From: an uncultured delta proteobacterium
GTDB lineage: Bacteria > Desulfobacterota > Binatia > Binatales > Binataceae
DNA length: 64,000 nt
Direction: 5' to 3'
Assembly: GCA_963711565.1 (NCBI GenBank)
Contig: CAVQEQ010000004.1
Location: 1-64,000 of the forward strand
Part shown: piece after piece, positions 1 to 64,000 of the stretch
How positions within the stretch are numbered: position 1 is the stretch's first letter
How the letters are laid out: each line of letters starts with the position of its first letter
The notes under the pieces: model-generated
What the model was told of the DNA's origin: nothing
The model's database searches: none
Seen by the model: the letters and a program-made list of their open reading frames with translations, nothing else
Made by a program: the position numbers and the translations under genes

Positions 1-641
1 AACACGCGCGACTCATCTATACGCTCGACGACTATCTCGCCCACGGCATCATCGACGCCAACCAAGCCCAAGAGTTTCGAGGAGCGGTCGCCAGACGCGA
101 AAACATCGTGCTCGCCGGCGGAACCGGCTCCGGCAAGACGACGCTGGCAAACGCCCTGCTTCACGAGATGGTCCGGCTCGGAAATCCCACTGAGCGTTTC
201 ATCATCATCGAGGACACTCTCGAACTACATTGCGACGCGCCAAACGTGATGCAGCTTCATACGACGGTCGCAGCGGACCTCACCTTCCTTACACGCACAA
301 CAATGCGCGCGCGTCCCGACCGCATAATCATCGGTGAGGTTCGCGGCGGAGAAGCACTGGCGCTGCTCAAGGCCTGGAATACCGGCCACCCCGGCGGCGT
401 GACTACAGTGCACGCCAATAGCGCAGCAGCCGCGCTCACTCGACTGGGCAGTCTGGTTCAAGAGGCAGGAGTACCGCCCCAGCCGGATCTGATCTCACAG
501 ACCGTCAATGTTTTGGCTTTTATTACCCGCACGCCCAAGGGGCGGCGCGTGACCGAGATGGTTCGCGTTGAGGGCTACGATCCCGCATTCGGTTTCAAAA
601 TCAGTTCGATAGGAGGCCGTCATGAACTCGATCATCAGTAG
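1..641 (+). CDS. trbB: Conjugal transfer ATPase TrbB/VirB11 (5' end outside window)
   Basis: GGTGSGKTT Walker A, IEDTLEL, RPDRIIIGEVRGGEA, WNTGHPGG-TTVHA. Confidence 0.95.
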   Translation, partial: HARLIYTLDDYLAHGIIDANQAQEFRGAVARRENIVLAGGTGSGKTTLANALLHEMVRLGNPTERFIIIEDTLELHCDAPNVMQLHTTVAADLTFLTRTTMRARPDRIIIGEVRGGEALALLKAWNTGHPGGVTTVHANSAAAALTRLGSLVQEAGVPPQPDLISQTVNVLAFITRTPKGRRVTEMVRVEGYDPAFGFKISSIGGRHELDHQ

Positions 642-972
642 GATTCACTCGTGCACCGACCAGTGGTTCAGCAAACTGAGCTACGCGATCGCCGTGGTAG
701 CGATTCTGTGGCCTGCGCAAGCGCTGGCAACCACAGGAGTCGGTACTCTGCCGTGGGACGCGCCACTCGCGACGATTCAGGGAGACCTGCAGGGCACCGT
801 CGCCCATGCCGCGACAACAATAGCCGTGATCGGCTGCGGGCTTACCTGGACCTTCAGCGAGCATGGCACCGGCGCGCGGAAAATGTCCGCAGTTGCACTA
901 GGAGGAGCGGCGGCGCTCGGAGCAACTCAGTTGATGACGGCGTTGTTTCCATTCGCGCCGACGCTCTTCTAG
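622..972 (+). CDS. trbC: Pilin TrbC/VirB2
   Basis: Signal-like N-terminus, LPWDAPL motif, two hydrophobic helices, position after trbB. Confidence 0.85.
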   Translation: MNSIISRIHSCTDQWFSKLSYAIAVVAILWPAQALATTGVGTLPWDAPLATIQGDLQGTVAHAATTIAVIGCGLTWTFSEHGTGARKMSAVALGGAAALGATQLMTALFPFAPTLF

Positions 973-993
973 TCAGGCGGTCAGGATCGGGCG

Positions 994-1326
994 ATGGACA
1001 CCGAGGTTCAACGAACGCTGATCCATCAAGCGCTCACGCGGCCGGTCTTGCTTGGAGGCGCCGAACGGCGGCTCGCGATCCTGAACTGGCTGATAGTCGC
1101 AGCGCTGATTTTCGGCGTCGGCCTACATCTATACACGGTTGCGATCGCGACGATCCTGGGCACCGCTGGTCACTGGGCGCTTCGACAGGCAGCCAAGTTC
1201 GATGCGCAACTGAGCGAGGTTTACATCCGGCACTTGCATTACCAGCGGTACTATCCGCCGCGTGCCACGATCACTGCCCCACCAGCACCCGTTCATCCGG
1301 CAGTGCCGAGGCTTCGGAAGTACTAG
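994..1326 (+). CDS. trbD: TrbD/VirB3
   Basis: IHQALTRPVLLGGAER, TM pair, AKFDAQ..YIRHLHYQRYY. Confidence 0.9.
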   Translation: MDTEVQRTLIHQALTRPVLLGGAERRLAILNWLIVAALIFGVGLHLYTVAIATILGTAGHWALRQAAKFDAQLSEVYIRHLHYQRYYPPRATITAPPAPVHPAVPRLRKY

Positions 1327-1335
1327 GGGACAGAA

Positions 1336-3849
1336 GTGATGTTCAAAGAATTCAGAAACCTTCAGCGCAAATCAGATAGACTCGGAGGTTTTGCAGACCT
1401 CCTCAACTACGCGGCGCTCATCGACCCCGGCATAGCTCTATTGAAGGACGGCTCGCTCCTGGCCGGCTGGCGCTACGGCGGTCCCGACTTGAACTCCGCA
1501 AGTCCCGAGGAAATGACGGCTCTCGCTCATCAGGTAAATGCCGGGCTGGCCCGGTCGGGCGACGGCTGGATGATGAACGTCGATCTCATCCGCAAACCGA
1601 GCATCGGCTATCCGGAGGCCGGAGCTTTTCCGGACCCCATTACGGCGCTGATCGATCACGAGCGGCGCCTTCACTACACGGAGGAAGGCCAGCACTTCGA
1701 GAGTCGCTTCGCGCTGACTCTCACCTGGACGCCACCCACCGAGATGCAGTCGCGGGCCGCTGGCCTGTTCTTCCAAGGCCGCAGAGCAACCGATTGGGAG
1801 GAGACGCTCGATGTCTTCAGGCGCAGCCTCGCGGAGAATGAAGACGCCCTGAGCGCCAGACTCCTCATGCAACGTATGGACGACGTTGCGCTCCTGTCGC
1901 ACCTGAACTCCTGCATCGGCGCACGCCACGATCCGATCAGGCCGCCTGCCGAGGGTAACTTTCTCGACGTTCTGCTCGGCAATCACGAATTCCATGCGGG
2001 CTTCCAGCCCATGCTCGATGACCTTCACATTCGCGTGATTGGCTTAACTGGCCTTCCACTTCACTCCTGGCCCGAAGTCACCGCATTTCTGGATGAGCTT
2101 GCGATTGCGTACCGATGGTCAACACGCTTCATCTTCCTTGATCCGGCCGAGGCTGAACGGGCTCTTCGCATCCAGCGGCGCAACTGGTTCCAGAAGCGCC
2201 ATGGGCTGTCCGGCATGATCAAACAAGTGTTCAGCAACGGCGCGTCGCAGAGCTTTGAGAACAAAGATGCGCTGGCTATGGCTGAAGACGCGGACGACGC
2301 GCTTGCCGAGGCGAGCTCGAATCGGGTCCGCTTTGGTTACTACACGAGCAGCATCATCTTGATGGACGAGAATCGTTTGGCAGCCGAGTCCAACGCGAGA
2401 GAGATCGCAAAGCAACTGCAGCATCATGGCTTCCCCGCTGTCATCGAGCACGTCAACGCGAACGAGGCGTACGTTGGCTCGCTTCCAGGCCACGGGTATC
2501 GAAACGTCCGGCGACCGCTGATCCACACACGCAACCTAGCCGACCTCATGCCGACGACCAACGTGTGGCCAGGGGAGGAGATCAACCCCTGTCCGTTCTA
2601 TCCGGAAAACAGTCCGCCGTTATGCTACGCCGCGACGACCGGCGGAACGCCTTTTCGCCTCAACCTGCACGTGGGCGACGTCGGCCACAGCCTGATCTTC
2701 GGTCCGACTGGCTCCGGCAAATCCACGCTACTCGGCCTGTTAATCGCACAGTTCTTCCGGTATCCGAACGCCCAAGTTTTCTGCTTCGACAAGGGTCTGT
2801 CAGCATTCGTGCTCACCAGAGCCGCCGGCGGCGATCACTACGATCTCGGGGAAAGCGAAATCTCTTTCTGTCCCCTTGCGAAGGTAAACGACGATAACGA
2901 GCGGATGTGGGCGCAGGACTGGCTGGAAACTCTGCTCAACTTGCAGGGTGTGACCCTCCTTCCCCAACATCGGAAAGCGATCTGGCGTGCCCTCCAGCTA
3001 CTGGGCGACAGCGGATCTGACGCCCGAACCATCACGGACCTGGTTCGACTGCTTCAGGATCAGACGCTACGCGACGGCCTCGATTTCTATTCTCTTCACG
3101 GCCCGATGGGCCGTTTTCTGGACGCCGACAAGGATGCGCTGGGGAGCAGCCGATTCCAGACTTTCGAGATCGAAGCTCTGATGGCAATGGGTGAAAAGGT
3201 TTTGCTGCCGGTCCTGACGTATCTCTTTCACCGGATCGATCAGCGCTTGGACGGAAGACCGACGCTTATCGTGCTCGACGAAGCATGGGTGATGCTCGCG
3301 AACGGCGCGTTTGGTGCGAAGATCGAGGATTGGCTGCGAACGCTGCGCAAGAAGAACGCGGCCGTCGTGCTTTCCACCCAAAGTCTGGTTGAAGTCGCCA
3401 ATTCTCCGCAGCGCGACGTGATTCTCGAGTCGTGTCCGACGAAGATTCTGCTACCTAATCCCGAGGCGCAGAATCCCGTCACCGCCGATCTCTATCGCAA
3501 GTTCGGCCTGACCAGCCGACAGGTCGAGATGCTGTCGCTCGCGGTGCCTAAGCGCCAGTACTACTACCTTTCGTCTGCCGGGCGGCGGCTGTTCGATTTG
3601 GCGCTCGGAGAGGCCACTCTGGCTTTTATCGGTTCGGGGTCGAAGCCGGACATCCTCAAGGCCCGTCAGCTGATCACAAAACACGGTGATGGCTGGGCGA
3701 GCGAATGGCTTCGCATCCGAGGATTGGACGACTGGGCGGAATACTGGGAAAGCCGCGATACCAGGGCCTGCGCGCCATTCACCGAAATTCTCTCCGTCAA
3801 CGGAAATGGAAAGCTCCCCAAGGAGGAACTGCGATGGCACGACGCATAG
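1336..3849 (+). CDS. trbE: TrbE/VirB4 ATPase
   Basis: GDVGHSLIFGPTGSGKST, FDKG, LDEAW, LRKKNAAVVLSTQS; 837 aa. Confidence 0.97.
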   Translation: MMFKEFRNLQRKSDRLGGFADLLNYAALIDPGIALLKDGSLLAGWRYGGPDLNSASPEEMTALAHQVNAGLARSGDGWMMNVDLIRKPSIGYPEAGAFPDPITALIDHERRLHYTEEGQHFESRFALTLTWTPPTEMQSRAAGLFFQGRRATDWEETLDVFRRSLAENEDALSARLLMQRMDDVALLSHLNSCIGARHDPIRPPAEGNFLDVLLGNHEFHAGFQPMLDDLHIRVIGLTGLPLHSWPEVTAFLDELAIAYRWSTRFIFLDPAEAERALRIQRRNWFQKRHGLSGMIKQVFSNGASQSFENKDALAMAEDADDALAEASSNRVRFGYYTSSIILMDENRLAAESNAREIAKQLQHHGFPAVIEHVNANEAYVGSLPGHGYRNVRRPLIHTRNLADLMPTTNVWPGEEINPCPFYPENSPPLCYAATTGGTPFRLNLHVGDVGHSLIFGPTGSGKSTLLGLLIAQFFRYPNAQVFCFDKGLSAFVLTRAAGGDHYDLGESEISFCPLAKVNDDNERMWAQDWLETLLNLQGVTLLPQHRKAIWRALQLLGDSGSDARTITDLVRLLQDQTLRDGLDFYSLHGPMGRFLDADKDALGSSRFQTFEIEALMAMGEKVLLPVLTYLFHRIDQRLDGRPTLIVLDEAWVMLANGAFGAKIEDWLRTLRKKNAAVVLSTQSLVEVANSPQRDVILESCPTKILLPNPEAQNPVTADLYRKFGLTSRQVEMLSLAVPKRQYYYLSSAGRRLFDLALGEATLAFIGSGSKPDILKARQLITKHGDGWASEWLRIRGLDDWAEYWESRDTRACAPFTEILSVNGNGKLPKEELRWHDA

Positions 3850-4544
3850 CAACAATGGCGTTAATTGCTTTTCTTTTGGTGCCTCTATCGGCGCGAGCGC
3901 AGTTCGGTGGGGGAACACAGATCGTCTTTGACCCGAGTATGTTCGCTCGGCAACTGCAGCAGCTTCAGCAAGAAACTCAAACCGTTCTCACTGAGGCACA
4001 GCAACTCCAGTACATGATCAGGAACACCACCGGCGGATACGCCGGCGTATGGCAATCAAGTCAGTCTATGCTCGACGAACTGGGCGGGATCATTCAACAG
4101 CAGGGCGGTCTTTCCTATTCGCTCAGCAACCTGCAGTCGCAGTTCCAACAACAGTTTCCCGGCTACACCGTGCCATCCAATCCGGACCAACAGGAAGCCC
4201 AGAACATCGCCACCACGTTGAATACCCTCAACGGCACTCTGGCGGCAGCCCAATCGCAAGCGCAAAATTTTGCCAACGAGCAGGCGCAATTCGGCGAGCT
4301 CGAAGGTATGAACAAAACCGCTGCGGGAAATTTGCAGGCCGTCCAGGTCGGCAACGAAATCGCCTTGCAGCAGGCGCAGCAGATTCAGATGCTGAGGCAG
4401 TTGGTAGTCGCCATGATCAATGCGCAGAACGTCGTCGCCGCCAATGCAGTCAATCGCTCCGCGGCCGAAGACGCCAGCTCCCAACAGTGGCTTGGTGCCG
4501 GTCCGACCGTCCCATTTTCAGTGGCGCCGACAGCCGGTCAATAG
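3834..4544 (+). CDS. trbJ: TrbJ/VirB5-like
   Basis: Signal peptide (ARA|Q), IVFDP, Gln-rich, GNLQAVQVGNEIA..QIQMLRQL; start moved to ATG 3834 after GGAGG. Confidence 0.85.
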   Translation: MARRIATMALIAFLLVPLSARAQFGGGTQIVFDPSMFARQLQQLQQETQTVLTEAQQLQYMIRNTTGGYAGVWQSSQSMLDELGGIIQQQGGLSYSLSNLQSQFQQQFPGYTVPSNPDQQEAQNIATTLNTLNGTLAAAQSQAQNFANEQAQFGELEGMNKTAAGNLQAVQVGNEIALQQAQQIQMLRQLVVAMINAQNVVAANAVNRSAAEDASSQQWLGAGPTVPFSVAPTAGQ

Positions 4545-4561
4545 AGTCGACGGAGGCAGCC

Positions 4562-4903
4562 ATGAAACGTCTCGCGCTGTGCTTGTTGTTGGTCTCCATT
4601 TTCATTGTTACCGCTTGCCACAACAACAATGCTGACCAAACGCGCGACGCGCTTGCTTCCCTCCAGTCGAACGCTCCCAATCAGCAATATGGTCCCGCCT
4701 TCTGGAGCGGCGAGTATCAGCAGAAGACGGATCTATGGCAGCGCGCCTTCGATTTCTGTAGCCAACCCGAGCACCAGGATCATCCGAACTGTGCAGCAGT
4801 CCTGAGCCAAACGGAGACCCCCGGCGCGAAAAGCTGGTTGGGCGGAGGCACCAACGTTCCCTTCGGACTGCAGCCGCAACCAACTGGAAGCCCAAGTCAT
4901 TAG
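4562..4903 (+). CDS. Small lipoprotein, probable entry-exclusion TrbK-like protein
   Basis: GGAGG RBS, MKRLAL..VTAC lipobox, located between trbJ and trbL. Confidence 0.65.
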   Translation: MKRLALCLLLVSIFIVTACHNNNADQTRDALASLQSNAPNQQYGPAFWSGEYQQKTDLWQRAFDFCSQPEHQDHPNCAAVLSQTETPGAKSWLGGGTNVPFGLQPQPTGSPSH

Positions 4904-4914
4904 AGGCAGCGAAT

Positions 4915-5976
4915 ATGAACAACCTCGACAATATAGGCCAGACATTTCAATGGGCCGGTCAGCGATACATGGCGATCATGCAGCCTTTTGCGGAGAAGAT
5001 TTTTCTAGGTTTGGTACTCATCGAGATAATCATAACGTGTGTACACTTCCTCGCCGACCAAGATGAGCCCACCCGCCTTCTCGCCGAGTTAGTTAAAAAG
5101 TCACTCGCTCTAGGCTTTCTGTATGCGATGATCGTCAACGCGCCAATCTGGTTCAGCGCTATTGTCCAGGGCTTCCAACAGATAGGTGGACAAGCCGCAG
5201 GTATACCTGGGCTCAGCCCCAGCTCTGCTTTCAACAGCGGGCTCGCACTTTTCCAGATCATTTATCGTGGCTTCGGGAGTCTCGGTTGGTTTCACGTTAC
5301 GCTGGCAGCTCTGATCGCATTGATCGCCGGGTTGATCATGTTCTTGTCATTCGCCCTCATAGCCGGCCAAATGCTGCTGGCCCTTTGCGAGGCATACGTT
5401 GGCGCTGGAGGTGGTGTGCTTCTTCTGGGATTTAGCGGATCACGCTGGACGATTAAGTTTGCAGAAGGCTTCTTAGGTTGGATCGTGGGGGTGGGGATCA
5501 AGGTGTTTTTCTTATACTTGATGGTTGGGATAGGACTTACTATCACGGCGGGTTGGAACACCGCTCTGCTCGGTTGGACAACCGGCGACCCGTCCCTTCC
5601 CCTAACGATCGCAGGCGGCGCGCTGATTTTCGCGCTTCTCGCTTGGACCATTCCAAACACCGCCGCATCGATCGTCGGCGGCGCGGTCTCGCTCAATTTA
5701 AGCCACGCCTTTGAAACCGCGATGGCTGGTTACGGCTTAGGCCGAATTGCGACGAGCCAGAAAGCCGCAGCAGCTGAATCTGGCGTCCCAGCGCAAGCTG
5801 GCAATTCGCTCGGTGCAAGCCTTGAAGCCGGCGATAGAGCCGCCACCAACAGGGCTCGCACGCCCTCAACTCATCCGACGGTCCAGATGCCCTCAAGCCG
5901 GGCGTCCGCTTCGTCCAGTCCAGCAGGGAGCCAAACGACGGCGGTGGGCCGCAGTTCGGCCACTCAATTTAGCTAA
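4915..5976 (+). CDS. trbL: TrbL/VirB6
   Basis: Polytopic membrane protein, LLGFSGSRWT..AE, low-complexity Ala/Ser tail. Confidence 0.9.
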   Translation: MNNLDNIGQTFQWAGQRYMAIMQPFAEKIFLGLVLIEIIITCVHFLADQDEPTRLLAELVKKSLALGFLYAMIVNAPIWFSAIVQGFQQIGGQAAGIPGLSPSSAFNSGLALFQIIYRGFGSLGWFHVTLAALIALIAGLIMFLSFALIAGQMLLALCEAYVGAGGGVLLLGFSGSRWTIKFAEGFLGWIVGVGIKVFFLYLMVGIGLTITAGWNTALLGWTTGDPSLPLTIAGGALIFALLAWTIPNTAASIVGGAVSLNLSHAFETAMAGYGLGRIATSQKAAAAESGVPAQAGNSLGASLEAGDRAATNRARTPSTHPTVQMPSSRASASSSPAGSQTTAVGRSSATQFS

Positions 5977-6122
5977 GCACACTGCCCGAACCTCTCTCTT
6001 TTGAGAAGCGCCGCGTACTGAAAATCGCAAGCCACCGCTGCCGACTCCTGCGTATGTCATGTTCGAATATCCGCGCCAATCGCGGAATTTCCAACAGATA
6101 AAGTAGCGCTTATGCAAATTCG

Positions 6123-6992
6123 CTAGGGCAAAGAAATTCCGAAGCGCTCCATCATCTCCCCAGACTTCGCCCAGGGCTCGCCGGGAATTATCACGACAAA
6201 GTTCGAATAGACTTTCTGAAAGGCCTCTTTGGCCGCAGCCTCTGTCAACTGGGCTGCTCGCTCCGCCGATAGCAAAGGCCTCACATCAGTAAGGAAACGA
6301 GGATTCCTCAATTTTGCAAACATCCGCCGCTCCCCTTCTGCGCGCGAAATCGATTGGCCGGACTTCTGCAGGTAGCGCCCAAGGTGCTCCACGAGATGTG
6401 CTTTGTCCAAGTCTTGGAAGACATCGATAGCATGAGCCAAGTCAAGAAGATCGCGGCCCTTGTCGCGCTGCAGCAAAGCGCGCAATTTCGTCGCGAGGAC
6501 TTCTTCGCGGGAGAATGTTGCTACAGCCGACGATCCTGAAAACCATGGATTAGTGACTTCGAACGAAATCCTTTGCGGAGGATCATAAGCCTCGGTTTCA
6601 GCGGTGTTGATCTCAATCTTAAGCCTAATGAGCGCAGAGGTACTCGGATCTTCCGCTTGGGCTCTGAACCTCAGTTTTGGAGCCACTGGGCTCTGATCGA
6701 ACGCCGCACGCCCCAGCCAGGGCTCCAACACCTTACGCACTTGGTTCAAGATCGGTCCGATCGGCCCCGAGGTCGTCCTGACCAAATCGATGTCTTCGGA
6801 GTAGCGTATCGGTACAGGGAAATGGAGCTTGTTTAACGCGGTGCCGCCTCGAAACCTAAGCTGAGAAGCGAGGAAAGAGTCGGAGAAGAGTTCAACGATC
6901 GCGCGGCTGATGATGAGATCCTGTTCGACTTGGCGCAAGTCGGCCCAGGGAACAACGTTGCTCCACGCAACGATATTCATCTTCGGGATCAT
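6123..6992 (-). CDS. AbiEii-family nucleotidyltransferase toxin (type IV TA)
   Basis: QVEQDLIISR, FRGGTAL, RYSEDIDL, KLRAL-QR-KGRDL-DL. Confidence 0.93.
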   Translation of the reverse strand: MIPKMNIVAWSNVVPWADLRQVEQDLIISRAIVELFSDSFLASQLRFRGGTALNKLHFPVPIRYSEDIDLVRTTSGPIGPILNQVRKVLEPWLGRAAFDQSPVAPKLRFRAQAEDPSTSALIRLKIEINTAETEAYDPPQRISFEVTNPWFSGSSAVATFSREEVLATKLRALLQRDKGRDLLDLAHAIDVFQDLDKAHLVEHLGRYLQKSGQSISRAEGERRMFAKLRNPRFLTDVRPLLSAERAAQLTEAAAKEAFQKVYSNFVVIIPGEPWAKSGEMMERFGISLP

Positions 6993-7816
6993 TCATCACC
7001 CTCCGGTACCCGACGAACAATCACGCGCCACCGATCGTCGCGTTCCACGGCTTCTGGAGCGAGATCGCGCTTGCTATTCTCGGTCGGGTCCAACTCAACC
7101 CATTCCAACGATCCGTTCCGACTTAGGCTCTTGAGCAAACTTTCGGCACGCCTTCGATAGTGCAGTTGATCCAAGAGATACCCAAGCCGCTGCACAACCG
7201 GCCGCTCGAATGAGGCGGAAAGCGCCGCGAGTCTCTTTGCATCAACCTTCGGGGCAAGCTCTGACAGAACTGTGACGATGTTGTCGAGGCCGCCGGCAGC
7301 GCGCCGATATCGAAGCAAATCTAGCGCAGTCAATTCGACCGAGGAGACTTTCATCTGACCGGTGTCTGTCTTGCGCGATTCGACGCCGGGGGCAATCGAG
7401 TTCATTTCTTTACGGTAGTAGAACGCAAGGATCGATCTGCCGATGCTCATCTCAGGCAACCGCTTGTCTGTCACTACCTGAAACTCCATAACCGCTTGGT
7501 GTGTCGCTCCATGGAGTTCGGCAGCTTTAAGCAGGCCGACGTAATAGGGTCGGCCTTCGTGTTTCATTAGATCGTCGATATACCAGGGAGGAGGCGGCGC
7601 GCCCCAAGCGAAGAACTGGGGAGGCACCACGATATAGAAACCGCGACGAGGGTTAACCAAATGGCCGCTACGCTGAAGCCGCTCCGCCGCGTCGAGAAAG
7701 GCGCCGCGTCCAATCCTCAGAGCCTCTGTGGCCTCATCCGCTGAGAAGACGATACGCCCAGCCGACTGCAACTCTCTGAGGAGGGCTGCGAGCGATGACT
7801 TTCGAGCCGAAATCAT
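6989..7816 (-). CDS. AbiEi-family antitoxin
   Basis: RRGFY, YYVGLLKAAELHGA-HQ, ELTALDL, QRLGYLL; ATGA overlap with the toxin. Confidence 0.9.
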   Translation of the reverse strand: MISARKSSLAALLRELQSAGRIVFSADEATEALRIGRGAFLDAAERLQRSGHLVNPRRGFYIVVPPQFFAWGAPPPPWYIDDLMKHEGRPYYVGLLKAAELHGATHQAVMEFQVVTDKRLPEMSIGRSILAFYYRKEMNSIAPGVESRKTDTGQMKVSSVELTALDLLRYRRAAGGLDNIVTVLSELAPKVDAKRLAALSASFERPVVQRLGYLLDQLHYRRRAESLLKSLSRNGSLEWVELDPTENSKRDLAPEAVERDDRWRVIVRRVPEGDE

Positions 7817-7825
7817 GTTTGATTA

Positions 7826-7842
7826 TCCGCTATTAGAGCGGA
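7826..7842. promoter_or_regulatory. Inverted repeat upstream of abiEi (candidate autoregulatory operator)
   Basis: TCCGCT-attag-AGCGGA, 10 bp before the start codon; short, so it may be chance. Confidence 0.35.
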
Positions 7843-7994
7843 ATTTACAACATGGTGTGGCCTGAGCATAGGCGCCATTTTGGACGCAACCGCTACGCCG
7901 ACGTTCTCAAAAAGGACGATTATAGAGGTTTTCCAGCCGACGGGTTGTCGATACCCGGCCTGAGAAGTCTGTAGCGCGGTCCGCGCCATCCGCG

Positions 7995-8240
7995 GTGCTC
8001 TTCATGCTCGAGCTGCACGACTTCTGTCATCAACAGATACCTTCGATTGCCTGCTCCCTCGAAATAATTCTGCGTTCCCATCACCTACTGAATTGCGTGA
8101 GCATGACCGCTCAACTCGCCTCTAGCGAGAATGATACGGCCGTCCTCGGGATTAATTGGTTTCCAGTTCGCGATGGCTGGTCAATCTTGACCAGGAGCAC
8201 GTCCCCTTGTCGGTATTGTTTTCAACATTCTTTTCTTCAT
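7995..8240 (-). pseudogene. Degraded conserved hypothetical gene (RQGDVLL..LAxGExxGHxH..LxHEEH family)
   Basis: Manual translation QYRQGDVLLVKID..ILARGELSGHAHAIQ* then, after the break, FEGAGNRRYLL..LEHEEH; absent from the ORF track. Confidence 0.55.
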
Positions 8241-8468
8241 TGATCCTCTTTAATTTCAACTTACCGGGCAAAATTAGAGATGGTCCCCTTCATGGTTGCC
8301 CATCGCAAAAGCTATCCTGCCTAGATACCAGGTCGCGGTGACAACGGTTGTCAGGCAACAGTGGTACGTTGTTGCTATGACTCGGTCGCATTCCGCGGCC
8401 GATATGGAAAGTGGCAACGAATTCAAAAGCCGACGCGAACTAAACAACCCGAACGGGAGGAAAGCTCA

Positions 8469-8684
8469 ATGTTCAAAAGCCGATTCATTCGCAATGCCGG
8501 TGGTCTCGTGGCGGGACGGATTGACGAAGATGACCATGGCTCGCGGGCGTACGATGCGGGAGGCACTTTTGTAGGGCGCTACAATCGTTTCTCGGATCAG
8601 ACCTTCGACAATAGCGGACGAGTCTTCGCGCTCAGCGGCGATGCGCTGACAGCTTTGATATTCGGTAAAAAACGTAAACAATAG
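8469..8684 (+). CDS. Small beta-hairpin-repeat hypothetical protein
   Basis: GGAGG RBS; repeated (Y/F)DxxGxxxG units. Confidence 0.6.
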   Translation: MFKSRFIRNAGGLVAGRIDEDDHGSRAYDAGGTFVGRYNRFSDQTFDNSGRVFALSGDALTALIFGKKRKQ

Positions 8685-9333
8685 TCATGCACTGCAACGG
8701 AAGCGGGTTAAAGGGTGCGCCGGAACTAGAGAGGTGGAATATAAAGCCGCCAACCTTACGCGACGGCTCCGACCGACCACCAAGCAAACGTTTTTCGCTT
8801 GGAGAAGGCCCAAAACTAGGCGGGGACCGCGCGGGTTAAGTGGCTTCTGCTGCGAGTACAGGAGAAATGTCCAACTGGTGCAGTTCCAGGTAGCCCGACC
8901 ATGGAGGGAGTCCTAGCTTGTCTGGGGGGTGTTGGAGTGGGTCTGCGCGAGAAGGTCGCCCAAGGGTTCTGAAAAATGAAAGTTTGGACCGGGGCGGCGC
9001 CGAGTACCTCCAAGGGTAGCCAAGCGTCAAGGCTTCGCCGCACATCGCTTTCTCGCTCGCTTCGCCCCTACTCGTGCTGCTCGGACGCTGCTCGGTCAAC
9101 TTCGTGCCACGCCGCTGTCTGTATGTGGCTGGGTTGCCCGAGATGGGAACTGCTACGATGTGGTCCCTGAGTAGCTTAGCCCGCGCTGCCCTACGGCAGC
9201 CTTCCGCACTAGTGTGTTCGTTTGGTACAAACATACGATCGTGTGTGCGTCTCGCGTTTTGCCTCCCGTCGCAGTCTGGGCCGGATTGATAGCTACGATG
9301 TGGTTTTGAACCAAGAATTGATGGAGGGAAATC

Positions 9334-9645
9334 TTGGCCAAGCTCGTCAACATAGGACCACACTCTAAGAACCTCAAGAAGTTCACTTCAAAGGCGTGGA
9401 CGATTCGACGGAGTGGTCGGTCGGTTATAATAAAATGGGGGCCGGTCGAATCGAGAGGTTATGGAACCGGGTCGCGTCTGCGGTGGGCAATGAGACTCCC
9501 AAAACGGCAGACGAAGCGGTTGAGAACAGAAGCACTGGCCGCTTCCTATGTGAAGAAGAGAATCGCCGTGCGTTTAAGTCACGGCTACAAGCGAATGGCC
9601 GGTAAAGTGCGAATCTATCCGCCGCTGCGGCGCAAGACACCTTAG
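9334..9645 (+). CDS. Basic WGR-like domain protein
   Basis: GGAGGG RBS + TTG; VIIKWG..A..YVKKRI..HGY pattern. Confidence 0.5.
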   Translation: MAKLVNIGPHSKNLKKFTSKAWTIRRSGRSVIIKWGPVESRGYGTGSRLRWAMRLPKRQTKRLRTEALAASYVKKRIAVRLSHGYKRMAGKVRIYPPLRRKTP

Positions 9646-9760
9646 TATTCATACCGAACCGACCAAGTTTTTCACCTGTCCTCATATGACTTCGGTTACC
9701 CCGCGCAGGACGCCGTGGAAAAGCCCGGCAAGTAAAGATTGAGGTCGATCCTCGCGTCGC

Positions 9761-10507
9761 TTGCAACCCATAACAAAACGAGTCTATAGAGAAGGTCAGC
9801 AGAACGGCCGCCAAGTCTTCGCACTCAAGCGCTACAATCAGAATGACCTGATGGACAGCACCCTTCGGCTAGATGCTGTGGAACTCAGTGGGAACGAAGC
9901 CCTGCTGCGCGTAGGGAATCTGGCGTGGAGAGTGGACCGCTACGAGCTTCTTGATCTGTTTTCGAAGGCGGGAAGGGTTCGCCGTTGCGAAGTCATTCAT
10001 GATCGGTTCACCAAGCGGTCTGGCGGGTTCGGGTTCGTAGAGATGGCGAACGGCGATGCTGCTCGAGTGGCGATCGCGAAACTGAATGGACGAATCATCA
10101 GGGGTCGCACTATCCACGTGACCTTAGCGCGTCTATCACAAACCCGAGGCCAAGACTCGCAGACAGCGCCGAAAGCGCAATCCGAGCACATTCTAGGGCC
10201 GAGGAGCAAAAAATCATTCAGTGCAGACGGCGCTCGGGCGAACACTAATACGCAATCAGCACCCCTGTCACGAACAAAGGAACATAAAGCTAACCAATCA
10301 AAGGTGTCGTCGCCTCGCCAAAGTACCGCAAAACCACCAAAGAAAAAGGCTCGGGGACGACCGGGCAAGGTTCCATGGAACACCGCCTGGGAAGCAAAGG
10401 CACGCAGCGCTCTTGAGGAACTATCAATGAAGAAGCCGACTGCTGCAAAAAAGAAGCTTACTACCCCAAGGGGAGATCCTTACGGATGGCAGTCAGACGT
10501 AGGTTAA
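9761..10507 (+). CDS. RRM RNA-binding protein with Lys-rich tail (start may be ATG 9851)
   Basis: RNP2 LRVGNL and RNP1-like SGGFGFVEM, AIAKLNG..GRTIHV. Confidence 0.75.
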   Translation: MQPITKRVYREGQQNGRQVFALKRYNQNDLMDSTLRLDAVELSGNEALLRVGNLAWRVDRYELLDLFSKAGRVRRCEVIHDRFTKRSGGFGFVEMANGDAARVAIAKLNGRIIRGRTIHVTLARLSQTRGQDSQTAPKAQSEHILGPRSKKSFSADGARANTNTQSAPLSRTKEHKANQSKVSSPRQSTAKPPKKKARGRPGKVPWNTAWEAKARSALEELSMKKPTAAKKKLTTPRGDPYGWQSDVG

Positions 10508-10664
10508 GCTGCAAGAGCCACGAACTTGCTTCGCCATAGTTGGCGCGTGTTTTCCCGTAGTCGACATCGCCCCGGGAGTGTAAAGATTCCGAGGCGCTTC
10601 ACTGCCCACTCGCAGAAATTTTTCAACAACCACAAGAACGAAGCCAGATTGGGCCGAGAACTCC

Positions 10665-10910
10665 CTATTCTAATCGGATGAAGTGATGATCCAAGTCCCA
10701 TTCAATATCGAGCTTGTACCTGTGAGGCTCTTCCCCGATCTGTTCGCACGCCCGGTAGTATTCCGCCACTGTCATACCGGGACGATACAACTCAAACCGC
10801 CTGTGGCAGAGCTTTCCAAGAGTCTTCGGGTTATTTGCCACCAAAACAACGATGCGTTTCGTTAGTGGGCCATTGTATCGCCGACATCGACTTCCGGTAG
10901 ACTGCTTCAT
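10665..10910 (-). CDS. Small hypothetical protein
   Basis: NPK..RFELYRPGMTVAEY..DIEWD; internal ATG in frame with the upstream NERD fragment. Confidence 0.45.
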   Translation of the reverse strand: MKQSTGSRCRRYNGPLTKRIVVLVANNPKTLGKLCHRRFELYRPGMTVAEYYRACEQIGEEPHRYKLDIEWDLDHHFIRLE

Positions 10911-11160
10911 GAATTGACATTCCCCTGGCGCTCGCGGATCGGGGCGCATCGCCCGTCCCTTTTGAAACCACCTGCCATCGCGCTGCTCGATGTTTCCACC
11001 TTTTGCTTCGACGGCAAGCAAACCGCGATCAGGATTGGCAACGACGAAGTCGCCTTCGCCGAAAATCCCATCATTTTCCCGAACGCGTAGCGAGTGCCAC
11101 GCATACCAACCCGCGGGAAGATGCGCCCTGAGAGATTCATACACGAGAATCTCGGCATGC
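10911..11160 (-). pseudogene. Truncated NERD nuclease domain
   Basis: LPAGW-AWHSL..GEGDFVV..GLLAVEAKGG..DGRW, then abrupt loss of similarity. Confidence 0.7.
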
Positions 11161-11462
11161 GATTCAGTTGCTCGAGGTTTGATATAGGCCGGGCTCAGGC
11201 TTCATTATCGTAGAAGTTCCCTACCATTTCTCCGGCACTCCTATAGACGGACGGCGGCCATAGGATCTCGATCGACAATCTATCTCGTTGAGTCGAAGAA
11301 GAATCCCCAACTGCAGATCGATGCCCAGGCTCAGCACGACAAGCAGCTGATCCCAAAGGGTTCAACGCGTTGCGCCAGTTTCCTTCCGATCTCAGCGTCT
11401 TCGAACCAATCGCGGAGAGAATTTGACCCGCCGCTGCTAAACATTTCTTCCGACTCTCGCGA

Positions 11463-13235
11463 TCACTTTAGTTTACGATGTATCCACCGGTTCCGCTTTC
11501 GCGCGATTTCCATGGCCCGATCAAAGGTGGCATTTGTTTTTAAAAAACTAAAATTGCCATCCCGGACCCGGTCTTGATTTTCTGGAAGTTTCACTAGATC
11601 GCGGAAAATGAGTTGACAAGAATTAGCCGCCAGCATGTACCACCACTCCATTAGCTGCTGAGGGTGTCGGAGGTCGGCGCCGTAAGTCTCGGCATAGTGG
11701 TCGAACTCCGCATCGTTAAGCATTGCTTGACACATAAGTGCCCATAGGAGTGGACGCGCACGCGGCATGTAGGCGTACCTATTCTGGCCCCGTTCAACAA
11801 TGGATTGGACAAGCAGCCGCAATTTAAATTGCAGCTTGTAGCAGAGACAGATTGCTCGGAAGTCCGCTGTGAGGCGGGTAGGCGAGAATACCTGCTCGTA
11901 TGACTTGTCATTCTCGAACACTTCATTCATCCTACTTAGCTTATCGATGCTGCCATCCGAGACAAGAAACGTCTGAGCCAGACGGACCAACTCAACAGCC
12001 GCACCGGTCTTTAGCCCCTTCTCCTGAAGCTCTTCATCACTGAAGTTCTCGAAAGCGCTCTCTTGCCGCTCATAGAACAGACCTACCTCCTCTCTGAATC
12101 GGCCCGCCAACTGAAGCTGAATCATGTCATTCGCGCGAAGGTTCCAAGGTGCCACCGGATTCTGGCGATTATTACAGATAGTCACGGTCGTCACAAAATC
12201 CTGATCGCTCTGGGTGATTACCTTGCATATGACTCTGATTGCGTTAAGCCTATCCTCGGCTTGCGCTAGAATCGATGCGTCTCTATAAGACTCGATGAAA
12301 GCGTTGAAGGACCCAAGCGTCTGTGCCCCATTTAGAAGGCGAGGCTCAGTAATTCGATAGTTCCCATCAGTTCCAACGATCATCTCAGCAAATAGCGTAA
12401 CTCCGTTGTGGTTGAAGGCAAATATCTCAGGATCAGCCTTCCGGGTTATCGCGATTTCCTCAAAGGCTTTCACTAGATGGCGGTTCACAGCGGTTTCTTG
12501 GCCGGGCCTTCGTCCAGATAGAAGAAAACGAATGTTACGGTCGAGGAAGCGTTCCTTCATCGCCACATACATGGCGTGGAGGTCTCGCAACCTTACGAAG
12601 CCGAGCTGCATCTTCTGATTGTCGGGGCCAAGTGAACAAAGATCGCCCGACATGTTCAGCTCGAATGAAAGAGGCGTGTACAGCACCTCATGACCCCGCT
12701 TTAGAGTCGAACGAAAACGAACTACGATTGGGACCGCTCTTCCGAAATAAGCTTGCGTGAGGTAGGAACGGCTTTGGAGATCCTCGCCGAGCTTCTGAAG
12801 CGCTTCATTCTCCTGAGCTTTGTCGGGATCGCCTGTGAATATGAACTCCATGTATACTGTCTCGACGATATTGCGTAATTCGTAGAGCTTGGATTTTATT
12901 TCTCGGAGTATTGGGTTCTCTGTCTGCTGACTTTTTGCATCGAATATGCGCGCCAAACCTGCAGTAATAAGCCGCTGCATCGACCCGATGAACTGGTCTG
13001 CCGACTTCGAGAATTTGAATTGGAATAGATGCAGGTTTCTGGCTTGCCGGTCAAAGTGGTAGCCGTCAAATCCGAAGTCGTTGCCACCGTAAGCAATCTG
13101 CTCCGCCGCCTCTTCACGAGGGAGCTTGAATTCCCTTTCTAAAAAGAGAAGCCCAAAATAGTCATTGTCCACGCCGCCCCGGAGTGGCTTCATCTCGTTG
13201 GCTATCTGCGCCACCTGAGCTTCCGTAATTGTCAT
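11463..13235 (-). CDS. AIPR family protein
   Basis: NDFGFDG, FQFK, FLDRNIR, FAFNHNGVT, LLNGAQT, NNRQNPV..NLRAND. Confidence 0.9.
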   Translation of the reverse strand: MTITEAQVAQIANEMKPLRGGVDNDYFGLLFLEREFKLPREEAAEQIAYGGNDFGFDGYHFDRQARNLHLFQFKFSKSADQFIGSMQRLITAGLARIFDAKSQQTENPILREIKSKLYELRNIVETVYMEFIFTGDPDKAQENEALQKLGEDLQSRSYLTQAYFGRAVPIVVRFRSTLKRGHEVLYTPLSFELNMSGDLCSLGPDNQKMQLGFVRLRDLHAMYVAMKERFLDRNIRFLLSGRRPGQETAVNRHLVKAFEEIAITRKADPEIFAFNHNGVTLFAEMIVGTDGNYRITEPRLLNGAQTLGSFNAFIESYRDASILAQAEDRLNAIRVICKVITQSDQDFVTTVTICNNRQNPVAPWNLRANDMIQLQLAGRFREEVGLFYERQESAFENFSDEELQEKGLKTGAAVELVRLAQTFLVSDGSIDKLSRMNEVFENDKSYEQVFSPTRLTADFRAICLCYKLQFKLRLLVQSIVERGQNRYAYMPRARPLLWALMCQAMLNDAEFDHYAETYGADLRHPQQLMEWWYMLAANSCQLIFRDLVKLPENQDRVRDGNFSFLKTNATFDRAMEIARKRNRWIHRKLK

Positions 13236-13332
13236 GCTCTCCTCCCCTTCGGAAAAATGCAGTTACTATAGAGTCGTGCACGCCGAGTTTGCAGAATAGC
13301 GACTCCCAATTGGCTCTAGTAGCTTCGCGCCC

Positions 13333-16300
13333 CTATTTTCGGCGCATAGCCCGTCCAAGGTTGACCGCTCGTACAAATCCGCCATCGGTGTCCCGGTGAA
13401 AGCTCTTCCCTTTGGGTACCGTCGCCCCAGCGGCGAGGTAGTCGCCTGGCCGGCATGTGAACACAACAATCTGAAAGCTGCGAGCCTTCTCGGCGAGTAG
13501 TGCGCGGAACCAGTCCATCCGCGTACCGTCACTTTGAACCAGCTGATCGTCGAGCACGACGGTCGTAGATAGGTACTCTGCCAGCGCCAATCGGTACAAT
13601 GTCGAGAGTTGCTCGCGAGTACCGACCGATATCCGGTCCGTTGGTCGAATCGCACCTGCGACCGCGACGCCTTCCGTCCCGAGTTCCGCGTTGATCTGGA
13701 CATTTTCGTAGCGACGCTGGGTCAAATCCTCGAACCGGCGCGCGATGGCGGGCGCGAGCGTCTGGCCGAGATTACTCGCCTGCGCCGCATCGGCCTCTTT
13801 CATCTGCTCAAGCAGCAACTGCCACGCGTCATATTCCGCCTCGATTTCCCGCTCCTGGCGCTCCGCCGACTCGCACGCCTCGCTCGCGTCCCGCAGTCGC
13901 TCGCGCGCAACGGCGCCACCCACTTGCTCAAGCGCGCCGTGCGTTCGGTCGATCTCCCGCTGAATCGCTTCGAGACCCGACTCCGCCAACGTCTTGGCGC
14001 CCCGCGCATCCTCGACTTCGGCCTCCGTCACGATTCGATCCGGGACCGGCATCGCGGACCTCCTATCCGTTGCGCTCTTCAACCTGGACTCGGCGGCGGC
14101 GAGGTCCTGCGCGTCTCGCAGTTTTCGCAATTCTTCGAGGCGGCCGACCTGCAACGAGTGCGCGGTGATCGCGTTCGTTCGCTCCTTAGATGCGGCGTCG
14201 AGCTTGGTTTGTGCTCGTTCCGCGCTAGCGCGAGCTTCGCGGATTGCCGCTTCCGCCCGAGCATTCTGTGCTGCGATCGTGCTCTCATACGAGGCGAGTT
14301 CCGCCGCGACCTTCCGTTGCTCGCCCGCCGCGGCCGCCAGCGCAGCTTGAGCACCAGCTAGCGTCGCAGCCACCCCTTCAGGAAAAGCGGTCAAAGCGGC
14401 ATCCCGCGCGACGACCGCACCGTTCAGCACTATTGCCGAATTCTTGGCGCGTTCTTCCGCCAGAGTGTGCGCGTTACCGGCTTGAAGCGTAGTCGCGCGA
14501 GCCTGCTCAATCTCTTTCGACGCTCGCTGTCGGCGCTCTCGTAACGCTTGCGACGGCTCAGCGCCGAGCGCAGCCAACTCGGGAAGGAGTGTTTCAAGGG
14601 CTACGTGTCCGAGTGCGGCGCCGCACGCCTTTTTGCGGTCGAGCGCCTCGCGCAGCTTTTGCGCCGTATCGATCAGCGAATCGATCTGCGCGTGCAGCGA
14701 CTGCAACTCCGCGGCCTTTGCCTTGATGCTCGCCTCCAGCGTTTGCGACTCCGTGATCTTCGCGCTCAAGCCGTCGAGGTCCGCAACCTTGGCCGCCGCC
14801 AGATGTGGCTCGACCTCGCTTCTCCAACGACCTTCCAGCGCTTCTGCTGTCCGTTGTGCGCCGCGGCGCCCGCCCCGGATGCGCACAGTTGCGACATCGC
14901 CGATATCGAGGTCCACCTCGGCATCGGCTTCGACCTCCAATGTTGCACCAGATCGCGTCGGGTTCGCCGCCGTCCCATCCTTTGTCACCCTGACCTCGAT
15001 CGGGCGGTTCGGTGTGACCGTTACCACGAGACCGACATTGAGCGCGCCGCGGGCTCCGGCGAGATCGTTGGCGAGCTGGCGCATCGGATTGAGCATATCG
15101 GCAGCCGGAACGACGATTGCCTCGCGTCGTTTCTCCAGCGCCTCGCGTTCGCGTGCTCCCTCTTCGAGGCGCGCTTGAAGGTTCGCGCGTCGGTCCACTT
15201 CGGCTTGCGCGGAGGTGACGCGATCGTCGGCATCGTGGGCCTCGAGCGCCCGTTGGAGTAGATCTATCCTGCCAAGCTGCTCGTCGGCAGAGTGTTCTTT
15301 AGCGGCCGCGTCGGCCAGCGCTAGCTGCGCTTTTTCAGCTGCTGCCTGTTGAGCGCGATACTCACGATCGGCGGCCGTCGTCGCATCGACGAGCTTCTGT
15401 GCGCTCGTCGCGCTATCGATCTTGCTTTGTGCCTCGTTCGACCCCTGGTCTGCCGCGACCTTTCTCAACTCCAGAGTCTGGCGAGCGACCGTGTCGGTCA
15501 TGGCGGAATCAGATCCCGCAGCTTTCTTTGCGGATTCGAAGGCGGCATCCGCTTGTTCTTTCTGCAACTGCGCGACCTTCAGCGCCTGCTCTGCTGCCTC
15601 GAGCTCTCGACCGAGCTCTCCCATGCTTCGCTCCGCCGCATCCACCTCGGCTATGATCTTCTGGATACGCAGGACCTCTTCGCGCGCTGCGCTTACCAGC
15701 CCGTCGGCTTCGTCAAAATCGGCGGCCTGCGCTGCGAGCTTTTCGGCAGTTGCAAGCTGCGCTGTCGCGACCGCCACCGCCTCTTCGCGATCGCCGCGCT
15801 TCGACGTGAATTCGCGCAACTGCTTCTCGACACCTTCCGAATCGTCAACCAGTTTCTGGAGATCCTCCCTTTCCACCCTCGCGACGTTCACGCGCAGCGC
15901 GGCCTTTTGGAAAACGCTTCCCTTTGCGGTCTTTTTGGCACCTTTGTCGGTGAACGCCTCGTCGCGTCTTTCCTGGGTGACTCGAAGTATCGTGGTGAAG
16001 AGCGGATCCTGAGCCACCGCCTGCAGCGCAGCTGCGATCAGTTCCCGCCCGGAGCCGTTCGGATCATTCTGCAAGCTGTCATCAAGGACAGCAGTCACGT
16101 CCGATTGGGTCGAAAGCAGTGCGGTCGCAAGAAAGCTGGTCGGAAGGCCTCTGCCGCCGCCAGAGCCACCCGGCTCGGCGATCCCCCATCGCATGAGGTC
16201 GCGGAGCCTGCCGTCAACTTTCCGCGCACGCTCGACATCGCTGAAATCCTTGCCGTTTTTCGATTCCTGCAACAACGCCGCGCCGCCTTTTCGGAATTCC

Positions 16301-16557
16301 TTCCTGACTCGCCAGATTCGCTGCCGCTCCGTCTCGAAGGTGAGTTCGACCATTGGATCGCGACCGCCGGTCCAAGGCACATAGTCGTCGATGTGAGTCG
16401 AAGTGTGAGGAAGCAGCAAGGCCAATCGGATCGCTTCAGCCAGAGTCGATTTGCCGAGGTCGTTCGGCCCGTACAGCACGTTGAGCCCCGGACCGAACTC
16501 AATATCCGCGTTCGCGATAGCCGCAAAGTCTGCGACATGGAGTCGAAGGAGCTTCAA
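13333..16557 (-). CDS. Rad50/SbcC/YhaN-like coiled-coil ABC ATPase
   Basis: GPNDLGKST, long Ala-rich coiled coil, ISVGTREQL signature, VLDDQLVQSD, VFTC. Confidence 0.92.
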   Translation of the reverse strand: MKLLRLHVADFAAIANADIEFGPGLNVLYGPNDLGKSTLAEAIRLALLLPHTSTHIDDYVPWTGGRDPMVELTFETERQRIWRVRKEFRKGGAALLQESKNGKDFSDVERARKVDGRLRDLMRWGIAEPGGSGGGRGLPTSFLATALLSTQSDVTAVLDDSLQNDPNGSGRELIAAALQAVAQDPLFTTILRVTQERRDEAFTDKGAKKTAKGSVFQKAALRVNVARVEREDLQKLVDDSEGVEKQLREFTSKRGDREEAVAVATAQLATAEKLAAQAADFDEADGLVSAAREEVLRIQKIIAEVDAAERSMGELGRELEAAEQALKVAQLQKEQADAAFESAKKAAGSDSAMTDTVARQTLELRKVAADQGSNEAQSKIDSATSAQKLVDATTAADREYRAQQAAAEKAQLALADAAAKEHSADEQLGRIDLLQRALEAHDADDRVTSAQAEVDRRANLQARLEEGAREREALEKRREAIVVPAADMLNPMRQLANDLAGARGALNVGLVVTVTPNRPIEVRVTKDGTAANPTRSGATLEVEADAEVDLDIGDVATVRIRGGRRGAQRTAEALEGRWRSEVEPHLAAAKVADLDGLSAKITESQTLEASIKAKAAELQSLHAQIDSLIDTAQKLREALDRKKACGAALGHVALETLLPELAALGAEPSQALRERRQRASKEIEQARATTLQAGNAHTLAEERAKNSAIVLNGAVVARDAALTAFPEGVAATLAGAQAALAAAAGEQRKVAAELASYESTIAAQNARAEAAIREARASAERAQTKLDAASKERTNAITAHSLQVGRLEELRKLRDAQDLAAAESRLKSATDRRSAMPVPDRIVTEAEVEDARGAKTLAESGLEAIQREIDRTHGALEQVGGAVARERLRDASEACESAERQEREIEAEYDAWQLLLEQMKEADAAQASNLGQTLAPAIARRFEDLTQRRYENVQINAELGTEGVAVAGAIRPTDRISVGTREQLSTLYRLALAEYLSTTVVLDDQLVQSDGTRMDWFRALLAEKARSFQIVVFTCRPGDYLAAGATVPKGKSFHRDTDGGFVRAVNLGRAMRRK

Positions 16558-17717
16558 AGCGCGCGACCTGCGGGGCCCTCCTGACTCTGCAACAGCTTGT
16601 ATAGGTGCGCGAGCGCGCGAGTTGCACGCGACCGCTCAGCCTCGTCAATCGAGTCCTCGATCATGCGGTCGAGGCGCGCGATAGTGTCCTTGAGCACTGG
16701 CGGCAAATCGTCCGGGAAGATCCCTCCGGAACCGGCTTCCAACTTCAGATTGGTTTTGTCGATCAGCAGGACGCCGGCGCGGCCGTGGGTGGCGTCGGTG
16801 CCTTCCAGGTCACGCAAGATGCGCTCGACTTCGCTTTCCTCGGCAACCGACACCGTCATGTCCAGATGCAGCCTGACCACGTGACGCTCGAGGTCTGGCG
16901 TGGTCATAAATGTGCGCAACTCGTTGAGGTCGCGGCATCGCTGGTCGATCCAGCGCCAGTAGGCCACCGGCTCACGAGAAAACTTAGGCCGCGTCCCATG
17001 CCGGAAGAGCGCGACGATTGCCACGTTGCCGGCGTCGGGTTCATCGAAGGTCGTAGGCTCAGGTGCGCCGGGGTAAACAGTCGGGACCAGCGAAGTCGCG
17101 GTGACATCGCGAAACGAATGCGTATCGCCAATCGCGAGATAATCGAGCCCGCGATGCACGCCCGCGTCGCGACAAATCGGGAAGTTGGTCTGATAGCCGT
17201 CCATGTCGAACGTGCTGCCATGGACGCATCCGATTCGTATTCGTGCGTCGCCCGGTTCGCGCTCGGGGAGCGCCATCGCGAGATCTTTCTCGCCGGCCTT
17301 CGATCTGCAGGGTCTCGCATAGAGGATTGCGCCAGGCGCAAGTTCATAGGAGAACTCGTCATCATCGACGACGTGGACCCACTCTGGAAGTCGCGCACGA
17401 AACGGATGATTCTTCGACCACGCCGACTCGGATGTGAGCGGATCGTGATTGCCCGGCACGAGGAAGACGGGTGGATGAGTTGCGCCTTGATTGCGAAACG
17501 TCGCGGCGAGTCCCTCCCAAAAGTCCTGCGCGGGCGTAGGTTCGTCGAACAGGTCGCCGGCGCAAAGCACCGCGTTGACCGAATTGCGCCGAGCGACGTT
17601 AAGGATGGTCGCGATCACATCCATCCGCGCCCGCGACAGCTTCTTCTGCGCCTCTTCGGGGAAAGACGGAAACCGCCGCCCGAGATGCCAATCTGCAGTG
17701 TGCAGGATTTTCAGCAC
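16554..17717 (-). CDS. Mre11/SbcD/YhaO-like metallophosphoesterase
   Basis: HTADWHLG, AGDLFD, PGNHD, HGS, LAIGDTH; GTG at 17717 overlaps the helicase stop. Confidence 0.93.
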   Translation of the reverse strand: MLKILHTADWHLGRRFPSFPEEAQKKLSRARMDVIATILNVARRNSVNAVLCAGDLFDEPTPAQDFWEGLAATFRNQGATHPPVFLVPGNHDPLTSESAWSKNHPFRARLPEWVHVVDDDEFSYELAPGAILYARPCRSKAGEKDLAMALPEREPGDARIRIGCVHGSTFDMDGYQTNFPICRDAGVHRGLDYLAIGDTHSFRDVTATSLVPTVYPGAPEPTTFDEPDAGNVAIVALFRHGTRPKFSREPVAYWRWIDQRCRDLNELRTFMTTPDLERHVVRLHLDMTVSVAEESEVERILRDLEGTDATHGRAGVLLIDKTNLKLEAGSGGIFPDDLPPVLKDTIARLDRMIEDSIDEAERSRATRALAHLYKLLQSQEGPAGRAL

Positions 17718-20680
17718 TACGCCTTCCGCTTCGCCGTCGCGATCCGGAACGCCACCTGGAACAGCCGGGTCGCGCTTGGGGCTCGGTACCGAAGCTCGTG
17801 ATATTCGTTTCGCCATTTTCGATAGACCTCGTCCTCCCTGGAATCCAAAGCGTCGATTCGGCGTCCCAGCAGCTCGTCCGTTGTGCCCAGGCGAGCGATT
17901 TCCTCCTCGACCCGCTCGCGCGCGGTGGCACCGACGATCGCGTCACGGCGAGCCTTCGCCGAACGCAACTTGTCGCCGATGCTCGCCCGCTCGCGCCGGC
18001 TCACCAGGACCTTGTCGTCGACGAATCGTTCGAGCTGACCGATAGCCAGCTCGAAATGCTTTTGCTCACGCCTCTCAGTCTCGCGTTGATCGACAAAGAT
18101 AGCCTCCTCGATCGCGTCGTCTAGCTCCTGCGGGTCAACAGTGACGCTGACTGTCTGATTATCGCTCGCCTTTAACCGCGCGATCCGTGCGGCCACCTCA
18201 GGATCGATCGGTGCGCTGGCAACCACGCCACCAAAGATGAGCCGCTGTACGGGCTCGAAGCCGGCGTAATCAACCATCGCAACCGCGAGGACGCCAGTCT
18301 CTCCGGCCATCGCCGCGAGGTCCGGAGTAGCGTCGCTCGGGAGCATCAACTCGATCGATCCGCCCGGCCAGGCACGGGCATCTGCTATCGCCGCACGAAC
18401 CAGCGGATGCGCGAGATTCAACGGCTCGGCGTCGATCAAGCCTCTGGCGTCGCCAGTCGCGAACCGACGACCCTCACCGGTCTCTGCAGGTAGTTCGGCG
18501 CTCGGCGCGATTTCGAACACTACCCGGCCCGCCTTTTCGAAACGCTTATGAGCGATAGCGCCTGAAGCAAGGTAGCCTTCGACGAGGTCGGCGATATCCC
18601 GGTCCAACTGCACGAGTCCCTCGGGAAGATCCTCCCGCAAGCGTTTGAAAACCTTCCGCACGTCTTCATCGAACCGCGACTCGATAATCTGCGAGGTGCG
18701 TTGATATTCCCTTTCGTAAGCGTCCCTTCGGCCATCGATCTTGTCCCGCAGCGCAGCAATCTCGCGCGTCACCTCGTCCAGCGTCCGCGACCGGCTATAG
18801 ATGTCGCGGAGATCCGTCTCGAACTCGAGCGAGAGTGCCGACACGACGATTTCAGGCGCGTCAGTGCGCGGTTCATGCAAGACCACGTCAGAGGCATCAA
18901 GCACTTTTCCAAACAGGTCGAGTTTCTGGCTCAGGATTTCAAAGGTCAGACGATGCGCTTCATTGTCCTTGGCGATGAAATTAACGACGGTCACGTCGCG
19001 CTGCTGGCTGTAGCGATGGCAGCGTCCGATACGTTGCTCGATCCGCTGCGGGTTCCACGGCAGATCGTAATTGATGACCGTCTCGCAGAACTGAAGGTTG
19101 AGCCCCTTCGCACCAGCCTCTGTGCATACCAGCACCTTCGAGCGGGTGCGAAACTCGTGAACGAGTGCCAGCCGCACCGCGACCTCGCGTGTCGGTCGAG
19201 AACCCGGCGCAAGTTTGCTCCCCTCTTCCTCCAACCAGCGGGCGTGCGCTTGCTGCGCGCGTGCACCATCATTCGTACCGCGAAACAGGGTGATTTCCTC
19301 GTCAGCCAGGCCGATACCGAGAAGTAGCTTCCGCAGGTACTCCTGGGTGGTGATGGACTCGGTGAACACCACCGCCTTGCCACTGCCGCGACCATCACGA
19401 CCGAGATCGAGCACGACCCGGATAGCGTCCTGGAACGATCGCGCTTTGGCATCGTGCGGAAGGGATTGTGCTCGAGCGACAAAATCATCCACCAGAGCTA
19501 ACTCGGCTGCGACCGCTTCACGATTGATCGGGACCGGCGCCTCCTCGCTGGATTCTTCCATTTCCTGATCCTCTTCCAGATCGTGGAGCACTTCGGTCGC
19601 TTCGCCGATAACCGGTTGACCCGCGCCGAGGCGCCGGAGTCGCGCGGCAACGTTCTCGAGGCTCGCAGCCAGGGCTGGAATCGAAGACGCCATGCGGCGA
19701 TGAAATCCGATCAGGAGCAAGCGTCGTTGTCGTCCGGCAAAGGCATACAATGTCGGCTGCAGAAGGTACTCAGTCACGTCGTCGTAGAGCGACCGTTCGT
19801 CGTCGCTCATCGCGTACTCGTAGAGGCGGCATCGGCGCTGCGTGAATGGCCGATCGAGAAACTCCTGGGCCTGGCGGCGCAACGTCCGCTGGAGCACCAT
19901 CGCCAATCGCCGTTGCAGCTCGTGCTCCTGGCCGGGGATGAGCGTTCGGTCGTCTTCGCTACAGAACACCTCGCGAAACGTCGTGATGTCCCCGAGCAGA
20001 GTGCCCGTTGGTTCCACGTACTGCACGAGGCCCCACAACTCAGCCAGCGAGTTCTGCATCGGAGTCGCCGTCAGCAGCAGGACCGGCGCTGTGCGCAGGA
20101 AGCCGCGGACCCGATGCGCCATCAGCGCCTCGACGGAAGTTTCGTCGTAGAGTCCGTCGCGTCCGTAGCGCTTGTGCAGGCCCGCAAAGATCTCATGGGC
20201 CTCGTCGATAATCACCAGATCAAACGGTAGGACGGCGCCAAGAAGTCCGGCACCACGTTCACTCCCTGCGAACTCGCGCCCGACCAGATACACTCCAGGT
20301 CCGAAAAAGTCGGCCCGGTCCTCGCGAGCCTGAATGCCGAATAGATTGAGTAGCTCGTCCTGCCACTGGCCGATTAGCGACTTAGGAACGATAAGCAGCA
20401 CGCGCTCCGCACCTTCGGCCAAGCTTTGGGCGAGCACCAGTCCTGCCTCGATCGTCTTTCCCAGTCCCACCTCATCGGCAAGGATGCAACCGCCCTCGCG
20501 GAGGCGTCGAAGCGCAAAGATCACGGCGTCGATCTGGTGGGGATTGGGGTCGATCCGCGCCTGCCGTTGTGACGCGGCGTAGCGTTCCCGGTCATCCGGA
20601 CGCCGGACACGGACGAGATCCTCCGCGAGAATGCGCCGATTAAAAGCATGGAGGGGCGGGCTATTTCGTCCTGTTGGCAG
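17717..20680 (-). CDS. SNF2-family helicase (true N-terminus lies upstream of the tracked 20524 start)
   Basis: PNPHQIDAV, LADEVGLGKT, DEAH, LTATP, GLNLQF, WNP-RIEQRIGRCHR. Confidence 0.9.
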   Translation of the reverse strand: MPTGRNSPPLHAFNRRILAEDLVRVRRPDDRERYAASQRQARIDPNPHQIDAVIFALRRLREGGCILADEVGLGKTIEAGLVLAQSLAEGAERVLLIVPKSLIGQWQDELLNLFGIQAREDRADFFGPGVYLVGREFAGSERGAGLLGAVLPFDLVIIDEAHEIFAGLHKRYGRDGLYDETSVEALMAHRVRGFLRTAPVLLLTATPMQNSLAELWGLVQYVEPTGTLLGDITTFREVFCSEDDRTLIPGQEHELQRRLAMVLQRTLRRQAQEFLDRPFTQRRCRLYEYAMSDDERSLYDDVTEYLLQPTLYAFAGRQRRLLLIGFHRRMASSIPALAASLENVAARLRRLGAGQPVIGEATEVLHDLEEDQEMEESSEEAPVPINREAVAAELALVDDFVARAQSLPHDAKARSFQDAIRVVLDLGRDGRGSGKAVVFTESITTQEYLRKLLLGIGLADEEITLFRGTNDGARAQQAHARWLEEEGSKLAPGSRPTREVAVRLALVHEFRTRSKVLVCTEAGAKGLNLQFCETVINYDLPWNPQRIEQRIGRCHRYSQQRDVTVVNFIAKDNEAHRLTFEILSQKLDLFGKVLDASDVVLHEPRTDAPEIVVSALSLEFETDLRDIYSRSRTLDEVTREIAALRDKIDGRRDAYEREYQRTSQIIESRFDEDVRKVFKRLREDLPEGLVQLDRDIADLVEGYLASGAIAHKRFEKAGRVVFEIAPSAELPAETGEGRRFATGDARGLIDAEPLNLAHPLVRAAIADARAWPGGSIELMLPSDATPDLAAMAGETGVLAVAMVDYAGFEPVQRLIFGGVVASAPIDPEVAARIARLKASDNQTVSVTVDPQELDDAIEEAIFVDQRETERREQKHFELAIGQLERFVDDKVLVSRRERASIGDKLRSAKARRDAIVGATARERVEEEIARLGTTDELLGRRIDALDSREDEVYRKWRNEYHELRYRAPSATRLFQVAFRIATAKRKA

Positions 20681-20899
20681 GGTCGTACACCGCGAAACGC
20701 AAACACTATCAGATCACGGGCGCCGCTTTGGCTCTCTCTGCCCGCTGGACTAGGCCGATCCATGTCGATCTTGCTTCGCCATCCGTTGCCCGATTCTGCG
20801 AATCAAACTGTCTAACTTTCGTCTGGACGAGAGCAATTGCCTATCATATAGAGTATTATAACAGATCAAAAGCGCATTGAACCTAATAAGTCGCAATCT

Positions 20900-22984
20900 A
20901 TGAATTGGCTAGTCACTCCCGCACCCATCGCATTTGTAAGTGCTCCTTGGTTTGTCTGGATTGCTGCAATCGTATTGTTGATGGGAACTGCCGAAGAGGC
21001 GATTCGACTGTACATTGCCGTATTGCGGGAACACCGTCTGCACCAAGCCTTGATAAAACGTTTCGGTGACTTGCTTCGTCAATATCCACACGAACCCGAT
21101 CGAGGACTGGTGCCCACGGGTTTCCAAGCACTCCGAAAGGAGTTTGAAACTCGAACGGCTCTAACAGCGGCTTGGAGAAATTACTACAAAGAGATTCTGC
21201 TCCAACGGAACTCCGATGGGGACGATGAATACTGGTCCGAAGAAAGCGCCGAAGCGGCGTTCACCGAAGCCGCCGTATTTGGATCGCGGATCAATCGGGA
21301 ATGGTTTGCCGCCGTACCAGGATGGATCACCTCGTTTGGTCTGCTAATCACGTTTTCCGCTATTTTGGTCGCCCTTTCGGAACTCAGGAGCGACGCCAAC
21401 ACCGGTCAGATACTCGGGGTATCTAAACTCCTCGAAGGGCTATCGGGGAAATTTGTTTCCTCCGTTGCAGCATTGTTCGCTGCGTTTTGTTTTCTCCCGA
21501 TTGAGCATCGATTGTTTCATAGTCTGGAGAAGAGTCGCTATGCCCTAATCAACGCCCTCGATAACCTCATGCCGCGCCTCACGCCTGCGCGTATTCTGGT
21601 TCGACTGCAGAACGATATCGCCGAACAGTCAAATGCGTTGAGAGACTTCAATACCGCACTAGCTCCTAAACTCGGCCAAAGCCTAAGCGAGAGTATGGGC
21701 CCCACGCTCGGTCGCATGGTGTCCGCGATCGACGAGCTCAATCAGTTAATGCGCGCGGCTGAGGCGCAGAAACAGGATGCCCTCACCAATTCACTGACTG
21801 AAGTCCTACGCGACCTGCAACGCGGAATGGAAGAAACCTTTCAAGCAATTGCCGAGAAGTTTACCGAATCTCTTTCCGGGGGTGCTGGCCAACAATTCGA
21901 TCAGGTACTCGCTTCATTAAAGGAAACAGCTACCCTCGTTGCCAAAATGAACGGGCAGTTTGAGACGAATCAAGACGCGCTGGCGACGCTTGTGATTCAA
22001 GCTCGCAATTCCACCGCCGAACAGATGGAACTCGGTAAAGGCCAGGTCCAGCAACTGAGCGCTGTGTTGCTCGAACTGATGAACCAGCTCAAAGAAGCAA
22101 CTGGATCCTCCGTCAGTCAAATGACTGGAACGCTAGGACACTCATTAGAGCAGATGACCTCAGCGATGCGTGACTCGACTGAGCGCAGTACGAATCTGGT
22201 GAACTCCCTGGCAGCTCGAGTCGATAGCAACAACGGAGCTTCGGTCGCAAAGATGACGATTGCACTGAACCTTATGGCCGATCAGGTTTCCAGCAAGATG
22301 AATGCGCTTGGCGATCAGATGGCTGCAACTCTTAGTCGAAACACTCAAGACACTAACGCGAGCGCTCAGAAGGTCATCACCGAGGCTACGAACTGGTCGC
22401 GGCAAAGTACGGAGAATCTCGCGGTGCTGCTGGAACGTTATCAACTACATTTCGAAAAAGTTGAGAGACTCAGCGGTGAATTGAACCAGGTCGCAGAACA
22501 GTTTCATACCACTTTGCCGCAGTATTCTACGGTCGCGAAGAGCTTTGAGTTGATAGCAGCTGAAACAAATACTGCTATTCAAGGATCCAGGGATGCGGCA
22601 AATTCGATTCGTGAGAGCGCGCAAAACCTCCGCAATGTCCATGCGAGCATCACCAACGTCGCAACCACCTCCGCCGATCAGGTGACGCGTCTGGCCGAGA
22701 TGACCGCCCGCATACAGCAAAGCATGGGGCCTTACGAACAAACCTTTGCACGGGTAAATAAAGAGGCTGGAGCACTCTTCGCACAAATTTCGAATCAACT
22801 GCAGGCATATACAAGCACCACTCGCGACGGCTACGAAGAAATGGCCAAGGTCGCAAATGAGCATTTTACAAATGCGGCCCAAAAACTAGGTAACACAGTA
22901 GGAGAACTCAACGAGTCGCTCGATGACTTGGTGGAAGCGTTTGACCGCCTGAAGATCAAACCCAATGGCAGGCCAAGCGCATGA
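20900..22984 (+). CDS. zorA: Zorya ZorA
   Basis: Three TM segments in a MotA-like N-terminus (PGWITSFGLLITF..GLSGKFVSS) and a long helical tail. Confidence 0.9.
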   Translation: MNWLVTPAPIAFVSAPWFVWIAAIVLLMGTAEEAIRLYIAVLREHRLHQALIKRFGDLLRQYPHEPDRGLVPTGFQALRKEFETRTALTAAWRNYYKEILLQRNSDGDDEYWSEESAEAAFTEAAVFGSRINREWFAAVPGWITSFGLLITFSAILVALSELRSDANTGQILGVSKLLEGLSGKFVSSVAALFAAFCFLPIEHRLFHSLEKSRYALINALDNLMPRLTPARILVRLQNDIAEQSNALRDFNTALAPKLGQSLSESMGPTLGRMVSAIDELNQLMRAAEAQKQDALTNSLTEVLRDLQRGMEETFQAIAEKFTESLSGGAGQQFDQVLASLKETATLVAKMNGQFETNQDALATLVIQARNSTAEQMELGKGQVQQLSAVLLELMNQLKEATGSSVSQMTGTLGHSLEQMTSAMRDSTERSTNLVNSLAARVDSNNGASVAKMTIALNLMADQVSSKMNALGDQMAATLSRNTQDTNASAQKVITEATNWSRQSTENLAVLLERYQLHFEKVERLSGELNQVAEQFHTTLPQYSTVAKSFELIAAETNTAIQGSRDAANSIRESAQNLRNVHASITNVATTSADQVTRLAEMTARIQQSMGPYEQTFARVNKEAGALFAQISNQLQAYTSTTRDGYEEMAKVANEHFTNAAQKLGNTVGELNESLDDLVEAFDRLKIKPNGRPSA

Positions 22985-23679
22985 GCAGTGGACCTGCTGA
23001 TAGTTTAAGCAGTTCGTTCACTGATCTGATGACCTCTCTGGCGGTGATATTCATATTACTGCTAGTCGCGACCACCAATGCCACGGTCCACAAGGCACAG
23101 AAGGACCGAAGAATTACGGAAGATACTCGCCAAGGCTTGCACGATAAGCTTACGAAACTGTTTCCTGAAATCGAGATTAGAGACGATTTAGACGATCCCC
23201 TTGCAGTTATCATCGTGTTGCCCGAAGGTTTGCTGAATTTTAAGAAAGACGACGCTCAAATCCCCCCTCCGGGGGTAACTTTTCTGCAAACTTTTATTCC
23301 GGGTCTCGCTGATCTGATTTGTTCGGATCCGGACGTCGTCAATTCGGTTGTCGTCGAGGGTCATACGGATCAAGATGGTGAAGACTTGCACAACGTAGAG
23401 TTGAGCCAGAACCGTTCGATGGCAGTTGTAGTCAAAGCACTCGAAACCTTGAAATCGCAACCCAGCCAATACCAGTGTTTTATCCGTCTCTTATCTGCAA
23501 CCGGCCGTGGTAAAAATGATCTAATCAAGGATAGCCACGACACCATAAATAAGGACAAGAGCCGGCGAGTCGAATTTCATTTGCGAGTGTTGTCCTCCGA
23601 ACAGCGCGACCAGCTAAAGAAACAGCTTCAGAAAAACACAGCAGCAAAAGCGCACGTCACAACTCAAAATGAACAATGA
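22981..23679 (+). CDS. zorB: Zorya ZorB (MotB/OmpA-like)
   Basis: SFTDLMTSL TM with conserved Asp, VEGHTD, NVELSQNRS, SRRVEF. Confidence 0.92.
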   Translation: MSSGPADSLSSSFTDLMTSLAVIFILLLVATTNATVHKAQKDRRITEDTRQGLHDKLTKLFPEIEIRDDLDDPLAVIIVLPEGLLNFKKDDAQIPPPGVTFLQTFIPGLADLICSDPDVVNSVVVEGHTDQDGEDLHNVELSQNRSMAVVVKALETLKSQPSQYQCFIRLLSATGRGKNDLIKDSHDTINKDKSRRVEFHLRVLSSEQRDQLKKQLQKNTAAKAHVTTQNEQ

Positions 23680-25009
23680 CTTGCTGGAGGGGCTCGCAAC
23701 ACTACAACAAACACGCGTTGCGCTCATTCGAATAGAAAAGGGATCGGTTCCCCCGCCTGGAAACAGATTGGCCCGCCTTGATTCATTAGTGGCCACAATC
23801 GGGAGCGACAAACCCGCTAGGCGGCGATATATCCCTGAGGAATACCTTGGTGATTGGAGGAACTTTGTCTCGGGCAAGAAAGCCTTTCTGGAGCCGCGCG
23901 CTATTAAATTCTTATGCTGGGTGCCCGAGATAGCGGTGGATATCCGGTTTCATCGATATCTTGATAGCAGCCAGATACGCTTGAGCTCTCGAGGCTTACA
24001 GGGTTTGCTGTGCTCCTGCCATTCAAGATGGACCTCCGATCTGGGAAGCGGCGATGTTTGTGTGTCGCTCAGGCGGAAATTGCGCGCTTTTGAGGGCATC
24101 AATCGCGTAGTCAATAAGTGGAAAGATACTCCGAGAATAGTGGCGGGGGCAGATGCGCCATATCAATTCGCCAGCAAGATGCTTGAAAACATTGAGCTAC
24201 CCATCGCGGAGCACGCTAAACGCTGGGCAATTCCTGACCATTCGGCCTTCATGAAGGCGGCGGTAATCGAAGCTGTCGATAAATGCCACCATAAGATGGC
24301 AGCAAAATCCGGGTCCGGTCTCGTGTTGTTTCTGCTTCAGCAATTGCTGCAATGGGACGGATGGGATCTACGGGACTTTAAGACTCATCTGAGTCGCTGG
24401 ATACTATCGCCTCTAGTTGAACAGATCGAAGAATTGCACGAAGGCCTCAAGCAACTGGCACTCACGAAACTCGGCGATCTTCGCAATCCGACTAATGCAG
24501 CACGCTGGTTGGGGATAAAGGATGCCGCGAAAGATGAGTTCATAAAATGGTTGTCTCGCGGGGAGATCGAGTTCTTTTTTGATCACGTGCTGCCGGAAGG
24601 CGCCGATCCTCACGGACGAAAAGACTTCTGGCTTAGATACGTCGGTCAGGTCCGCCAATCCCGAGCCCTTCTGAACAAGGAAGATCGTGATCGGTTTAGA
24701 CTGCTACCGGTGAAAGTAAAGGAAAAGATCGGATCCTTTGGTTTGATTGAAGGAACCAGTAGCGCGTTCTTGCTAGACTTTGGTGCTGTTCTGGCGATCG
24801 AATTCAGCGTCGCGGGAAATGCTTGCTTCATCTATGAGCGCGCTATGACGCCCCGAATAGTTCCAGAATTTTGGACCGCAGGTGCATTTTCGAACTTCCA
24901 GTTAAAGAAGAACAAATATTCAGTTGAGCGTGTCATTCACAGAAGAGGGATCTGGACCCAACATTTATCCCAAACGCTAGCGGGATTTGGAATCAGGCCC
25001 GGGACCTAA
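23669..25009 (+). CDS. zorC: Zorya ZorC (EH signature)
   Basis: GRKDFWLRY, AIEFS..GNACFIY, H...W at the C-terminus; position in operon. Confidence 0.88.
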   Translation: MNNDLLEGLATLQQTRVALIRIEKGSVPPPGNRLARLDSLVATIGSDKPARRRYIPEEYLGDWRNFVSGKKAFLEPRAIKFLCWVPEIAVDIRFHRYLDSSQIRLSSRGLQGLLCSCHSRWTSDLGSGDVCVSLRRKLRAFEGINRVVNKWKDTPRIVAGADAPYQFASKMLENIELPIAEHAKRWAIPDHSAFMKAAVIEAVDKCHHKMAAKSGSGLVLFLLQQLLQWDGWDLRDFKTHLSRWILSPLVEQIEELHEGLKQLALTKLGDLRNPTNAARWLGIKDAAKDEFIKWLSRGEIEFFFDHVLPEGADPHGRKDFWLRYVGQVRQSRALLNKEDRDRFRLLPVKVKEKIGSFGLIEGTSSAFLLDFGAVLAIEFSVAGNACFIYERAMTPRIVPEFWTAGAFSNFQLKKNKYSVERVIHRRGIWTQHLSQTLAGFGIRPGT

Positions 25010-25011
25010 TA

Positions 25012-27993
25012 ATGCAAGTCGACAAAAATAGCTTCAGACTTTCTGAGCCGCTCTTCGGAGTAGAACTTTTCGCCGAAGCTGACGGTGTATGGCTGCGCGG
25101 CGATCTCGCCCTGATATCAGCAGAAGCGTGTTCTGCTGCGTCCACCCGCCTTGGACGACTTCTTTGGACGACTACACAACAGCTTCTGGAGGGAGGATTT
25201 GCTAGCTCCTTCGAGGACGGGGTCCAGATCACATTTTCCGATTTCGTATCTCTTCAGGGAAATGGCATCGATTCATTTGCGGATCTTGCAGTGGCGGCAC
25301 CATTTACTTTGGAAATTCAGTCCAGCGGATGGCCCGGTGGCCCTTCTTTCAAGTATTCACATCGTTTCTACCAAGGCGTAGATCCCGTATATCCGGAGCG
25401 GATTGGCTGTTTCCTTAGATATGATCAACGATTGTACCAGCTCGATTCTCAAACGTTCTTTCTACTCAGCGCCATAGAATCTTTCAACTCGCTTCCGGCC
25501 GAAAACAAGACAAGCAACAACGCTTTCATCCGATTTGCGGAGATAAAGGGACTCGCAAAAGAGGTTGGCGTTCAGCTGGATCGGTTCCTTACTAACGAAA
25601 AAGTCCTGATCGCGAGTCGGGTCGGACTCGATCTGGTCGCGGACCACGATGGGAAAATCAGCTTCGTTCCTAAGATCGACGGCGTGCCAGCGGAAGCAAT
25701 GCGCCACGCCTTTTTCGCCTCTGATGACGCAGAATCGATATATTCAGTGGACGATGGACAAGGAGGCAAGGTACGCGTTGTTCTCGACGACGAACAGCGG
25801 GAAGTACTCCGTCGGATGCAGAGAGTTCGGCATCTGGGTGGGGCTGAACGTACCGAAGTTCTCCGCAATCCACATCAAATTTTTGATTCAGTCTCAAATC
25901 AGGTGGATATAAGCCCTGAATTATTCGGGCCGAGGGTGAAAGGCATTGGCGATTTTCCGTTCGTAGTTCAGCCTTACCTTCGGCATACAGGGGAGAGTTT
26001 GTTCGACGATGGTCCAGGCACAGCTGACGCCAACCATTCGCCTCGCGCTTTCGATGCGGGACTTAATTGCAAATACATCGATGGCAGCACTGAAGATGTC
26101 GCGTTCACAAACAAAGCTGAAGCGATCGACCTGTATCAGAAGACGCAGAATGCCAGGCTGGCGGGACTCGGCGTTGTGGAATTTCGCGGCAAATCGATTG
26201 CGCTTGAAGATCCTTTTGTCAAAGGTCTCGCGGAGCTAGTCAGAGCAAACAAAAGCCAGTCTGAACATTCGACCGTCAACAGTGCACAACGTAGATATCT
26301 TCTGATCTACACCAACGAAGAAGCCGTTGACTATGACGAATCTCCTCCCGATGAAATATCTATTGCCGAGACTTCGTTGCCGAGGGCCTTGCGCACGGAT
26401 CGCGCACTGAAGGAGCATCAATTGGCAGGTCTTTCGTGGCTTCAGCGGAGTTATTCGAGCAACAGACGAGGATGCCTGCTTGCAGATGACATGGGTCTTG
26501 GCAAGACGCTTCAAGTGCTATCCTTCCTCGCCTGGTTAATTGAGCAAGGAGGTATTTCAGAAAATAGCGAAGACTCCGAAAAACCGCCTTGGAACCCCAT
26601 TCTAGTTGTCATGCCACTCGTGTTGCTCGAAAACGAGATCTGGCAAAATGACATGCGTGAATTCTTTGAACATCAAGGCTCAGTTTTTCAACCGTGGCTA
26701 GTTCTGAGAGGTCAGGAATTAAACAAACTGAAACGACCGGAAGTGAAAGGTCAGCGCGAGACTATTGACGGCCTTCCCGTTTTGGATGTCAGCAAGTTTC
26801 GCAACTATCGAGTAGTGCTCACTAACTACGAGACCATTACTAACTACCAGCATTCCTTTGCTCGTAGCGACATCAATTGGTCAGTGGTGGTTGCTGATGA
26901 GGCACAGCAATTCAAGACTCAGAACACCAAGATTTCTCATGCACTCAAGTGTTTGTCGCCGCGGTTTCGTATCGCATCCACGGGTACGCCGGTGGAAACG
27001 CGCTTACTGGATATCTGGAACATCTTCGACTTCTTGCAGCCAGGCAAACCATTGACCAGCTCGGCTGAATTCACTCGCGTCTTTGAGACACCCTACCGCG
27101 AATCTGGTTCACAATCTGTGAAGGATAACGCAGTGTTAGGTAGCCTGAGAGCAGTATTGAAACTGGGCCAATCCGACGCTTACGTTATGAGGAGGGACAA
27201 AACAAGGCACCTTGCCGGTTTGCCGCCAAAGCGGGAGCATCTACTCGAATGTCTATTGTCGGAGGAGCAGCGCCAAACGCATTTAGATATTATGAAATCC
27301 GCGCGAGAGCGGAACGTGCACCCCTTTGAGTTGATACATAGCTTGATGGATCTTTATCAGCATCCGGCGCTCATTCCTCGCTACGAAGGAATTTCAGCTA
27401 CCGAAGCAATTGCACGCTGTCCAAAGCTAGCCATAGTCGTGGAGCAGTTAGTTCGGATTCAGAAACGTGGAGAGAAGGTCTTGGTGTTTGCGCGCCGTAA
27501 GCCTATCCAGCAGTTGCTCGCCGATGTGATCCATGAGCGATTCAATTTACCTGTGGAGATAATAAATGGCGATGCAAAACGGGCTAGCAGTGGCGCTGCG
27601 AGTTCGACGCGTCGTGAGATGATAAAGAAGTTTCGAGATTCGCAGGGCTTTAATGCAATCGTTTTGTCACCAGAGGTAGCAGGAGTTGGTTTGACGCTAG
27701 TCGAGGCCAACCACGTTATCCACTACGGACGATGGTGGAATCCCGCGACAGAGTCGCAGGCAACGGATCGTGCCTATAGGATCGGGCAGACCCGCGAGGT
27801 TCATGTCTATTATCCGATCGCGAAGGACCCCCATAACGAATTCGTAAGCTTTGATGAGAAGCTTCACAGGATTATTGAGCGCAGGCGGCAAATGGCGGAA
27901 GAGTTTTTGACGCCACAACCCACGGAAGCCGATCTGCAGCACGAACTACTCGACGAGGTGTTTGGTGAGCCGCTTCGTGGAAGTGCGGAATAA
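25012..27993 (+). CDS. zorD: Zorya ZorD SNF2 helicase
   Basis: LADDMGLGKT, DEAQ, TGTPVE, RWWNPA-E-QATDRAYRIGQ; fourth gene of the operon. Confidence 0.9.
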   Translation: MQVDKNSFRLSEPLFGVELFAEADGVWLRGDLALISAEACSAASTRLGRLLWTTTQQLLEGGFASSFEDGVQITFSDFVSLQGNGIDSFADLAVAAPFTLEIQSSGWPGGPSFKYSHRFYQGVDPVYPERIGCFLRYDQRLYQLDSQTFFLLSAIESFNSLPAENKTSNNAFIRFAEIKGLAKEVGVQLDRFLTNEKVLIASRVGLDLVADHDGKISFVPKIDGVPAEAMRHAFFASDDAESIYSVDDGQGGKVRVVLDDEQREVLRRMQRVRHLGGAERTEVLRNPHQIFDSVSNQVDISPELFGPRVKGIGDFPFVVQPYLRHTGESLFDDGPGTADANHSPRAFDAGLNCKYIDGSTEDVAFTNKAEAIDLYQKTQNARLAGLGVVEFRGKSIALEDPFVKGLAELVRANKSQSEHSTVNSAQRRYLLIYTNEEAVDYDESPPDEISIAETSLPRALRTDRALKEHQLAGLSWLQRSYSSNRRGCLLADDMGLGKTLQVLSFLAWLIEQGGISENSEDSEKPPWNPILVVMPLVLLENEIWQNDMREFFEHQGSVFQPWLVLRGQELNKLKRPEVKGQRETIDGLPVLDVSKFRNYRVVLTNYETITNYQHSFARSDINWSVVVADEAQQFKTQNTKISHALKCLSPRFRIASTGTPVETRLLDIWNIFDFLQPGKPLTSSAEFTRVFETPYRESGSQSVKDNAVLGSLRAVLKLGQSDAYVMRRDKTRHLAGLPPKREHLLECLLSEEQRQTHLDIMKSARERNVHPFELIHSLMDLYQHPALIPRYEGISATEAIARCPKLAIVVEQLVRIQKRGEKVLVFARRKPIQQLLADVIHERFNLPVEIINGDAKRASSGAASSTRREMIKKFRDSQGFNAIVLSPEVAGVGLTLVEANHVIHYGRWWNPATESQATDRAYRIGQTREVHVYYPIAKDPHNEFVSFDEKLHRIIERRRQMAEEFLTPQPTEADLQHELLDEVFGEPLRGSAE

Positions 27994-28715
27994 CGAACTG
28001 GTAATGGTCGCCCCTTCGCTGGACGCATTTCTTATTGTGGAGTGGACGCTCGACCGCTAAAGATCGTGAGGGAGCGTTTCCGAATGGCCTTGCTCGATTT
28101 CGCTGACGTCGCGCTGGAAACAACTCTCCAAATCCTAAAACGTCTGTCGGACCAACGAAAGATAAACCTCCATAACTGCGCTCATTGTTTTAGCACTCTC
28201 GCTCTGCCGCGACACGCTCGAGCTGAGTGCCCGTGTGCTGATCCCATCTTGTGCGGAATCTTTCTGCGTGACGCCGACGAATTCGAACTACTCTGTAGCG
28301 AAGGCGCAGACTTCTGGTCTTCCGATTTCTCCCTGCAAACGCCGCGTGTGGGCCGCTAAGCTAGCGGGGGCCGAGAGCCATGTCGTACAGTCGGCCGTAA
28401 GAAAGATGCGCAAACTGCTGAGGAACCGCGCTCGCGAGCGATCCGTGCGCAGTTTCAAACGCGAAAATATCGTCAGCGATCTCTTCCAAAGTTGATACCC
28501 AAGATACGGAGGTGATGGGCGAATCTATTCTGAGTTGCTCTCGGACTCGCGAGTCGAGCGCAGGCCCAATTCGTCCATCTGTAGACACTTTTAGTGAGGC
28601 ATCCGTTGTGGCACGAGCCTGGTCTCCCCAGAAGGACTTTTTCGACTGTGCGAACTTAGCTGCGGGATAGCGATTTGCTTTTCGCAGTAACTGGTCAGCT
28701 TGAATGGTCAACGTG

Positions 28716-31700
28716 TCACTTGGTAGCGGCCGCGGATCGTGACTCAGCTAGGAGCTCCCGGATGGAGATATCCGAGAGGCTAGAATCTGGAGGTAACGAG
28801 CTCACATCAGCTGCGATTTCAACCTTGGGGAAAAGGGGATTACCGGGCGACCATAGTTCGACGCTGTCCGAATGTTGCTCGTAGTAGGCGGCGTCAGTCG
28901 TAACGCGCAGACGCTTTGGCATCCCGGGCGCGAGATAGCTGTACTCGCGGGTTCCCATTGTTTGGACTTCGACGCCGGGCGGAAGTACTCGGTTTGTGCG
29001 GATCACCAAATCAATGTCGTCAAGGGAAAGGAGGGGGGCTGGCCGGTCAGGTTCGGTGAAGTCTTCATCGATCGCAGCGTCAAGATCGAAGCCCGACGCC
29101 TCAGCTTCCTTCGCTTCGGACTCAATTCTCGCGGTCAGGCTCTTCCTACCCTCTGGGTCACGCGCCTGCCCTGATAGCACAGTTTCGGCGACAAGGTTCG
29201 GAAGGCGGGACAGAATTGGCTGCAAACGACCAACCACCTGTTGGAACATATTGTGCCGCTTGCCCAGCGATATATAGATATCGCTCTCGATTGTATCCCG
29301 GTAATGAAGGTTGACTGCTATGATTTTCGCGAACTTCTGGCCCAATCGATCGATGCGGCCGATTCGCTGCTCGACCTTCATCGGGTTCCACGGCAGATCG
29401 TAGTTCACGAGCGCACCGCAGAACTGAAAGTTGAGCCCTTCGGCAGCCGCATCGGTGCACAGAAGCACGTCGGCTTTTCCTTCTTTGAATCGTCGCTTGA
29501 TGTCGTCGCGCGAGACCGTCCGCCAAGTCCCGTCAGGATCGCGTACCTCACCACCGCGGCCGGAAAAGCACAGCGCGCGCAGATTGTTGTCGCGCGCCAA
29601 TTCCTTTCGAATGAAATCCATCGTGTCCGTGTATTGCGTGAAGACCATTACCTGCGGGTAACCGTCTGATCGCAAATCAGCGAGGACCTTCTTCAGCTCC
29701 TCGAGTTTGCTGTCCGGCGGCAGCTTGCGAATATTGGCTAGCAAGCTTTCAATCTCCGCGCGTTCCTGCGCCGCGAGCCCCTCCCGTTCGCGTGCCACTA
29801 CTTCCTCGGAATCTGGCTCTTCGTCCGCCGAAGCGTCCTCCAAAGCATCTTCTTCGGCTCTGGCAGCCGCCGGAGAGTCCTTTGCACCCGAGATCACCGC
29901 TAAATGATCTTCGAGCGTGTTCCTTAGCGCTGCGAAGCTGCTCGCCAGACGTCGCCGGTAGATCGTCAGTAAAAATCCCACGGCGTTACGTTCCTTGTCG
30001 GAAGCTCGTCCGTAGGCCGTGGAGATATAGTCATCGACGGCCTGATAGAGCATCTGCTCGTCTGGCGAAAGATCGATGAATTGATCGTTGATCTCCCGGT
30101 CTGCTATTGGCGTCGAGAGCCGACCCTGCCTGAAATACGCGCGTAGCGTTTCCCTCGTCGCACGCAACACTAAGCGTGCGACAGGAGTACTTCGCTTCAT
30201 CACCCGTATGGCGAGCTTCCGTTCAGGAGTTTCTAGCCTACGGCGCGGAATACTCGCTTCATCGCGAAGCGCGTCAAGGACCTTCCTAGCCTTGAGGCGA
30301 CTCACGCCGCCCAGGCGTGCAACCTCTTCGACCTTTACCTCTCCGTATGCCTCCTCGGCCGCACGGAACATCCGCGCCAAATGCTCGAATGTCTCAACTG
30401 ATGGGCTAGGCTCCTCGATTTCTCTGAAGAAGCGCACGAATCCCGCTGCGTCCCAGGCATGAGGGAGCCCCAGCAGATTCAGGAGGTCCCAGATTTCCAC
30501 GGGATGTACTTGCATCGGGGTAGCGGTGAGCAGCACGAGTCCCTGTGTTCGCTCACGAAGCCGCTGCATCAGCCGCAACATGCGATTCGGGCCGCCCTCT
30601 GTGGGAGCACCCGGAGCGCGGCGACGCGCATGATGTGCCTCGTCCAGAATCATGAGATCCCAAGGCTCTGCGGTCGCGAGAAGATCGTCGGCACGTTCCT
30701 GACGCCGGAGCAGTTGGCTCGACACGATCACCGCCGGTTCTTTGTGCCATTCGCTGCGACCAACTGCGCGCTCGTTGTGGCCTTTCATCGAGGGCGATGG
30801 ATACCAGATCAACTTCTGCCCATCGTAAATCGGCCAGTTGAGATTGAACTTTTCGCGAAGCTCAATCTGCCATTGCTTAAGCAATCCCTTAGGGGCGAGC
30901 AGGATTATTCGCCGAGCTTTGCCCGCCAGCCACGCCTGTCTGATGAGTAGCCCCGCCTCAATCGTCTTTCCCAATCCGACCTCGTCGGCAATGAGGAGCT
31001 TCGGCGGCCAGTTCTCGTACATCTTCTGAAACGCAAGCACTTGATGCGGCCACGGGGTCACGGCAGCCGTCGCCTCGCCAACGCGTTCGCCGCCGTTAGG
31101 AAGATTCGGTGCATGCTTGATGAAGCCCCACACGAGGCGGCGCAATTCGGACTGAGGTATCTCAACGATCGTTTCAGGAATGACTTCGGGCGGCGGCTTT
31201 TCTTCGGAGTCGCTAACCGATTCGACGGCCTTCAGTCGCGCCGGCTTGTCGTCCTTGGGCAAGAACTGCAAGAGATTGTCGCGAACCGCAGTTGGGACAT
31301 CGAACGTCAGCACTCGGCGCGCATTGCCGCTCCAGATTTTCCCGAAGTTGGACTCTTCATCAACGACGCGCTCCGGCTCCCGCCACGAGGTGAACACGTG
31401 GAAGCTTTCCCAGTTACCCTGCCATCCCGACGGGGTTTCATTGTTGCTGCCGGTGAATGCCACAGTGTCACCGCGCTCGTCTTCAATGATTCCCGACTTC
31501 TCGTGGAAAATTCCGTCTGCCGGAGTTGGACGTCGCTTCTCGTCGCAGGGAATCGACACTTTCACTTCCAGATGTCCGTTCGCGACCATCCAAGCTAGCA
31601 GCTCCAGTGCGTCGATTGATTCCTGATTGGACGGCGCGAGCGGATTCGCGAGCATGTGGCGCTCGATAGTGTCTTTGAGGGACTCTCCCTTCTCAATCGC

Positions 31701-31934
31701 CGCGACCTCTTCGGCTCCCAGTGTGCATCCGACAACCAGCCGCATTCTCCCCCCGTTGCGCACCATTCGTTCGATGCCGCGAGCGGCAAGCGTCAGCGCG
31801 CCGGCGTTGAAATAGCCGGTCAAGCGGTCGTATCGGACCGCGCACGTCAGCGCGATTTGATAGAAGAGTGCAACCAGGTCACCCTCGTCGCGAGTGTATT
31901 TCAGCAGCCACTCGTGATCGGCGAGTTGACTCAA
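28716..31934 (-). CDS. PLD-like nuclease + SNF2 helicase
   Basis: N-terminal GYF..FHEKSGII.D..FTGSNNET; ADEVGLGKT, DEAH, QRIGRIDR. Confidence 0.92.
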   Translation of the reverse strand: MSQLADHEWLLKYTRDEGDLVALFYQIALTCAVRYDRLTGYFNAGALTLAARGIERMVRNGGRMRLVVGCTLGAEEVAAIEKGESLKDTIERHMLANPLAPSNQESIDALELLAWMVANGHLEVKVSIPCDEKRRPTPADGIFHEKSGIIEDERGDTVAFTGSNNETPSGWQGNWESFHVFTSWREPERVVDEESNFGKIWSGNARRVLTFDVPTAVRDNLLQFLPKDDKPARLKAVESVSDSEEKPPPEVIPETIVEIPQSELRRLVWGFIKHAPNLPNGGERVGEATAAVTPWPHQVLAFQKMYENWPPKLLIADEVGLGKTIEAGLLIRQAWLAGKARRIILLAPKGLLKQWQIELREKFNLNWPIYDGQKLIWYPSPSMKGHNERAVGRSEWHKEPAVIVSSQLLRRQERADDLLATAEPWDLMILDEAHHARRRAPGAPTEGGPNRMLRLMQRLRERTQGLVLLTATPMQVHPVEIWDLLNLLGLPHAWDAAGFVRFFREIEEPSPSVETFEHLARMFRAAEEAYGEVKVEEVARLGGVSRLKARKVLDALRDEASIPRRRLETPERKLAIRVMKRSTPVARLVLRATRETLRAYFRQGRLSTPIADREINDQFIDLSPDEQMLYQAVDDYISTAYGRASDKERNAVGFLLTIYRRRLASSFAALRNTLEDHLAVISGAKDSPAAARAEEDALEDASADEEPDSEEVVAREREGLAAQERAEIESLLANIRKLPPDSKLEELKKVLADLRSDGYPQVMVFTQYTDTMDFIRKELARDNNLRALCFSGRGGEVRDPDGTWRTVSRDDIKRRFKEGKADVLLCTDAAAEGLNFQFCGALVNYDLPWNPMKVEQRIGRIDRLGQKFAKIIAVNLHYRDTIESDIYISLGKRHNMFQQVVGRLQPILSRLPNLVAETVLSGQARDPEGRKSLTARIESEAKEAEASGFDLDAAIDEDFTEPDRPAPLLSLDDIDLVIRTNRVLPPGVEVQTMGTREYSYLAPGMPKRLRVTTDAAYYEQHSDSVELWSPGNPLFPKVEIAADVSSLPPDSSLSDISIRELLAESRSAAATK

Positions 31935-34877
31935 GCGGTTGCTTCTTCCTTGAAAAGGGTGAGCTGATCGGGCGCATCGACATGTTCGGTAAAGGCGAGA
32001 CGGCGAAGCTTTTCGAGTGCCTCGAAATCGCTGGCCGCAAGCGCCAAGTCACCGTCATAGTCAATACCGGAGAATGCCTTTGACGGTGGCAGCACTTCGA
32101 GTACCGCCTCCAGCGCCGCGAAAAAGGCGGCCTCGGTATCGACGCCGGCGCGATGAAGCAATTCTCTCGCGGATTCAAGGGACCGCGTGCGCGCGAAGTA
32201 TGCCGCATGATGAATCGCGTCGATCATTCCACGCGATCCGTCGGCCGGACCCAGCGCACCTTTGACGGCGCGGCGCTCGCTATCCCAAATGATGATATCG
32301 CCACCTTTCTTTTCGGCGAGGCGCCCGATGATTTGAGCCTCAAGTTCAACGCCCACCGCGCGAGCAAGCACCAACGCTTCATCGTAGGCCACTTTGGGTG
32401 CGCGGAACGCGTCCCACGCAAGAACGAACCACGATGTTGCGGGGTCTAGTTCCTCGCGAATCTTGGAATGCGTCAGTTGTTCCAGGCGCCAACGTTTCAC
32501 TTCTCGCCGCGCAGCATCCAGCGCGTCTTCGGGAGTGACGGCGTAAGGGTCCCACTCCTCGCGGAACAGTTCTGCCTGCTTAACTCGCCGCCGGCTCTCG
32601 GGTTTCGTCCGTGGTGTGCCGCGTTTGAGCGGCCAATGGCGCGAGAATTCCTCAAGCGCCGGACCGAAGGAGGCTAGATACAGATCGACGCCGCCAATTC
32701 CCGCCTCCTGGAATTCCGTGACGCGGGTGCGGACCGCCTGCGCAACGAGCGGTTCCACATCTTCCCAGTAGATCGTCGATGCGTCGCGCGCCGTTTCCTC
32801 GCGCGGGCGGCAGACCAGGAAGATCGTACTGTTGGCAGCGGCCTTGTCCTTGATGTGCAGGCTGCCTTCGGCCTCGGTGTTGATTGGCCAGGAGGCTGAA
32901 ATCGCAAAGCCCGCGTGCATTAGGCCCTTGGTCAGGGCATCCCACGCCCCCGTCGCTTTGTGGGTGAACATCAAGGTCATTACCCCGTCCGGTTTCAGTA
33001 CTCGGCGGCATTCGGTGAAGATTGCCGCCATCCGCTCTTGGTAGTCGCGGCCCGCGAGAGCCTTGGCGCCCGGCTCACCCTTGAACTTGGCTGGATTGGC
33101 GACCGCTTCGTGCTCCTTGTCGGTGAGCGCGCGGGTGAAAAGTTCGGGAAAGAGGCGGCCGGCGGTGCGTTTCAGCCAGACATAGAAGAAGTCTGACAAC
33201 TCCGCGTACATTACATTGTCGTAGTATGGCGGATCTATCACGATCACGTTGACGCTCGAATCTCCGAGATGGTCGAGGTTATCGGCGGACTTGCATGTGA
33301 CAGTGATTGGCGGTGGCTTCGCCGAAGAGGAGGCGCTGAACAATTGTCCGTTGCGATAGGCCGGTTCAGACCCAGTCATCTCCACGAGTTCGGTAATACA
33401 TTGAAATGTCTTGTCGAATGCCCATTCATAACCCAAACCTACAATTAGAGGGGCCATCTCAGCGTAGGACCAACAGAAGGCAAAGTCGTGCCGATCGAAG
33501 ATTGATCGCACCCTTTGAGTTACGATGTCCCAGCGGCATGAACGAGTTCCGTAATTCAGAATCGTGTCCAGTGCGAGCGCTAGATACAGATATGCCGCTC
33601 GCGAGACCTCTTTCATTGGTCCTCGGGCCTGTTCGGTCTCTAGTAGTTCACGGAACACTTCGACACTGATGGCGTGGCATAGGAGTTGGCGCGGAGAGAA
33701 CATATCGCGCCAATGAGTGGCACCATAAAGTCTATGTCCACGGTCGTAGTTTGAAAGTTGATCGATCGGTTCGTTCGGAATCGTGTCGAGAGCTTCCCAC
33801 TCGGCAAGTCTCTCACCGAGGCGGTTCTGGATTGCTTCACTGTTGTCGTCTTCGGGACATGGTGCGCGGTACGCGCGCTCCAACTTCCGACGGATCTTTC
33901 CAGATTTGGTCTTTGTTTCAACGCTCCTCTTAAAAACAACCGCGTAAAGCTGCTCGCCCATTTGGCCGGCCTGCGCTTGACGCTTTACTTCGTCGCCGTC
34001 GATTACGCGGCCGCAGTCCGAGAAAGGGCAGGTTGCGTCGCCGTCAGCGACGGTGCCAGCGGATTGTTCTCTAACTGAAGACACGATCTCAAAACAACAT
34101 CGACGTCCCTTCGACCCGGGACCTCCGCTCAAAGCCGGCCGGAGGAGCACGCCAGTACCATCTGATGCAAGCCGCCAATTCGGTGAAAGTGGGACCAATC
34201 CGTCGCAGTAGGAACAAGTAATTGTGCGTGCCCACAGGTAACCGAGTACCTGGGCTCCCAGCAGTTCCGGAGGAAAGATGCCTGCGTACTTGGGCTCGGC
34301 AGTCTTAATGAATTCCCGAGCAATTCGCTCGAACTCGGTGGCCACTTCTCCGCCGATTCGTATAGGTACTTCGATGGTAGCTCGCAGCAGTAGCGCCGAA
34401 ACAGGGTTGAGTTCGTTCGCTTGCACAGCAACACCAATTCTCTCAGCTTCGAGCGGTATGCTACCTCCGCCCGCAGTAGGGTCTAGCAGCACAATGCTTT
34501 CGAGCGGCTTCGCCGTCTGATCCTTCAGCCACTTGCGATCTTCAGCGTCTGGTAAATATTTGAATGCTCTGTCGTAACCATATGGATTCGCTGCCAACCT
34601 CTCTCCGTTCCTATTCGCGAGGTCTAGACGGCGCTTGACCGCCACGGGATCGCCATGGATGCCAAGGAGGTGCTTGAACTTTTCGTGGTCCGCATCGGCC
34701 AGGCAAGATCGATGCGAGAATCGCTGCGCGCGACGCGATCAATGGCCGCCGCGCCCACCAGACATGCAATCGATTGGGCGCCGGAAAGGGAGTCATCGGC
34801 GTGCGCTCCCGTACAGATTCGATTCCCAGCTCCGCAATCGGCAGCCAGCGTTCAATGAGGCGAGTGTCTTTGGGCAT
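31931..34877 (-). pseudogene. DUF1156 adenine methyltransferase, +1 frameshift near 34700
   Basis: N-terminus LHVWWARRPL in one frame; after TTG CCT G GCC GAT the reading continues ADADHEKF.. into the frame with DPTAGGGSIPLEA and DPPY. Confidence 0.85.
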
Positions 34878-34890
34878 TGCGCGCGGGCGG

Positions 34891-35391
34891 TTATAGGTTG
34901 CGCTTAGGATCAGTCAGCAGAATCCGCAGCGCGCTCATCACCCGTCGCGGATACTTGCGATGCATCGCCATCCCGAGCCAGTACGCCGCCTCCTCACGCT
35001 GCATCGTCTCGATCCCCTCGACGACTTCGCGCATCCGGTTGCGGCTTCGCATCGGCGCGAGCGTGCGGAACACTAGTCCGAGCGTCATAGCCAATTCTTC
35101 GCTCACCGGACGGGCCGAGCCGCGTCGGGCCGCAGCCGGATCGCGCGTCGAATCAAAACGGATGCCTTCCTGCGTCAGACGGCGGAGCACACGATGCTCA
35201 ATAAGTTCAAGGTTGCGGCCGCGCAGTCCCGCAATGCGAAGCGGCGAGCGAATATAAGGAGTAGCGGGCGCGGGCATCTGGAAAATTTCGATCTCGGTAT
35301 CTCCCGGCCGGTACGTGCGCGAGCGAATCTCGAAGCGCGGCTGCGAGGAGCGCGGCAAGATTTCGTCAATCCGATGGACCTGTGCCTTCAT
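34891..35391 (-). CDS. Small accessory protein of the DUF499 system (DUF3780 position)
   Basis: EEAAYW..RRVMSALRILL; located between DUF499 and the methylase. Confidence 0.7.
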   Translation of the reverse strand: MKAQVHRIDEILPRSSQPRFEIRSRTYRPGDTEIEIFQMPAPATPYIRSPLRIAGLRGRNLELIEHRVLRRLTQEGIRFDSTRDPAAARRGSARPVSEELAMTLGLVFRTLAPMRSRNRMREVVEGIETMQREEAAYWLGMAMHRKYPRRVMSALRILLTDPKRNL

Positions 35392-38300
35392 GGTTTTGCC
35401 TCCGCCGACGCCGATACGTATGCCGATCCGGTTGCAAAGCGCGTCAGACGCTCGGTCAGCTTTTCGGCCGCATCACCGCCCATCACCAGACCATCGTTAA
35501 AACGAATCTCGAAGGTCGTGTCGAGCTTCTTGTCGGCTGCTGCGCGCATCTGTGAGTCGAGAAAATCCTTGACCGGAAGAGCGTCCGCGACCGGACCAGT
35601 GAACTCGAACGTCATCGTCGCGCCCTCCTTGGTATCGTAGCCGCCTTCCATTCTAGCTGTTTTCGCGGCGCTGGGTATTGAACTGACGGCACCGAGAAGC
35701 CGAAATGCATCCGCGGCATCGAAGACTTTGATCTTCAGCACGCCTATCTTGTCCACCTTGGCTTTTCGCGCTTGCTCCCAAAGCTGAATTAGCGCCTCGC
35801 GCAGGACAGCCTCCGCAGTGAAGGTTTGCGAGGCCTCGCCGTCGCTGATGAAGCCGCCGCGATCTGGGCCACCGCCTCCGCCCGTGCGGCCACCCCCACC
35901 GGTTCCGCCGCCGTCATCCGTCTTGCCTCCCTTATCCCGGCCACCTGTATCTCCTCCGGTATCGACCTTGGGCCGCGGCCAGATCTCATGCTGCCGCGCA
36001 TAGTCCATCGTGAAGACTAGGGAATTCTCGTCGATTCGAATGTCGGCGTTGGGATCGCCAGGACCGTAGAGCAGCGTACCGCTTCTATAGACGTAAACGC
36101 TGTCCTCGACGCCCTTGCGGATCGCGCGAACGAAAACCTCGTCGCCGAGCATGATCGGCAGCGCGGGATCCTTGCGGAACTCGTCTCGCAACGCCAGCGT
36201 CGTCATCTGGCCTTTGCGGAGCGGAGTCCGGTCGCGGATGTAGGCAGGAGCGTCGGGCTCGTCATCGCGCGTGCGGAGTTTTTTCTGCTCGCGAAGGGTG
36301 CGAAGAATTTGGACTTGCCCCGCGCCGGGCGAGTCTGAAGTGTTGTGCAGAGCAAGCGCGGTATGGGCGAGGTCAACGTCTGCGCGGGGCAGACGATTTC
36401 GGGACGGATAGAAAACGTGCTGGTAACACTGCTGGATCGCGACAGCCACCTGCGATTCGGACCGCTCCTCGAGTTCAAGAATCTTGGCTTTCTGATGCTC
36501 GGCGAGGTCACCCAGCCGTTCGGGTTTACGCAGCTCAGCCAGCGCGAGACGGCGAACCATTGCGCGGCGCATCTCAGCGACTTTGTCGTCATCGGCAACG
36601 GCGAACAGCAGATTGTTGCGTAGCTCGCGGAAGGCGCTGCCCTCAGCATTTTTGCGCGTGAAAATCTGCGCGACCAAATCAGGAACGCTCTCTACAGCGG
36701 TACCAGCCGTCACTCCGTCGTACGACATAACGACGAGCCGTGGACGGCCGTCGCCAGTGTCGTCGGGAACTTCCCACGGTCCGCCGGCAAACGGAATCAT
36801 CTCAAAGTAGTTACCGCCGAAAATACGTTTGATGCGGTCGTTCAGTTCCGCGCGGACTTGTCCGGCGTCAGCGTGCAGCTCCTGACGGCGGATGATCTGC
36901 GTCAGATTTGCTTCGACCAGGAAGCGAAGTGGCGCGGTCGGGCGATCGTCGAGATAGGATGAGTCTTCGGCGAACCGCTTGCGCGCGTCATCGATAAAGC
37001 TGATGTCCGTTTCGGGACCGAGAATGGAGTAGCGCAAATGCTCGGGAGTGACGCCCTTTAGCTGATCGTTGTAGGCAAGCGTGTGAATGAAAATGGTGCG
37101 CGCGACGTAGGTCGCATACGGCGCCAATCCGCGGTAGTGCGCATCGTCGATTTCCTGCGCAAGCGCCTTCTTGCCCGGTTCTGCGGCGACGATGTCATTG
37201 CGGATCGCCGGCACGTAGGCGCGCTGTCCAAGGCGCGTGGCAATTTCCTCGTAAATGGGCGCGAAGCCCGGATCGATATGATGAAGATGGATCGCCGTGG
37301 CATCCGCCGGCTTTCTACCCCAGAGATAAGCGACGGTTCCAGCTAGCAGGCGCAGCATCCCGCGGACCCGCTGAAAGGTGACGAGTGTCGCCGTCTTGCC
37401 GGTGAGTGTGGCAAGAACGTCTGGATGAAACGGGTAGCTCGCGCGAAATGCATCGATCGTTTCAGGGCGCGCGGCGTCGGCGACAAGAGCATCGCGGTTC
37501 GAGTTCCAGGATTCGCGATAGCTGTCGATGACTTCGGAAGCGGCGTGATCGTCGATTCGGTCGAACAAACGGCGCCGAAGCACCTGCACCGTCTCGTCGT
37601 CCTCGGTCGGGTTCAGCAGCGTGGCCTTGCGGGCTGAAACGCTTTCGATCTCAGTCATTCGATCGGCAATGAACTGGCTTTCCTCGCTGTAGGCGTCGGA
37701 AGAACGATCGTCTTTCCCAATAGACAGCGTGTAGACCACGGCCGCCTTCGGCGAGGATTCAACCGCCTTGAAAAGTGACGTCAGAAACGCGGCGAGTTGC
37801 TCGCGCGCCTGCGGCAGTTTCTGCACCTTGCGCAGGTAAACGGAAAGCTCGTCGAGCAGAATCAAGGTCGGCTCGCCACCGAACAGTTCCTGGATGGTCT
37901 CAGCGCCGGGAGCGATCGCCTGCTCGTCTCCACGGCGAACGCGCTCGTACCCAGCCTTACCAGCGAGCGCATACGCAATCTCGCCCCATGGGGTGAAGGC
38001 GAGAACATCCTCGCCCATCTTGCGGCCGTTGGCGGGGTCCGCATTCTCGCCGTCGAAGGCGGCGACGCGAACGCGGCTTTTCGGAACCAGGGCAGGATCG
38101 ATAAATTCGCCGGCGTTGGTCACGCCACGCATCCCGTTCGCGGCGTGAACGAGTGCAATTAGCGAGTGCGTCTTGCCACCTCCGAATGACGTTCCGAGGC
38201 GAAAGATCGCAGCGACCTCGCCCGTCTTGCCGCTCAATCGCGCGCACACGTTGGCGAGCAAACTCTTGAGCCCGCGCGTCGGATAGGTATTACGGAAGAA

Positions 38301-38435
38301 CGGTTCAGGAGTCCGATACTCGTCGGAAGCAGTGCCCTTGATTACCTGAGCGAGATCGGCCGCGAAATCCGACTTGGCGATGTCACCTTTGACGACATCA
38401 TTTCGCGGCTCGCACAAATCAAAGATTGTCTTCAA
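35388..38435 (-). CDS. DUF499 AAA+ ATPase
   Basis: PR-DV..FAADL, FF-NTYPT, FGGGKTHSL, LLDEL, SYPFHP, FQRVRG-LR; TTG start after GGGGGAG. Confidence 0.92.
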   Translation of the reverse strand: MKTIFDLCEPRNDVVKGDIAKSDFAADLAQVIKGTASDEYRTPEPFFRNTYPTRGLKSLLANVCARLSGKTGEVAAIFRLGTSFGGGKTHSLIALVHAANGMRGVTNAGEFIDPALVPKSRVRVAAFDGENADPANGRKMGEDVLAFTPWGEIAYALAGKAGYERVRRGDEQAIAPGAETIQELFGGEPTLILLDELSVYLRKVQKLPQAREQLAAFLTSLFKAVESSPKAAVVYTLSIGKDDRSSDAYSEESQFIADRMTEIESVSARKATLLNPTEDDETVQVLRRRLFDRIDDHAASEVIDSYRESWNSNRDALVADAARPETIDAFRASYPFHPDVLATLTGKTATLVTFQRVRGMLRLLAGTVAYLWGRKPADATAIHLHHIDPGFAPIYEEIATRLGQRAYVPAIRNDIVAAEPGKKALAQEIDDAHYRGLAPYATYVARTIFIHTLAYNDQLKGVTPEHLRYSILGPETDISFIDDARKRFAEDSSYLDDRPTAPLRFLVEANLTQIIRRQELHADAGQVRAELNDRIKRIFGGNYFEMIPFAGGPWEVPDDTGDGRPRLVVMSYDGVTAGTAVESVPDLVAQIFTRKNAEGSAFRELRNNLLFAVADDDKVAEMRRAMVRRLALAELRKPERLGDLAEHQKAKILELEERSESQVAVAIQQCYQHVFYPSRNRLPRADVDLAHTALALHNTSDSPGAGQVQILRTLREQKKLRTRDDEPDAPAYIRDRTPLRKGQMTTLALRDEFRKDPALPIMLGDEVFVRAIRKGVEDSVYVYRSGTLLYGPGDPNADIRIDENSLVFTMDYARQHEIWPRPKVDTGGDTGGRDKGGKTDDGGGTGGGGRTGGGGGPDRGGFISDGEASQTFTAEAVLREALIQLWEQARKAKVDKIGVLKIKVFDAADAFRLLGAVSSIPSAAKTARMEGGYDTKEGATMTFEFTGPVADALPVKDFLDSQMRAAADKKLDTTFEIRFNDGLVMGGDAAEKLTERLTRFATGSAYVSASAEAKP

Positions 38436-38713
38436 ATGCGCTCCCCCAACTGTAGCGTTTAGTAGCACAACATGGCGTCAAACGCAGAAGCTTGGCGGCC
38501 CGCACTCAGGGAACCTCCATAAAAACGACGCGCATAGCGATGCCAACAAAATTTGCCGTCATCCAAGTAGTCAAATTACGATCGGGAGCACAATTTCCTC
38601 AAACAAACCGCGCGACGCTTTGACCTCCGTCATCCGCTCGTAAACGGGCTATCGACGATCCGTAATCTGTAACCGGCCGTAGACCGATGGTTGTCGTATA
38701 GAAGCACGCGGGG

Positions 38714-39586
38714 TCATCGGTGAAAGCGCGGCGTCCATTGCTCCTCCAGCTCCTCGTCATCTTCCTCCTCGTCTGCAAAGGTATTCGTGCTCAGGACCGT
38801 TAGTGTCCTGCCGTAGCTTCCGAGCCCCACGATTTCTTCAGTCGTCGCGATGTGCCGACTGCCGCCGAACCATTTCTGCAAATCTGTATCGACCTCTTGG
38901 CGCTTTGCCTCCGCCACGTTTCGCGGATTGCTGTTGAAGTGCGCCGTAGCAACCTCACCAGGCAGGAATTCGCGCTTACGAAGCCACGTTATTTCCGAGA
39001 AGTCCTCCATCGACTTCGACATGAAACAATAGTCGATCCGATTGCCGCTACTCATTACTACGGCAACGGGGACGTCAGTCTTTTGCGCGTAACGAATTGA
39101 CGTTGCGGTGAGCGAAGTGCGACACAAATCTGCAAGTTTCTGAATTGCGGCCAACCCGTCGCCCCCTCGACGCAGCGCTGTTGTGAACATTGGATCGGGC
39201 ATCAGAAGCCCCGTGGCGAAATAGTCCGCCTCTTGCTCAAAAGGATCCTTGGAAACAAAACCAGCTCGGGACGCATGGGTATCCCCGCCACCGCGAAAGA
39301 TGTGCTCTGGATGTCCTTCCAACAAGTAATGGCCGAGCTCGTGCGCTACGCTAAACCGCTGGAAACCCTCGCTGGCAATGTGCGTGGCGTACAGAATGCC
39401 GAAGTTGTTTCCATGCCGCACGAGCATACTCGATACACCCGACGCGCTGTTCCGCTTCGGCTCTACAACGATACCCAAACGCTCGGCAATCTCCTGGGGA
39501 TCGATCGGCAGAGACGATATCCCCTCGTCTTTGAGAAACTTCTCTGCTTTCTGAAGGGCCGAGCTGGCGTTGGGGCTGATCGTCAT
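38714..39586 (-). CDS. ImmA/IrrE-family metallopeptidase (CapP-like)
   Basis: RFSVAHELGH, EQEADYFA-GLLMP, TSLTAT. Confidence 0.92.
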   Translation of the reverse strand: MTISPNASSALQKAEKFLKDEGISSLPIDPQEIAERLGIVVEPKRNSASGVSSMLVRHGNNFGILYATHIASEGFQRFSVAHELGHYLLEGHPEHIFRGGGDTHASRAGFVSKDPFEQEADYFATGLLMPDPMFTTALRRGGDGLAAIQKLADLCRTSLTATSIRYAQKTDVPVAVVMSSGNRIDYCFMSKSMEDFSEITWLRKREFLPGEVATAHFNSNPRNVAEAKRQEVDTDLQKWFGGSRHIATTEEIVGLGSYGRTLTVLSTNTFADEEEDDEELEEQWTPRFHR

Positions 39587-39927
39587 TCGTCCTTTCGTCC
39601 CTTTTCACGGTCCGCCAACATTTTCATGAAACTGCGCGCGAGTTCGCGATCGTGCGCAGTAAGTTTCTGGCCGTCACGGAAGAGCGGATCGGCAGACTTG
39701 CTCATTTCCGGTTGATCGGCCAGCCCCAGCAGAAAGTCAGTGGTCACTTCGAGTGCCTGAGCGAGGCGTCGAAGATTGTCGAACGATGGCTTTCGTGATC
39801 CAGCCTCGAAGTGCGAGATCAACGTCGAAGGCAAACCTGCCTTCGTGGCCAAATCGCTTTGATTCATATTTCTAAGATCACGCGCCGCCTTGAGGCGCTG
39901 CGGGAAACTGTCAACCACGGGATCCAC
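39583..39927 (-). CDS. XRE-family HTH regulator (CapH-like)
   Basis: RLKAARDLR-MNQSDLA..ISHFEAG-RKPS..LAQALEVTTDFLLG. Confidence 0.92.
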   Translation of the reverse strand: MDPVVDSFPQRLKAARDLRNMNQSDLATKAGLPSTLISHFEAGSRKPSFDNLRRLAQALEVTTDFLLGLADQPEMSKSADPLFRDGQKLTAHDRELARSFMKMLADREKGRKDE

Positions 39928-39930
39928 CCA

Positions 39931-39946
39931 TTGTCGATATCGACAA
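39931..39946. promoter_or_regulatory. Perfect 16-bp palindrome in the divergent promoter
   Basis: TTGTCGATATCGACAA. Confidence 0.6.
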
Positions 39947-40056
39947 GAACCACTTGCCGTATTCGCCAGACTGTGGCAGTATCATAGTCGCCATATCACG
40001 AATGGCGGATACGACAACATATCCCCCAAGCAGGGGGCGGCGTCAAGGAGGCCGAA

Positions 40057-40425
40057 ATGGAAAATTCAGACGAATCGTTGGTATCAAGACAGGTCGTTTG
40101 TGAAGAGACAATCGAAGACGGGATTATCGTCGAGGAGATTATCGAGCTCGAGGAATATGCCAAGGCGGATCGGCGTCCACCGCATGCTCGTGCCTATCTG
40201 ATTCGGGTCGATAAGCAGAAGATCACAGTGCATGTTCCAAAGATGACCGGACGCGAGATTCTCGAGAAAGCGGGCAAGATTCCTCCGAACAAGTACATTC
40301 TGCGCGAAGTGTTTAGGGGCGGCTCGTTGGAGAAGATAGAGCTAGACCAAATCGTTGATTTCCGCCGGCATGGAATCGAGAAATTCAAAACTATGCCGAA
40401 GACAGCGCAGGACGGCGGTCTGTGA
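40057..40425 (+). CDS. Multi-ubiquitin-family Ubl protein
   Basis: IRVDK..MTGREILEKAG..IEKFKT..QDGGL C-terminus. Confidence 0.85.
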   Translation: MENSDESLVSRQVVCEETIEDGIIVEEIIELEEYAKADRRPPHARAYLIRVDKQKITVHVPKMTGREILEKAGKIPPNKYILREVFRGGSLEKIELDQIVDFRRHGIEKFKTMPKTAQDGGL

Positions 40426-40832
40426 CCGAGCCGCGCCGGCAGTTCCGACTATCTGAATCCGACGAGGCATTCCTCGACCATCTCGGGTTCTGGTGGGAGA
40501 CGCTCATAGACGCACAACTACGGTGGCTGGTCATCCGCGAGTTTCTTTTACCTGCTGGTTACAATCGAGGCACTGCAAGCGTCGCGATCATGATCGCGCC
40601 CGGCTACCCTCCGGGACCGCTCGACATGGCGTATTTTCATCCGTGGTTAAGTCGAGTCGATTCGCGTCCGATTCCGTGCGCAAACACCGCCCAAATGATT
40701 GACGGTTTGAGCTGGCAGCGTTGGTCCCGACACAGAACGGCAGAAAATCCGTGGATCGAAGGCGAGGACGACCTCGCGAGCCATTTCCATTACATGGAAT
40801 CGTGGCTCGCAAACGAGTTGCAAAGGACCTGA
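40422..40832 (+). CDS. Prokaryotic E2 (family E-like)
   Basis: LPAGYN..GYPPGPLDM.YF.P..WQRWSRH..W. Confidence 0.85.
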   Translation: MTEPRRQFRLSESDEAFLDHLGFWWETLIDAQLRWLVIREFLLPAGYNRGTASVAIMIAPGYPPGPLDMAYFHPWLSRVDSRPIPCANTAQMIDGLSWQRWSRHRTAENPWIEGEDDLASHFHYMESWLANELQRT

Positions 40833-40834
40833 GA

Positions 40835-42238
40835 ATGAATGTGACGCTGAGTATGACGGGTGAGCAACACGCGCGATTGCAAGAACATCTGTTCCCGGCT
40901 GACGGAAAGGAAGCAGCAGCAATCATGTTGTGTGGCCGGCGCGCGGGTACGGACCGTCATCGTTTGCTCGTCAAGAACGTGCATTTGGTTCCTCACGAGT
41001 CCTGCACCGTGCGTTCGCCATTATCTATCGCGTGGCCGACCGATCTGATGGTGCCCTGGCTTGAACAAGCAAACCGTTCCGGACTCAGCGTGGTGAAGAT
41101 CCACAGTCACCCTGGCGACTACGCGCGCTTTTCGAACCAAGACGACCAGTCTGACGCTGATCTCTTCCCCTGCATCGACGGCTGGATCGAGTCCAGCGTC
41201 CCACACGCCAGCGTCATAATGCTGAGCGATGGCCGAATCTTCGGCCGGACGATCGATGCTGCTCAGAAGTTCACTCCGATCTCGACCGTCGCCGTGGTGG
41301 GTGACGACCTCCACCTGTGGCGCCCTGACGATTTTGCCGAAGGACGCGCAAAAGAGTCGCTCCCACTTTTCACCCAGCGACATGCACAGGCCTTTGGCGA
41401 AAGCACCACCAGAAGACTCCGCGGACTTTCAGCTGGGGTCGTTGGATGCTCAGGCACGGGCAGTATCGTGATTGAACAGCTGATGCGCCTGGGGATCGGC
41501 CGGTTGGTCCTAGTCGACGATGACGTGGTCAAGGACGTCAACCTAAATCGGATCTTAAATGCAACAGCGAACGATGCTGAGCATCGCCGCAAGAAAGTTA
41601 ACGTCAGCGCCGATGCGATCATACGCACGGGATTAGGTACGGTCGTCGAAAAGTATGCTACTAACCTTTACAATCCCGACACCGTGCGCGCGATTGCTGG
41701 ATGCGACGTCCTCTTCGGATGCGTGGATACCGCAGAAGGAAGGTTTCTTAGCAACCTCCTCGCCACGTTCTATCTCCTGCCGTATATCGACGTTGGCGTT
41801 GTCCTTGAGGCAGACGACCAAGGCGGCATCACTCAAGTATGTGGCTATGTACACTATCTGCAGCCCGGCCAGTCGAGCTTGCTGAGTCGCGAAGCTATAT
41901 CCATGGAGGACGTACGCGCTGAAGGGATTAAACGCCAGAATCCGAAGTATTACGAGGACCTGAAAAATGCAGGATACATTCGAAATGTGCAAGAGGAACG
42001 ACCGGCTGTCATTAGTGTCAACACAACGTTGGCCGGCATGGCGGTGAATGAATTACTGGCTCGACTACATGGATTCAGAGACGAACCTAATCGCAACTAT
42101 GCGACGATCGGCATCAGTATCAGCCAAGTCCTATTCTACTCAGAACCTGAATCAGGTCTGCCCTGCAAGGCAATGCATCCGCACGTGGGGCGCGGCGACG
42201 TCGTTCCACTGCTCCAGCAGGCCGAGTTGAGCGAATAG
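40835..42238 (+). CDS. JAB-like peptidase + ThiF/E1 fusion
   Basis: E..IHSHP..FS..DD N-terminal domain; VGCSGTGS, DDD..NLNRI, CVD..GR, PAVISVN. Confidence 0.88.
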   Translation: MNVTLSMTGEQHARLQEHLFPADGKEAAAIMLCGRRAGTDRHRLLVKNVHLVPHESCTVRSPLSIAWPTDLMVPWLEQANRSGLSVVKIHSHPGDYARFSNQDDQSDADLFPCIDGWIESSVPHASVIMLSDGRIFGRTIDAAQKFTPISTVAVVGDDLHLWRPDDFAEGRAKESLPLFTQRHAQAFGESTTRRLRGLSAGVVGCSGTGSIVIEQLMRLGIGRLVLVDDDVVKDVNLNRILNATANDAEHRRKKVNVSADAIIRTGLGTVVEKYATNLYNPDTVRAIAGCDVLFGCVDTAEGRFLSNLLATFYLLPYIDVGVVLEADDQGGITQVCGYVHYLQPGQSSLLSREAISMEDVRAEGIKRQNPKYYEDLKNAGYIRNVQEERPAVISVNTTLAGMAVNELLARLHGFRDEPNRNYATIGISISQVLFYSEPESGLPCKAMHPHVGRGDVVPLLQQAELSE

Positions 42239-42240
42239 AC

Positions 42241-42594
42241 ATGGCTGCGAGGCTGTTTAGTCGAACCTTATCAGCGCTAGCCACACTATGGGCCTACCTT
42301 ACTCGTGGGGTCGCTGAAACCCGATTCAGATCGCTCTACGTCGAGGAGCTTCCAGAAAGCCTACAAGAACGAACGCTTTATATTGTATCGGAGAAAGGCA
42401 CGGACACTTACGCTGCGCTCGCCTGCCCAAAGGGCTGCGAAATCAACTTGAACATGAACCTCCTTCCCGACGACTGCCCGCGTTGGAGGCTCGACCATTA
42501 TGAGGATGGGGTTCCGTCGCTGCATCCCTCGGTGAGGCGGATCGAGTGTGGATGCCATTTCTGGCTGCGTCGCGGAAAACTGATCTGGTGTTGA
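42241..42594 (+). CDS. DUF6527-like Cys/His protein
   Basis: CPKGC..LNL..W..SLHPSV..CGCHFWLRRG..W. Confidence 0.75.
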   Translation: MAARLFSRTLSALATLWAYLTRGVAETRFRSLYVEELPESLQERTLYIVSEKGTDTYAALACPKGCEINLNMNLLPDDCPRWRLDHYEDGVPSLHPSVRRIECGCHFWLRRGKLIWC

Positions 42595-42640
42595 GGTTTT
42601 TATTACGAATCGACCAACTGTGGATACCTCGATAACTTGG

Positions 42641-42672
42641 ACTTGACTTCAAGTCAGATATCCGGCCAGAAT
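42641..42672 (+). promoter_or_regulatory. Candidate sigma70 promoter/operator of the Argonaute operon
   Basis: TTGACT (42643) inside the palindrome TGACTT-c-AAGTCA; CAGAAT 18 bp later; no RBS before ATG 42680. Confidence 0.45.
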
Positions 42673-42679
42673 AAGAATT

Positions 42680-43057
42680 ATGGACGGCAGACTCGGCAAG
42701 AAAATCCGGGAGTTGCGACTCAAGAAAGGGGCCACCCAAGAAGAGCTCGCAGCCGAGGTAGGTGTCGATGGCACCTACATCTCCAAAATAGAGAAAGACC
42801 GTTTGCCTTACTCGCCCTCAGCAGAAACCCTCAGGCTGATAGCCAAGGCTTTGGACTCTGATGCTCTAGACCTCTTCTCGCTCGCTCAACGAACACCGCC
42901 TGAGCTGCAGGGCTTTCTCACTACGCCCCACGCCACCGACCTTCTACGCCTCTTGGGCCGAAGTGACCTCAGCAAGAGAGACTGGAAGGCCGTCAAAGAA
43001 TTCGTGGAGGAGCGCGTAGCCGCCACTGAAGCAAAGGCGGTGAAGAACCGCAAATGA
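42680..43057 (+). CDS. XRE-family HTH regulator
   Basis: LGKKIRELR..TQEELA..TYISKIEKD..PS. Confidence 0.9.
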   Translation: MDGRLGKKIRELRLKKGATQEELAAEVGVDGTYISKIEKDRLPYSPSAETLRLIAKALDSDALDLFSLAQRTPPELQGFLTTPHATDLLRLLGRSDLSKRDWKAVKEFVEERVAATEAKAVKNRK

Positions 43058-44016
43058 TAGTCTCGAGCTTCTCCTCGGACGCCATTCTCAGGATCTGCGA
43101 ACGCCGCTGGTTCCTTGGAAGCGTCGTCGCTCACCCGACTGCGAAGAAGGATCCACTCCGCCGTGAGGCTCATGTATTGCGGCAATTGATGCACCCTCAG
43201 GCATGGGCGGGCAGGACGGTCCATACGATTATTGAACAACTGGTTCTTCCGGCAGTTCAAAAAGGGAAATTGCCTGAAACCTGCGAATTGATTGCTTACT
43301 CTCAGGACTTGTTGAAACGGCAAGCCGAATTTTCGAGGCAACGACTATACCGCACGGTTTCCAAGAGCCGCGCGGGCGACCAATTCTGCGCCCTTTTTCA
43401 GGATGAATACGGTCAGGGTCTCAGCCCAGCCGAACTGCAGGAAGTCGAAGAGCGCGTCCGAGTTTCGCTGGCGAATGTCGCGAAACTTGGAAGTCTTTGG
43501 TCTGAAGTACGAACTTCGCAACGTGTTTTGCCGGAGAACTCATTCCGGATCATTTTGGAGGGTGCGACACTCGAAGCCAAACCTGATTTAGTCTTTCTCT
43601 CTCAAGGCGGCACGACGATCGTTGATTGGAAATGCTGGGCATCGCTTACGGCGGATCCCTCGGAACAATTGCGATTCTACGCCTATCTCCTCGCGCGATA
43701 CTGGAACACCCGTAACTTGAAAGCGAAGGATTTTCGTCTACTGGCGGTCAACTTGTTGGCCGGTTCAACCACTCGCGTCGAGTGCTCCGACGACGATCTG
43801 GATCTGTCGGATGATCGAGTAACAGAATTTCTCGAGCGGGCGCGGAATATTATCGACGGACGCTCCTGGTCACAGATCGATCTCCGCGCCCTATACGGAC
43901 CTCGCAATCCCGAGACTTGCGAAAGGTGTAAATTCCGCGGTGTATGCCGCGACGCTCTGCCTGCATCAGATGCCGTTTCGGCACCTAAGGAGGGAACCCT
44001 ATGGCTGTTCTCTTGA
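43054..44016 (+). CDS. Cas4/AddB-like PD-(D/E)XK nuclease with 4-Cys Fe-S staple
   Basis: SFSS..CERR, GRTVH, PDL..IVDWK, QLRFYA, CERCKFRGVC. Confidence 0.88.
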   Translation: MIVSSFSSDAILRICERRWFLGSVVAHPTAKKDPLRREAHVLRQLMHPQAWAGRTVHTIIEQLVLPAVQKGKLPETCELIAYSQDLLKRQAEFSRQRLYRTVSKSRAGDQFCALFQDEYGQGLSPAELQEVEERVRVSLANVAKLGSLWSEVRTSQRVLPENSFRIILEGATLEAKPDLVFLSQGGTTIVDWKCWASLTADPSEQLRFYAYLLARYWNTRNLKAKDFRLLAVNLLAGSTTRVECSDDDLDLSDDRVTEFLERARNIIDGRSWSQIDLRALYGPRNPETCERCKFRGVCRDALPASDAVSAPKEGTLWLFS

Positions 44017-46304
44017 CTAACACTTTTCGCATCCCCTTGCTCGATACGCTGACGGTTCCGTATAGCTGGGTCCGCTTCGACGGCTTACAAGTGACTGACG
44101 TGGAGTATGACGAAAACGTATCGCTGCTCGCCACTATACTGGGCCGAAAACTCCAGGCGCCAGTCGCTCCTGTCTGGCGAGATGAACAACAGTTGCTGGC
44201 TGTCGCGAGCACCGGCGCTACTTTACCTGAGAAAGTCAACCTGCGCGGGGCAGTCACTAAGCTCTCTCCCGAGTCCGAGACTCGCACGCTTCGCCTTGCA
44301 GGCGGCACACTACTAGAGCAGCAAGTTGCAAAGAAATTTCTTAGATGGGAGCTTCGTAGCGCTTTCTACCACGACCGACGCTTTTGGGAACATTATGGTC
44401 GGCAGGCGGAGCGCGTCCCCATGGTCATCGATGGCTACAATGGCCCGGTCGGCCTGCACCGAACGCTCGCATACGGCTTCGTTCCAACTGATGACGGTCG
44501 CTTTGAGCTATCCGTAGAGGTCGGCCTTTGCTATTTGGCTCGACGTTCGCTTCATGAAACGAGTGATCTTCAGCGTTTGAATGAACTCAAGTTTGAACGA
44601 TGCCTCTACAAACTCGGCTTGGACTGGTACGTGGTCGATGTTTCTGGACCGACGCGGAGAATTGTTGAAATTGAATTCTTCGATGACGACGTTAACAAGG
44701 TTGTGGGGCTGAGATCATTCATTCAGCATCGTTGGAGCGGAAAGGGCATTCCGCAAGTGGATGCGCTATCAGATGGAGCGCCAGCTCTCTACTACAAGAA
44801 GCCACAAGGACAGAACCGTTGGGCTCCGGCTTCATTGCTCTATCCTGTGTATTCGACTGACAGTCCGGAGGGTGCCGAAGTGCACCGGCGTGCGATCTCA
44901 GCGCCGCATTTCAGACGCAAGAATATTGAACGCGCCGTTCAAACTGTTTTCGCTGGCAAAAAGATCTTTGGTCAGCCGATGCGCGTTGAGCCGATTATGC
45001 GACAGCTCCCCGAGATGACAGCTCCCCTGCCTCGACTAGCATTTGGAGGCGATACGGAGCTCACGCTCACTTACGACAACATTGCCGATGCCAGGTGGGA
45101 CGCACTCAGGGCTCCGGGCGTTGGACCGCATGTAAAGACTCCGTTTGACCCTCAGTACGCTGTAGTGCCATCTAGCATGCCTGCGCGCATGACGGCCGAC
45201 GCCCTCCTCAAGCTCGACTTCCAAGTCCAAAAGATCTATTCGACATCGTACAAACCTAAGATCCTACTCTACGACGATCGCTCGCCCAGGCTGTCAGATC
45301 AACTTCGCGAGATCACGAGCTGCTTAAAGGGTCTTTCCGGGTACGCACTCGTCGTGTTACCAAAAACCCCCAACCCCAAACTCTATACGCACTTGAAGCG
45401 TCGACTTACCGACCTGAACATCCAATCACAATTTGCCAAGGCTAGCGCAATCGGCAGTTTTTACCACTTTGACGGACGGGGAAGCTGGACAGTTCCCGAG
45501 GCCTTGCAAAGCCGATATGCATCCTACATGCGCCATCTCGCACTCGGCGTTCTCGCCGTGAACCGAAAATGGCTATGGCGCCTCGCGGACGGGACTCTCA
45601 GTCAGCAGGCCTACATCGGTATCAACGTCCTAAAAGGGACGGCCGTGTTCACATTCCTCTATGCGGACGGGAGCGATATATACTTTCAGATCGAGAAGTC
45701 CGGCCGACAAGAGAGGCTATCCAGAGATCTGGTCCGTAACCTTCTGTTGGATCGTGTTCCTAAAGATATTGAGCGCCTTGGACTCACTGAGCTCTCTTGC
45801 ATTGTAATTTATCGAGACGGGAAGCTTTGCACTTCCGAGCGCCTCGCGCTGAAGGACGTCGCGCAACAGCTAATCGCGAAACGGGCAGTGCACGAAGATT
45901 TTGCCTTTAAGGTGATCGAGGTTCACAAGAGCAGTGCGTATCATCCTCGCCTCTTCGCAGAGCAAAACGGGCGCACCTACAACCCCCGAATGGGTACCTA
46001 TCGAATAATCCGCGATGCGGAAGCAATCCTCTGCACAACGGGAGAGCCGCTTCTTAGGCAGGGAACTGCTGACCCCGTACATCTTGTGTCGGTGCTGGGC
46101 CAGCTAAACACCTTCGATGTCGTCGACTTTAATGCTCTCAGCCATCTGGGATTCACCTCGCCGGCCGCCTGCCATCGGCTTGCGTTTCCGCTTGCGCTTG
46201 CCGACCACATACTTCGCGAACGGCAGCCTGAGCGCGCCGAGGAGCAGCCCTGGGACGATGAGCTCGATACGGCTGCTGAACTGCACGGCGCGCAGAGCCG
46301 TTAG
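44001..46304 (+). CDS. Long prokaryotic Argonaute (MID-PIWI), slicer tetrad probably defective
   Basis: MID YTHLK..IQSQ; PIWI YIGINV, IYRDG, IEVHKS, GTADPV, LSH..FPLALAD; 767 aa. Confidence 0.88.
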   Translation: MAVLLTNTFRIPLLDTLTVPYSWVRFDGLQVTDVEYDENVSLLATILGRKLQAPVAPVWRDEQQLLAVASTGATLPEKVNLRGAVTKLSPESETRTLRLAGGTLLEQQVAKKFLRWELRSAFYHDRRFWEHYGRQAERVPMVIDGYNGPVGLHRTLAYGFVPTDDGRFELSVEVGLCYLARRSLHETSDLQRLNELKFERCLYKLGLDWYVVDVSGPTRRIVEIEFFDDDVNKVVGLRSFIQHRWSGKGIPQVDALSDGAPALYYKKPQGQNRWAPASLLYPVYSTDSPEGAEVHRRAISAPHFRRKNIERAVQTVFAGKKIFGQPMRVEPIMRQLPEMTAPLPRLAFGGDTELTLTYDNIADARWDALRAPGVGPHVKTPFDPQYAVVPSSMPARMTADALLKLDFQVQKIYSTSYKPKILLYDDRSPRLSDQLREITSCLKGLSGYALVVLPKTPNPKLYTHLKRRLTDLNIQSQFAKASAIGSFYHFDGRGSWTVPEALQSRYASYMRHLALGVLAVNRKWLWRLADGTLSQQAYIGINVLKGTAVFTFLYADGSDIYFQIEKSGRQERLSRDLVRNLLLDRVPKDIERLGLTELSCIVIYRDGKLCTSERLALKDVAQQLIAKRAVHEDFAFKVIEVHKSSAYHPRLFAEQNGRTYNPRMGTYRIIRDAEAILCTTGEPLLRQGTADPVHLVSVLGQLNTFDVVDFNALSHLGFTSPAACHRLAFPLALADHILRERQPERAEEQPWDDELDTAAELHGAQSR

Positions 46305-46316
46305 GAGTATGCGAAT

Positions 46317-46718
46317 ATGAGTACTACAGCTCAAGTTTATTCGAACTTCAAGACCGTTACAGATCTGTTGACCAGATTGAACGGGGCGCTCATTACCGCC
46401 AAACGGGTGGTCCTGCGTTCCGCTCCCCCACCTGAGAAGGACGCGATCGCTGAAGCGACGAGTGTGCTGACTGAGTTTTTGTCTCAACAAAGTGCTGACG
46501 ACGCCAATCGCGGCATCAGCCAACGATCTCGCGTATTCTTCCAAGCGGGAAGCAGTCGGGGTTTTAGCCTGAACCTCGAGGAGTCCGCTGGATGCCTTGC
46601 ACGGCTGCAGAAGGGCTTAACCGCCCTGGAAGCGCGAGACTTGGAGTTTCTGGAAAGAGTTGCACGCCAACTTGATCAGTCGTCGGAAAATCTCTATCGA
46701 CAAATGGCCCGAGTGTGA
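46317..46718 (+). CDS. Small alpha-helical hypothetical protein
   Basis: AGGAG RBS, 12 bp after pAgo, GTGA overlap with the next gene. Confidence 0.75.
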   Translation: MSTTAQVYSNFKTVTDLLTRLNGALITAKRVVLRSAPPPEKDAIAEATSVLTEFLSQQSADDANRGISQRSRVFFQAGSSRGFSLNLEESAGCLARLQKGLTALEARDLEFLERVARQLDQSSENLYRQMARV

Positions 46719-47797
46719 ACCGTCTCCTACGTGGCGCACTCGTCGCGTTGGTGCAGCGACTCTCTTGTATCGACGATCTGCTTCGCCCTGCGGAATCCAC
46801 CGCGCGCCTCAAGGACCGCTGCCAAGCGGTTCGTGTCATACTCGACAAGTATCGTCGCGACGTCGGACAGGCCTTGGCTTTGCTCGACAGTGCTCCGGCG
46901 CTGATCGACGACCTCACCCGTCAGTACAACGTCACTGCACGAAGTGTATATCTCGTTGAACAGTTCGTGGCGGGTCCGCTGTCGAGATTCTCTTCGCAAG
47001 ACGAAACAATTTCGAAGCTTTGCGAGCGTATCTGCCGCGAAATCAAAGTCACCGATATTCCGATTGTGCTTACCACAGGGAACCAGTATTTTGCCGCGCT
47101 CCCTGATCACGGTCTGATCTTTTCGCCTCCCACCGAATATCGGCTGCTCCTTAACCTACCGGACCTCTATCACGAGCTCGCTCATCACCTCGATGAGCGC
47201 GGTAGCCCTCTTGTAGGTTCTCGCTTTGAACAGGCAGTGGATACTTACGAACAGCAAATCGAAGATGAAATCCAGCGCCTTTCGCGGCCCATCAACGTTC
47301 AGGAATTTCGGGGATGGTTGTTGTGCTGGCGAAACTGGTCACACGAAGTGGCAGCTGACGCGTTCGCTACATTACTTGTAGGCCCCGCTTACGCCTGGGC
47401 GAACTTCCATCTTATGCTTCGAGTGCGGACGATCTTTGGTTACACCGAAACCCATCCGGCCGACGCAGCGCGAATGGAGTTCATACTGCGTATTCTGAAA
47501 TCAAATCCGCGGTTCTCAGGCGACTTTCAACTGATTCGGCAGAAATGGCAGGCTTACCTAGATCTACGCCACCCAGATCCACCACATTTATACAATTTGC
47601 TCCATCCGCCACAATTATTTACGGCCGTTTTAGACGATGTGCGCTCCGCACTGGAAGAACATCATTTCAAAGCAGACCCTCTCGCTTGCGGCACAATTAC
47701 ACACCTCTTGAACGAAGCTTGGCGAAGACTTTTGACGAATCCGCGTGATTACAATTCTTGGGAAATGGATACGGTTGCTTTGATTTCGAATTCATAG
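46715..47797 (+). CDS. HEXXH zinc metallopeptidase-like protein
   Basis: YHELAHH, EVAADAFA..GPAY, THP..R (gluzincin-like), helical N-terminus. Confidence 0.75.
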   Translation: MNRLLRGALVALVQRLSCIDDLLRPAESTARLKDRCQAVRVILDKYRRDVGQALALLDSAPALIDDLTRQYNVTARSVYLVEQFVAGPLSRFSSQDETISKLCERICREIKVTDIPIVLTTGNQYFAALPDHGLIFSPPTEYRLLLNLPDLYHELAHHLDERGSPLVGSRFEQAVDTYEQQIEDEIQRLSRPINVQEFRGWLLCWRNWSHEVAADAFATLLVGPAYAWANFHLMLRVRTIFGYTETHPADAARMEFILRILKSNPRFSGDFQLIRQKWQAYLDLRHPDPPHLYNLLHPPQLFTAVLDDVRSALEEHHFKADPLACGTITHLLNEAWRRLLTNPRDYNSWEMDTVALISNS

Positions 47798-48170
47798 ACT
47801 CAAGAAATCCCACTTACGCCGACGGGTGAAGAGGCGCGCCAACTACGATCTTTTCGCGGCTATCCCGAGCCTCACAATTTCTTTTGAGCCGACTGACTTG
47901 TACCTACCGCCTTGAGCTGCGGATCGACGCCGAGATTTGAAATCCCCCATCCTGTTTCTGCAATAGAACCATTCTGCCCTCGGCTTATGGGCACGCGGCA
48001 CTTCGCTGTGAGCCGCCCCGCGAGCGCTCCGTAAACTCCGCGTCGCGGCTCCACACCACATCCCAACCCCGCCTGCGATCTCCGCTTCGCCGCCGCTCTC
48101 ATTGGTGGCGTTCTCTGCGCTAGCACGCCGCGCCAGCCCTTCGGGCCGCTTTCGCTCTGACACGTCCTGC

Positions 48171-48298
48171 CGCCCGCTCCGCTCGCGCATCTGGAATCTG
48201 CGCTGGGACCTCCAGTTCGGGTTGAGAGGTCCCCGCGAAAAATGTTGCGCGGGAATGAAAACACGAAGCACGCCCTGCCGCAGGAGCGGAAGCGGGCG
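48171..48298 (+). promoter_or_regulatory. Long-range inverted repeat, Frpo-like ssDNA promoter candidate
   Basis: CGCCCGCTCCGCTC (48171-84) pairs with GAGCGGAAGCGGGCG (48284-98), directly before the RBS of the leading-region genes. Confidence 0.5.
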
Positions 48299-48314
48299 AA
48301 AGGAGCAAACGACA

Positions 48315-48524
48315 ATGAGACGAAGGTTCAAATGCGATCCCAAGTGGATCACCGCCCGGTATCCGGCGAAATGCGCCGAGCCGAATTGCCAGACGGGAAT
48401 CAATTCCGGCGAGCGAGCGTTCTACTACCCCAGCGATAAGGCCCTTTACGGCACTCGTTGCGGTCACGGCGAAAAGGCCGAACGCGACTTTAACGCCCAC
48501 CGGATCGACGAAGACGGATTCTAA
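48315..48524 (+). CDS. Small Cys-containing leading-region protein
   Basis: AAGGAG RBS; ARY..C....C...I..GE..C. Confidence 0.65.
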   Translation: MRRRFKCDPKWITARYPAKCAEPNCQTGINSGERAFYYPSDKALYGTRCGHGEKAERDFNAHRIDEDGF

Positions 48525-48557
48525 ATCAAACAGCAAAAAGAATTGGAGGTAAGTGTC

Positions 48558-48941
48558 ATGTCTATCAACAAAGCAATCGTGGTCGGAAATCTGGGCCGTG
48601 ATCCCGAGGTTCGCGCACTGCCGTCAGGGCAGAACGTGGCGAATTTCTCGCTGGCGACGACCGAGCGTTTCACGGATCGGAGCGGTACCAAGCAGCAGCG
48701 TACCGAATGGCATCGCGTGGTCGCATTCGGACCGCTTGCGGATACGTGCCAACGGTTCTTGAGCAAAGGCCGTCAGGTTTATATCGAGGGTCGGCTCACT
48801 ACCCGCCAGTACGAAGCGAAGGACGGAAGCGGCACGCGCTATCGAACCGAAATCGTCGCCCTGCAAATGCGTTTGCTAGGGAATCGGAAGAACGGTAGCG
48901 CCGCGCCGAAAGCAGAGGCATCCGACGACATCCCGTTTTAG
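48558..48941 (+). CDS. ssb: Single-stranded DNA-binding protein
   Basis: INKAIVVGNLGRDPE, TEWHRV, KGRQVYIEG-L, DDIPF tail. Confidence 0.97.
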   Translation: MSINKAIVVGNLGRDPEVRALPSGQNVANFSLATTERFTDRSGTKQQRTEWHRVVAFGPLADTCQRFLSKGRQVYIEGRLTTRQYEAKDGSGTRYRTEIVALQMRLLGNRKNGSAAPKAEASDDIPF

Positions 48942-49016
48942 TTCCCACCACGCGACGGGAGAGCCGCGAAAGCGGTTCTCCCTCAATTATTCAAATCACA
49001 ATCGGAGACTACGGAA

Positions 49017-49889
49017 ATGGACATCTACGCAATCGTGACCGACAAGATAATCAATCTACTTGAACAAGGCGTCGTGCCGTGGCGCAGGCCGTGGACCTCA
49101 GCCGGACTGCCGCGCAATCTTGTGAGCAAGAAGCCATATAGAGGAATCAATCATTTTCTACTTTCCGTATCGAAGTATGTTTCACCGTTTTGGCTGACAA
49201 TGCGCCAGGCTAACGAACTTGGCGGACACATCCGCAAAGGCGAGGAAAGCACGGTTGTCGTGTTCTGGAAGGTTGACGATACGAAACAAAGCACCAGAGA
49301 CCTCGACACCGAGGAGACCGACGGGAAGGCGCGACGACGGTTCTTGCTCAGATATTATCGCGTGTTCAACCTCGAACAATGCGAGCTTCCGCAAGCGGTA
49401 CTCGACAAGCTGCCGAAGATCGAGACGCACGAGCACGATCCGATCGAAGCGGCCGAACGGATCATCGCCGTAATGCCCAACCCGCCGGAGGTTCAGCACG
49501 CAGGATCAAAAGCGTTCTACAGCCCGATCACAGATCGAATCACTCTGCCGCCGCGCGAACTTTTCGCGAGCGCTGAAGAATATTACGCCACAGCGCTGCA
49601 CGAGACCGTCCACAGCACCGGCCATCAGAAGCGCCTTGCGCGAGAAGGGATTTGCGAAGTCGCTCCGTTCGGTTCCGCCGTCTACTCAAAAGAAGAATTG
49701 TGCGCGGAAATGGGAGCCGCCTATCTTTGCGCGGAAGTCGGCATTACAGCTGCAGTCATCGATAATCAGGCCGCGTACGTGGCCGGCTGGCTAAAGAAAC
49801 TCCGCGACGATCGCAAGCTCCTGATACACGCCGCCGCGCAAGCGCAGCACGCCGCGGATTATATCCTCCGGGCCCCGCATGCAGTCTGA
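49017..49889 (+). CDS. ardC: ArdC antirestriction protein (ssDNA-binding + zincin)
   Basis: GVVPWRRPW, YRGIN, W-T-RQA..GG-IRKGE, ALHETVH-TGH, YS-EEL-AE. Confidence 0.93.
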   Translation: MDIYAIVTDKIINLLEQGVVPWRRPWTSAGLPRNLVSKKPYRGINHFLLSVSKYVSPFWLTMRQANELGGHIRKGEESTVVVFWKVDDTKQSTRDLDTEETDGKARRRFLLRYYRVFNLEQCELPQAVLDKLPKIETHEHDPIEAAERIIAVMPNPPEVQHAGSKAFYSPITDRITLPPRELFASAEEYYATALHETVHSTGHQKRLAREGICEVAPFGSAVYSKEELCAEMGAAYLCAEVGITAAVIDNQAAYVAGWLKKLRDDRKLLIHAAAQAQHAADYILRAPHAV

Positions 49890-49895
49890 AAATCG

Positions 49896-49924
49896 GCGGC
49901 GCCCGCGCGATGCGCGGGCGCCGC
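49896..49924 (+). terminator. GC-rich hairpin after ardC
   Basis: GCGGCGCCCGCGC-gat-GCGCGGGCGCCGC; no U-tract. Confidence 0.55.
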
Positions 49925-50361
49925 TGTACTGTCAATCACTCTCCCAGTGCTGGCACCAGATTCTTGGATATTAGTCTCTCGATCTCCGTCTTCGGAATTC
50001 GAATCTAGCGGTGATCGCCCAGGCGAAGGACGCCTATCTGGCTCTTATCAATCATCTCGTACACTGCCGAATTGGAGACTGCGAGCATTGCCGGTTAATC
50101 TGCAACAAGCAACATGGGCGCACGCACGCAACGCACTCAGGCGCGTTCATAATTAACAGGCTCGCAGCGCCGGTCTCTCCAATCGACCAAAGATGATCGC
50201 TTACTCCGGCTTCCGGCGGCCAAACCAGTTTGCTGCAAAAATGACCGGGGATACGGCTGCCAGCGCTGACGACGCCGCTTACGGTGTCAGTGCAAGACCT
50301 GGCCGAGTTGCCCTACGGTCCCCGGTCACTTCGACGGTACCGGCGCTCGATCAGAACATCA

Positions 50362-51288
50362 CTAGTGGGAAGATGTCCGGCGCAACATGCGCCCACTATT
50401 GACAGGGGGTCCATCGTCCATTCTTGCCGGGCCCTTCGCGGTAATTTTTTGAAGTGTCTGGAGTTGTTGAGGCCACAGCAGTCCATGCAGCGACCAGGGT
50501 TTTCCAAGTGCCGCACGCTCTGTCTCGCCATCGACGAGCAGCTGGCCTCGCCGTACGTAGTCAAGGACTCGCTGGCGCCGCCATCCAAATATTGGAAAAT
50601 GTGAAGGCGGTTTCACATCACTGGTGAGTAGATAAACGTTCTTCTGCCATACGTCCCATGCAATCAGAGGAAACCGGAACATCAGCGGCTCAATCTTCGG
50701 AACTACCGAACCGGCTGGGGTAATCGCGTAACGCTGAAAAACTCCTTTGGCGTCGAAGAGGTTTCGTCGAGCGGTCGCGTAAGCCGGCAGGGATGCGCCG
50801 AGATCGCACAGGAACTCATGGCTCATCAGCAGATGAGGAGTCGCATCTATCCTTCCAATGCTTCGAATCCACTCGGCCGGACTGTCGGTCTGAGGACGAC
50901 GTACCAATCCCGGATCGTAGAGCCACGACTGCAGCCACGCGTCGAGAGCGTACCAAACGTCCAACGCTTCATCCGTAACTGCATGAATTCCGCGTGGCTT
51001 GCCTCTGCAGTAGTGTTCGCGAAGTATACGCCAATAGCTGAATGCTTTTTCACCGTACACATTCAAGGCGCAGAAGATTGTGAACTGCCGGCTTGATGGA
51101 AACTTGCCCGCAGGAAGGTAGCGCGTGAAATCGTTCAATGACCTCGCATACTCAAGCCGGCGTGAAGATTGTATATTGCCCCATTCCTGTTTTAATTCAG
51201 GTCTATCCTGCGGTTGGCCGTCCGACCGATCGAACTCAGCAAATGCGCGCTCAAGATCGTGAAGCAGCGCGAAAACTTGGGGTTTCAT
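50362..51288 (-). CDS. Hypothetical protein
   Basis: 308-aa ORF, ATG after AGGGA; no motif recognised. Confidence 0.55.
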   Translation of the reverse strand: MKPQVFALLHDLERAFAEFDRSDGQPQDRPELKQEWGNIQSSRRLEYARSLNDFTRYLPAGKFPSSRQFTIFCALNVYGEKAFSYWRILREHYCRGKPRGIHAVTDEALDVWYALDAWLQSWLYDPGLVRRPQTDSPAEWIRSIGRIDATPHLLMSHEFLCDLGASLPAYATARRNLFDAKGVFQRYAITPAGSVVPKIEPLMFRFPLIAWDVWQKNVYLLTSDVKPPSHFPIFGWRRQRVLDYVRRGQLLVDGETERAALGKPWSLHGLLWPQQLQTLQKITAKGPARMDDGPPVNSGRMLRRTSSH

Positions 51289-51712
51289 TCCCTACTTCCC
51301 AGACCCAGGCGATGATAGCAGGAACCCCCGCGGACCGGTCATTCGAATCAACGAGCTTCCGTCGTGCCGGTGCTTCGTGCGTGGATTTCCTCGTCGGCCG
51401 CGCCATTACGCCGATCGTGCCCGCGTAAGTTTCGTTTATGAGTACAAAGGCGCAGCGTTCCAAGCTGGAAGAACTGGGCTACACCGACGATCAAATCGCC
51501 AAGCCCGCAGAAGCGCACGGCATCTTGAAGATCGGAACTAAGGCTTCAGCTTGAGCCCATTGCGCATGTGGATTTTTGTTCACAGACGGTTTAAGAATAT
51601 CGCCGATGGATTCCTCTACAACGAGGAGTGCATTCTGTACAGGATCGGCGCGCTTACCGCCTCTCCTTGCTCGGGTAGGTATACACTTTAATTGTGCACA
51701 GGGGAAAATGAA

Positions 51713-52720
51713 ATGCCACTAACTCCGATCTTTTATGTACCAATATTGAAAACCAAAGCGGGAGAGAAATGGGCTCTTTCTCATTTGGAATTCCCCGCCA
51801 AAGCGAGACTGCGACCTCTCATGGAACTCCACGGAAACAACGACAAATCGCTTACCGAACATCTCGACAGTTTGTGCGATGATCTAGCATCAGATTGGGG
51901 AACCGGGCGCTGGCTTTATTTGGACGGCATTTGGCTACATGGTGAGCACGGCTCTGCGGCTACTCTATCCGCGATCTTTGCAACTGCAGCGGAAAAAAGT
52001 CTAAAGGCGCTTCCGGTCGTGCGGACTACGTTCGGCGATCTCGCACTAGAAACTGTTCAAGACATTGTTACTGAAAATGACAACAATGGGTACCTGCTTC
52101 GCATAACGCCCGGCGATTTAGATCATACTGCGGCGATCAATGCGACGGTCGCGGCGATTGGCGTTCCACGAGATCGTATAGACCTATTGCTCGACTATCG
52201 CCATCATCCGATGAATCTAGTAACTGATGTCCCGAGAGTTCCCCATCTTAGCGATTGGCGCAGGTTTATAGCTGCTTCCGGCGTGTTTCCTAGGACCCAA
52301 ACCGGACTTCCGATCAATGTATGGACCCCTGTTCCTCGAATCGATTGGACATCCTGGCTATCACAGCGAAGTAGTCTCACGCGGAAGCCTATTTTCTCTG
52401 ATTATACGACGCGTTCGCCGGGAGCACCGGCGGAATTTGGAGTTCCTCGCGTCAACATCCGATACGCGACAAACGACACGTGGTCCTTCCACCAAGCGGG
52501 CAGATTTGCGGACGGCGCAGCACCGGAGATGCACGGCCTCTGCAATCAATTGGTGGTACGTCCGGAGTTTCGAGGAGCAACCTTCAGCGCAGGAGATGAA
52601 GCGTATGATCGGGTGCAAGACCCGACTGAAGGACCGGGCGGACCGACTCAGTGGGTTCAGTGGGCGGTGAGTCATCATATCGAATTTGCAGTTGAGCAGG
52701 CTGTTGCTGTCGGGCCTTAA
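51713..52720 (+). CDS. Beta-family (T4 beta/sce7725-like) protein
   Basis: YVPILKTKAGE..AL, LLLD, FSDY, NIRY, FSAGD, W..HHI. Confidence 0.85.
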   Translation: MPLTPIFYVPILKTKAGEKWALSHLEFPAKARLRPLMELHGNNDKSLTEHLDSLCDDLASDWGTGRWLYLDGIWLHGEHGSAATLSAIFATAAEKSLKALPVVRTTFGDLALETVQDIVTENDNNGYLLRITPGDLDHTAAINATVAAIGVPRDRIDLLLDYRHHPMNLVTDVPRVPHLSDWRRFIAASGVFPRTQTGLPINVWTPVPRIDWTSWLSQRSSLTRKPIFSDYTTRSPGAPAEFGVPRVNIRYATNDTWSFHQAGRFADGAAPEMHGLCNQLVVRPEFRGATFSAGDEAYDRVQDPTEGPGGPTQWVQWAVSHHIEFAVEQAVAVGP

Positions 52721-53309
52721 GCGCGAGGCGCACCTCATTGCACAGCATCTTGAGAGGCAAGGTCTCGATTTGTTGCCATAGCTCGATCACGGGTGCTTGT
52801 TGAGGAACGTGAATGCCCGCCCGTGCCAGAACTCTACGGCATTCCTGCTTCCAAAGAACCCGAACAAGGACTTTAGGATCTGGCTGGCAATTTTTTCGCG
52901 GGGCTCGCTTCGAGGACAGCCGGACAGTCCCATTGTCGGCTCTTTCAGCAAGCATGATTCCCCAGCTTTTCGGAATTCGTTTCCTAGCTGGATTCAGATG
53001 CTTGCGAGTCACAACGAGCGTAATGAATTCAAAGAGGCTTTGATATTGATCAGTTTGCGTGCCAAGCCTGACTAGCGAATCATGCTCGCTCTTAATTTCG
53101 TATCCGCAGAGCTCGCCATTAATGTACGCAATATCGGCGCGCCCGCGCCCTCTTAATAGGGGCAACTCTTCCACGATAGCCGCCGTTGGGTCTTGCTCCT
53201 GCAAAAAGCGAATCAAGGCGGCGCGAATGTCTCCGTCGAACAATCCCACCGTGGAAGAATCTAGCCGCTGGCATGGTGCCGGTTCAAGCGATACAAAACA
53301 GGGTTTCAT
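52584..53309 (-). CDS. sce7726-family protein (PD-(D/E)XK-like)
   Basis: EEL..RADIA.ING..GYEIKSE-DSL-RL..Q..Y, WGI; true start probably ~53260. Confidence 0.85.
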   Translation of the reverse strand: MKPCFVSLEPAPCQRLDSSTVGLFDGDIRAALIRFLQEQDPTAAIVEELPLLRGRGRADIAYINGELCGYEIKSEHDSLVRLGTQTDQYQSLFEFITLVVTRKHLNPARKRIPKSWGIMLAERADNGTVRLSSKRAPRKNCQPDPKVLVRVLWKQECRRVLARAGIHVPQQAPVIELWQQIETLPLKMLCNEVRLALKARQQQPAQLQIRYDDSPPTEPTESVRPVLQSGLAPDHTLHLLR

Positions 53310-53360
53310 TCAAAAAACTACCACTACCCAATCACAAGACGACGGCAAGAGCGCCCGTGT

Positions 53361-53921
53361 TCAGTTCAATATTGTGAAAAAGCGTCGGCGATCATCAAGT
53401 GGTAACCAGAGGGCGGCGGTCAGATTCGCCGACAGACCTTTGGAGGCGCAAGTGCCCTCAAGCTCTGCCCTCAACTCTCGATTGTTTGCGACAAACCAGA
53501 AGATGAACGTCAGCAGAGGCATAGGCCAATCCCCCGTCAGCTCACAGTATTTCCGGCTTGCCTCCCATATGAGCGCCTCGGTCCAGCGAGGACTAAGTTC
53601 GCCGGTAGCTTCCGGATCCTTGTCTGCGTGCTTCAGAAAATTTTCCGGCGTGTTGATGTACTTCCTGAATTCGCGAGCGGAATCCGCGTTGAGAAAGCAA
53701 TGGAGGTCTTTGAGCATCGGCTAGCCACCACGGTGTTCATTGATGTCTCGTATGACCGAATACGCGGCTGCGGCCAACGTATGGATTGACACTTCGTCGC
53801 CGTGCTCAAAGTAGAGCTTAGTGGCCGTCTCAAGCTGGCGTCGGGCCGCATCCAGTTTGCTTAGACGCAGGGGCTGGTGGATCTCGTTCGAGCTGACGGA
53901 GGCTCGTCGCATTCTGTTCAT
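53361..53921 (-). pseudogene. Conserved hypothetical gene interrupted by an in-frame TAG (53721-23)
   Basis: SKLDAARRQLETA..SIHTLAAAA..*PMLKD..ENFLKHADKDP all in one frame. Confidence 0.7.
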
Positions 53922-54005
53922 GCGGTGATCGTAAGCGTCGGCGGCGTCGCGCTCAACGCGCCGACGCAGATACTCGCGCGAAGCGGGTATGACCGGACGG
54001 CCGGG

Positions 54006-54242
54006 TCAACAGCCCGTCTCTTTTCTAACTGACGAGCTGGAGAAGTCCCGCGTGTTTCGCGACCAAAGTTCGACGCCGGCGTTCGTCCTAACCCCGATGG
54101 CTCGATAGCCGTCGAGCTTGACCTCGTACTGCCAGGCCGGACCTTCCGGCAATTTCTCGACCGCGAGGCAAAGCATCGGCTCGATGAATCCGGCCTTCGT
54201 CGGGGCAGTCCTCTCGGGCCTCTTCTCCTTTTCGGTTGCCAC
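54006..54242 (-). pseudogene. Truncated LigD-type ATP-dependent ligase
   Basis: FIEPML..LPEG..W.YEVKLDGYRA..LWSRN, then truncated. Confidence 0.85.
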
Positions 54243-54617
54243 TGGATTGGAAGCATATTACCTCAGATCTCGAACCCCACAGAGCAGGTGATAAGGCAAG
54301 GAAGCAGATGCTCGCCGTTTTCTCAGAAGCGACCGACGAGCCGTCGATCTTCGGCATTCAGGTTGGACGGATTTACTTCAGTGCGCGGTGTCTGTTCCGC
54401 GCCTGCCCAAATCTCGCAGCGACTTGCGTCCGGCCGATAGACCGCATCGGCAGGCCCGCTCATCGCGATCTCCTGGTTTGCGACGCACATTCCGAGCGGC
54501 TCATAGCACGGGCCAGGTCCAAACAGCTCGACGTTTCGATTCGGGACTAAAGACCACTTGCAATTTAGGGGCGTGCAAGCGCATCTCTATGCCGCCTCGA
54601 GAACACCGGTCTTGCTG

Positions 54618-54902
54618 CTAGGAATTCAACAGCCGCTCAAGTCGTTCTACGCGAACATGCGGTGGCAGCAGGATTCTATTCTCAAGCAGGCACCTTTCGG
54701 CATGGCCTCCGTACTCGATTCTGTAACGCCGCCATCCGCGGAGCTCGCTGGGGAGAGCATCGGGGTTCATGATGAGTTCTTCGGTCACGTCAACGTAAAG
54801 TCGGTTCTTAGGTTCTTTCCGCAGAGAGCTGGCTTTCCGCTTTGCCTTTTTCATCTTGGGACCCCACTTCGCAACATCTCCGGAGAGTCGCCATTGTAGC
54901 AT
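54618..54902 (-). CDS. Small hypothetical protein
   Basis: Basic N-terminus, WRRYRIEY; weak support. Confidence 0.35.
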   Translation of the reverse strand: MLQWRLSGDVAKWGPKMKKAKRKASSLRKEPKNRLYVDVTEELIMNPDALPSELRGWRRYRIEYGGHAERCLLENRILLPPHVRVERLERLLNS

Positions 54903-55015
54903 CGCACTCCAGTCCTGTGGGCTACTCAGCGGCGCGAGGCTTTCAGCCGGCTCTGGATCAGGTTACTTTGGAATCGGCAAATGAGCGCGAACACAAATCA
55001 GAACGGAGATGAATC

Positions 55016-55387
55016 GTGAAGAGCGTGCGCAGGCCACGTGCAATCATCCTGGACACGACTGATAGAAACGGATGTTTCGATCCCGAGAAGGTAGCGGACC
55101 TGCTCGATTGGACCCCGGACGAAGTGCGCCGATATCTCGACCAACAGCCGTCAAGCATCCCGAAGAGTGTCACAGTCTCGGCGACCCACGTGAGGCTGCA
55201 TTCTCTCGCTACGCTCATTCAGGAGGTCTTCGAACTCATGCACGAGGATATCTACGAGATGCGCGCATGGTTCCAAGCTCCGATCAAAGCGCTGGACGGC
55301 GGGTCGCCTCGGGACATGATTCTCGCTGGCGAGTTAGAGCGAGTCTCCGCTTTGGTTGACGAGACTGCTAGCGGGTTCGCCTTCTAG
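55016..55387 (+). CDS. Xre/MbcA/ParS-type antitoxin (orphan)
   Basis: HTH-like N-terminus; AWF..P..ALDG.SP.DMI..G...V. Confidence 0.75.
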   Translation: MKSVRRPRAIILDTTDRNGCFDPEKVADLLDWTPDEVRRYLDQQPSSIPKSVTVSATHVRLHSLATLIQEVFELMHEDIYEMRAWFQAPIKALDGGSPRDMILAGELERVSALVDETASGFAF

Positions 55388-55550
55388 CGGGCGAACCTTC
55401 CTCCGGCGCAGCAGCGCCCGGCTATTTCCATCGGGCGCGGTCGTGAGGACGCGGCCAGACGCCGCGCCTGTTCAATTCCTCAATTTCTAGATACTACCCG
55501 ACCTGCCACGCGCGGCGAACAGTCTTAAGTCTGTCCAGCCAGTGATGGGC

Positions 55551-55763
55551 TCAAGATTTCTGAAAGAAATCCGCGACCTGCACATCGAGAGCTCGGGCGA
55601 GTTTCACGATTGTGGTCAGCGAGGGGCTACGTTTACCGCGCAGAATCTGCGACAAGTGCCCCTTGGAGAAATCTGTTTCAAGATAGAAGCGGTCGAGCGA
55701 GCCGTACTTCTGGATGACGATCTCGCGCAGCCTTCGGCGGAATAGAGCCTCCTCGTTTGCCAC
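55551..55763 (-). CDS. XRE-family HTH regulator
   Basis: FSKGHLSQILRGKRSPSLTTIVKLARALDV. Confidence 0.85.
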   Translation of the reverse strand: MANEEALFRRRLREIVIQKYGSLDRFYLETDFSKGHLSQILRGKRSPSLTTIVKLARALDVQVADFFQKS

Positions 55764-55791
55764 ACCGCGCGTGTAGCAAAAGAGGACTGGC

Positions 55792-55817
55792 CCAGCGTTT
55801 GCAATTGCAAACGCTGG
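55792..55817. promoter_or_regulatory. Perfect 26-bp palindrome upstream of the XRE gene
   Basis: CCAGCGTTTGCAATTGCAAACGCTGG. Confidence 0.65.
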
Positions 55818-55877
55818 ATACTGTCAGAGATGAGTGAAACGATCAATGGCCGCGCGACGCGAGGCGAAGTCGCTTCT

Positions 55878-56858
55878 TCACGAGCTACCGTTGCGGCCGT
55901 TACGATAAGGGTGTCCGTTGAGATGTCCATTCGTTTCGTGCACTTCGTAGCGTTGAAGCCGATTGTAGAGGTTCCGTCGGCTCATTCCGAGAAGACTGGA
56001 CGCGCGAGCCTTATTTCCTCCGGCGAAGGCCAAGGTCCGGAAAATCAACTCGCGTTCGACCTCGCACATAGCCGAGCCAACGCGGACCATGAAGTGCGCT
56101 TCTGCGCCGTGAGAAGGAACGGACTCCATCGGCAGATCTCCAGCCGAAAGCATTGGAGAGGGGCACCTTATCACCGCGCGTTGGACGACATTGCGCAACT
56201 CTCGAACGTTTCCCGGCCACACGTGAGCTCGGAGGGCATCCAGGCAGTCTTGGCTCATACCTTGAATTTTCTTGTTGTGTTCCCGGTTGAATTCCTGGAT
56301 GAAGTGCTCGACGAGCAAAGGCAAATCCTCAAGACGGTCTCGCAGCGGAGGCAGCTCGACGGTGTAAACGTTGAGACGGTAGTAGAGGTCCTCGCGCAAT
56401 CGCCCCTCGCGGATCGCTTGACGAAGCGAACGATTGGATGCGGCGAAGACGCGCACGTCGATCGGCAGCTCTTTGCTTGCGCCGAGGCGGAGAACTCTCT
56501 TCTCTTCGAGAACACGAAGCAGTTTGGCCTGCATCTCCGGCCGCATCTCGGTGATCTCGTCGAGCAGAAGGCTGCCGCCGTTCGCCCGCTCGAAGCATCC
56601 CTCGCGGCGGCGATCCGCTCCCGTAAAGGCCCCGCGTTCGTGGCCGAACAGTTCGCTTTCGATCAGGCTTTCAGGGATCGCCGCGCAATTGATTGCCACG
56701 TACGGTCGGTTTTGGCGCTGCGACTTGTCATGGATCGCTCGTGCGGCCCGCTCTTTTCCCGTACCGCTCTCGCCAGTAATGATCACCGGCGCGCTCGTAA
56801 GAGCGGCTTCTTCAATCAGGCGTATGGCCCGGCGTATCGCTAGCGACTGACCAACCAA
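55878..56858 (-). CDS. Sigma54-dependent activator (AAA+ and Fis HTH) lacking an N-terminal sensor domain
   Basis: GESGTGKE, ESELFGHERGAFTGA, LDEI, DLYYRL, WPGNVREL, GNKARASSLLG. Confidence 0.93.
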   Translation of the reverse strand: MVGQSLAIRRAIRLIEEAALTSAPVIITGESGTGKERAARAIHDKSQRQNRPYVAINCAAIPESLIESELFGHERGAFTGADRRREGCFERANGGSLLLDEITEMRPEMQAKLLRVLEEKRVLRLGASKELPIDVRVFAASNRSLRQAIREGRLREDLYYRLNVYTVELPPLRDRLEDLPLLVEHFIQEFNREHNKKIQGMSQDCLDALRAHVWPGNVRELRNVVQRAVIRCPSPMLSAGDLPMESVPSHGAEAHFMVRVGSAMCEVERELIFRTLAFAGGNKARASSLLGMSRRNLYNRLQRYEVHETNGHLNGHPYRNGRNGSS

Positions 56859-57143
56859 TTTTCGCTCGCGAGATCAAAATCACAACCCCACCCCCGCCGG
56901 CACGTTCGCAGAAAGTAATCAGGCTGTGGATAACTTGTCAACAGGTTAATTTTGGTTACATTCTGCTGTTAACAGAACGTTAATGGTAACCTTACCTACT
57001 CTTGGCGACGGCTTCCTTTCCCGCCCTAACTCGGACATCAGGGACCGATATCGTAAAAGCATTATGTTTCCTTTTGATCGCTCAACCTCTCGACCCCTGC
57101 CACTGGCGAGCAATCTAGACTAGCTCCGCAAACGATGGCTCTC

Positions 57144-57230
57144 TGTGCAAAGTTTGCACATTGAAGGGCGAGCAAGACGAATTCCGAAATCGCCACGGAC
57201 ACTTACGATTGTGTGTGCAAAGATTGCACA
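57144..57230. promoter_or_regulatory. Two 17-bp palindromes (candidate upstream activator sites)
   Basis: TGTGCAAAGTTTGCACA (57144-60) and TGTGCAAAGATTGCACA (57214-30). Confidence 0.7.
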
Positions 57231-57333
57231 TGCACACTTTCTCTTCCGCCGAATGATCGCCAAATCCCTCTGTGGTCGGCGTGTCCACAACCGGATCGCG
57301 CCTTGTCGGTCGGCGTTCACGTGAACAGAGGAA

Positions 57334-57349
57334 CGGCACCGCCGTTGCT
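57334..57349 (+). promoter_or_regulatory. Sigma54 -24/-12 promoter upstream of the excisionase
   Basis: CGGCACCGCCGTTGCT: GG-N10-GC matching YGGCAC-N5-TTGCW. Confidence 0.7.
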
Positions 57350-57407
57350 CAATGAGTCTTCGGATGAGTGTGGGGTTGCGGGGATCTTTCGCTGCCGGGG
57401 GTCTTCT

Positions 57408-57812
57408 ATGTCGTACCAACCGCCGCACCAAATCACTTCGCGGGCAACATTGTCGTCCGCGACTATCGAGGAACTCCTCACAGATCCATCGCGTACAAGA
57501 GGGTTGGTCCTCGAATCGGTGCCCGAACTTCTAACGCAAGTTGCGTCGCGTGTAGCGTCGCTGAAAACTCTCGAGGGCGCGCTGCTCGCCCTGATGCTAA
57601 GTCAGCGGGTCGCGAACGGCGGCGCCAGGAACGTCGGCAGTGCGCTTCTGGGTGCGGCGGAACTCGCGAAACTTCTGGGCGTTCCAGAATCGTGGGTCAG
57701 AGAACAGGCGCGCCTCGGCAACCTGCCGTCCTTCAAACTCGGGCACTACGTTCGCTTCAGAGTCGAAGAAGTCGAGCGCTTTCTCGCCCAACGCGCCAGC
57801 CAAGCCGCTTGA
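57408..57812 (+). CDS. Excisionase-like HTH protein
   Basis: LLGAAELAKLLGVPESWV..G.LPSFKLG.YVRF..EVERFL. Confidence 0.8.
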   Translation: MSYQPPHQITSRATLSSATIEELLTDPSRTRGLVLESVPELLTQVASRVASLKTLEGALLALMLSQRVANGGARNVGSALLGAAELAKLLGVPESWVREQARLGNLPSFKLGHYVRFRVEEVERFLAQRASQAA

Positions 57813-57847
57813 CTTTCTAGATCATCGACTATACGATACGTATAGTC
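57809..57847 (+). promoter_or_regulatory. Sigma70 promoter with overlapping operator for xre-int
   Basis: TTGACT-N17-TACGAT; inverted repeat GACTATACG-ata-CGTATAGTC ends at the ATG. Confidence 0.65.
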
Positions 57848-58039
57848 ATGACTGGGCGAGAACTCCATTCCATCAGACAGAAGTTGGCGCTTACGCAAGC
57901 TGCACTTGCGGAAGCAGTCGGTGTAACTTCGAATACCGTGGCGCGCTGGGAGCGCGGCGAGATGGCAATCTCCGAGCCGGCCGCTAGACTGTTGGAGAAG
58001 CTCGCCGAGGAACGTAAAATCGCTAGGCGAGGGAATTAA
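57848..58039 (+). CDS. Small XRE-family HTH protein
   Basis: LTQAALAEAVGVTSNTVARWERGE. Confidence 0.88.
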   Translation: MTGRELHSIRQKLALTQAALAEAVGVTSNTVARWERGEMAISEPAARLLEKLAEERKIARRGN

Positions 58040-58040
58040 G

Positions 58041-59282
58041 ATGGGCGGGAATATTCAAAAGACGGGTGGACGTTGGCGAATCGACTATCGTGACGGCCAG
58101 GGCAGACGGCATCGCGCGACCTTCGACACGAAGAAGGAAGCCGACACCGCGCTGACGGACATCAAATCGCGAATCGGGAAGGGCGAGTATGTGGCTTCGA
58201 AGCTTCTGCCACATTTTCGCGAACTCGGGGAAGACTGGTTCCGATCGAAGGGCGATCGTCGGCCAGGAACGGTCGGCAACTGGCGCGCTCAGATCGATCT
58301 GCACCTGAATCCCAAATTGGGAGATCTTCGCCTCGATCGGATCAACGTCGCGCTGATCGAAAAGCTGCGCGACGAGCTCCGCGCAAAATTGAGCGCCAAA
58401 AGCGTGAACGCCGTGTTGACCACGGCTGCGGCAATCTTCAAGCTGGCGGTTCGGCGTAAACTTGCAACTGGAAACCCCGCCGCGGACGCCGAGCGTGCCT
58501 TCATGGGCGCAACTGAACTCAAGGATGAGGCGACGAAGGAGCAGCGGGGAGACGGCGTTCAGCCGCTCAGACCAGAGGAAGTTTTGGATCCCAACGAGAT
58601 CCGCAAGGTGCTGGAAAAAGCTGAGCCCGGATATTACCGGACGCTTTTCCTGACCGCGTATTTGACGGGCATGAGAAGCGGCGAACTGTTTGCGCTGCGA
58701 TGGTCGGACATCGAGCTTAAAGGAATCGATGCGGAGACCGGCAAGGAATCCTCACGCGGACGAATTTTGGTTCGCCGCTCGCTCTCGTGGGCTCGCGTGA
58801 AGAAGGATGACGGTCCGGTCCGTCCTCGCTTTTTTCCGCCCAAAACGAAGGCGGGCGTTCGCACGTTGCCGATTCCGATGGAACTCGCAGGAGCGCTCCG
58901 GCGCTGGAAGCTCAAATGTCCGCAGAGCGCGCACGACATGGTCTTCCCGATGCCAGACGGACAGCCGATGCATCGCAGCACGGCGCTGCGTTACGGCTTG
59001 TGGCCGGCGCTCAGCCGCGCCGGATTGCGGAGGGTCAACATGCACTCGCTCCGCCACTCGTTTGCGTCGGCGCTGATCATGGCGGGAGCACCCGTGACCG
59101 AGGTTCAGAGCCTGCTTGGACACTCCAGTCCGGCAGTCACGCTGAAGGTCTATTCGCATTGGTTCAAGAACGTCGAGACCGATTCGGTGGACAGGCTGGC
59201 GAAGAGTCTGACGACAGGCTCCAAAAATCTTGGACACTTTTTGGACACTTTGGAGGTTGCCCCGAAGGCAGATAGCGCATAA
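58041..59282 (+). CDS. int: Tyrosine integrase
   Basis: Arm-binding N-terminus, TGMRSGEL..LRWSDI, PKT, HSLRHSFAS, LGHS..TLKVY. Confidence 0.96.
   Translation: MGGNIQKTGGRWRIDYRDGQGRRHRATFDTKKEADTALTDIKSRIGKGEYVASKLLPHFRELGEDWFRSKGDRRPGTVGNWRAQIDLHLNPKLGDLRLDRINVALIEKLRDELRAKLSAKSVNAVLTTAAAIFKLAVRRKLATGNPAADAERAFMGATELKDEATKEQRGDGVQPLRPEEVLDPNEIRKVLEKAEPGYYRTLFLTAYLTGMRSGELFALRWSDIELKGIDAETGKESSRGRILVRRSLSWARVKKDDGPVRPRFFPPKTKAGVRTLPIPMELAGALRRWKLKCPQSAHDMVFPMPDGQPMHRSTALRYGLWPALSRAGLRRVNMHSLRHSFASALIMAGAPVTEVQSLLGHSSPAVTLKVYSHWFKNVETDSVDRLAKSLTTGSKNLGHFLDTLEVAPKADSA
59230..59251 (+). repeat. 11-bp tandem direct repeat (arm-type site candidate)
   Basis: TTGGACACTTT x2 inside the integrase 3' end. 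Confidence 0.7.
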
Positions 59283-59301
59283 GTACTTGATTTCATTGAG
59301 C

Positions 59302-59393
<92 letters not shown>

Positions 59394-59428
59394 GTTTTAT
59401 TGGGTTTTTTCCGATCTGAATCATTGTT

Positions 59429-60226
59429 TTACGAGCCCGCTTGAGTGCCGTTTTCGGGTCGGGTGGGCATAGGGTGGGCATGATTTGAGGTCAACGGCGT
59501 CGCTGCGGTCTCCAGCGAAGACATTTCTTCTGCAGAAAGATCGTCCGTCGGTATCCAGCGCCAGTAATGTTTCGACAACATTTGCAGCGTGCGATGATCC
59601 ATCTGCCGCTGAATCCAGTTGAGCGGCTTGTGCTGCTTCAGCGCTAGGGCCGCGAAGCTATGAGGGCACTGCCCGATTGGTCTGTGCGGAACTTCAGCTC
59701 GGGTGGGGATCCGGCGCCACACCACGTCGGTCGCCCAACGCACATTGGGCGCAGCGCCGCTCTCATTGGGGAAGACGTACTTGCTGCGTAGCTGAACTCT
59801 TTCCCGTTGCTTTGACAGCTCAGCGCGAACCCTTGGACCGTACTGGATCATGCGCCGGCTGCTCTTCGTCTTCGGCGTCGTGATGCCATATCGGACGCTG
59901 AGGCTGCGGTTGATCAGTGCCCGGTCACGATCGAGGTAGACCCTGTCCCAGGTCAGAGCGAGCGCTTCGCCGCGTCGAATCCCGGTAAAGAAATAGAGAG
60001 TGACAAGAGCGCGTTCCCAGCCCTCGGCCGCCGCGATGATCGCTTCTATCTGATCCGCGTTATACGGCATCACTTCGGCATCTTCCGGCTCGTCCGAGGG
60101 TTCGGAATCGTCGTCGTTCGCCTGGCCGGAATCCTTGAATGGCTTCATCCCGAGCAGGAGGTCTTCGTTGAGAAGCTTCCGAACGCGAGCGAACTCCAGG
60201 ATTTGATTCAGGACATCCCATGCCAT
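59429..60226 (-). pseudogene. Truncated, degenerate tyrosine integrase of a second element
   Basis: TGIRRGEALAL-WD, PKT, GQCPH in place of the usual xxxRH, KHY; N-terminal domains missing. Confidence 0.8.
59461..59482 (-). repeat. Tandem direct repeat (arm-type site candidate of the second element)
   Basis: GGGTGGGCATA GGGTGGGCATG. Confidence 0.6.
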
Positions 60227-60269
60227 TTTGCGATTCCTCCGCGTATTCCGGCAGCGTACCTCGAAGTTT

Positions 60270-60472
60270 CACGCGGGGGTTGAACTGCCTCGTTCGGAAC
60301 GTCGGCCAATAGATCAAGTACCGTCCTTGCACGACGAAAAGGCCGTCCACTTTCCCGACCCCACCAGACACAATCCAGCCATACACGGTCTTTCGGTTGC
60401 GTCGAAGAATTTTTCAGGGACAGTCAGATATTCGCTCTCTGGCAGTCCAACTTCTGCTGCTTGCCTGCTCAT
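60270..60472 (-). pseudogene. Frameshifted excisionase-like HTH remnant
   Basis: MSRQ..EYLTVPE / KILRRNRKTVYGWI..GRYLI across a frameshift. Confidence 0.55.
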
Positions 60473-60858
60473 GATCGCCTGCCTGGTTGTTCGGCGTTAT
60501 CTTTTACCGGCGAACAGTTCTCTCGTGGCGGAGAGCCTTAGCGCAAGCGGGATGCCAGACTAAACACCTGCCGAACTGTAGCGTTTGCGGCATCTTGCGC
60601 CTCCGAAAAGTGTGCTATGTGCAGAATTGGCACGCACACTTTGTGAACGGAATGTTTCAACGAAATGCAACCTTCAATCGTCGCTGCGGTTGCGAGCGTC
60701 AAACTTAACTGCCCTCATCCGATTTCCTCATTCCGTTCAGATACGCCCTCGTCGCATCCGGTTCTTGACTCGGCGCGGTGCAATGAAGTGTGGCCTTGAC
60801 GTGTAATCTAATTCAATTTAGATTTAGAAATAGTCGGCCGGAGGATTGAACAGCAGAG

Positions 60859-62013
60859 ATGCGCCCAGAACGACAGCGTGCGCTGATCGAACGATACCTT
60901 GGCTTCAGGAATGGCGAATGGACCAACGTCGCCCCCGCCAGTATGCGCAACCCGGCGAGCGCCTATGTCGATCCTGAACGTTTTGAGCGCGAGATGAAGC
61001 TGCTCTTTCGCGAGCGGCCGGTTCCCGTCGGACTCAGTTGCGAGTGCAAGGAGCCGGGCTCGTATATGACCGCGCGGCTTGGCGGCGTTCCGATCGCGAT
61101 TGTCCGCCAGTCCGACGGCACTCTGCGCGGATTTTTCAACGCCTGCCGCCATCGTGGCGCGCCGGTTCTTTCCGGCGACGGCGCGGGACTGCGCGCGATG
61201 GTTTGTCCGTATCATGCGTGGAGCTACAGACTCGACGGAACTTTGCTGGGACGACCGCAGGACTGGGGCTTCGACGACGTTGCGCAGAGCGAATGCAACT
61301 TGCGGCCGATCGCGGTCGCCGAGCAGTACGGCCTCATCTACGCTCAGCCCAGTGAGAACGCATCCATCTCGATTGATAGCTTGCTCGAAGGCATGCAGAC
61401 GGAGATCGCCGAGTACGATCTCGCCGGCTACACCCACTTCGAGACGCGCACCCGGGAATGGAACTTCAACTGGAAGCTGGTGATCGACACCTTTACAGAG
61501 AATTACCACATCCCCGCGCTGCATCGCCGCTCGATCGCGCCCTACTACGACGATCGGCATTCCATCTGGGACACCTACGGGCTGCATCAGCGCACGGTCA
61601 ACTTCCGCAGGTCGATCGACAAAGAGCTGGCAGAGAAAGCGCCGCAGGATAGACGCCTGCTGCCGCACACCACCATTGAATACTTTCTCCTACCTAACGC
61701 GCTCCTGACCCATCAGCTCGATCACGTCGAACTGTGGCGAGTCACACCCATCACTGTTGATCGCTGCCTGGTGTCAACCAGTCTCTATGCCCCGGAACCG
61801 CCGCTAACGGACAACGTGAAGCGGCATTGGAAGAAGAACCTCGACATGCTGCTACAAGTCACCGAGACGGAAGACTTTCCGATGATGCTGAACATCCAAG
61901 CGGGGCTCGCTTCAGGCGCGGTGAAGGAAGTCATCTACGGCAAAATCGAGCCTGCGCTGTCCTTCTATCATAAGTCGCTTAATCAGCTGCTCGCGCAGTC
62001 CGGAGAAGCCTGA
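60859..62013 (+). CDS. Rieske ring-hydroxylating oxygenase alpha subunit
   Basis: NACRHRG..CPYHAW, NWK..ENYH...LH, ED. Confidence 0.95.
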   Translation: MRPERQRALIERYLGFRNGEWTNVAPASMRNPASAYVDPERFEREMKLLFRERPVPVGLSCECKEPGSYMTARLGGVPIAIVRQSDGTLRGFFNACRHRGAPVLSGDGAGLRAMVCPYHAWSYRLDGTLLGRPQDWGFDDVAQSECNLRPIAVAEQYGLIYAQPSENASISIDSLLEGMQTEIAEYDLAGYTHFETRTREWNFNWKLVIDTFTENYHIPALHRRSIAPYYDDRHSIWDTYGLHQRTVNFRRSIDKELAEKAPQDRRLLPHTTIEYFLLPNALLTHQLDHVELWRVTPITVDRCLVSTSLYAPEPPLTDNVKRHWKKNLDMLLQVTETEDFPMMLNIQAGLASGAVKEVIYGKIEPALSFYHKSLNQLLAQSGEA

Positions 62014-62016
62014 ACG

Positions 62017-62808
62017 ATGGACCTCGGACTCAAGCACAAGTCGGTAATCGTCACGGGCGGCGCATCGCATATCGGGCAGGCAATCGTATTTGCGTTTGCC
62101 GGCGAAGGTGCGCGCCTCGCGATCATCGACAAGGATACTGCCCAGGCTGAGCGAACGGCCACCGAAGCGAAGCAGCGCGGAGCTCCTCATGTGACCGTCG
62201 TGAGTGCTGATCTCACGAGTCACAGCGCAGCCGACGAAGCTTGTCAGCATGCGATGCAGCAGCTCGGCGGAATCGATGTACTGGCGGCGAACGTCGGCGC
62301 CAACTGGCCCAAGTTCTTCCTCGAAACGCCGCCCGATAGCTGGGACCAATTACTGCATCTGAATCTCAGTGCGGCGATGTCCTGCGTGCGTGCGGTGCTG
62401 CCGCGGATGATCGAGCAGCGGCGCGGGTCGATCGTCGCGACCGCATCTACCGCCGCGTTTGGAGAGCCGCGGCAGAGCGTTTACGCCGCCGCCAAAGCGG
62501 GTGTCGTCGCTTTCATGAAGACCATTGCGCTGGAATACGGCCGCTACGGCGTCCGCGCGAACCTGGTGGCGCCGGGTCTCGTCCTTCCCGATGAAGAAGA
62601 AGAGCTGGGAACTGAATCGATCTGGCGCGATCGCAACTCGATCATGAATGATGCGCAGACTGAGTACGTCGTCAGAAACACGCCTCTGCGCCGCCTGTCG
62701 AGACCCCAGGACATTGCCAACTCGGTCCTGTTCCTTGCGTCGGACGAAACCGGACGCCAATTGACCGGACAGATGCTCACCGTTTCGGGCGGCTTCGCGA
62801 TGCGATGA
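62017..62808 (+). CDS. SDR oxidoreductase
   Basis: TGGASHIG, YAAAK, VRANLVAPG. Confidence 0.95.
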   Translation: MDLGLKHKSVIVTGGASHIGQAIVFAFAGEGARLAIIDKDTAQAERTATEAKQRGAPHVTVVSADLTSHSAADEACQHAMQQLGGIDVLAANVGANWPKFFLETPPDSWDQLLHLNLSAAMSCVRAVLPRMIEQRRGSIVATASTAAFGEPRQSVYAAAKAGVVAFMKTIALEYGRYGVRANLVAPGLVLPDEEEELGTESIWRDRNSIMNDAQTEYVVRNTPLRRLSRPQDIANSVLFLASDETGRQLTGQMLTVSGGFAMR

Positions 62809-62842
62809 TTAGGGGCCGCGCGACCATCCAGGAGAATTTTCG

Positions 62843-63988
62843 ATGCACCTTGGACTGGGCTTAACTTTTCAGAACCTGATCAAGGGACAGACCGACGCCG
62901 AGGTCTATCGCAATGAGCTCGCGCTTGCGGCTCGCGCGGAAGACGACGGATTCGATTCGCTCTGGACGCCCGAGCATCATTTCACCGATTACATGCTCAC
63001 CCCGATCGTCTCTCAGTTCCTGTCATGGGTGGCAGGCCGTACGAAGCGCATCAAACTCGGCACGATGGTTACGGTGCTCCCCTGGTGGGAACCGATTCGA
63101 GTCGCGGAAAGCTTCACGCTCCTCGATCATCTGTCCGAGGGCCGGGCGATACTCGGCCTGGGCCGCGGTCTCGGACGCGTGGAGTTCGATGCTTTTCGTC
63201 TGAATATGAATGAATCACGGCGCCGCTTTACCGAGTACGCCGACGCAATACTCCAGGGTCTGGAAACGGGTTACATGGAGTACGACGGCGAGTTGTACAA
63301 GCAGCCGCGCGTTAAGATTCGACCGCAGCCATACGCCAGCTTCAAGAATCGTACCTTCGCCTCCGCCATTTCGCCCTACTCGATCGATCTCATGGCTCGC
63401 ATGGGTGTGGGCCTAATGGTCATTGCGCAGAAGCCGTGGGAGACAGTCAAGACAGAGCTCGACGGATACCGCAATCACTTTCGTGAGCTAAACGGCCTGG
63501 AGGCTCCGAAACCGGTCATGAACGTGTTTGTCGCGGTGCATGAAAATCCGGCCGAGGCGCAGCGGATGCGCGAAATCTATCTGCAACGTTATGCGCGCTC
63601 GACGGTCAACCATTACGAATTCGACAATGTCTCATTCGCCAAGATCGAGGGCTATGAATACTATGCCGGGATCGCGAAGAATATCGCCAAACACGGGCTC
63701 GACAAGTTCAACGGGTTTCTAGCCGATCTTCAGATCTGGGGTACTCCCGAACAGGTAGTCGAGAAGCTACGCAAGTATGTGAGCTATCTCGATGTCGGCG
63801 CGTTGCTGACGACTCTCTGCTACGGCGGAATGCCTCCGGAAGTCGCGCGAGCAAACTATGATCTGTTCGTGCGTAAGGTACTGCCTGAACTCAAGGCCGA
63901 CAACGTCGGCGGCGATATCGGAGTACGCTACTCATCGGCTCGAGATAGTACGTTGCTCACGACCGCGAGCACGCAGGGCACGGTGTGA
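62843..63988 (+). CDS. LLM-class flavin-dependent monooxygenase
   Basis: GFDSLW.PEHH, T.RIKLGT, LDHLS.GR..LGLGRG. Confidence 0.93.
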   Translation: MHLGLGLTFQNLIKGQTDAEVYRNELALAARAEDDGFDSLWTPEHHFTDYMLTPIVSQFLSWVAGRTKRIKLGTMVTVLPWWEPIRVAESFTLLDHLSEGRAILGLGRGLGRVEFDAFRLNMNESRRRFTEYADAILQGLETGYMEYDGELYKQPRVKIRPQPYASFKNRTFASAISPYSIDLMARMGVGLMVIAQKPWETVKTELDGYRNHFRELNGLEAPKPVMNVFVAVHENPAEAQRMREIYLQRYARSTVNHYEFDNVSFAKIEGYEYYAGIAKNIAKHGLDKFNGFLADLQIWGTPEQVVEKLRKYVSYLDVGALLTTLCYGGMPPEVARANYDLFVRKVLPELKADNVGGDIGVRYSSARDSTLLTTASTQGTV

Positions 63989-64000
63989 GCCAGTTCTGGA

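Follow-up and report, generated by a model that had tools for sequence, protein, structure and literature searches.

A putative element-encoded sigma-54 switch for excision and transfer in a trb-type ICE of Binataceae

A trb-type ICE, part of which lies in the 64,000-nucleotide stretch of Binataceae DNA analysed here (the window), encodes a sigma-54 activator that lacks a sensor domain. The activator gene is divergent from the excisionase gene xis, and two palindromes and a -24/-12 site lie between the two genes. We propose that the protein is probably an element-encoded, level-controlled master activator of both excision and transfer that is active whenever it is made. Because sigma-54-type sites are conserved before both xis and trbF, the first gene of the transfer operon, the activator is likely to be the on-switch of the island. 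The original prediction, made from the window alone, was that the element gates Xis through a sigma-54 layout; this is supported at the sequence level and is here extended to the transfer operon.

Results

Architecture of the excision module

The module comprises the following features:

55878-56858, minus strand: sigma-54 enhancer-binding protein, sensor-less (AAA+, lid, Fis-type HTH; 326 aa, TTG start; Pfam)
57144-57160, no strand: upstream activator sequence 1, a 17-bp palindrome (6-bp arms, 5-bp spacer), a conserved block in alignment A1 (see below)
57214-57230, no strand: upstream activator sequence 2, a 17-bp palindrome 70 bp from site 1
57334-57349, plus strand: sigma-54-type -24/-12 site of xis (GG-N10-GC), predicted +1 at about 57360
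57408-57812, plus strand: excisionase-type protein Xis, with a long N-terminal helix and a MerR-like winged HTH (HTH_17; TIGR01764 over the cut-off); its start codon is the ATG at 57408

The divergent gene pair and the two palindromes, 70 bp apart, are as first described. The palindromes show 1 difference in 18 nt, and their pattern matches the window twice against 0.16 matches expected, a number that none of 100 shuffles reached; this enrichment is partly circular, since the pattern was derived from the sites themselves. Perfect copies in the 4.84-Mb genome are limited to these two. The GG-N10-GC motif, described as lying about 100 bp beyond the palindromes, starts 103 nt past the second one. 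It is the sole exact consensus match in the window and one of 26 genome-wide. With one mismatch allowed, the window contains 3 matches against 4.98 expected, so that the consensus alone does not exceed chance; the weight of the xis site comes from its positional conservation across loci. The host gene on which the layout would depend is present, as the genome encodes rpoN. Sensor-less activators with enhancers 100-150 bp from a -24/-12 promoter represent a textbook layout (PMC7057263).

A sensor-less activator with an intact frame

The activator had been described as a GAFTGA protein that begins at its AAA+ domain and lacks REC, GAF and PAS domains. In agreement, Pfam places Sigma54_activat at residues 1-167 (profile positions 1-167 of 168), the AAA lid at 173-248 and a Fis-type HTH (HTH_8) at 266-304, and it gave no REC, GAF or PAS match over the 326-aa ORF, which contains GAFTGA. 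The AAA+ domain, Walker A and B motifs, GAFTGA and C-terminal Fis-type HTH fit the bEBP family. The protein scores 265 bits against TIGR02974 (PspF), for which the cut-off is 443.55, and is thus not a PspF orthologue.

Relatives were sought in 165 genomes of the order, where many copies have open frames of about 330-360 aa; 30 loci were fetched, 26 of them sensor-less. In all 26, translation starts within 3 codons of a common position (TTG in 15, ATG in 10, GTG in 1), and the frames 5' of this start are unconserved. In the window, an in-frame stop is located 5 codons 5' of the TTG. Across the activator alignment, both Walker motifs (A and B), GAFTGA and the arginine-finger region are retained, and of the 21 pairs for which dN/dS relative to the copy in the window could be computed, 19 gave 0.12-0.23. 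The in-frame stop, the common start and the dN/dS values rule out a pseudogene or a frameshifted longer N-terminus, which settles the earlier concern that the gene might be a truncated remnant. A subset of the copies in relatives is broken: some of those from the genome search contain stops, and L087, one of the loci of the start comparison, is also broken.

A search of a representative set returned mostly generic activators. The nearest named relative of the activator (66%) is found in a Candidatus Binataceae genome, in keeping with a host that probably belongs to this family. In a quick tree, the ICE activators group with receiver-bearing activators of a Binataceae clade (SH 92; single origin unsettled). 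These receiver-bearing host proteins, two of which are encoded in the window's own genome, are the nearest kin of the ICE activators, and the placement suggests that the latter have lost a receiver. Receiver loss leaves some sigma-54 activators constitutive. The host genome contains 16 further activator-family matches, which are potential alternative actors.

A conserved signal at the activator's own promoter

Three further features bear on how the activator itself might be controlled:

56925-56933, minus strand: DnaA-type 9-mer in the predicted sigma-70 promoter of the activator, where it separates -35 from -10; conserved in relatives
56936-56941, minus strand: -35 hexamer of consensus sequence in the promoter predicted for the activator, conserved in relatives
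55551-55816, minus strand: accessory XRE gene (55551-55763) preceded by a 24-bp palindrome (55793-55816), present only in some elements

A -35-like pentamer is found 73-98 nt 5' of the activator in 25 of 29 loci. The 9-mer, a perfect match to the DnaA-type consensus, overlaps the promoter and occurs upstream of the activator in 21 of the 29 loci, where 0.0016 would be expected per 130 nt; an identical 9-mer is present twice directly upstream of the host dnaA. It has the reverse orientation in one locus and is shifted to the -10 region in another subfamily. Compared gene by gene, 18 of 28 activator starts carry it versus 0-1 for other backbone genes; in further activator starts it was found in only 4 of 16, and it is absent from most of the ABATE-linked subfamily. 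A crude test for LexA-type control was negative: no dyad common to the lexA and recA upstream regions was found again at the activator, xis or int promoters.

The original prediction had likened the protein to PspF, which is inhibited in trans. By that account, the activator would always be made and held off by the Xis helix, the accessory XRE protein or a host protein, with the signal acting on the inhibitor. Such control is known for the sensor-less PspF and HrpRS (PMC7057263, PMC4145663), and the N-terminus of Xis is predicted to form a single long helix (residues 27-70; model pLDDT 79.7) that tRNA-Glu-type elements also carry, there joined to another HTH. A fold search with the Xis model gave no match at E <=0.001, RdfS and BldC being weak matches (E >0.001). 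The genes offer no candidate of general occurrence, however: in the regions around activator and xis in relatives, no neighbour is common to all elements, so that an inhibitor of the PspA/HrpV type is not evident, the XRE gene is found in a minority and the Xis extension is absent in other subfamilies. The conserved signal lies instead at the activator's own promoter, and we consider inhibition in trans improbable. Given this signal, the lack of a universal partner gene and the negative LexA-box test, the amount of activator appears to be the likeliest control point, with DnaA as its probable repressor.

Conservation of the module among relatives

Palindrome(s) and promoter occur together in 18 of 20 activator-centred 20-kb regions, in which the module adjoins differing integrases and six tRNA targets (Arg, Leu, Glu, SeC, Lys and Ser). 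The two exceptions are L120, in which the -12 box is altered, and L129, in which the activator is kept and palindromes and promoter are lost. Both promoter boxes are invariant in all 18 loci of alignment A1, which were selected for having the motif; the mean column identity is 46%.

A count anchored on xis avoids selection on the activator. Among the best 30 loci, window included, which are kin and therefore do not give independent counts, 26 have the -24/-12 site 60-78 nt upstream of xis. A palindrome is present at the expected spacing in 24 of the loci, and 24 have a divergent activator no more than 1.5 kb away. The four loci without the site are truncated or diverged xis matches. In one further locus the activator is 4.4 kb distant; in another two, G131 and G154, the xis promoter is retained and the fetched flank contains no activator. 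In the 21 of 30 loci with both palindromes, the spacing is held at 70-73 bp between the palindromes and 121-125 bp to the promoter. The motifs of the window are thus conserved at homologous loci, as the original prediction required. Moreover, the -24/-12 site precedes at least three unrelated types of Xis-like HTH protein, judged from translations, which ties the promoter to excisionase function and not to one gene.

Relatives of xis are present in 45 of the 165 genomes and 14 of 30 genera; none was found outside the family among 401 sampled genomes of the phylum, and the best plasmid matches have <60% identity. In a consensus search, an IHF-like site between enhancer and promoter occurs in only 1 of 25 loci. 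IHF sites are common in this position of sigma-54 promoters, though not obligatory.

The element and its integrase

The remainder of the element in the window includes:

108-5976, plus strand: distal transfer operon with trbB, C, D, E, J and L (Pfam)
48543-49889, plus strand: ssb and ardC, conserved element backbone
57809-57845, plus strand: predicted sigma-70-type promoter of hth-int (promoter scan), with a 17-bp palindromic operator (57829-57845) over the -10
57848-58039, plus strand: small XRE-type HTH protein, likely int autoregulator (HTH_3), after xis in most loci
58041-59282, plus strand: tyrosine integrase (Phage_integrase, Phage_int_M)
59232-59251, plus strand: short direct repeats that recur inside the opposite end on contig C1, likely arm sites for the integrase
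59300-59341, plus strand: att core; its 42 bp match G000:C1:7162-7203 exactly and correspond to the 5' half of tRNA-Ser(GCT)
59302-59393, plus strand: tRNA-Ser(GCT), the integration target

The 42-bp repeat on contig C1 of the same genome indicates that the ICE spans C1, an assembly break and the window. C1 carries trbF, G and I, traF, traD and the start of a relaxase gene, plus a second -24/-12 site; transfer gene names were assigned from Pfam families. The element accordingly reads att, cargo, trbF-G-I, traF, traD, relaxase, gap, trbB-C-D-E-J-L, defence cargo, ssb-ardC, activator, xis, hth, int, att. Single-contig relatives with the same gene order have both a relaxase and a coupling protein within the position of the gap. 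In the present genome, the trb genes and the relaxase start were found, and the position of the coupling protein falls into the C1/C4 assembly gap.

The hth-int promoter begins inside the xis stop codon and is retained in 16 of 17 loci. Since the integrase has this sigma-70-type promoter of its own, sigma-54 is likely to gate Xis only. In ICEBs1 and ICESt, Int alone integrates and Int together with Xis excises (PMC5812530). A separate int promoter would fit a low, self-regulated supply of Int, with Xis as the gated part.

A second sigma-54-type site ahead of the transfer operon

The same upstream activator sequence had been suspected ahead of the trb operon; no such palindrome was found there, whereas a -24/-12 site is conserved. 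In 24 of 33 loci, GG-N10-GC occurs 65-70 nt 5' of trbF, against a background of 30 in 6640 for the trbF-type band, and both trbF copies examined in the window's genome carry it. Of these 33 loci, 18 share at least 91% identity with that of the window, and 6 of the 15 more distant ones have the site; among further trbF loci it was found in 2 of 11, with 1 ambiguous. Across 17 backbone genes, sharp -24/-12 bands appear only before xis (14/15) and trbF (11/23). Weaker bands before int (8/16) and traF (3/7) lie inside the preceding coding sequence, and ssb-ardC has no conserved sigma-54 site upstream. The conserved site before trbF makes it likely that the switch covers transfer as well as excision. 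Among single-contig elements, five have both the site and the activator, three neither, one the activator only and none the site only. In G105, activator and xis promoter are present and the trbF site is absent.

Sequence conservation ends immediately 5' of the trbF -24 box. Within 200 bp before the trbF site, 23 of the 24 loci have no conserved palindrome, the exception (L159) being rearranged; for this ICE, none was detected ahead of trb in the window's part of the element (up to 2 mismatches) or on C1:1-7203 (up to 1 mismatch). In five relatives, the palindromes are 18-79 kb from the trbF site in the integrated state and 2.4-4.2 kb upstream of it in the predicted circle. NtrC enhancers act over at least 1 kb, and weakly up to 6 kb (PMC7408454). 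Activation of trbF from the palindromes in the circle and activation from solution are equally plausible.

A trbF promoter without a local palindrome would also fit a scheme in which the sigma-54 promoters are fired by a receiver-type host activator on a host signal, with the element's activator as an accessory or a competitor for the palindromes. The two loci that keep the xis promoter without an adjacent activator point the same way, as do the two receiver-bearing host proteins that are its nearest kin in this genome. Yet the only perfect palindromes genome-wide lie beside the element's activator, which is under purifying selection with GAFTGA intact, and the three elements without an activator also lack the trbF site; we regard control by a host activator as still less probable than inhibition in trans. 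The least probable reading is that the motifs are relics of descent, and that xis and trb owe their transcription to other promoters or to read-through across att, as for the read-through-dependent transfer genes of Tn916 (PMC11658703): the consensus by itself is not above chance in the window and all genes from xis through att to trbL would be co-directional in the circle, but the boxes are invariant while spacer and flanks diverge, the spacings are held within 3-4 bp and the layout outlasts exchange of xis, integrase and target tRNA.

Environmental RNA and DNA

Contigs of relatives (~92% alike) that cover xis are present in four soil metatranscriptomes. In three studies they start at 57375, 57380 and 57396, that is, 15-36 nt past the predicted +1 (57360), which is a weak hint because the contigs have no strand or true ends and two runs have some upstream cover. 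These RNA contigs show no expression level and may include DNA. In the DNA run X4, a loose end at 59300 is similar to the C1 flank, which is what an empty site would produce; among the listed joints and loose ends there was no attP junction.

Discussion

Proposed mechanism

We consider it highly probable that the activator would bind both palindromes, assemble and open the host sigma-54 polymerase at the xis promoter. Int would probably be made independently at a low autoregulated level, and hence the supply of Xis would decide excision. Somewhat less firmly, we expect the same activator to fire the trbF promoter, either from solution or from the palindromes brought 2.4-4.2 kb upstream by circularisation. 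A more tentative suggestion is that output would be set mainly by the amount of activator, through its weak start codon and a promoter that is likely DnaA-repressed. A further, rather unlikely extension is that excision delivers the enhancer to the mating genes: the trbF promoter would be silent until the att sites are joined, and a DnaA-sensing activator would order excision first and the pilus second. If true, recombination-gated enhancer delivery would have a natural example in bacteria.

Comparison with known systems

The NtrC-like protein RteB of the Bacteroides element CTnDOT is the nearest precedent. Similar to the protein described here, RteB is an ICE-encoded activator atop an excision cascade (PMC3809561), and the domain list of CTn214, which is related to CTnDOT, includes Response_reg, Sigma54_activat and HTH_8 (PMC10865816). 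However, RteB is a kinase-paired response regulator that acts via RteC and not on xis directly (PMC3809561, PMC10865816, PMC1976400), whereas the present activator has no receiver and no kinase family was matched among the flanking ORFs scanned. The excerpts of the same three papers describe no sigma-54 promoter for RteB.

In domain architecture, the activator resembles PspF of E. coli and HrpR/HrpS of Pseudomonas syringae, which combine AAA+ and HTH without a cis-regulatory domain, contain GAFTGA and use an enhancer ~100-150 bp upstream (PMC7057263). Unlike these, it groups with receiver-type activators of Binataceae and targets mobility genes, and no PspA/HrpV-like partner gene was found.

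Element-encoded activators that turn on an excisionase are exemplified by SetCD (SXT/R391) and FseA (ICEMlSymR7A) (PMC5812530, PMC8627217), and SetCD also switches on tra genes (PMC5812530). These regulators are FlhCD-like or frameshift-made and under SOS or quorum control, whereas the present one belongs to a family of ATP-driven sigma-54 enhancer proteins. In its backbone (trb, traG, traF and an RlxS-like relaxase domain), the element resembles the ICEMlSym type (PMC8627217). It differs from ICEMlSymR7A in having trbFGI first in the operon and xis beside int, with neither the trbBCDEJLFGI order nor an rdfS-traF-rlxS cluster, and the relaxase falls below the RlxS model (194.9 vs 850 bits). 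No FseA-type domain was found in the element by a search that detected its control in 0 of 14 cases.

Use of a host alternative sigma factor has a parallel in the RpoS-dependent activation of ICEclc (PMC5812530), although RpoS there needs no enhancer protein and the sigma-54 design here does. Tn916 couples transfer-gene expression to circularisation (PMC11658703), as the present element may do, but by transcript read-through and antitermination, whereas trbF here has its own -24/-12 site. Sigma-54 gating of Xis had been called unusual for ICEs. In keeping with this, the open-access literature searched yielded no ICE in which xis or trb has a sigma-54 promoter, and the ICE review PMC5812530, in its excerpts, names RpoN only within a reference title.

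Implications

The trbF -24/-12 site, the separate int promoter and the DnaA-type 9-mer at the activator promoter are additions to the original prediction. By sequence, the system is likely to be a form of ICE control newly assembled from known parts, in that we did not find the sigma-54 design described for such elements. The ICE master regulators known to us act via repressor cleavage, quorum sensing or polymerase of the sigma-70 family. Without their activator, sigma-54 promoters are silent, and they permit action at a distance; gating by sigma-54 would give a leak-proof off state to a step that is costly for the host. The module is compact and widespread in an abundant uncultured soil lineage, and a constitutive activator with its own palindrome would be usable as an orthogonal part for expression. 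Should the DnaA link hold, transfer of these ICEs would be tied to the replication state of the host and not to SOS.

Integration site and cargo

The duplicated att sequence of the ICE is the 5' half of tRNA-Ser(GCT) (59300-59393 in the window; 7162-7203 on contig C1 of the same genome, G000, which holds the other end of the element), unlike that of most relatives, in which the 3' end of the tRNA is duplicated. With this geometry, element DNA is found upstream of the intact tRNA. Just beyond it is a second, N-terminally short integrase fragment (59429-60226, minus strand), likely a leftover of another element. Pfam annotation further revealed dense defence-type cargo at 6123-47797 and 51692-53309 in the window, and at 5356-6264 in the related locus L112, including:

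AbiEi/AbiEii
AIPR
SMC-like protein and phosphoesterase
OmpA/EH-signature/SNF2 cluster
DUF499/methylase/helicase
JAB-ThiF
44001-46304, PD-(D/E)XK nuclease adjoining a PIWI-domain protein
Beta protein
TIR protein

Additional non-coding sequences

Two further non-coding features are found in the window:

55788-55816, third GG-N10-GC motif, antisense, reading into the activator gene at its 3' end
47990-48330, strongly conserved GC-rich block upstream of ssb

The third GG-N10-GC, seen in the window and in L083-L090 and L120, overlaps the 24-bp palindrome that precedes the accessory XRE gene, and it is present, with a variable spacer, in all eight loci that carry this gene. Because half of the motif is contained within the palindrome, its occurrence may be incidental; alternatively, it could give rise to an antisense feedback RNA. 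The block upstream of ssb is conserved in most of 13 aligned loci and, by analogy with known systems, could be a single-strand promoter or a leading-region origin. In addition, a short word is conserved approximately 50 nt before the -24 box of trbF in the six trbF loci that share one promoter variant (L144, L135, L154, L163, L172, and L178), where it may represent a half-site or the binding site of another factor.

Relatives of the activator

A second subfamily is marked by a gene of about 209 codons transcribed divergently from the activator (L113:11730-12359; L267-L279), and most of its loci lack the DnaA-type 9-mer. The encoded protein, which had no match in an NCBIfam search, features at its C-terminus a zinc-finger-like motif that we take to be ABATE/CGNR-like; it may provide an alternative input. 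Two host paralogues of the activator family (G000:C4:628385 and 676465), both with short upstream frames, form a separate clade in a quick tree, and one of them is preceded by a DnaA-type 9-mer at a distance of about 315 nt.

A further ICE in genome G000

G000 contains a second ICE on the tRNA-Thr side (G000:C3:1568621-1574768 and G000:C2:1-45000; L187 and L113), whose transfer genes are ~96% identical to those of the window ICE, a similarity that likely caused the assembly break. This element encodes its own sensor-less activator and a convergent integrase. It carries a single palindrome, a DnaA-type 9-mer, and the trbF site, and its -24/-12 site precedes an Xis unrelated to that of the window. 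Cross-activation between the two ICEs is plausible.
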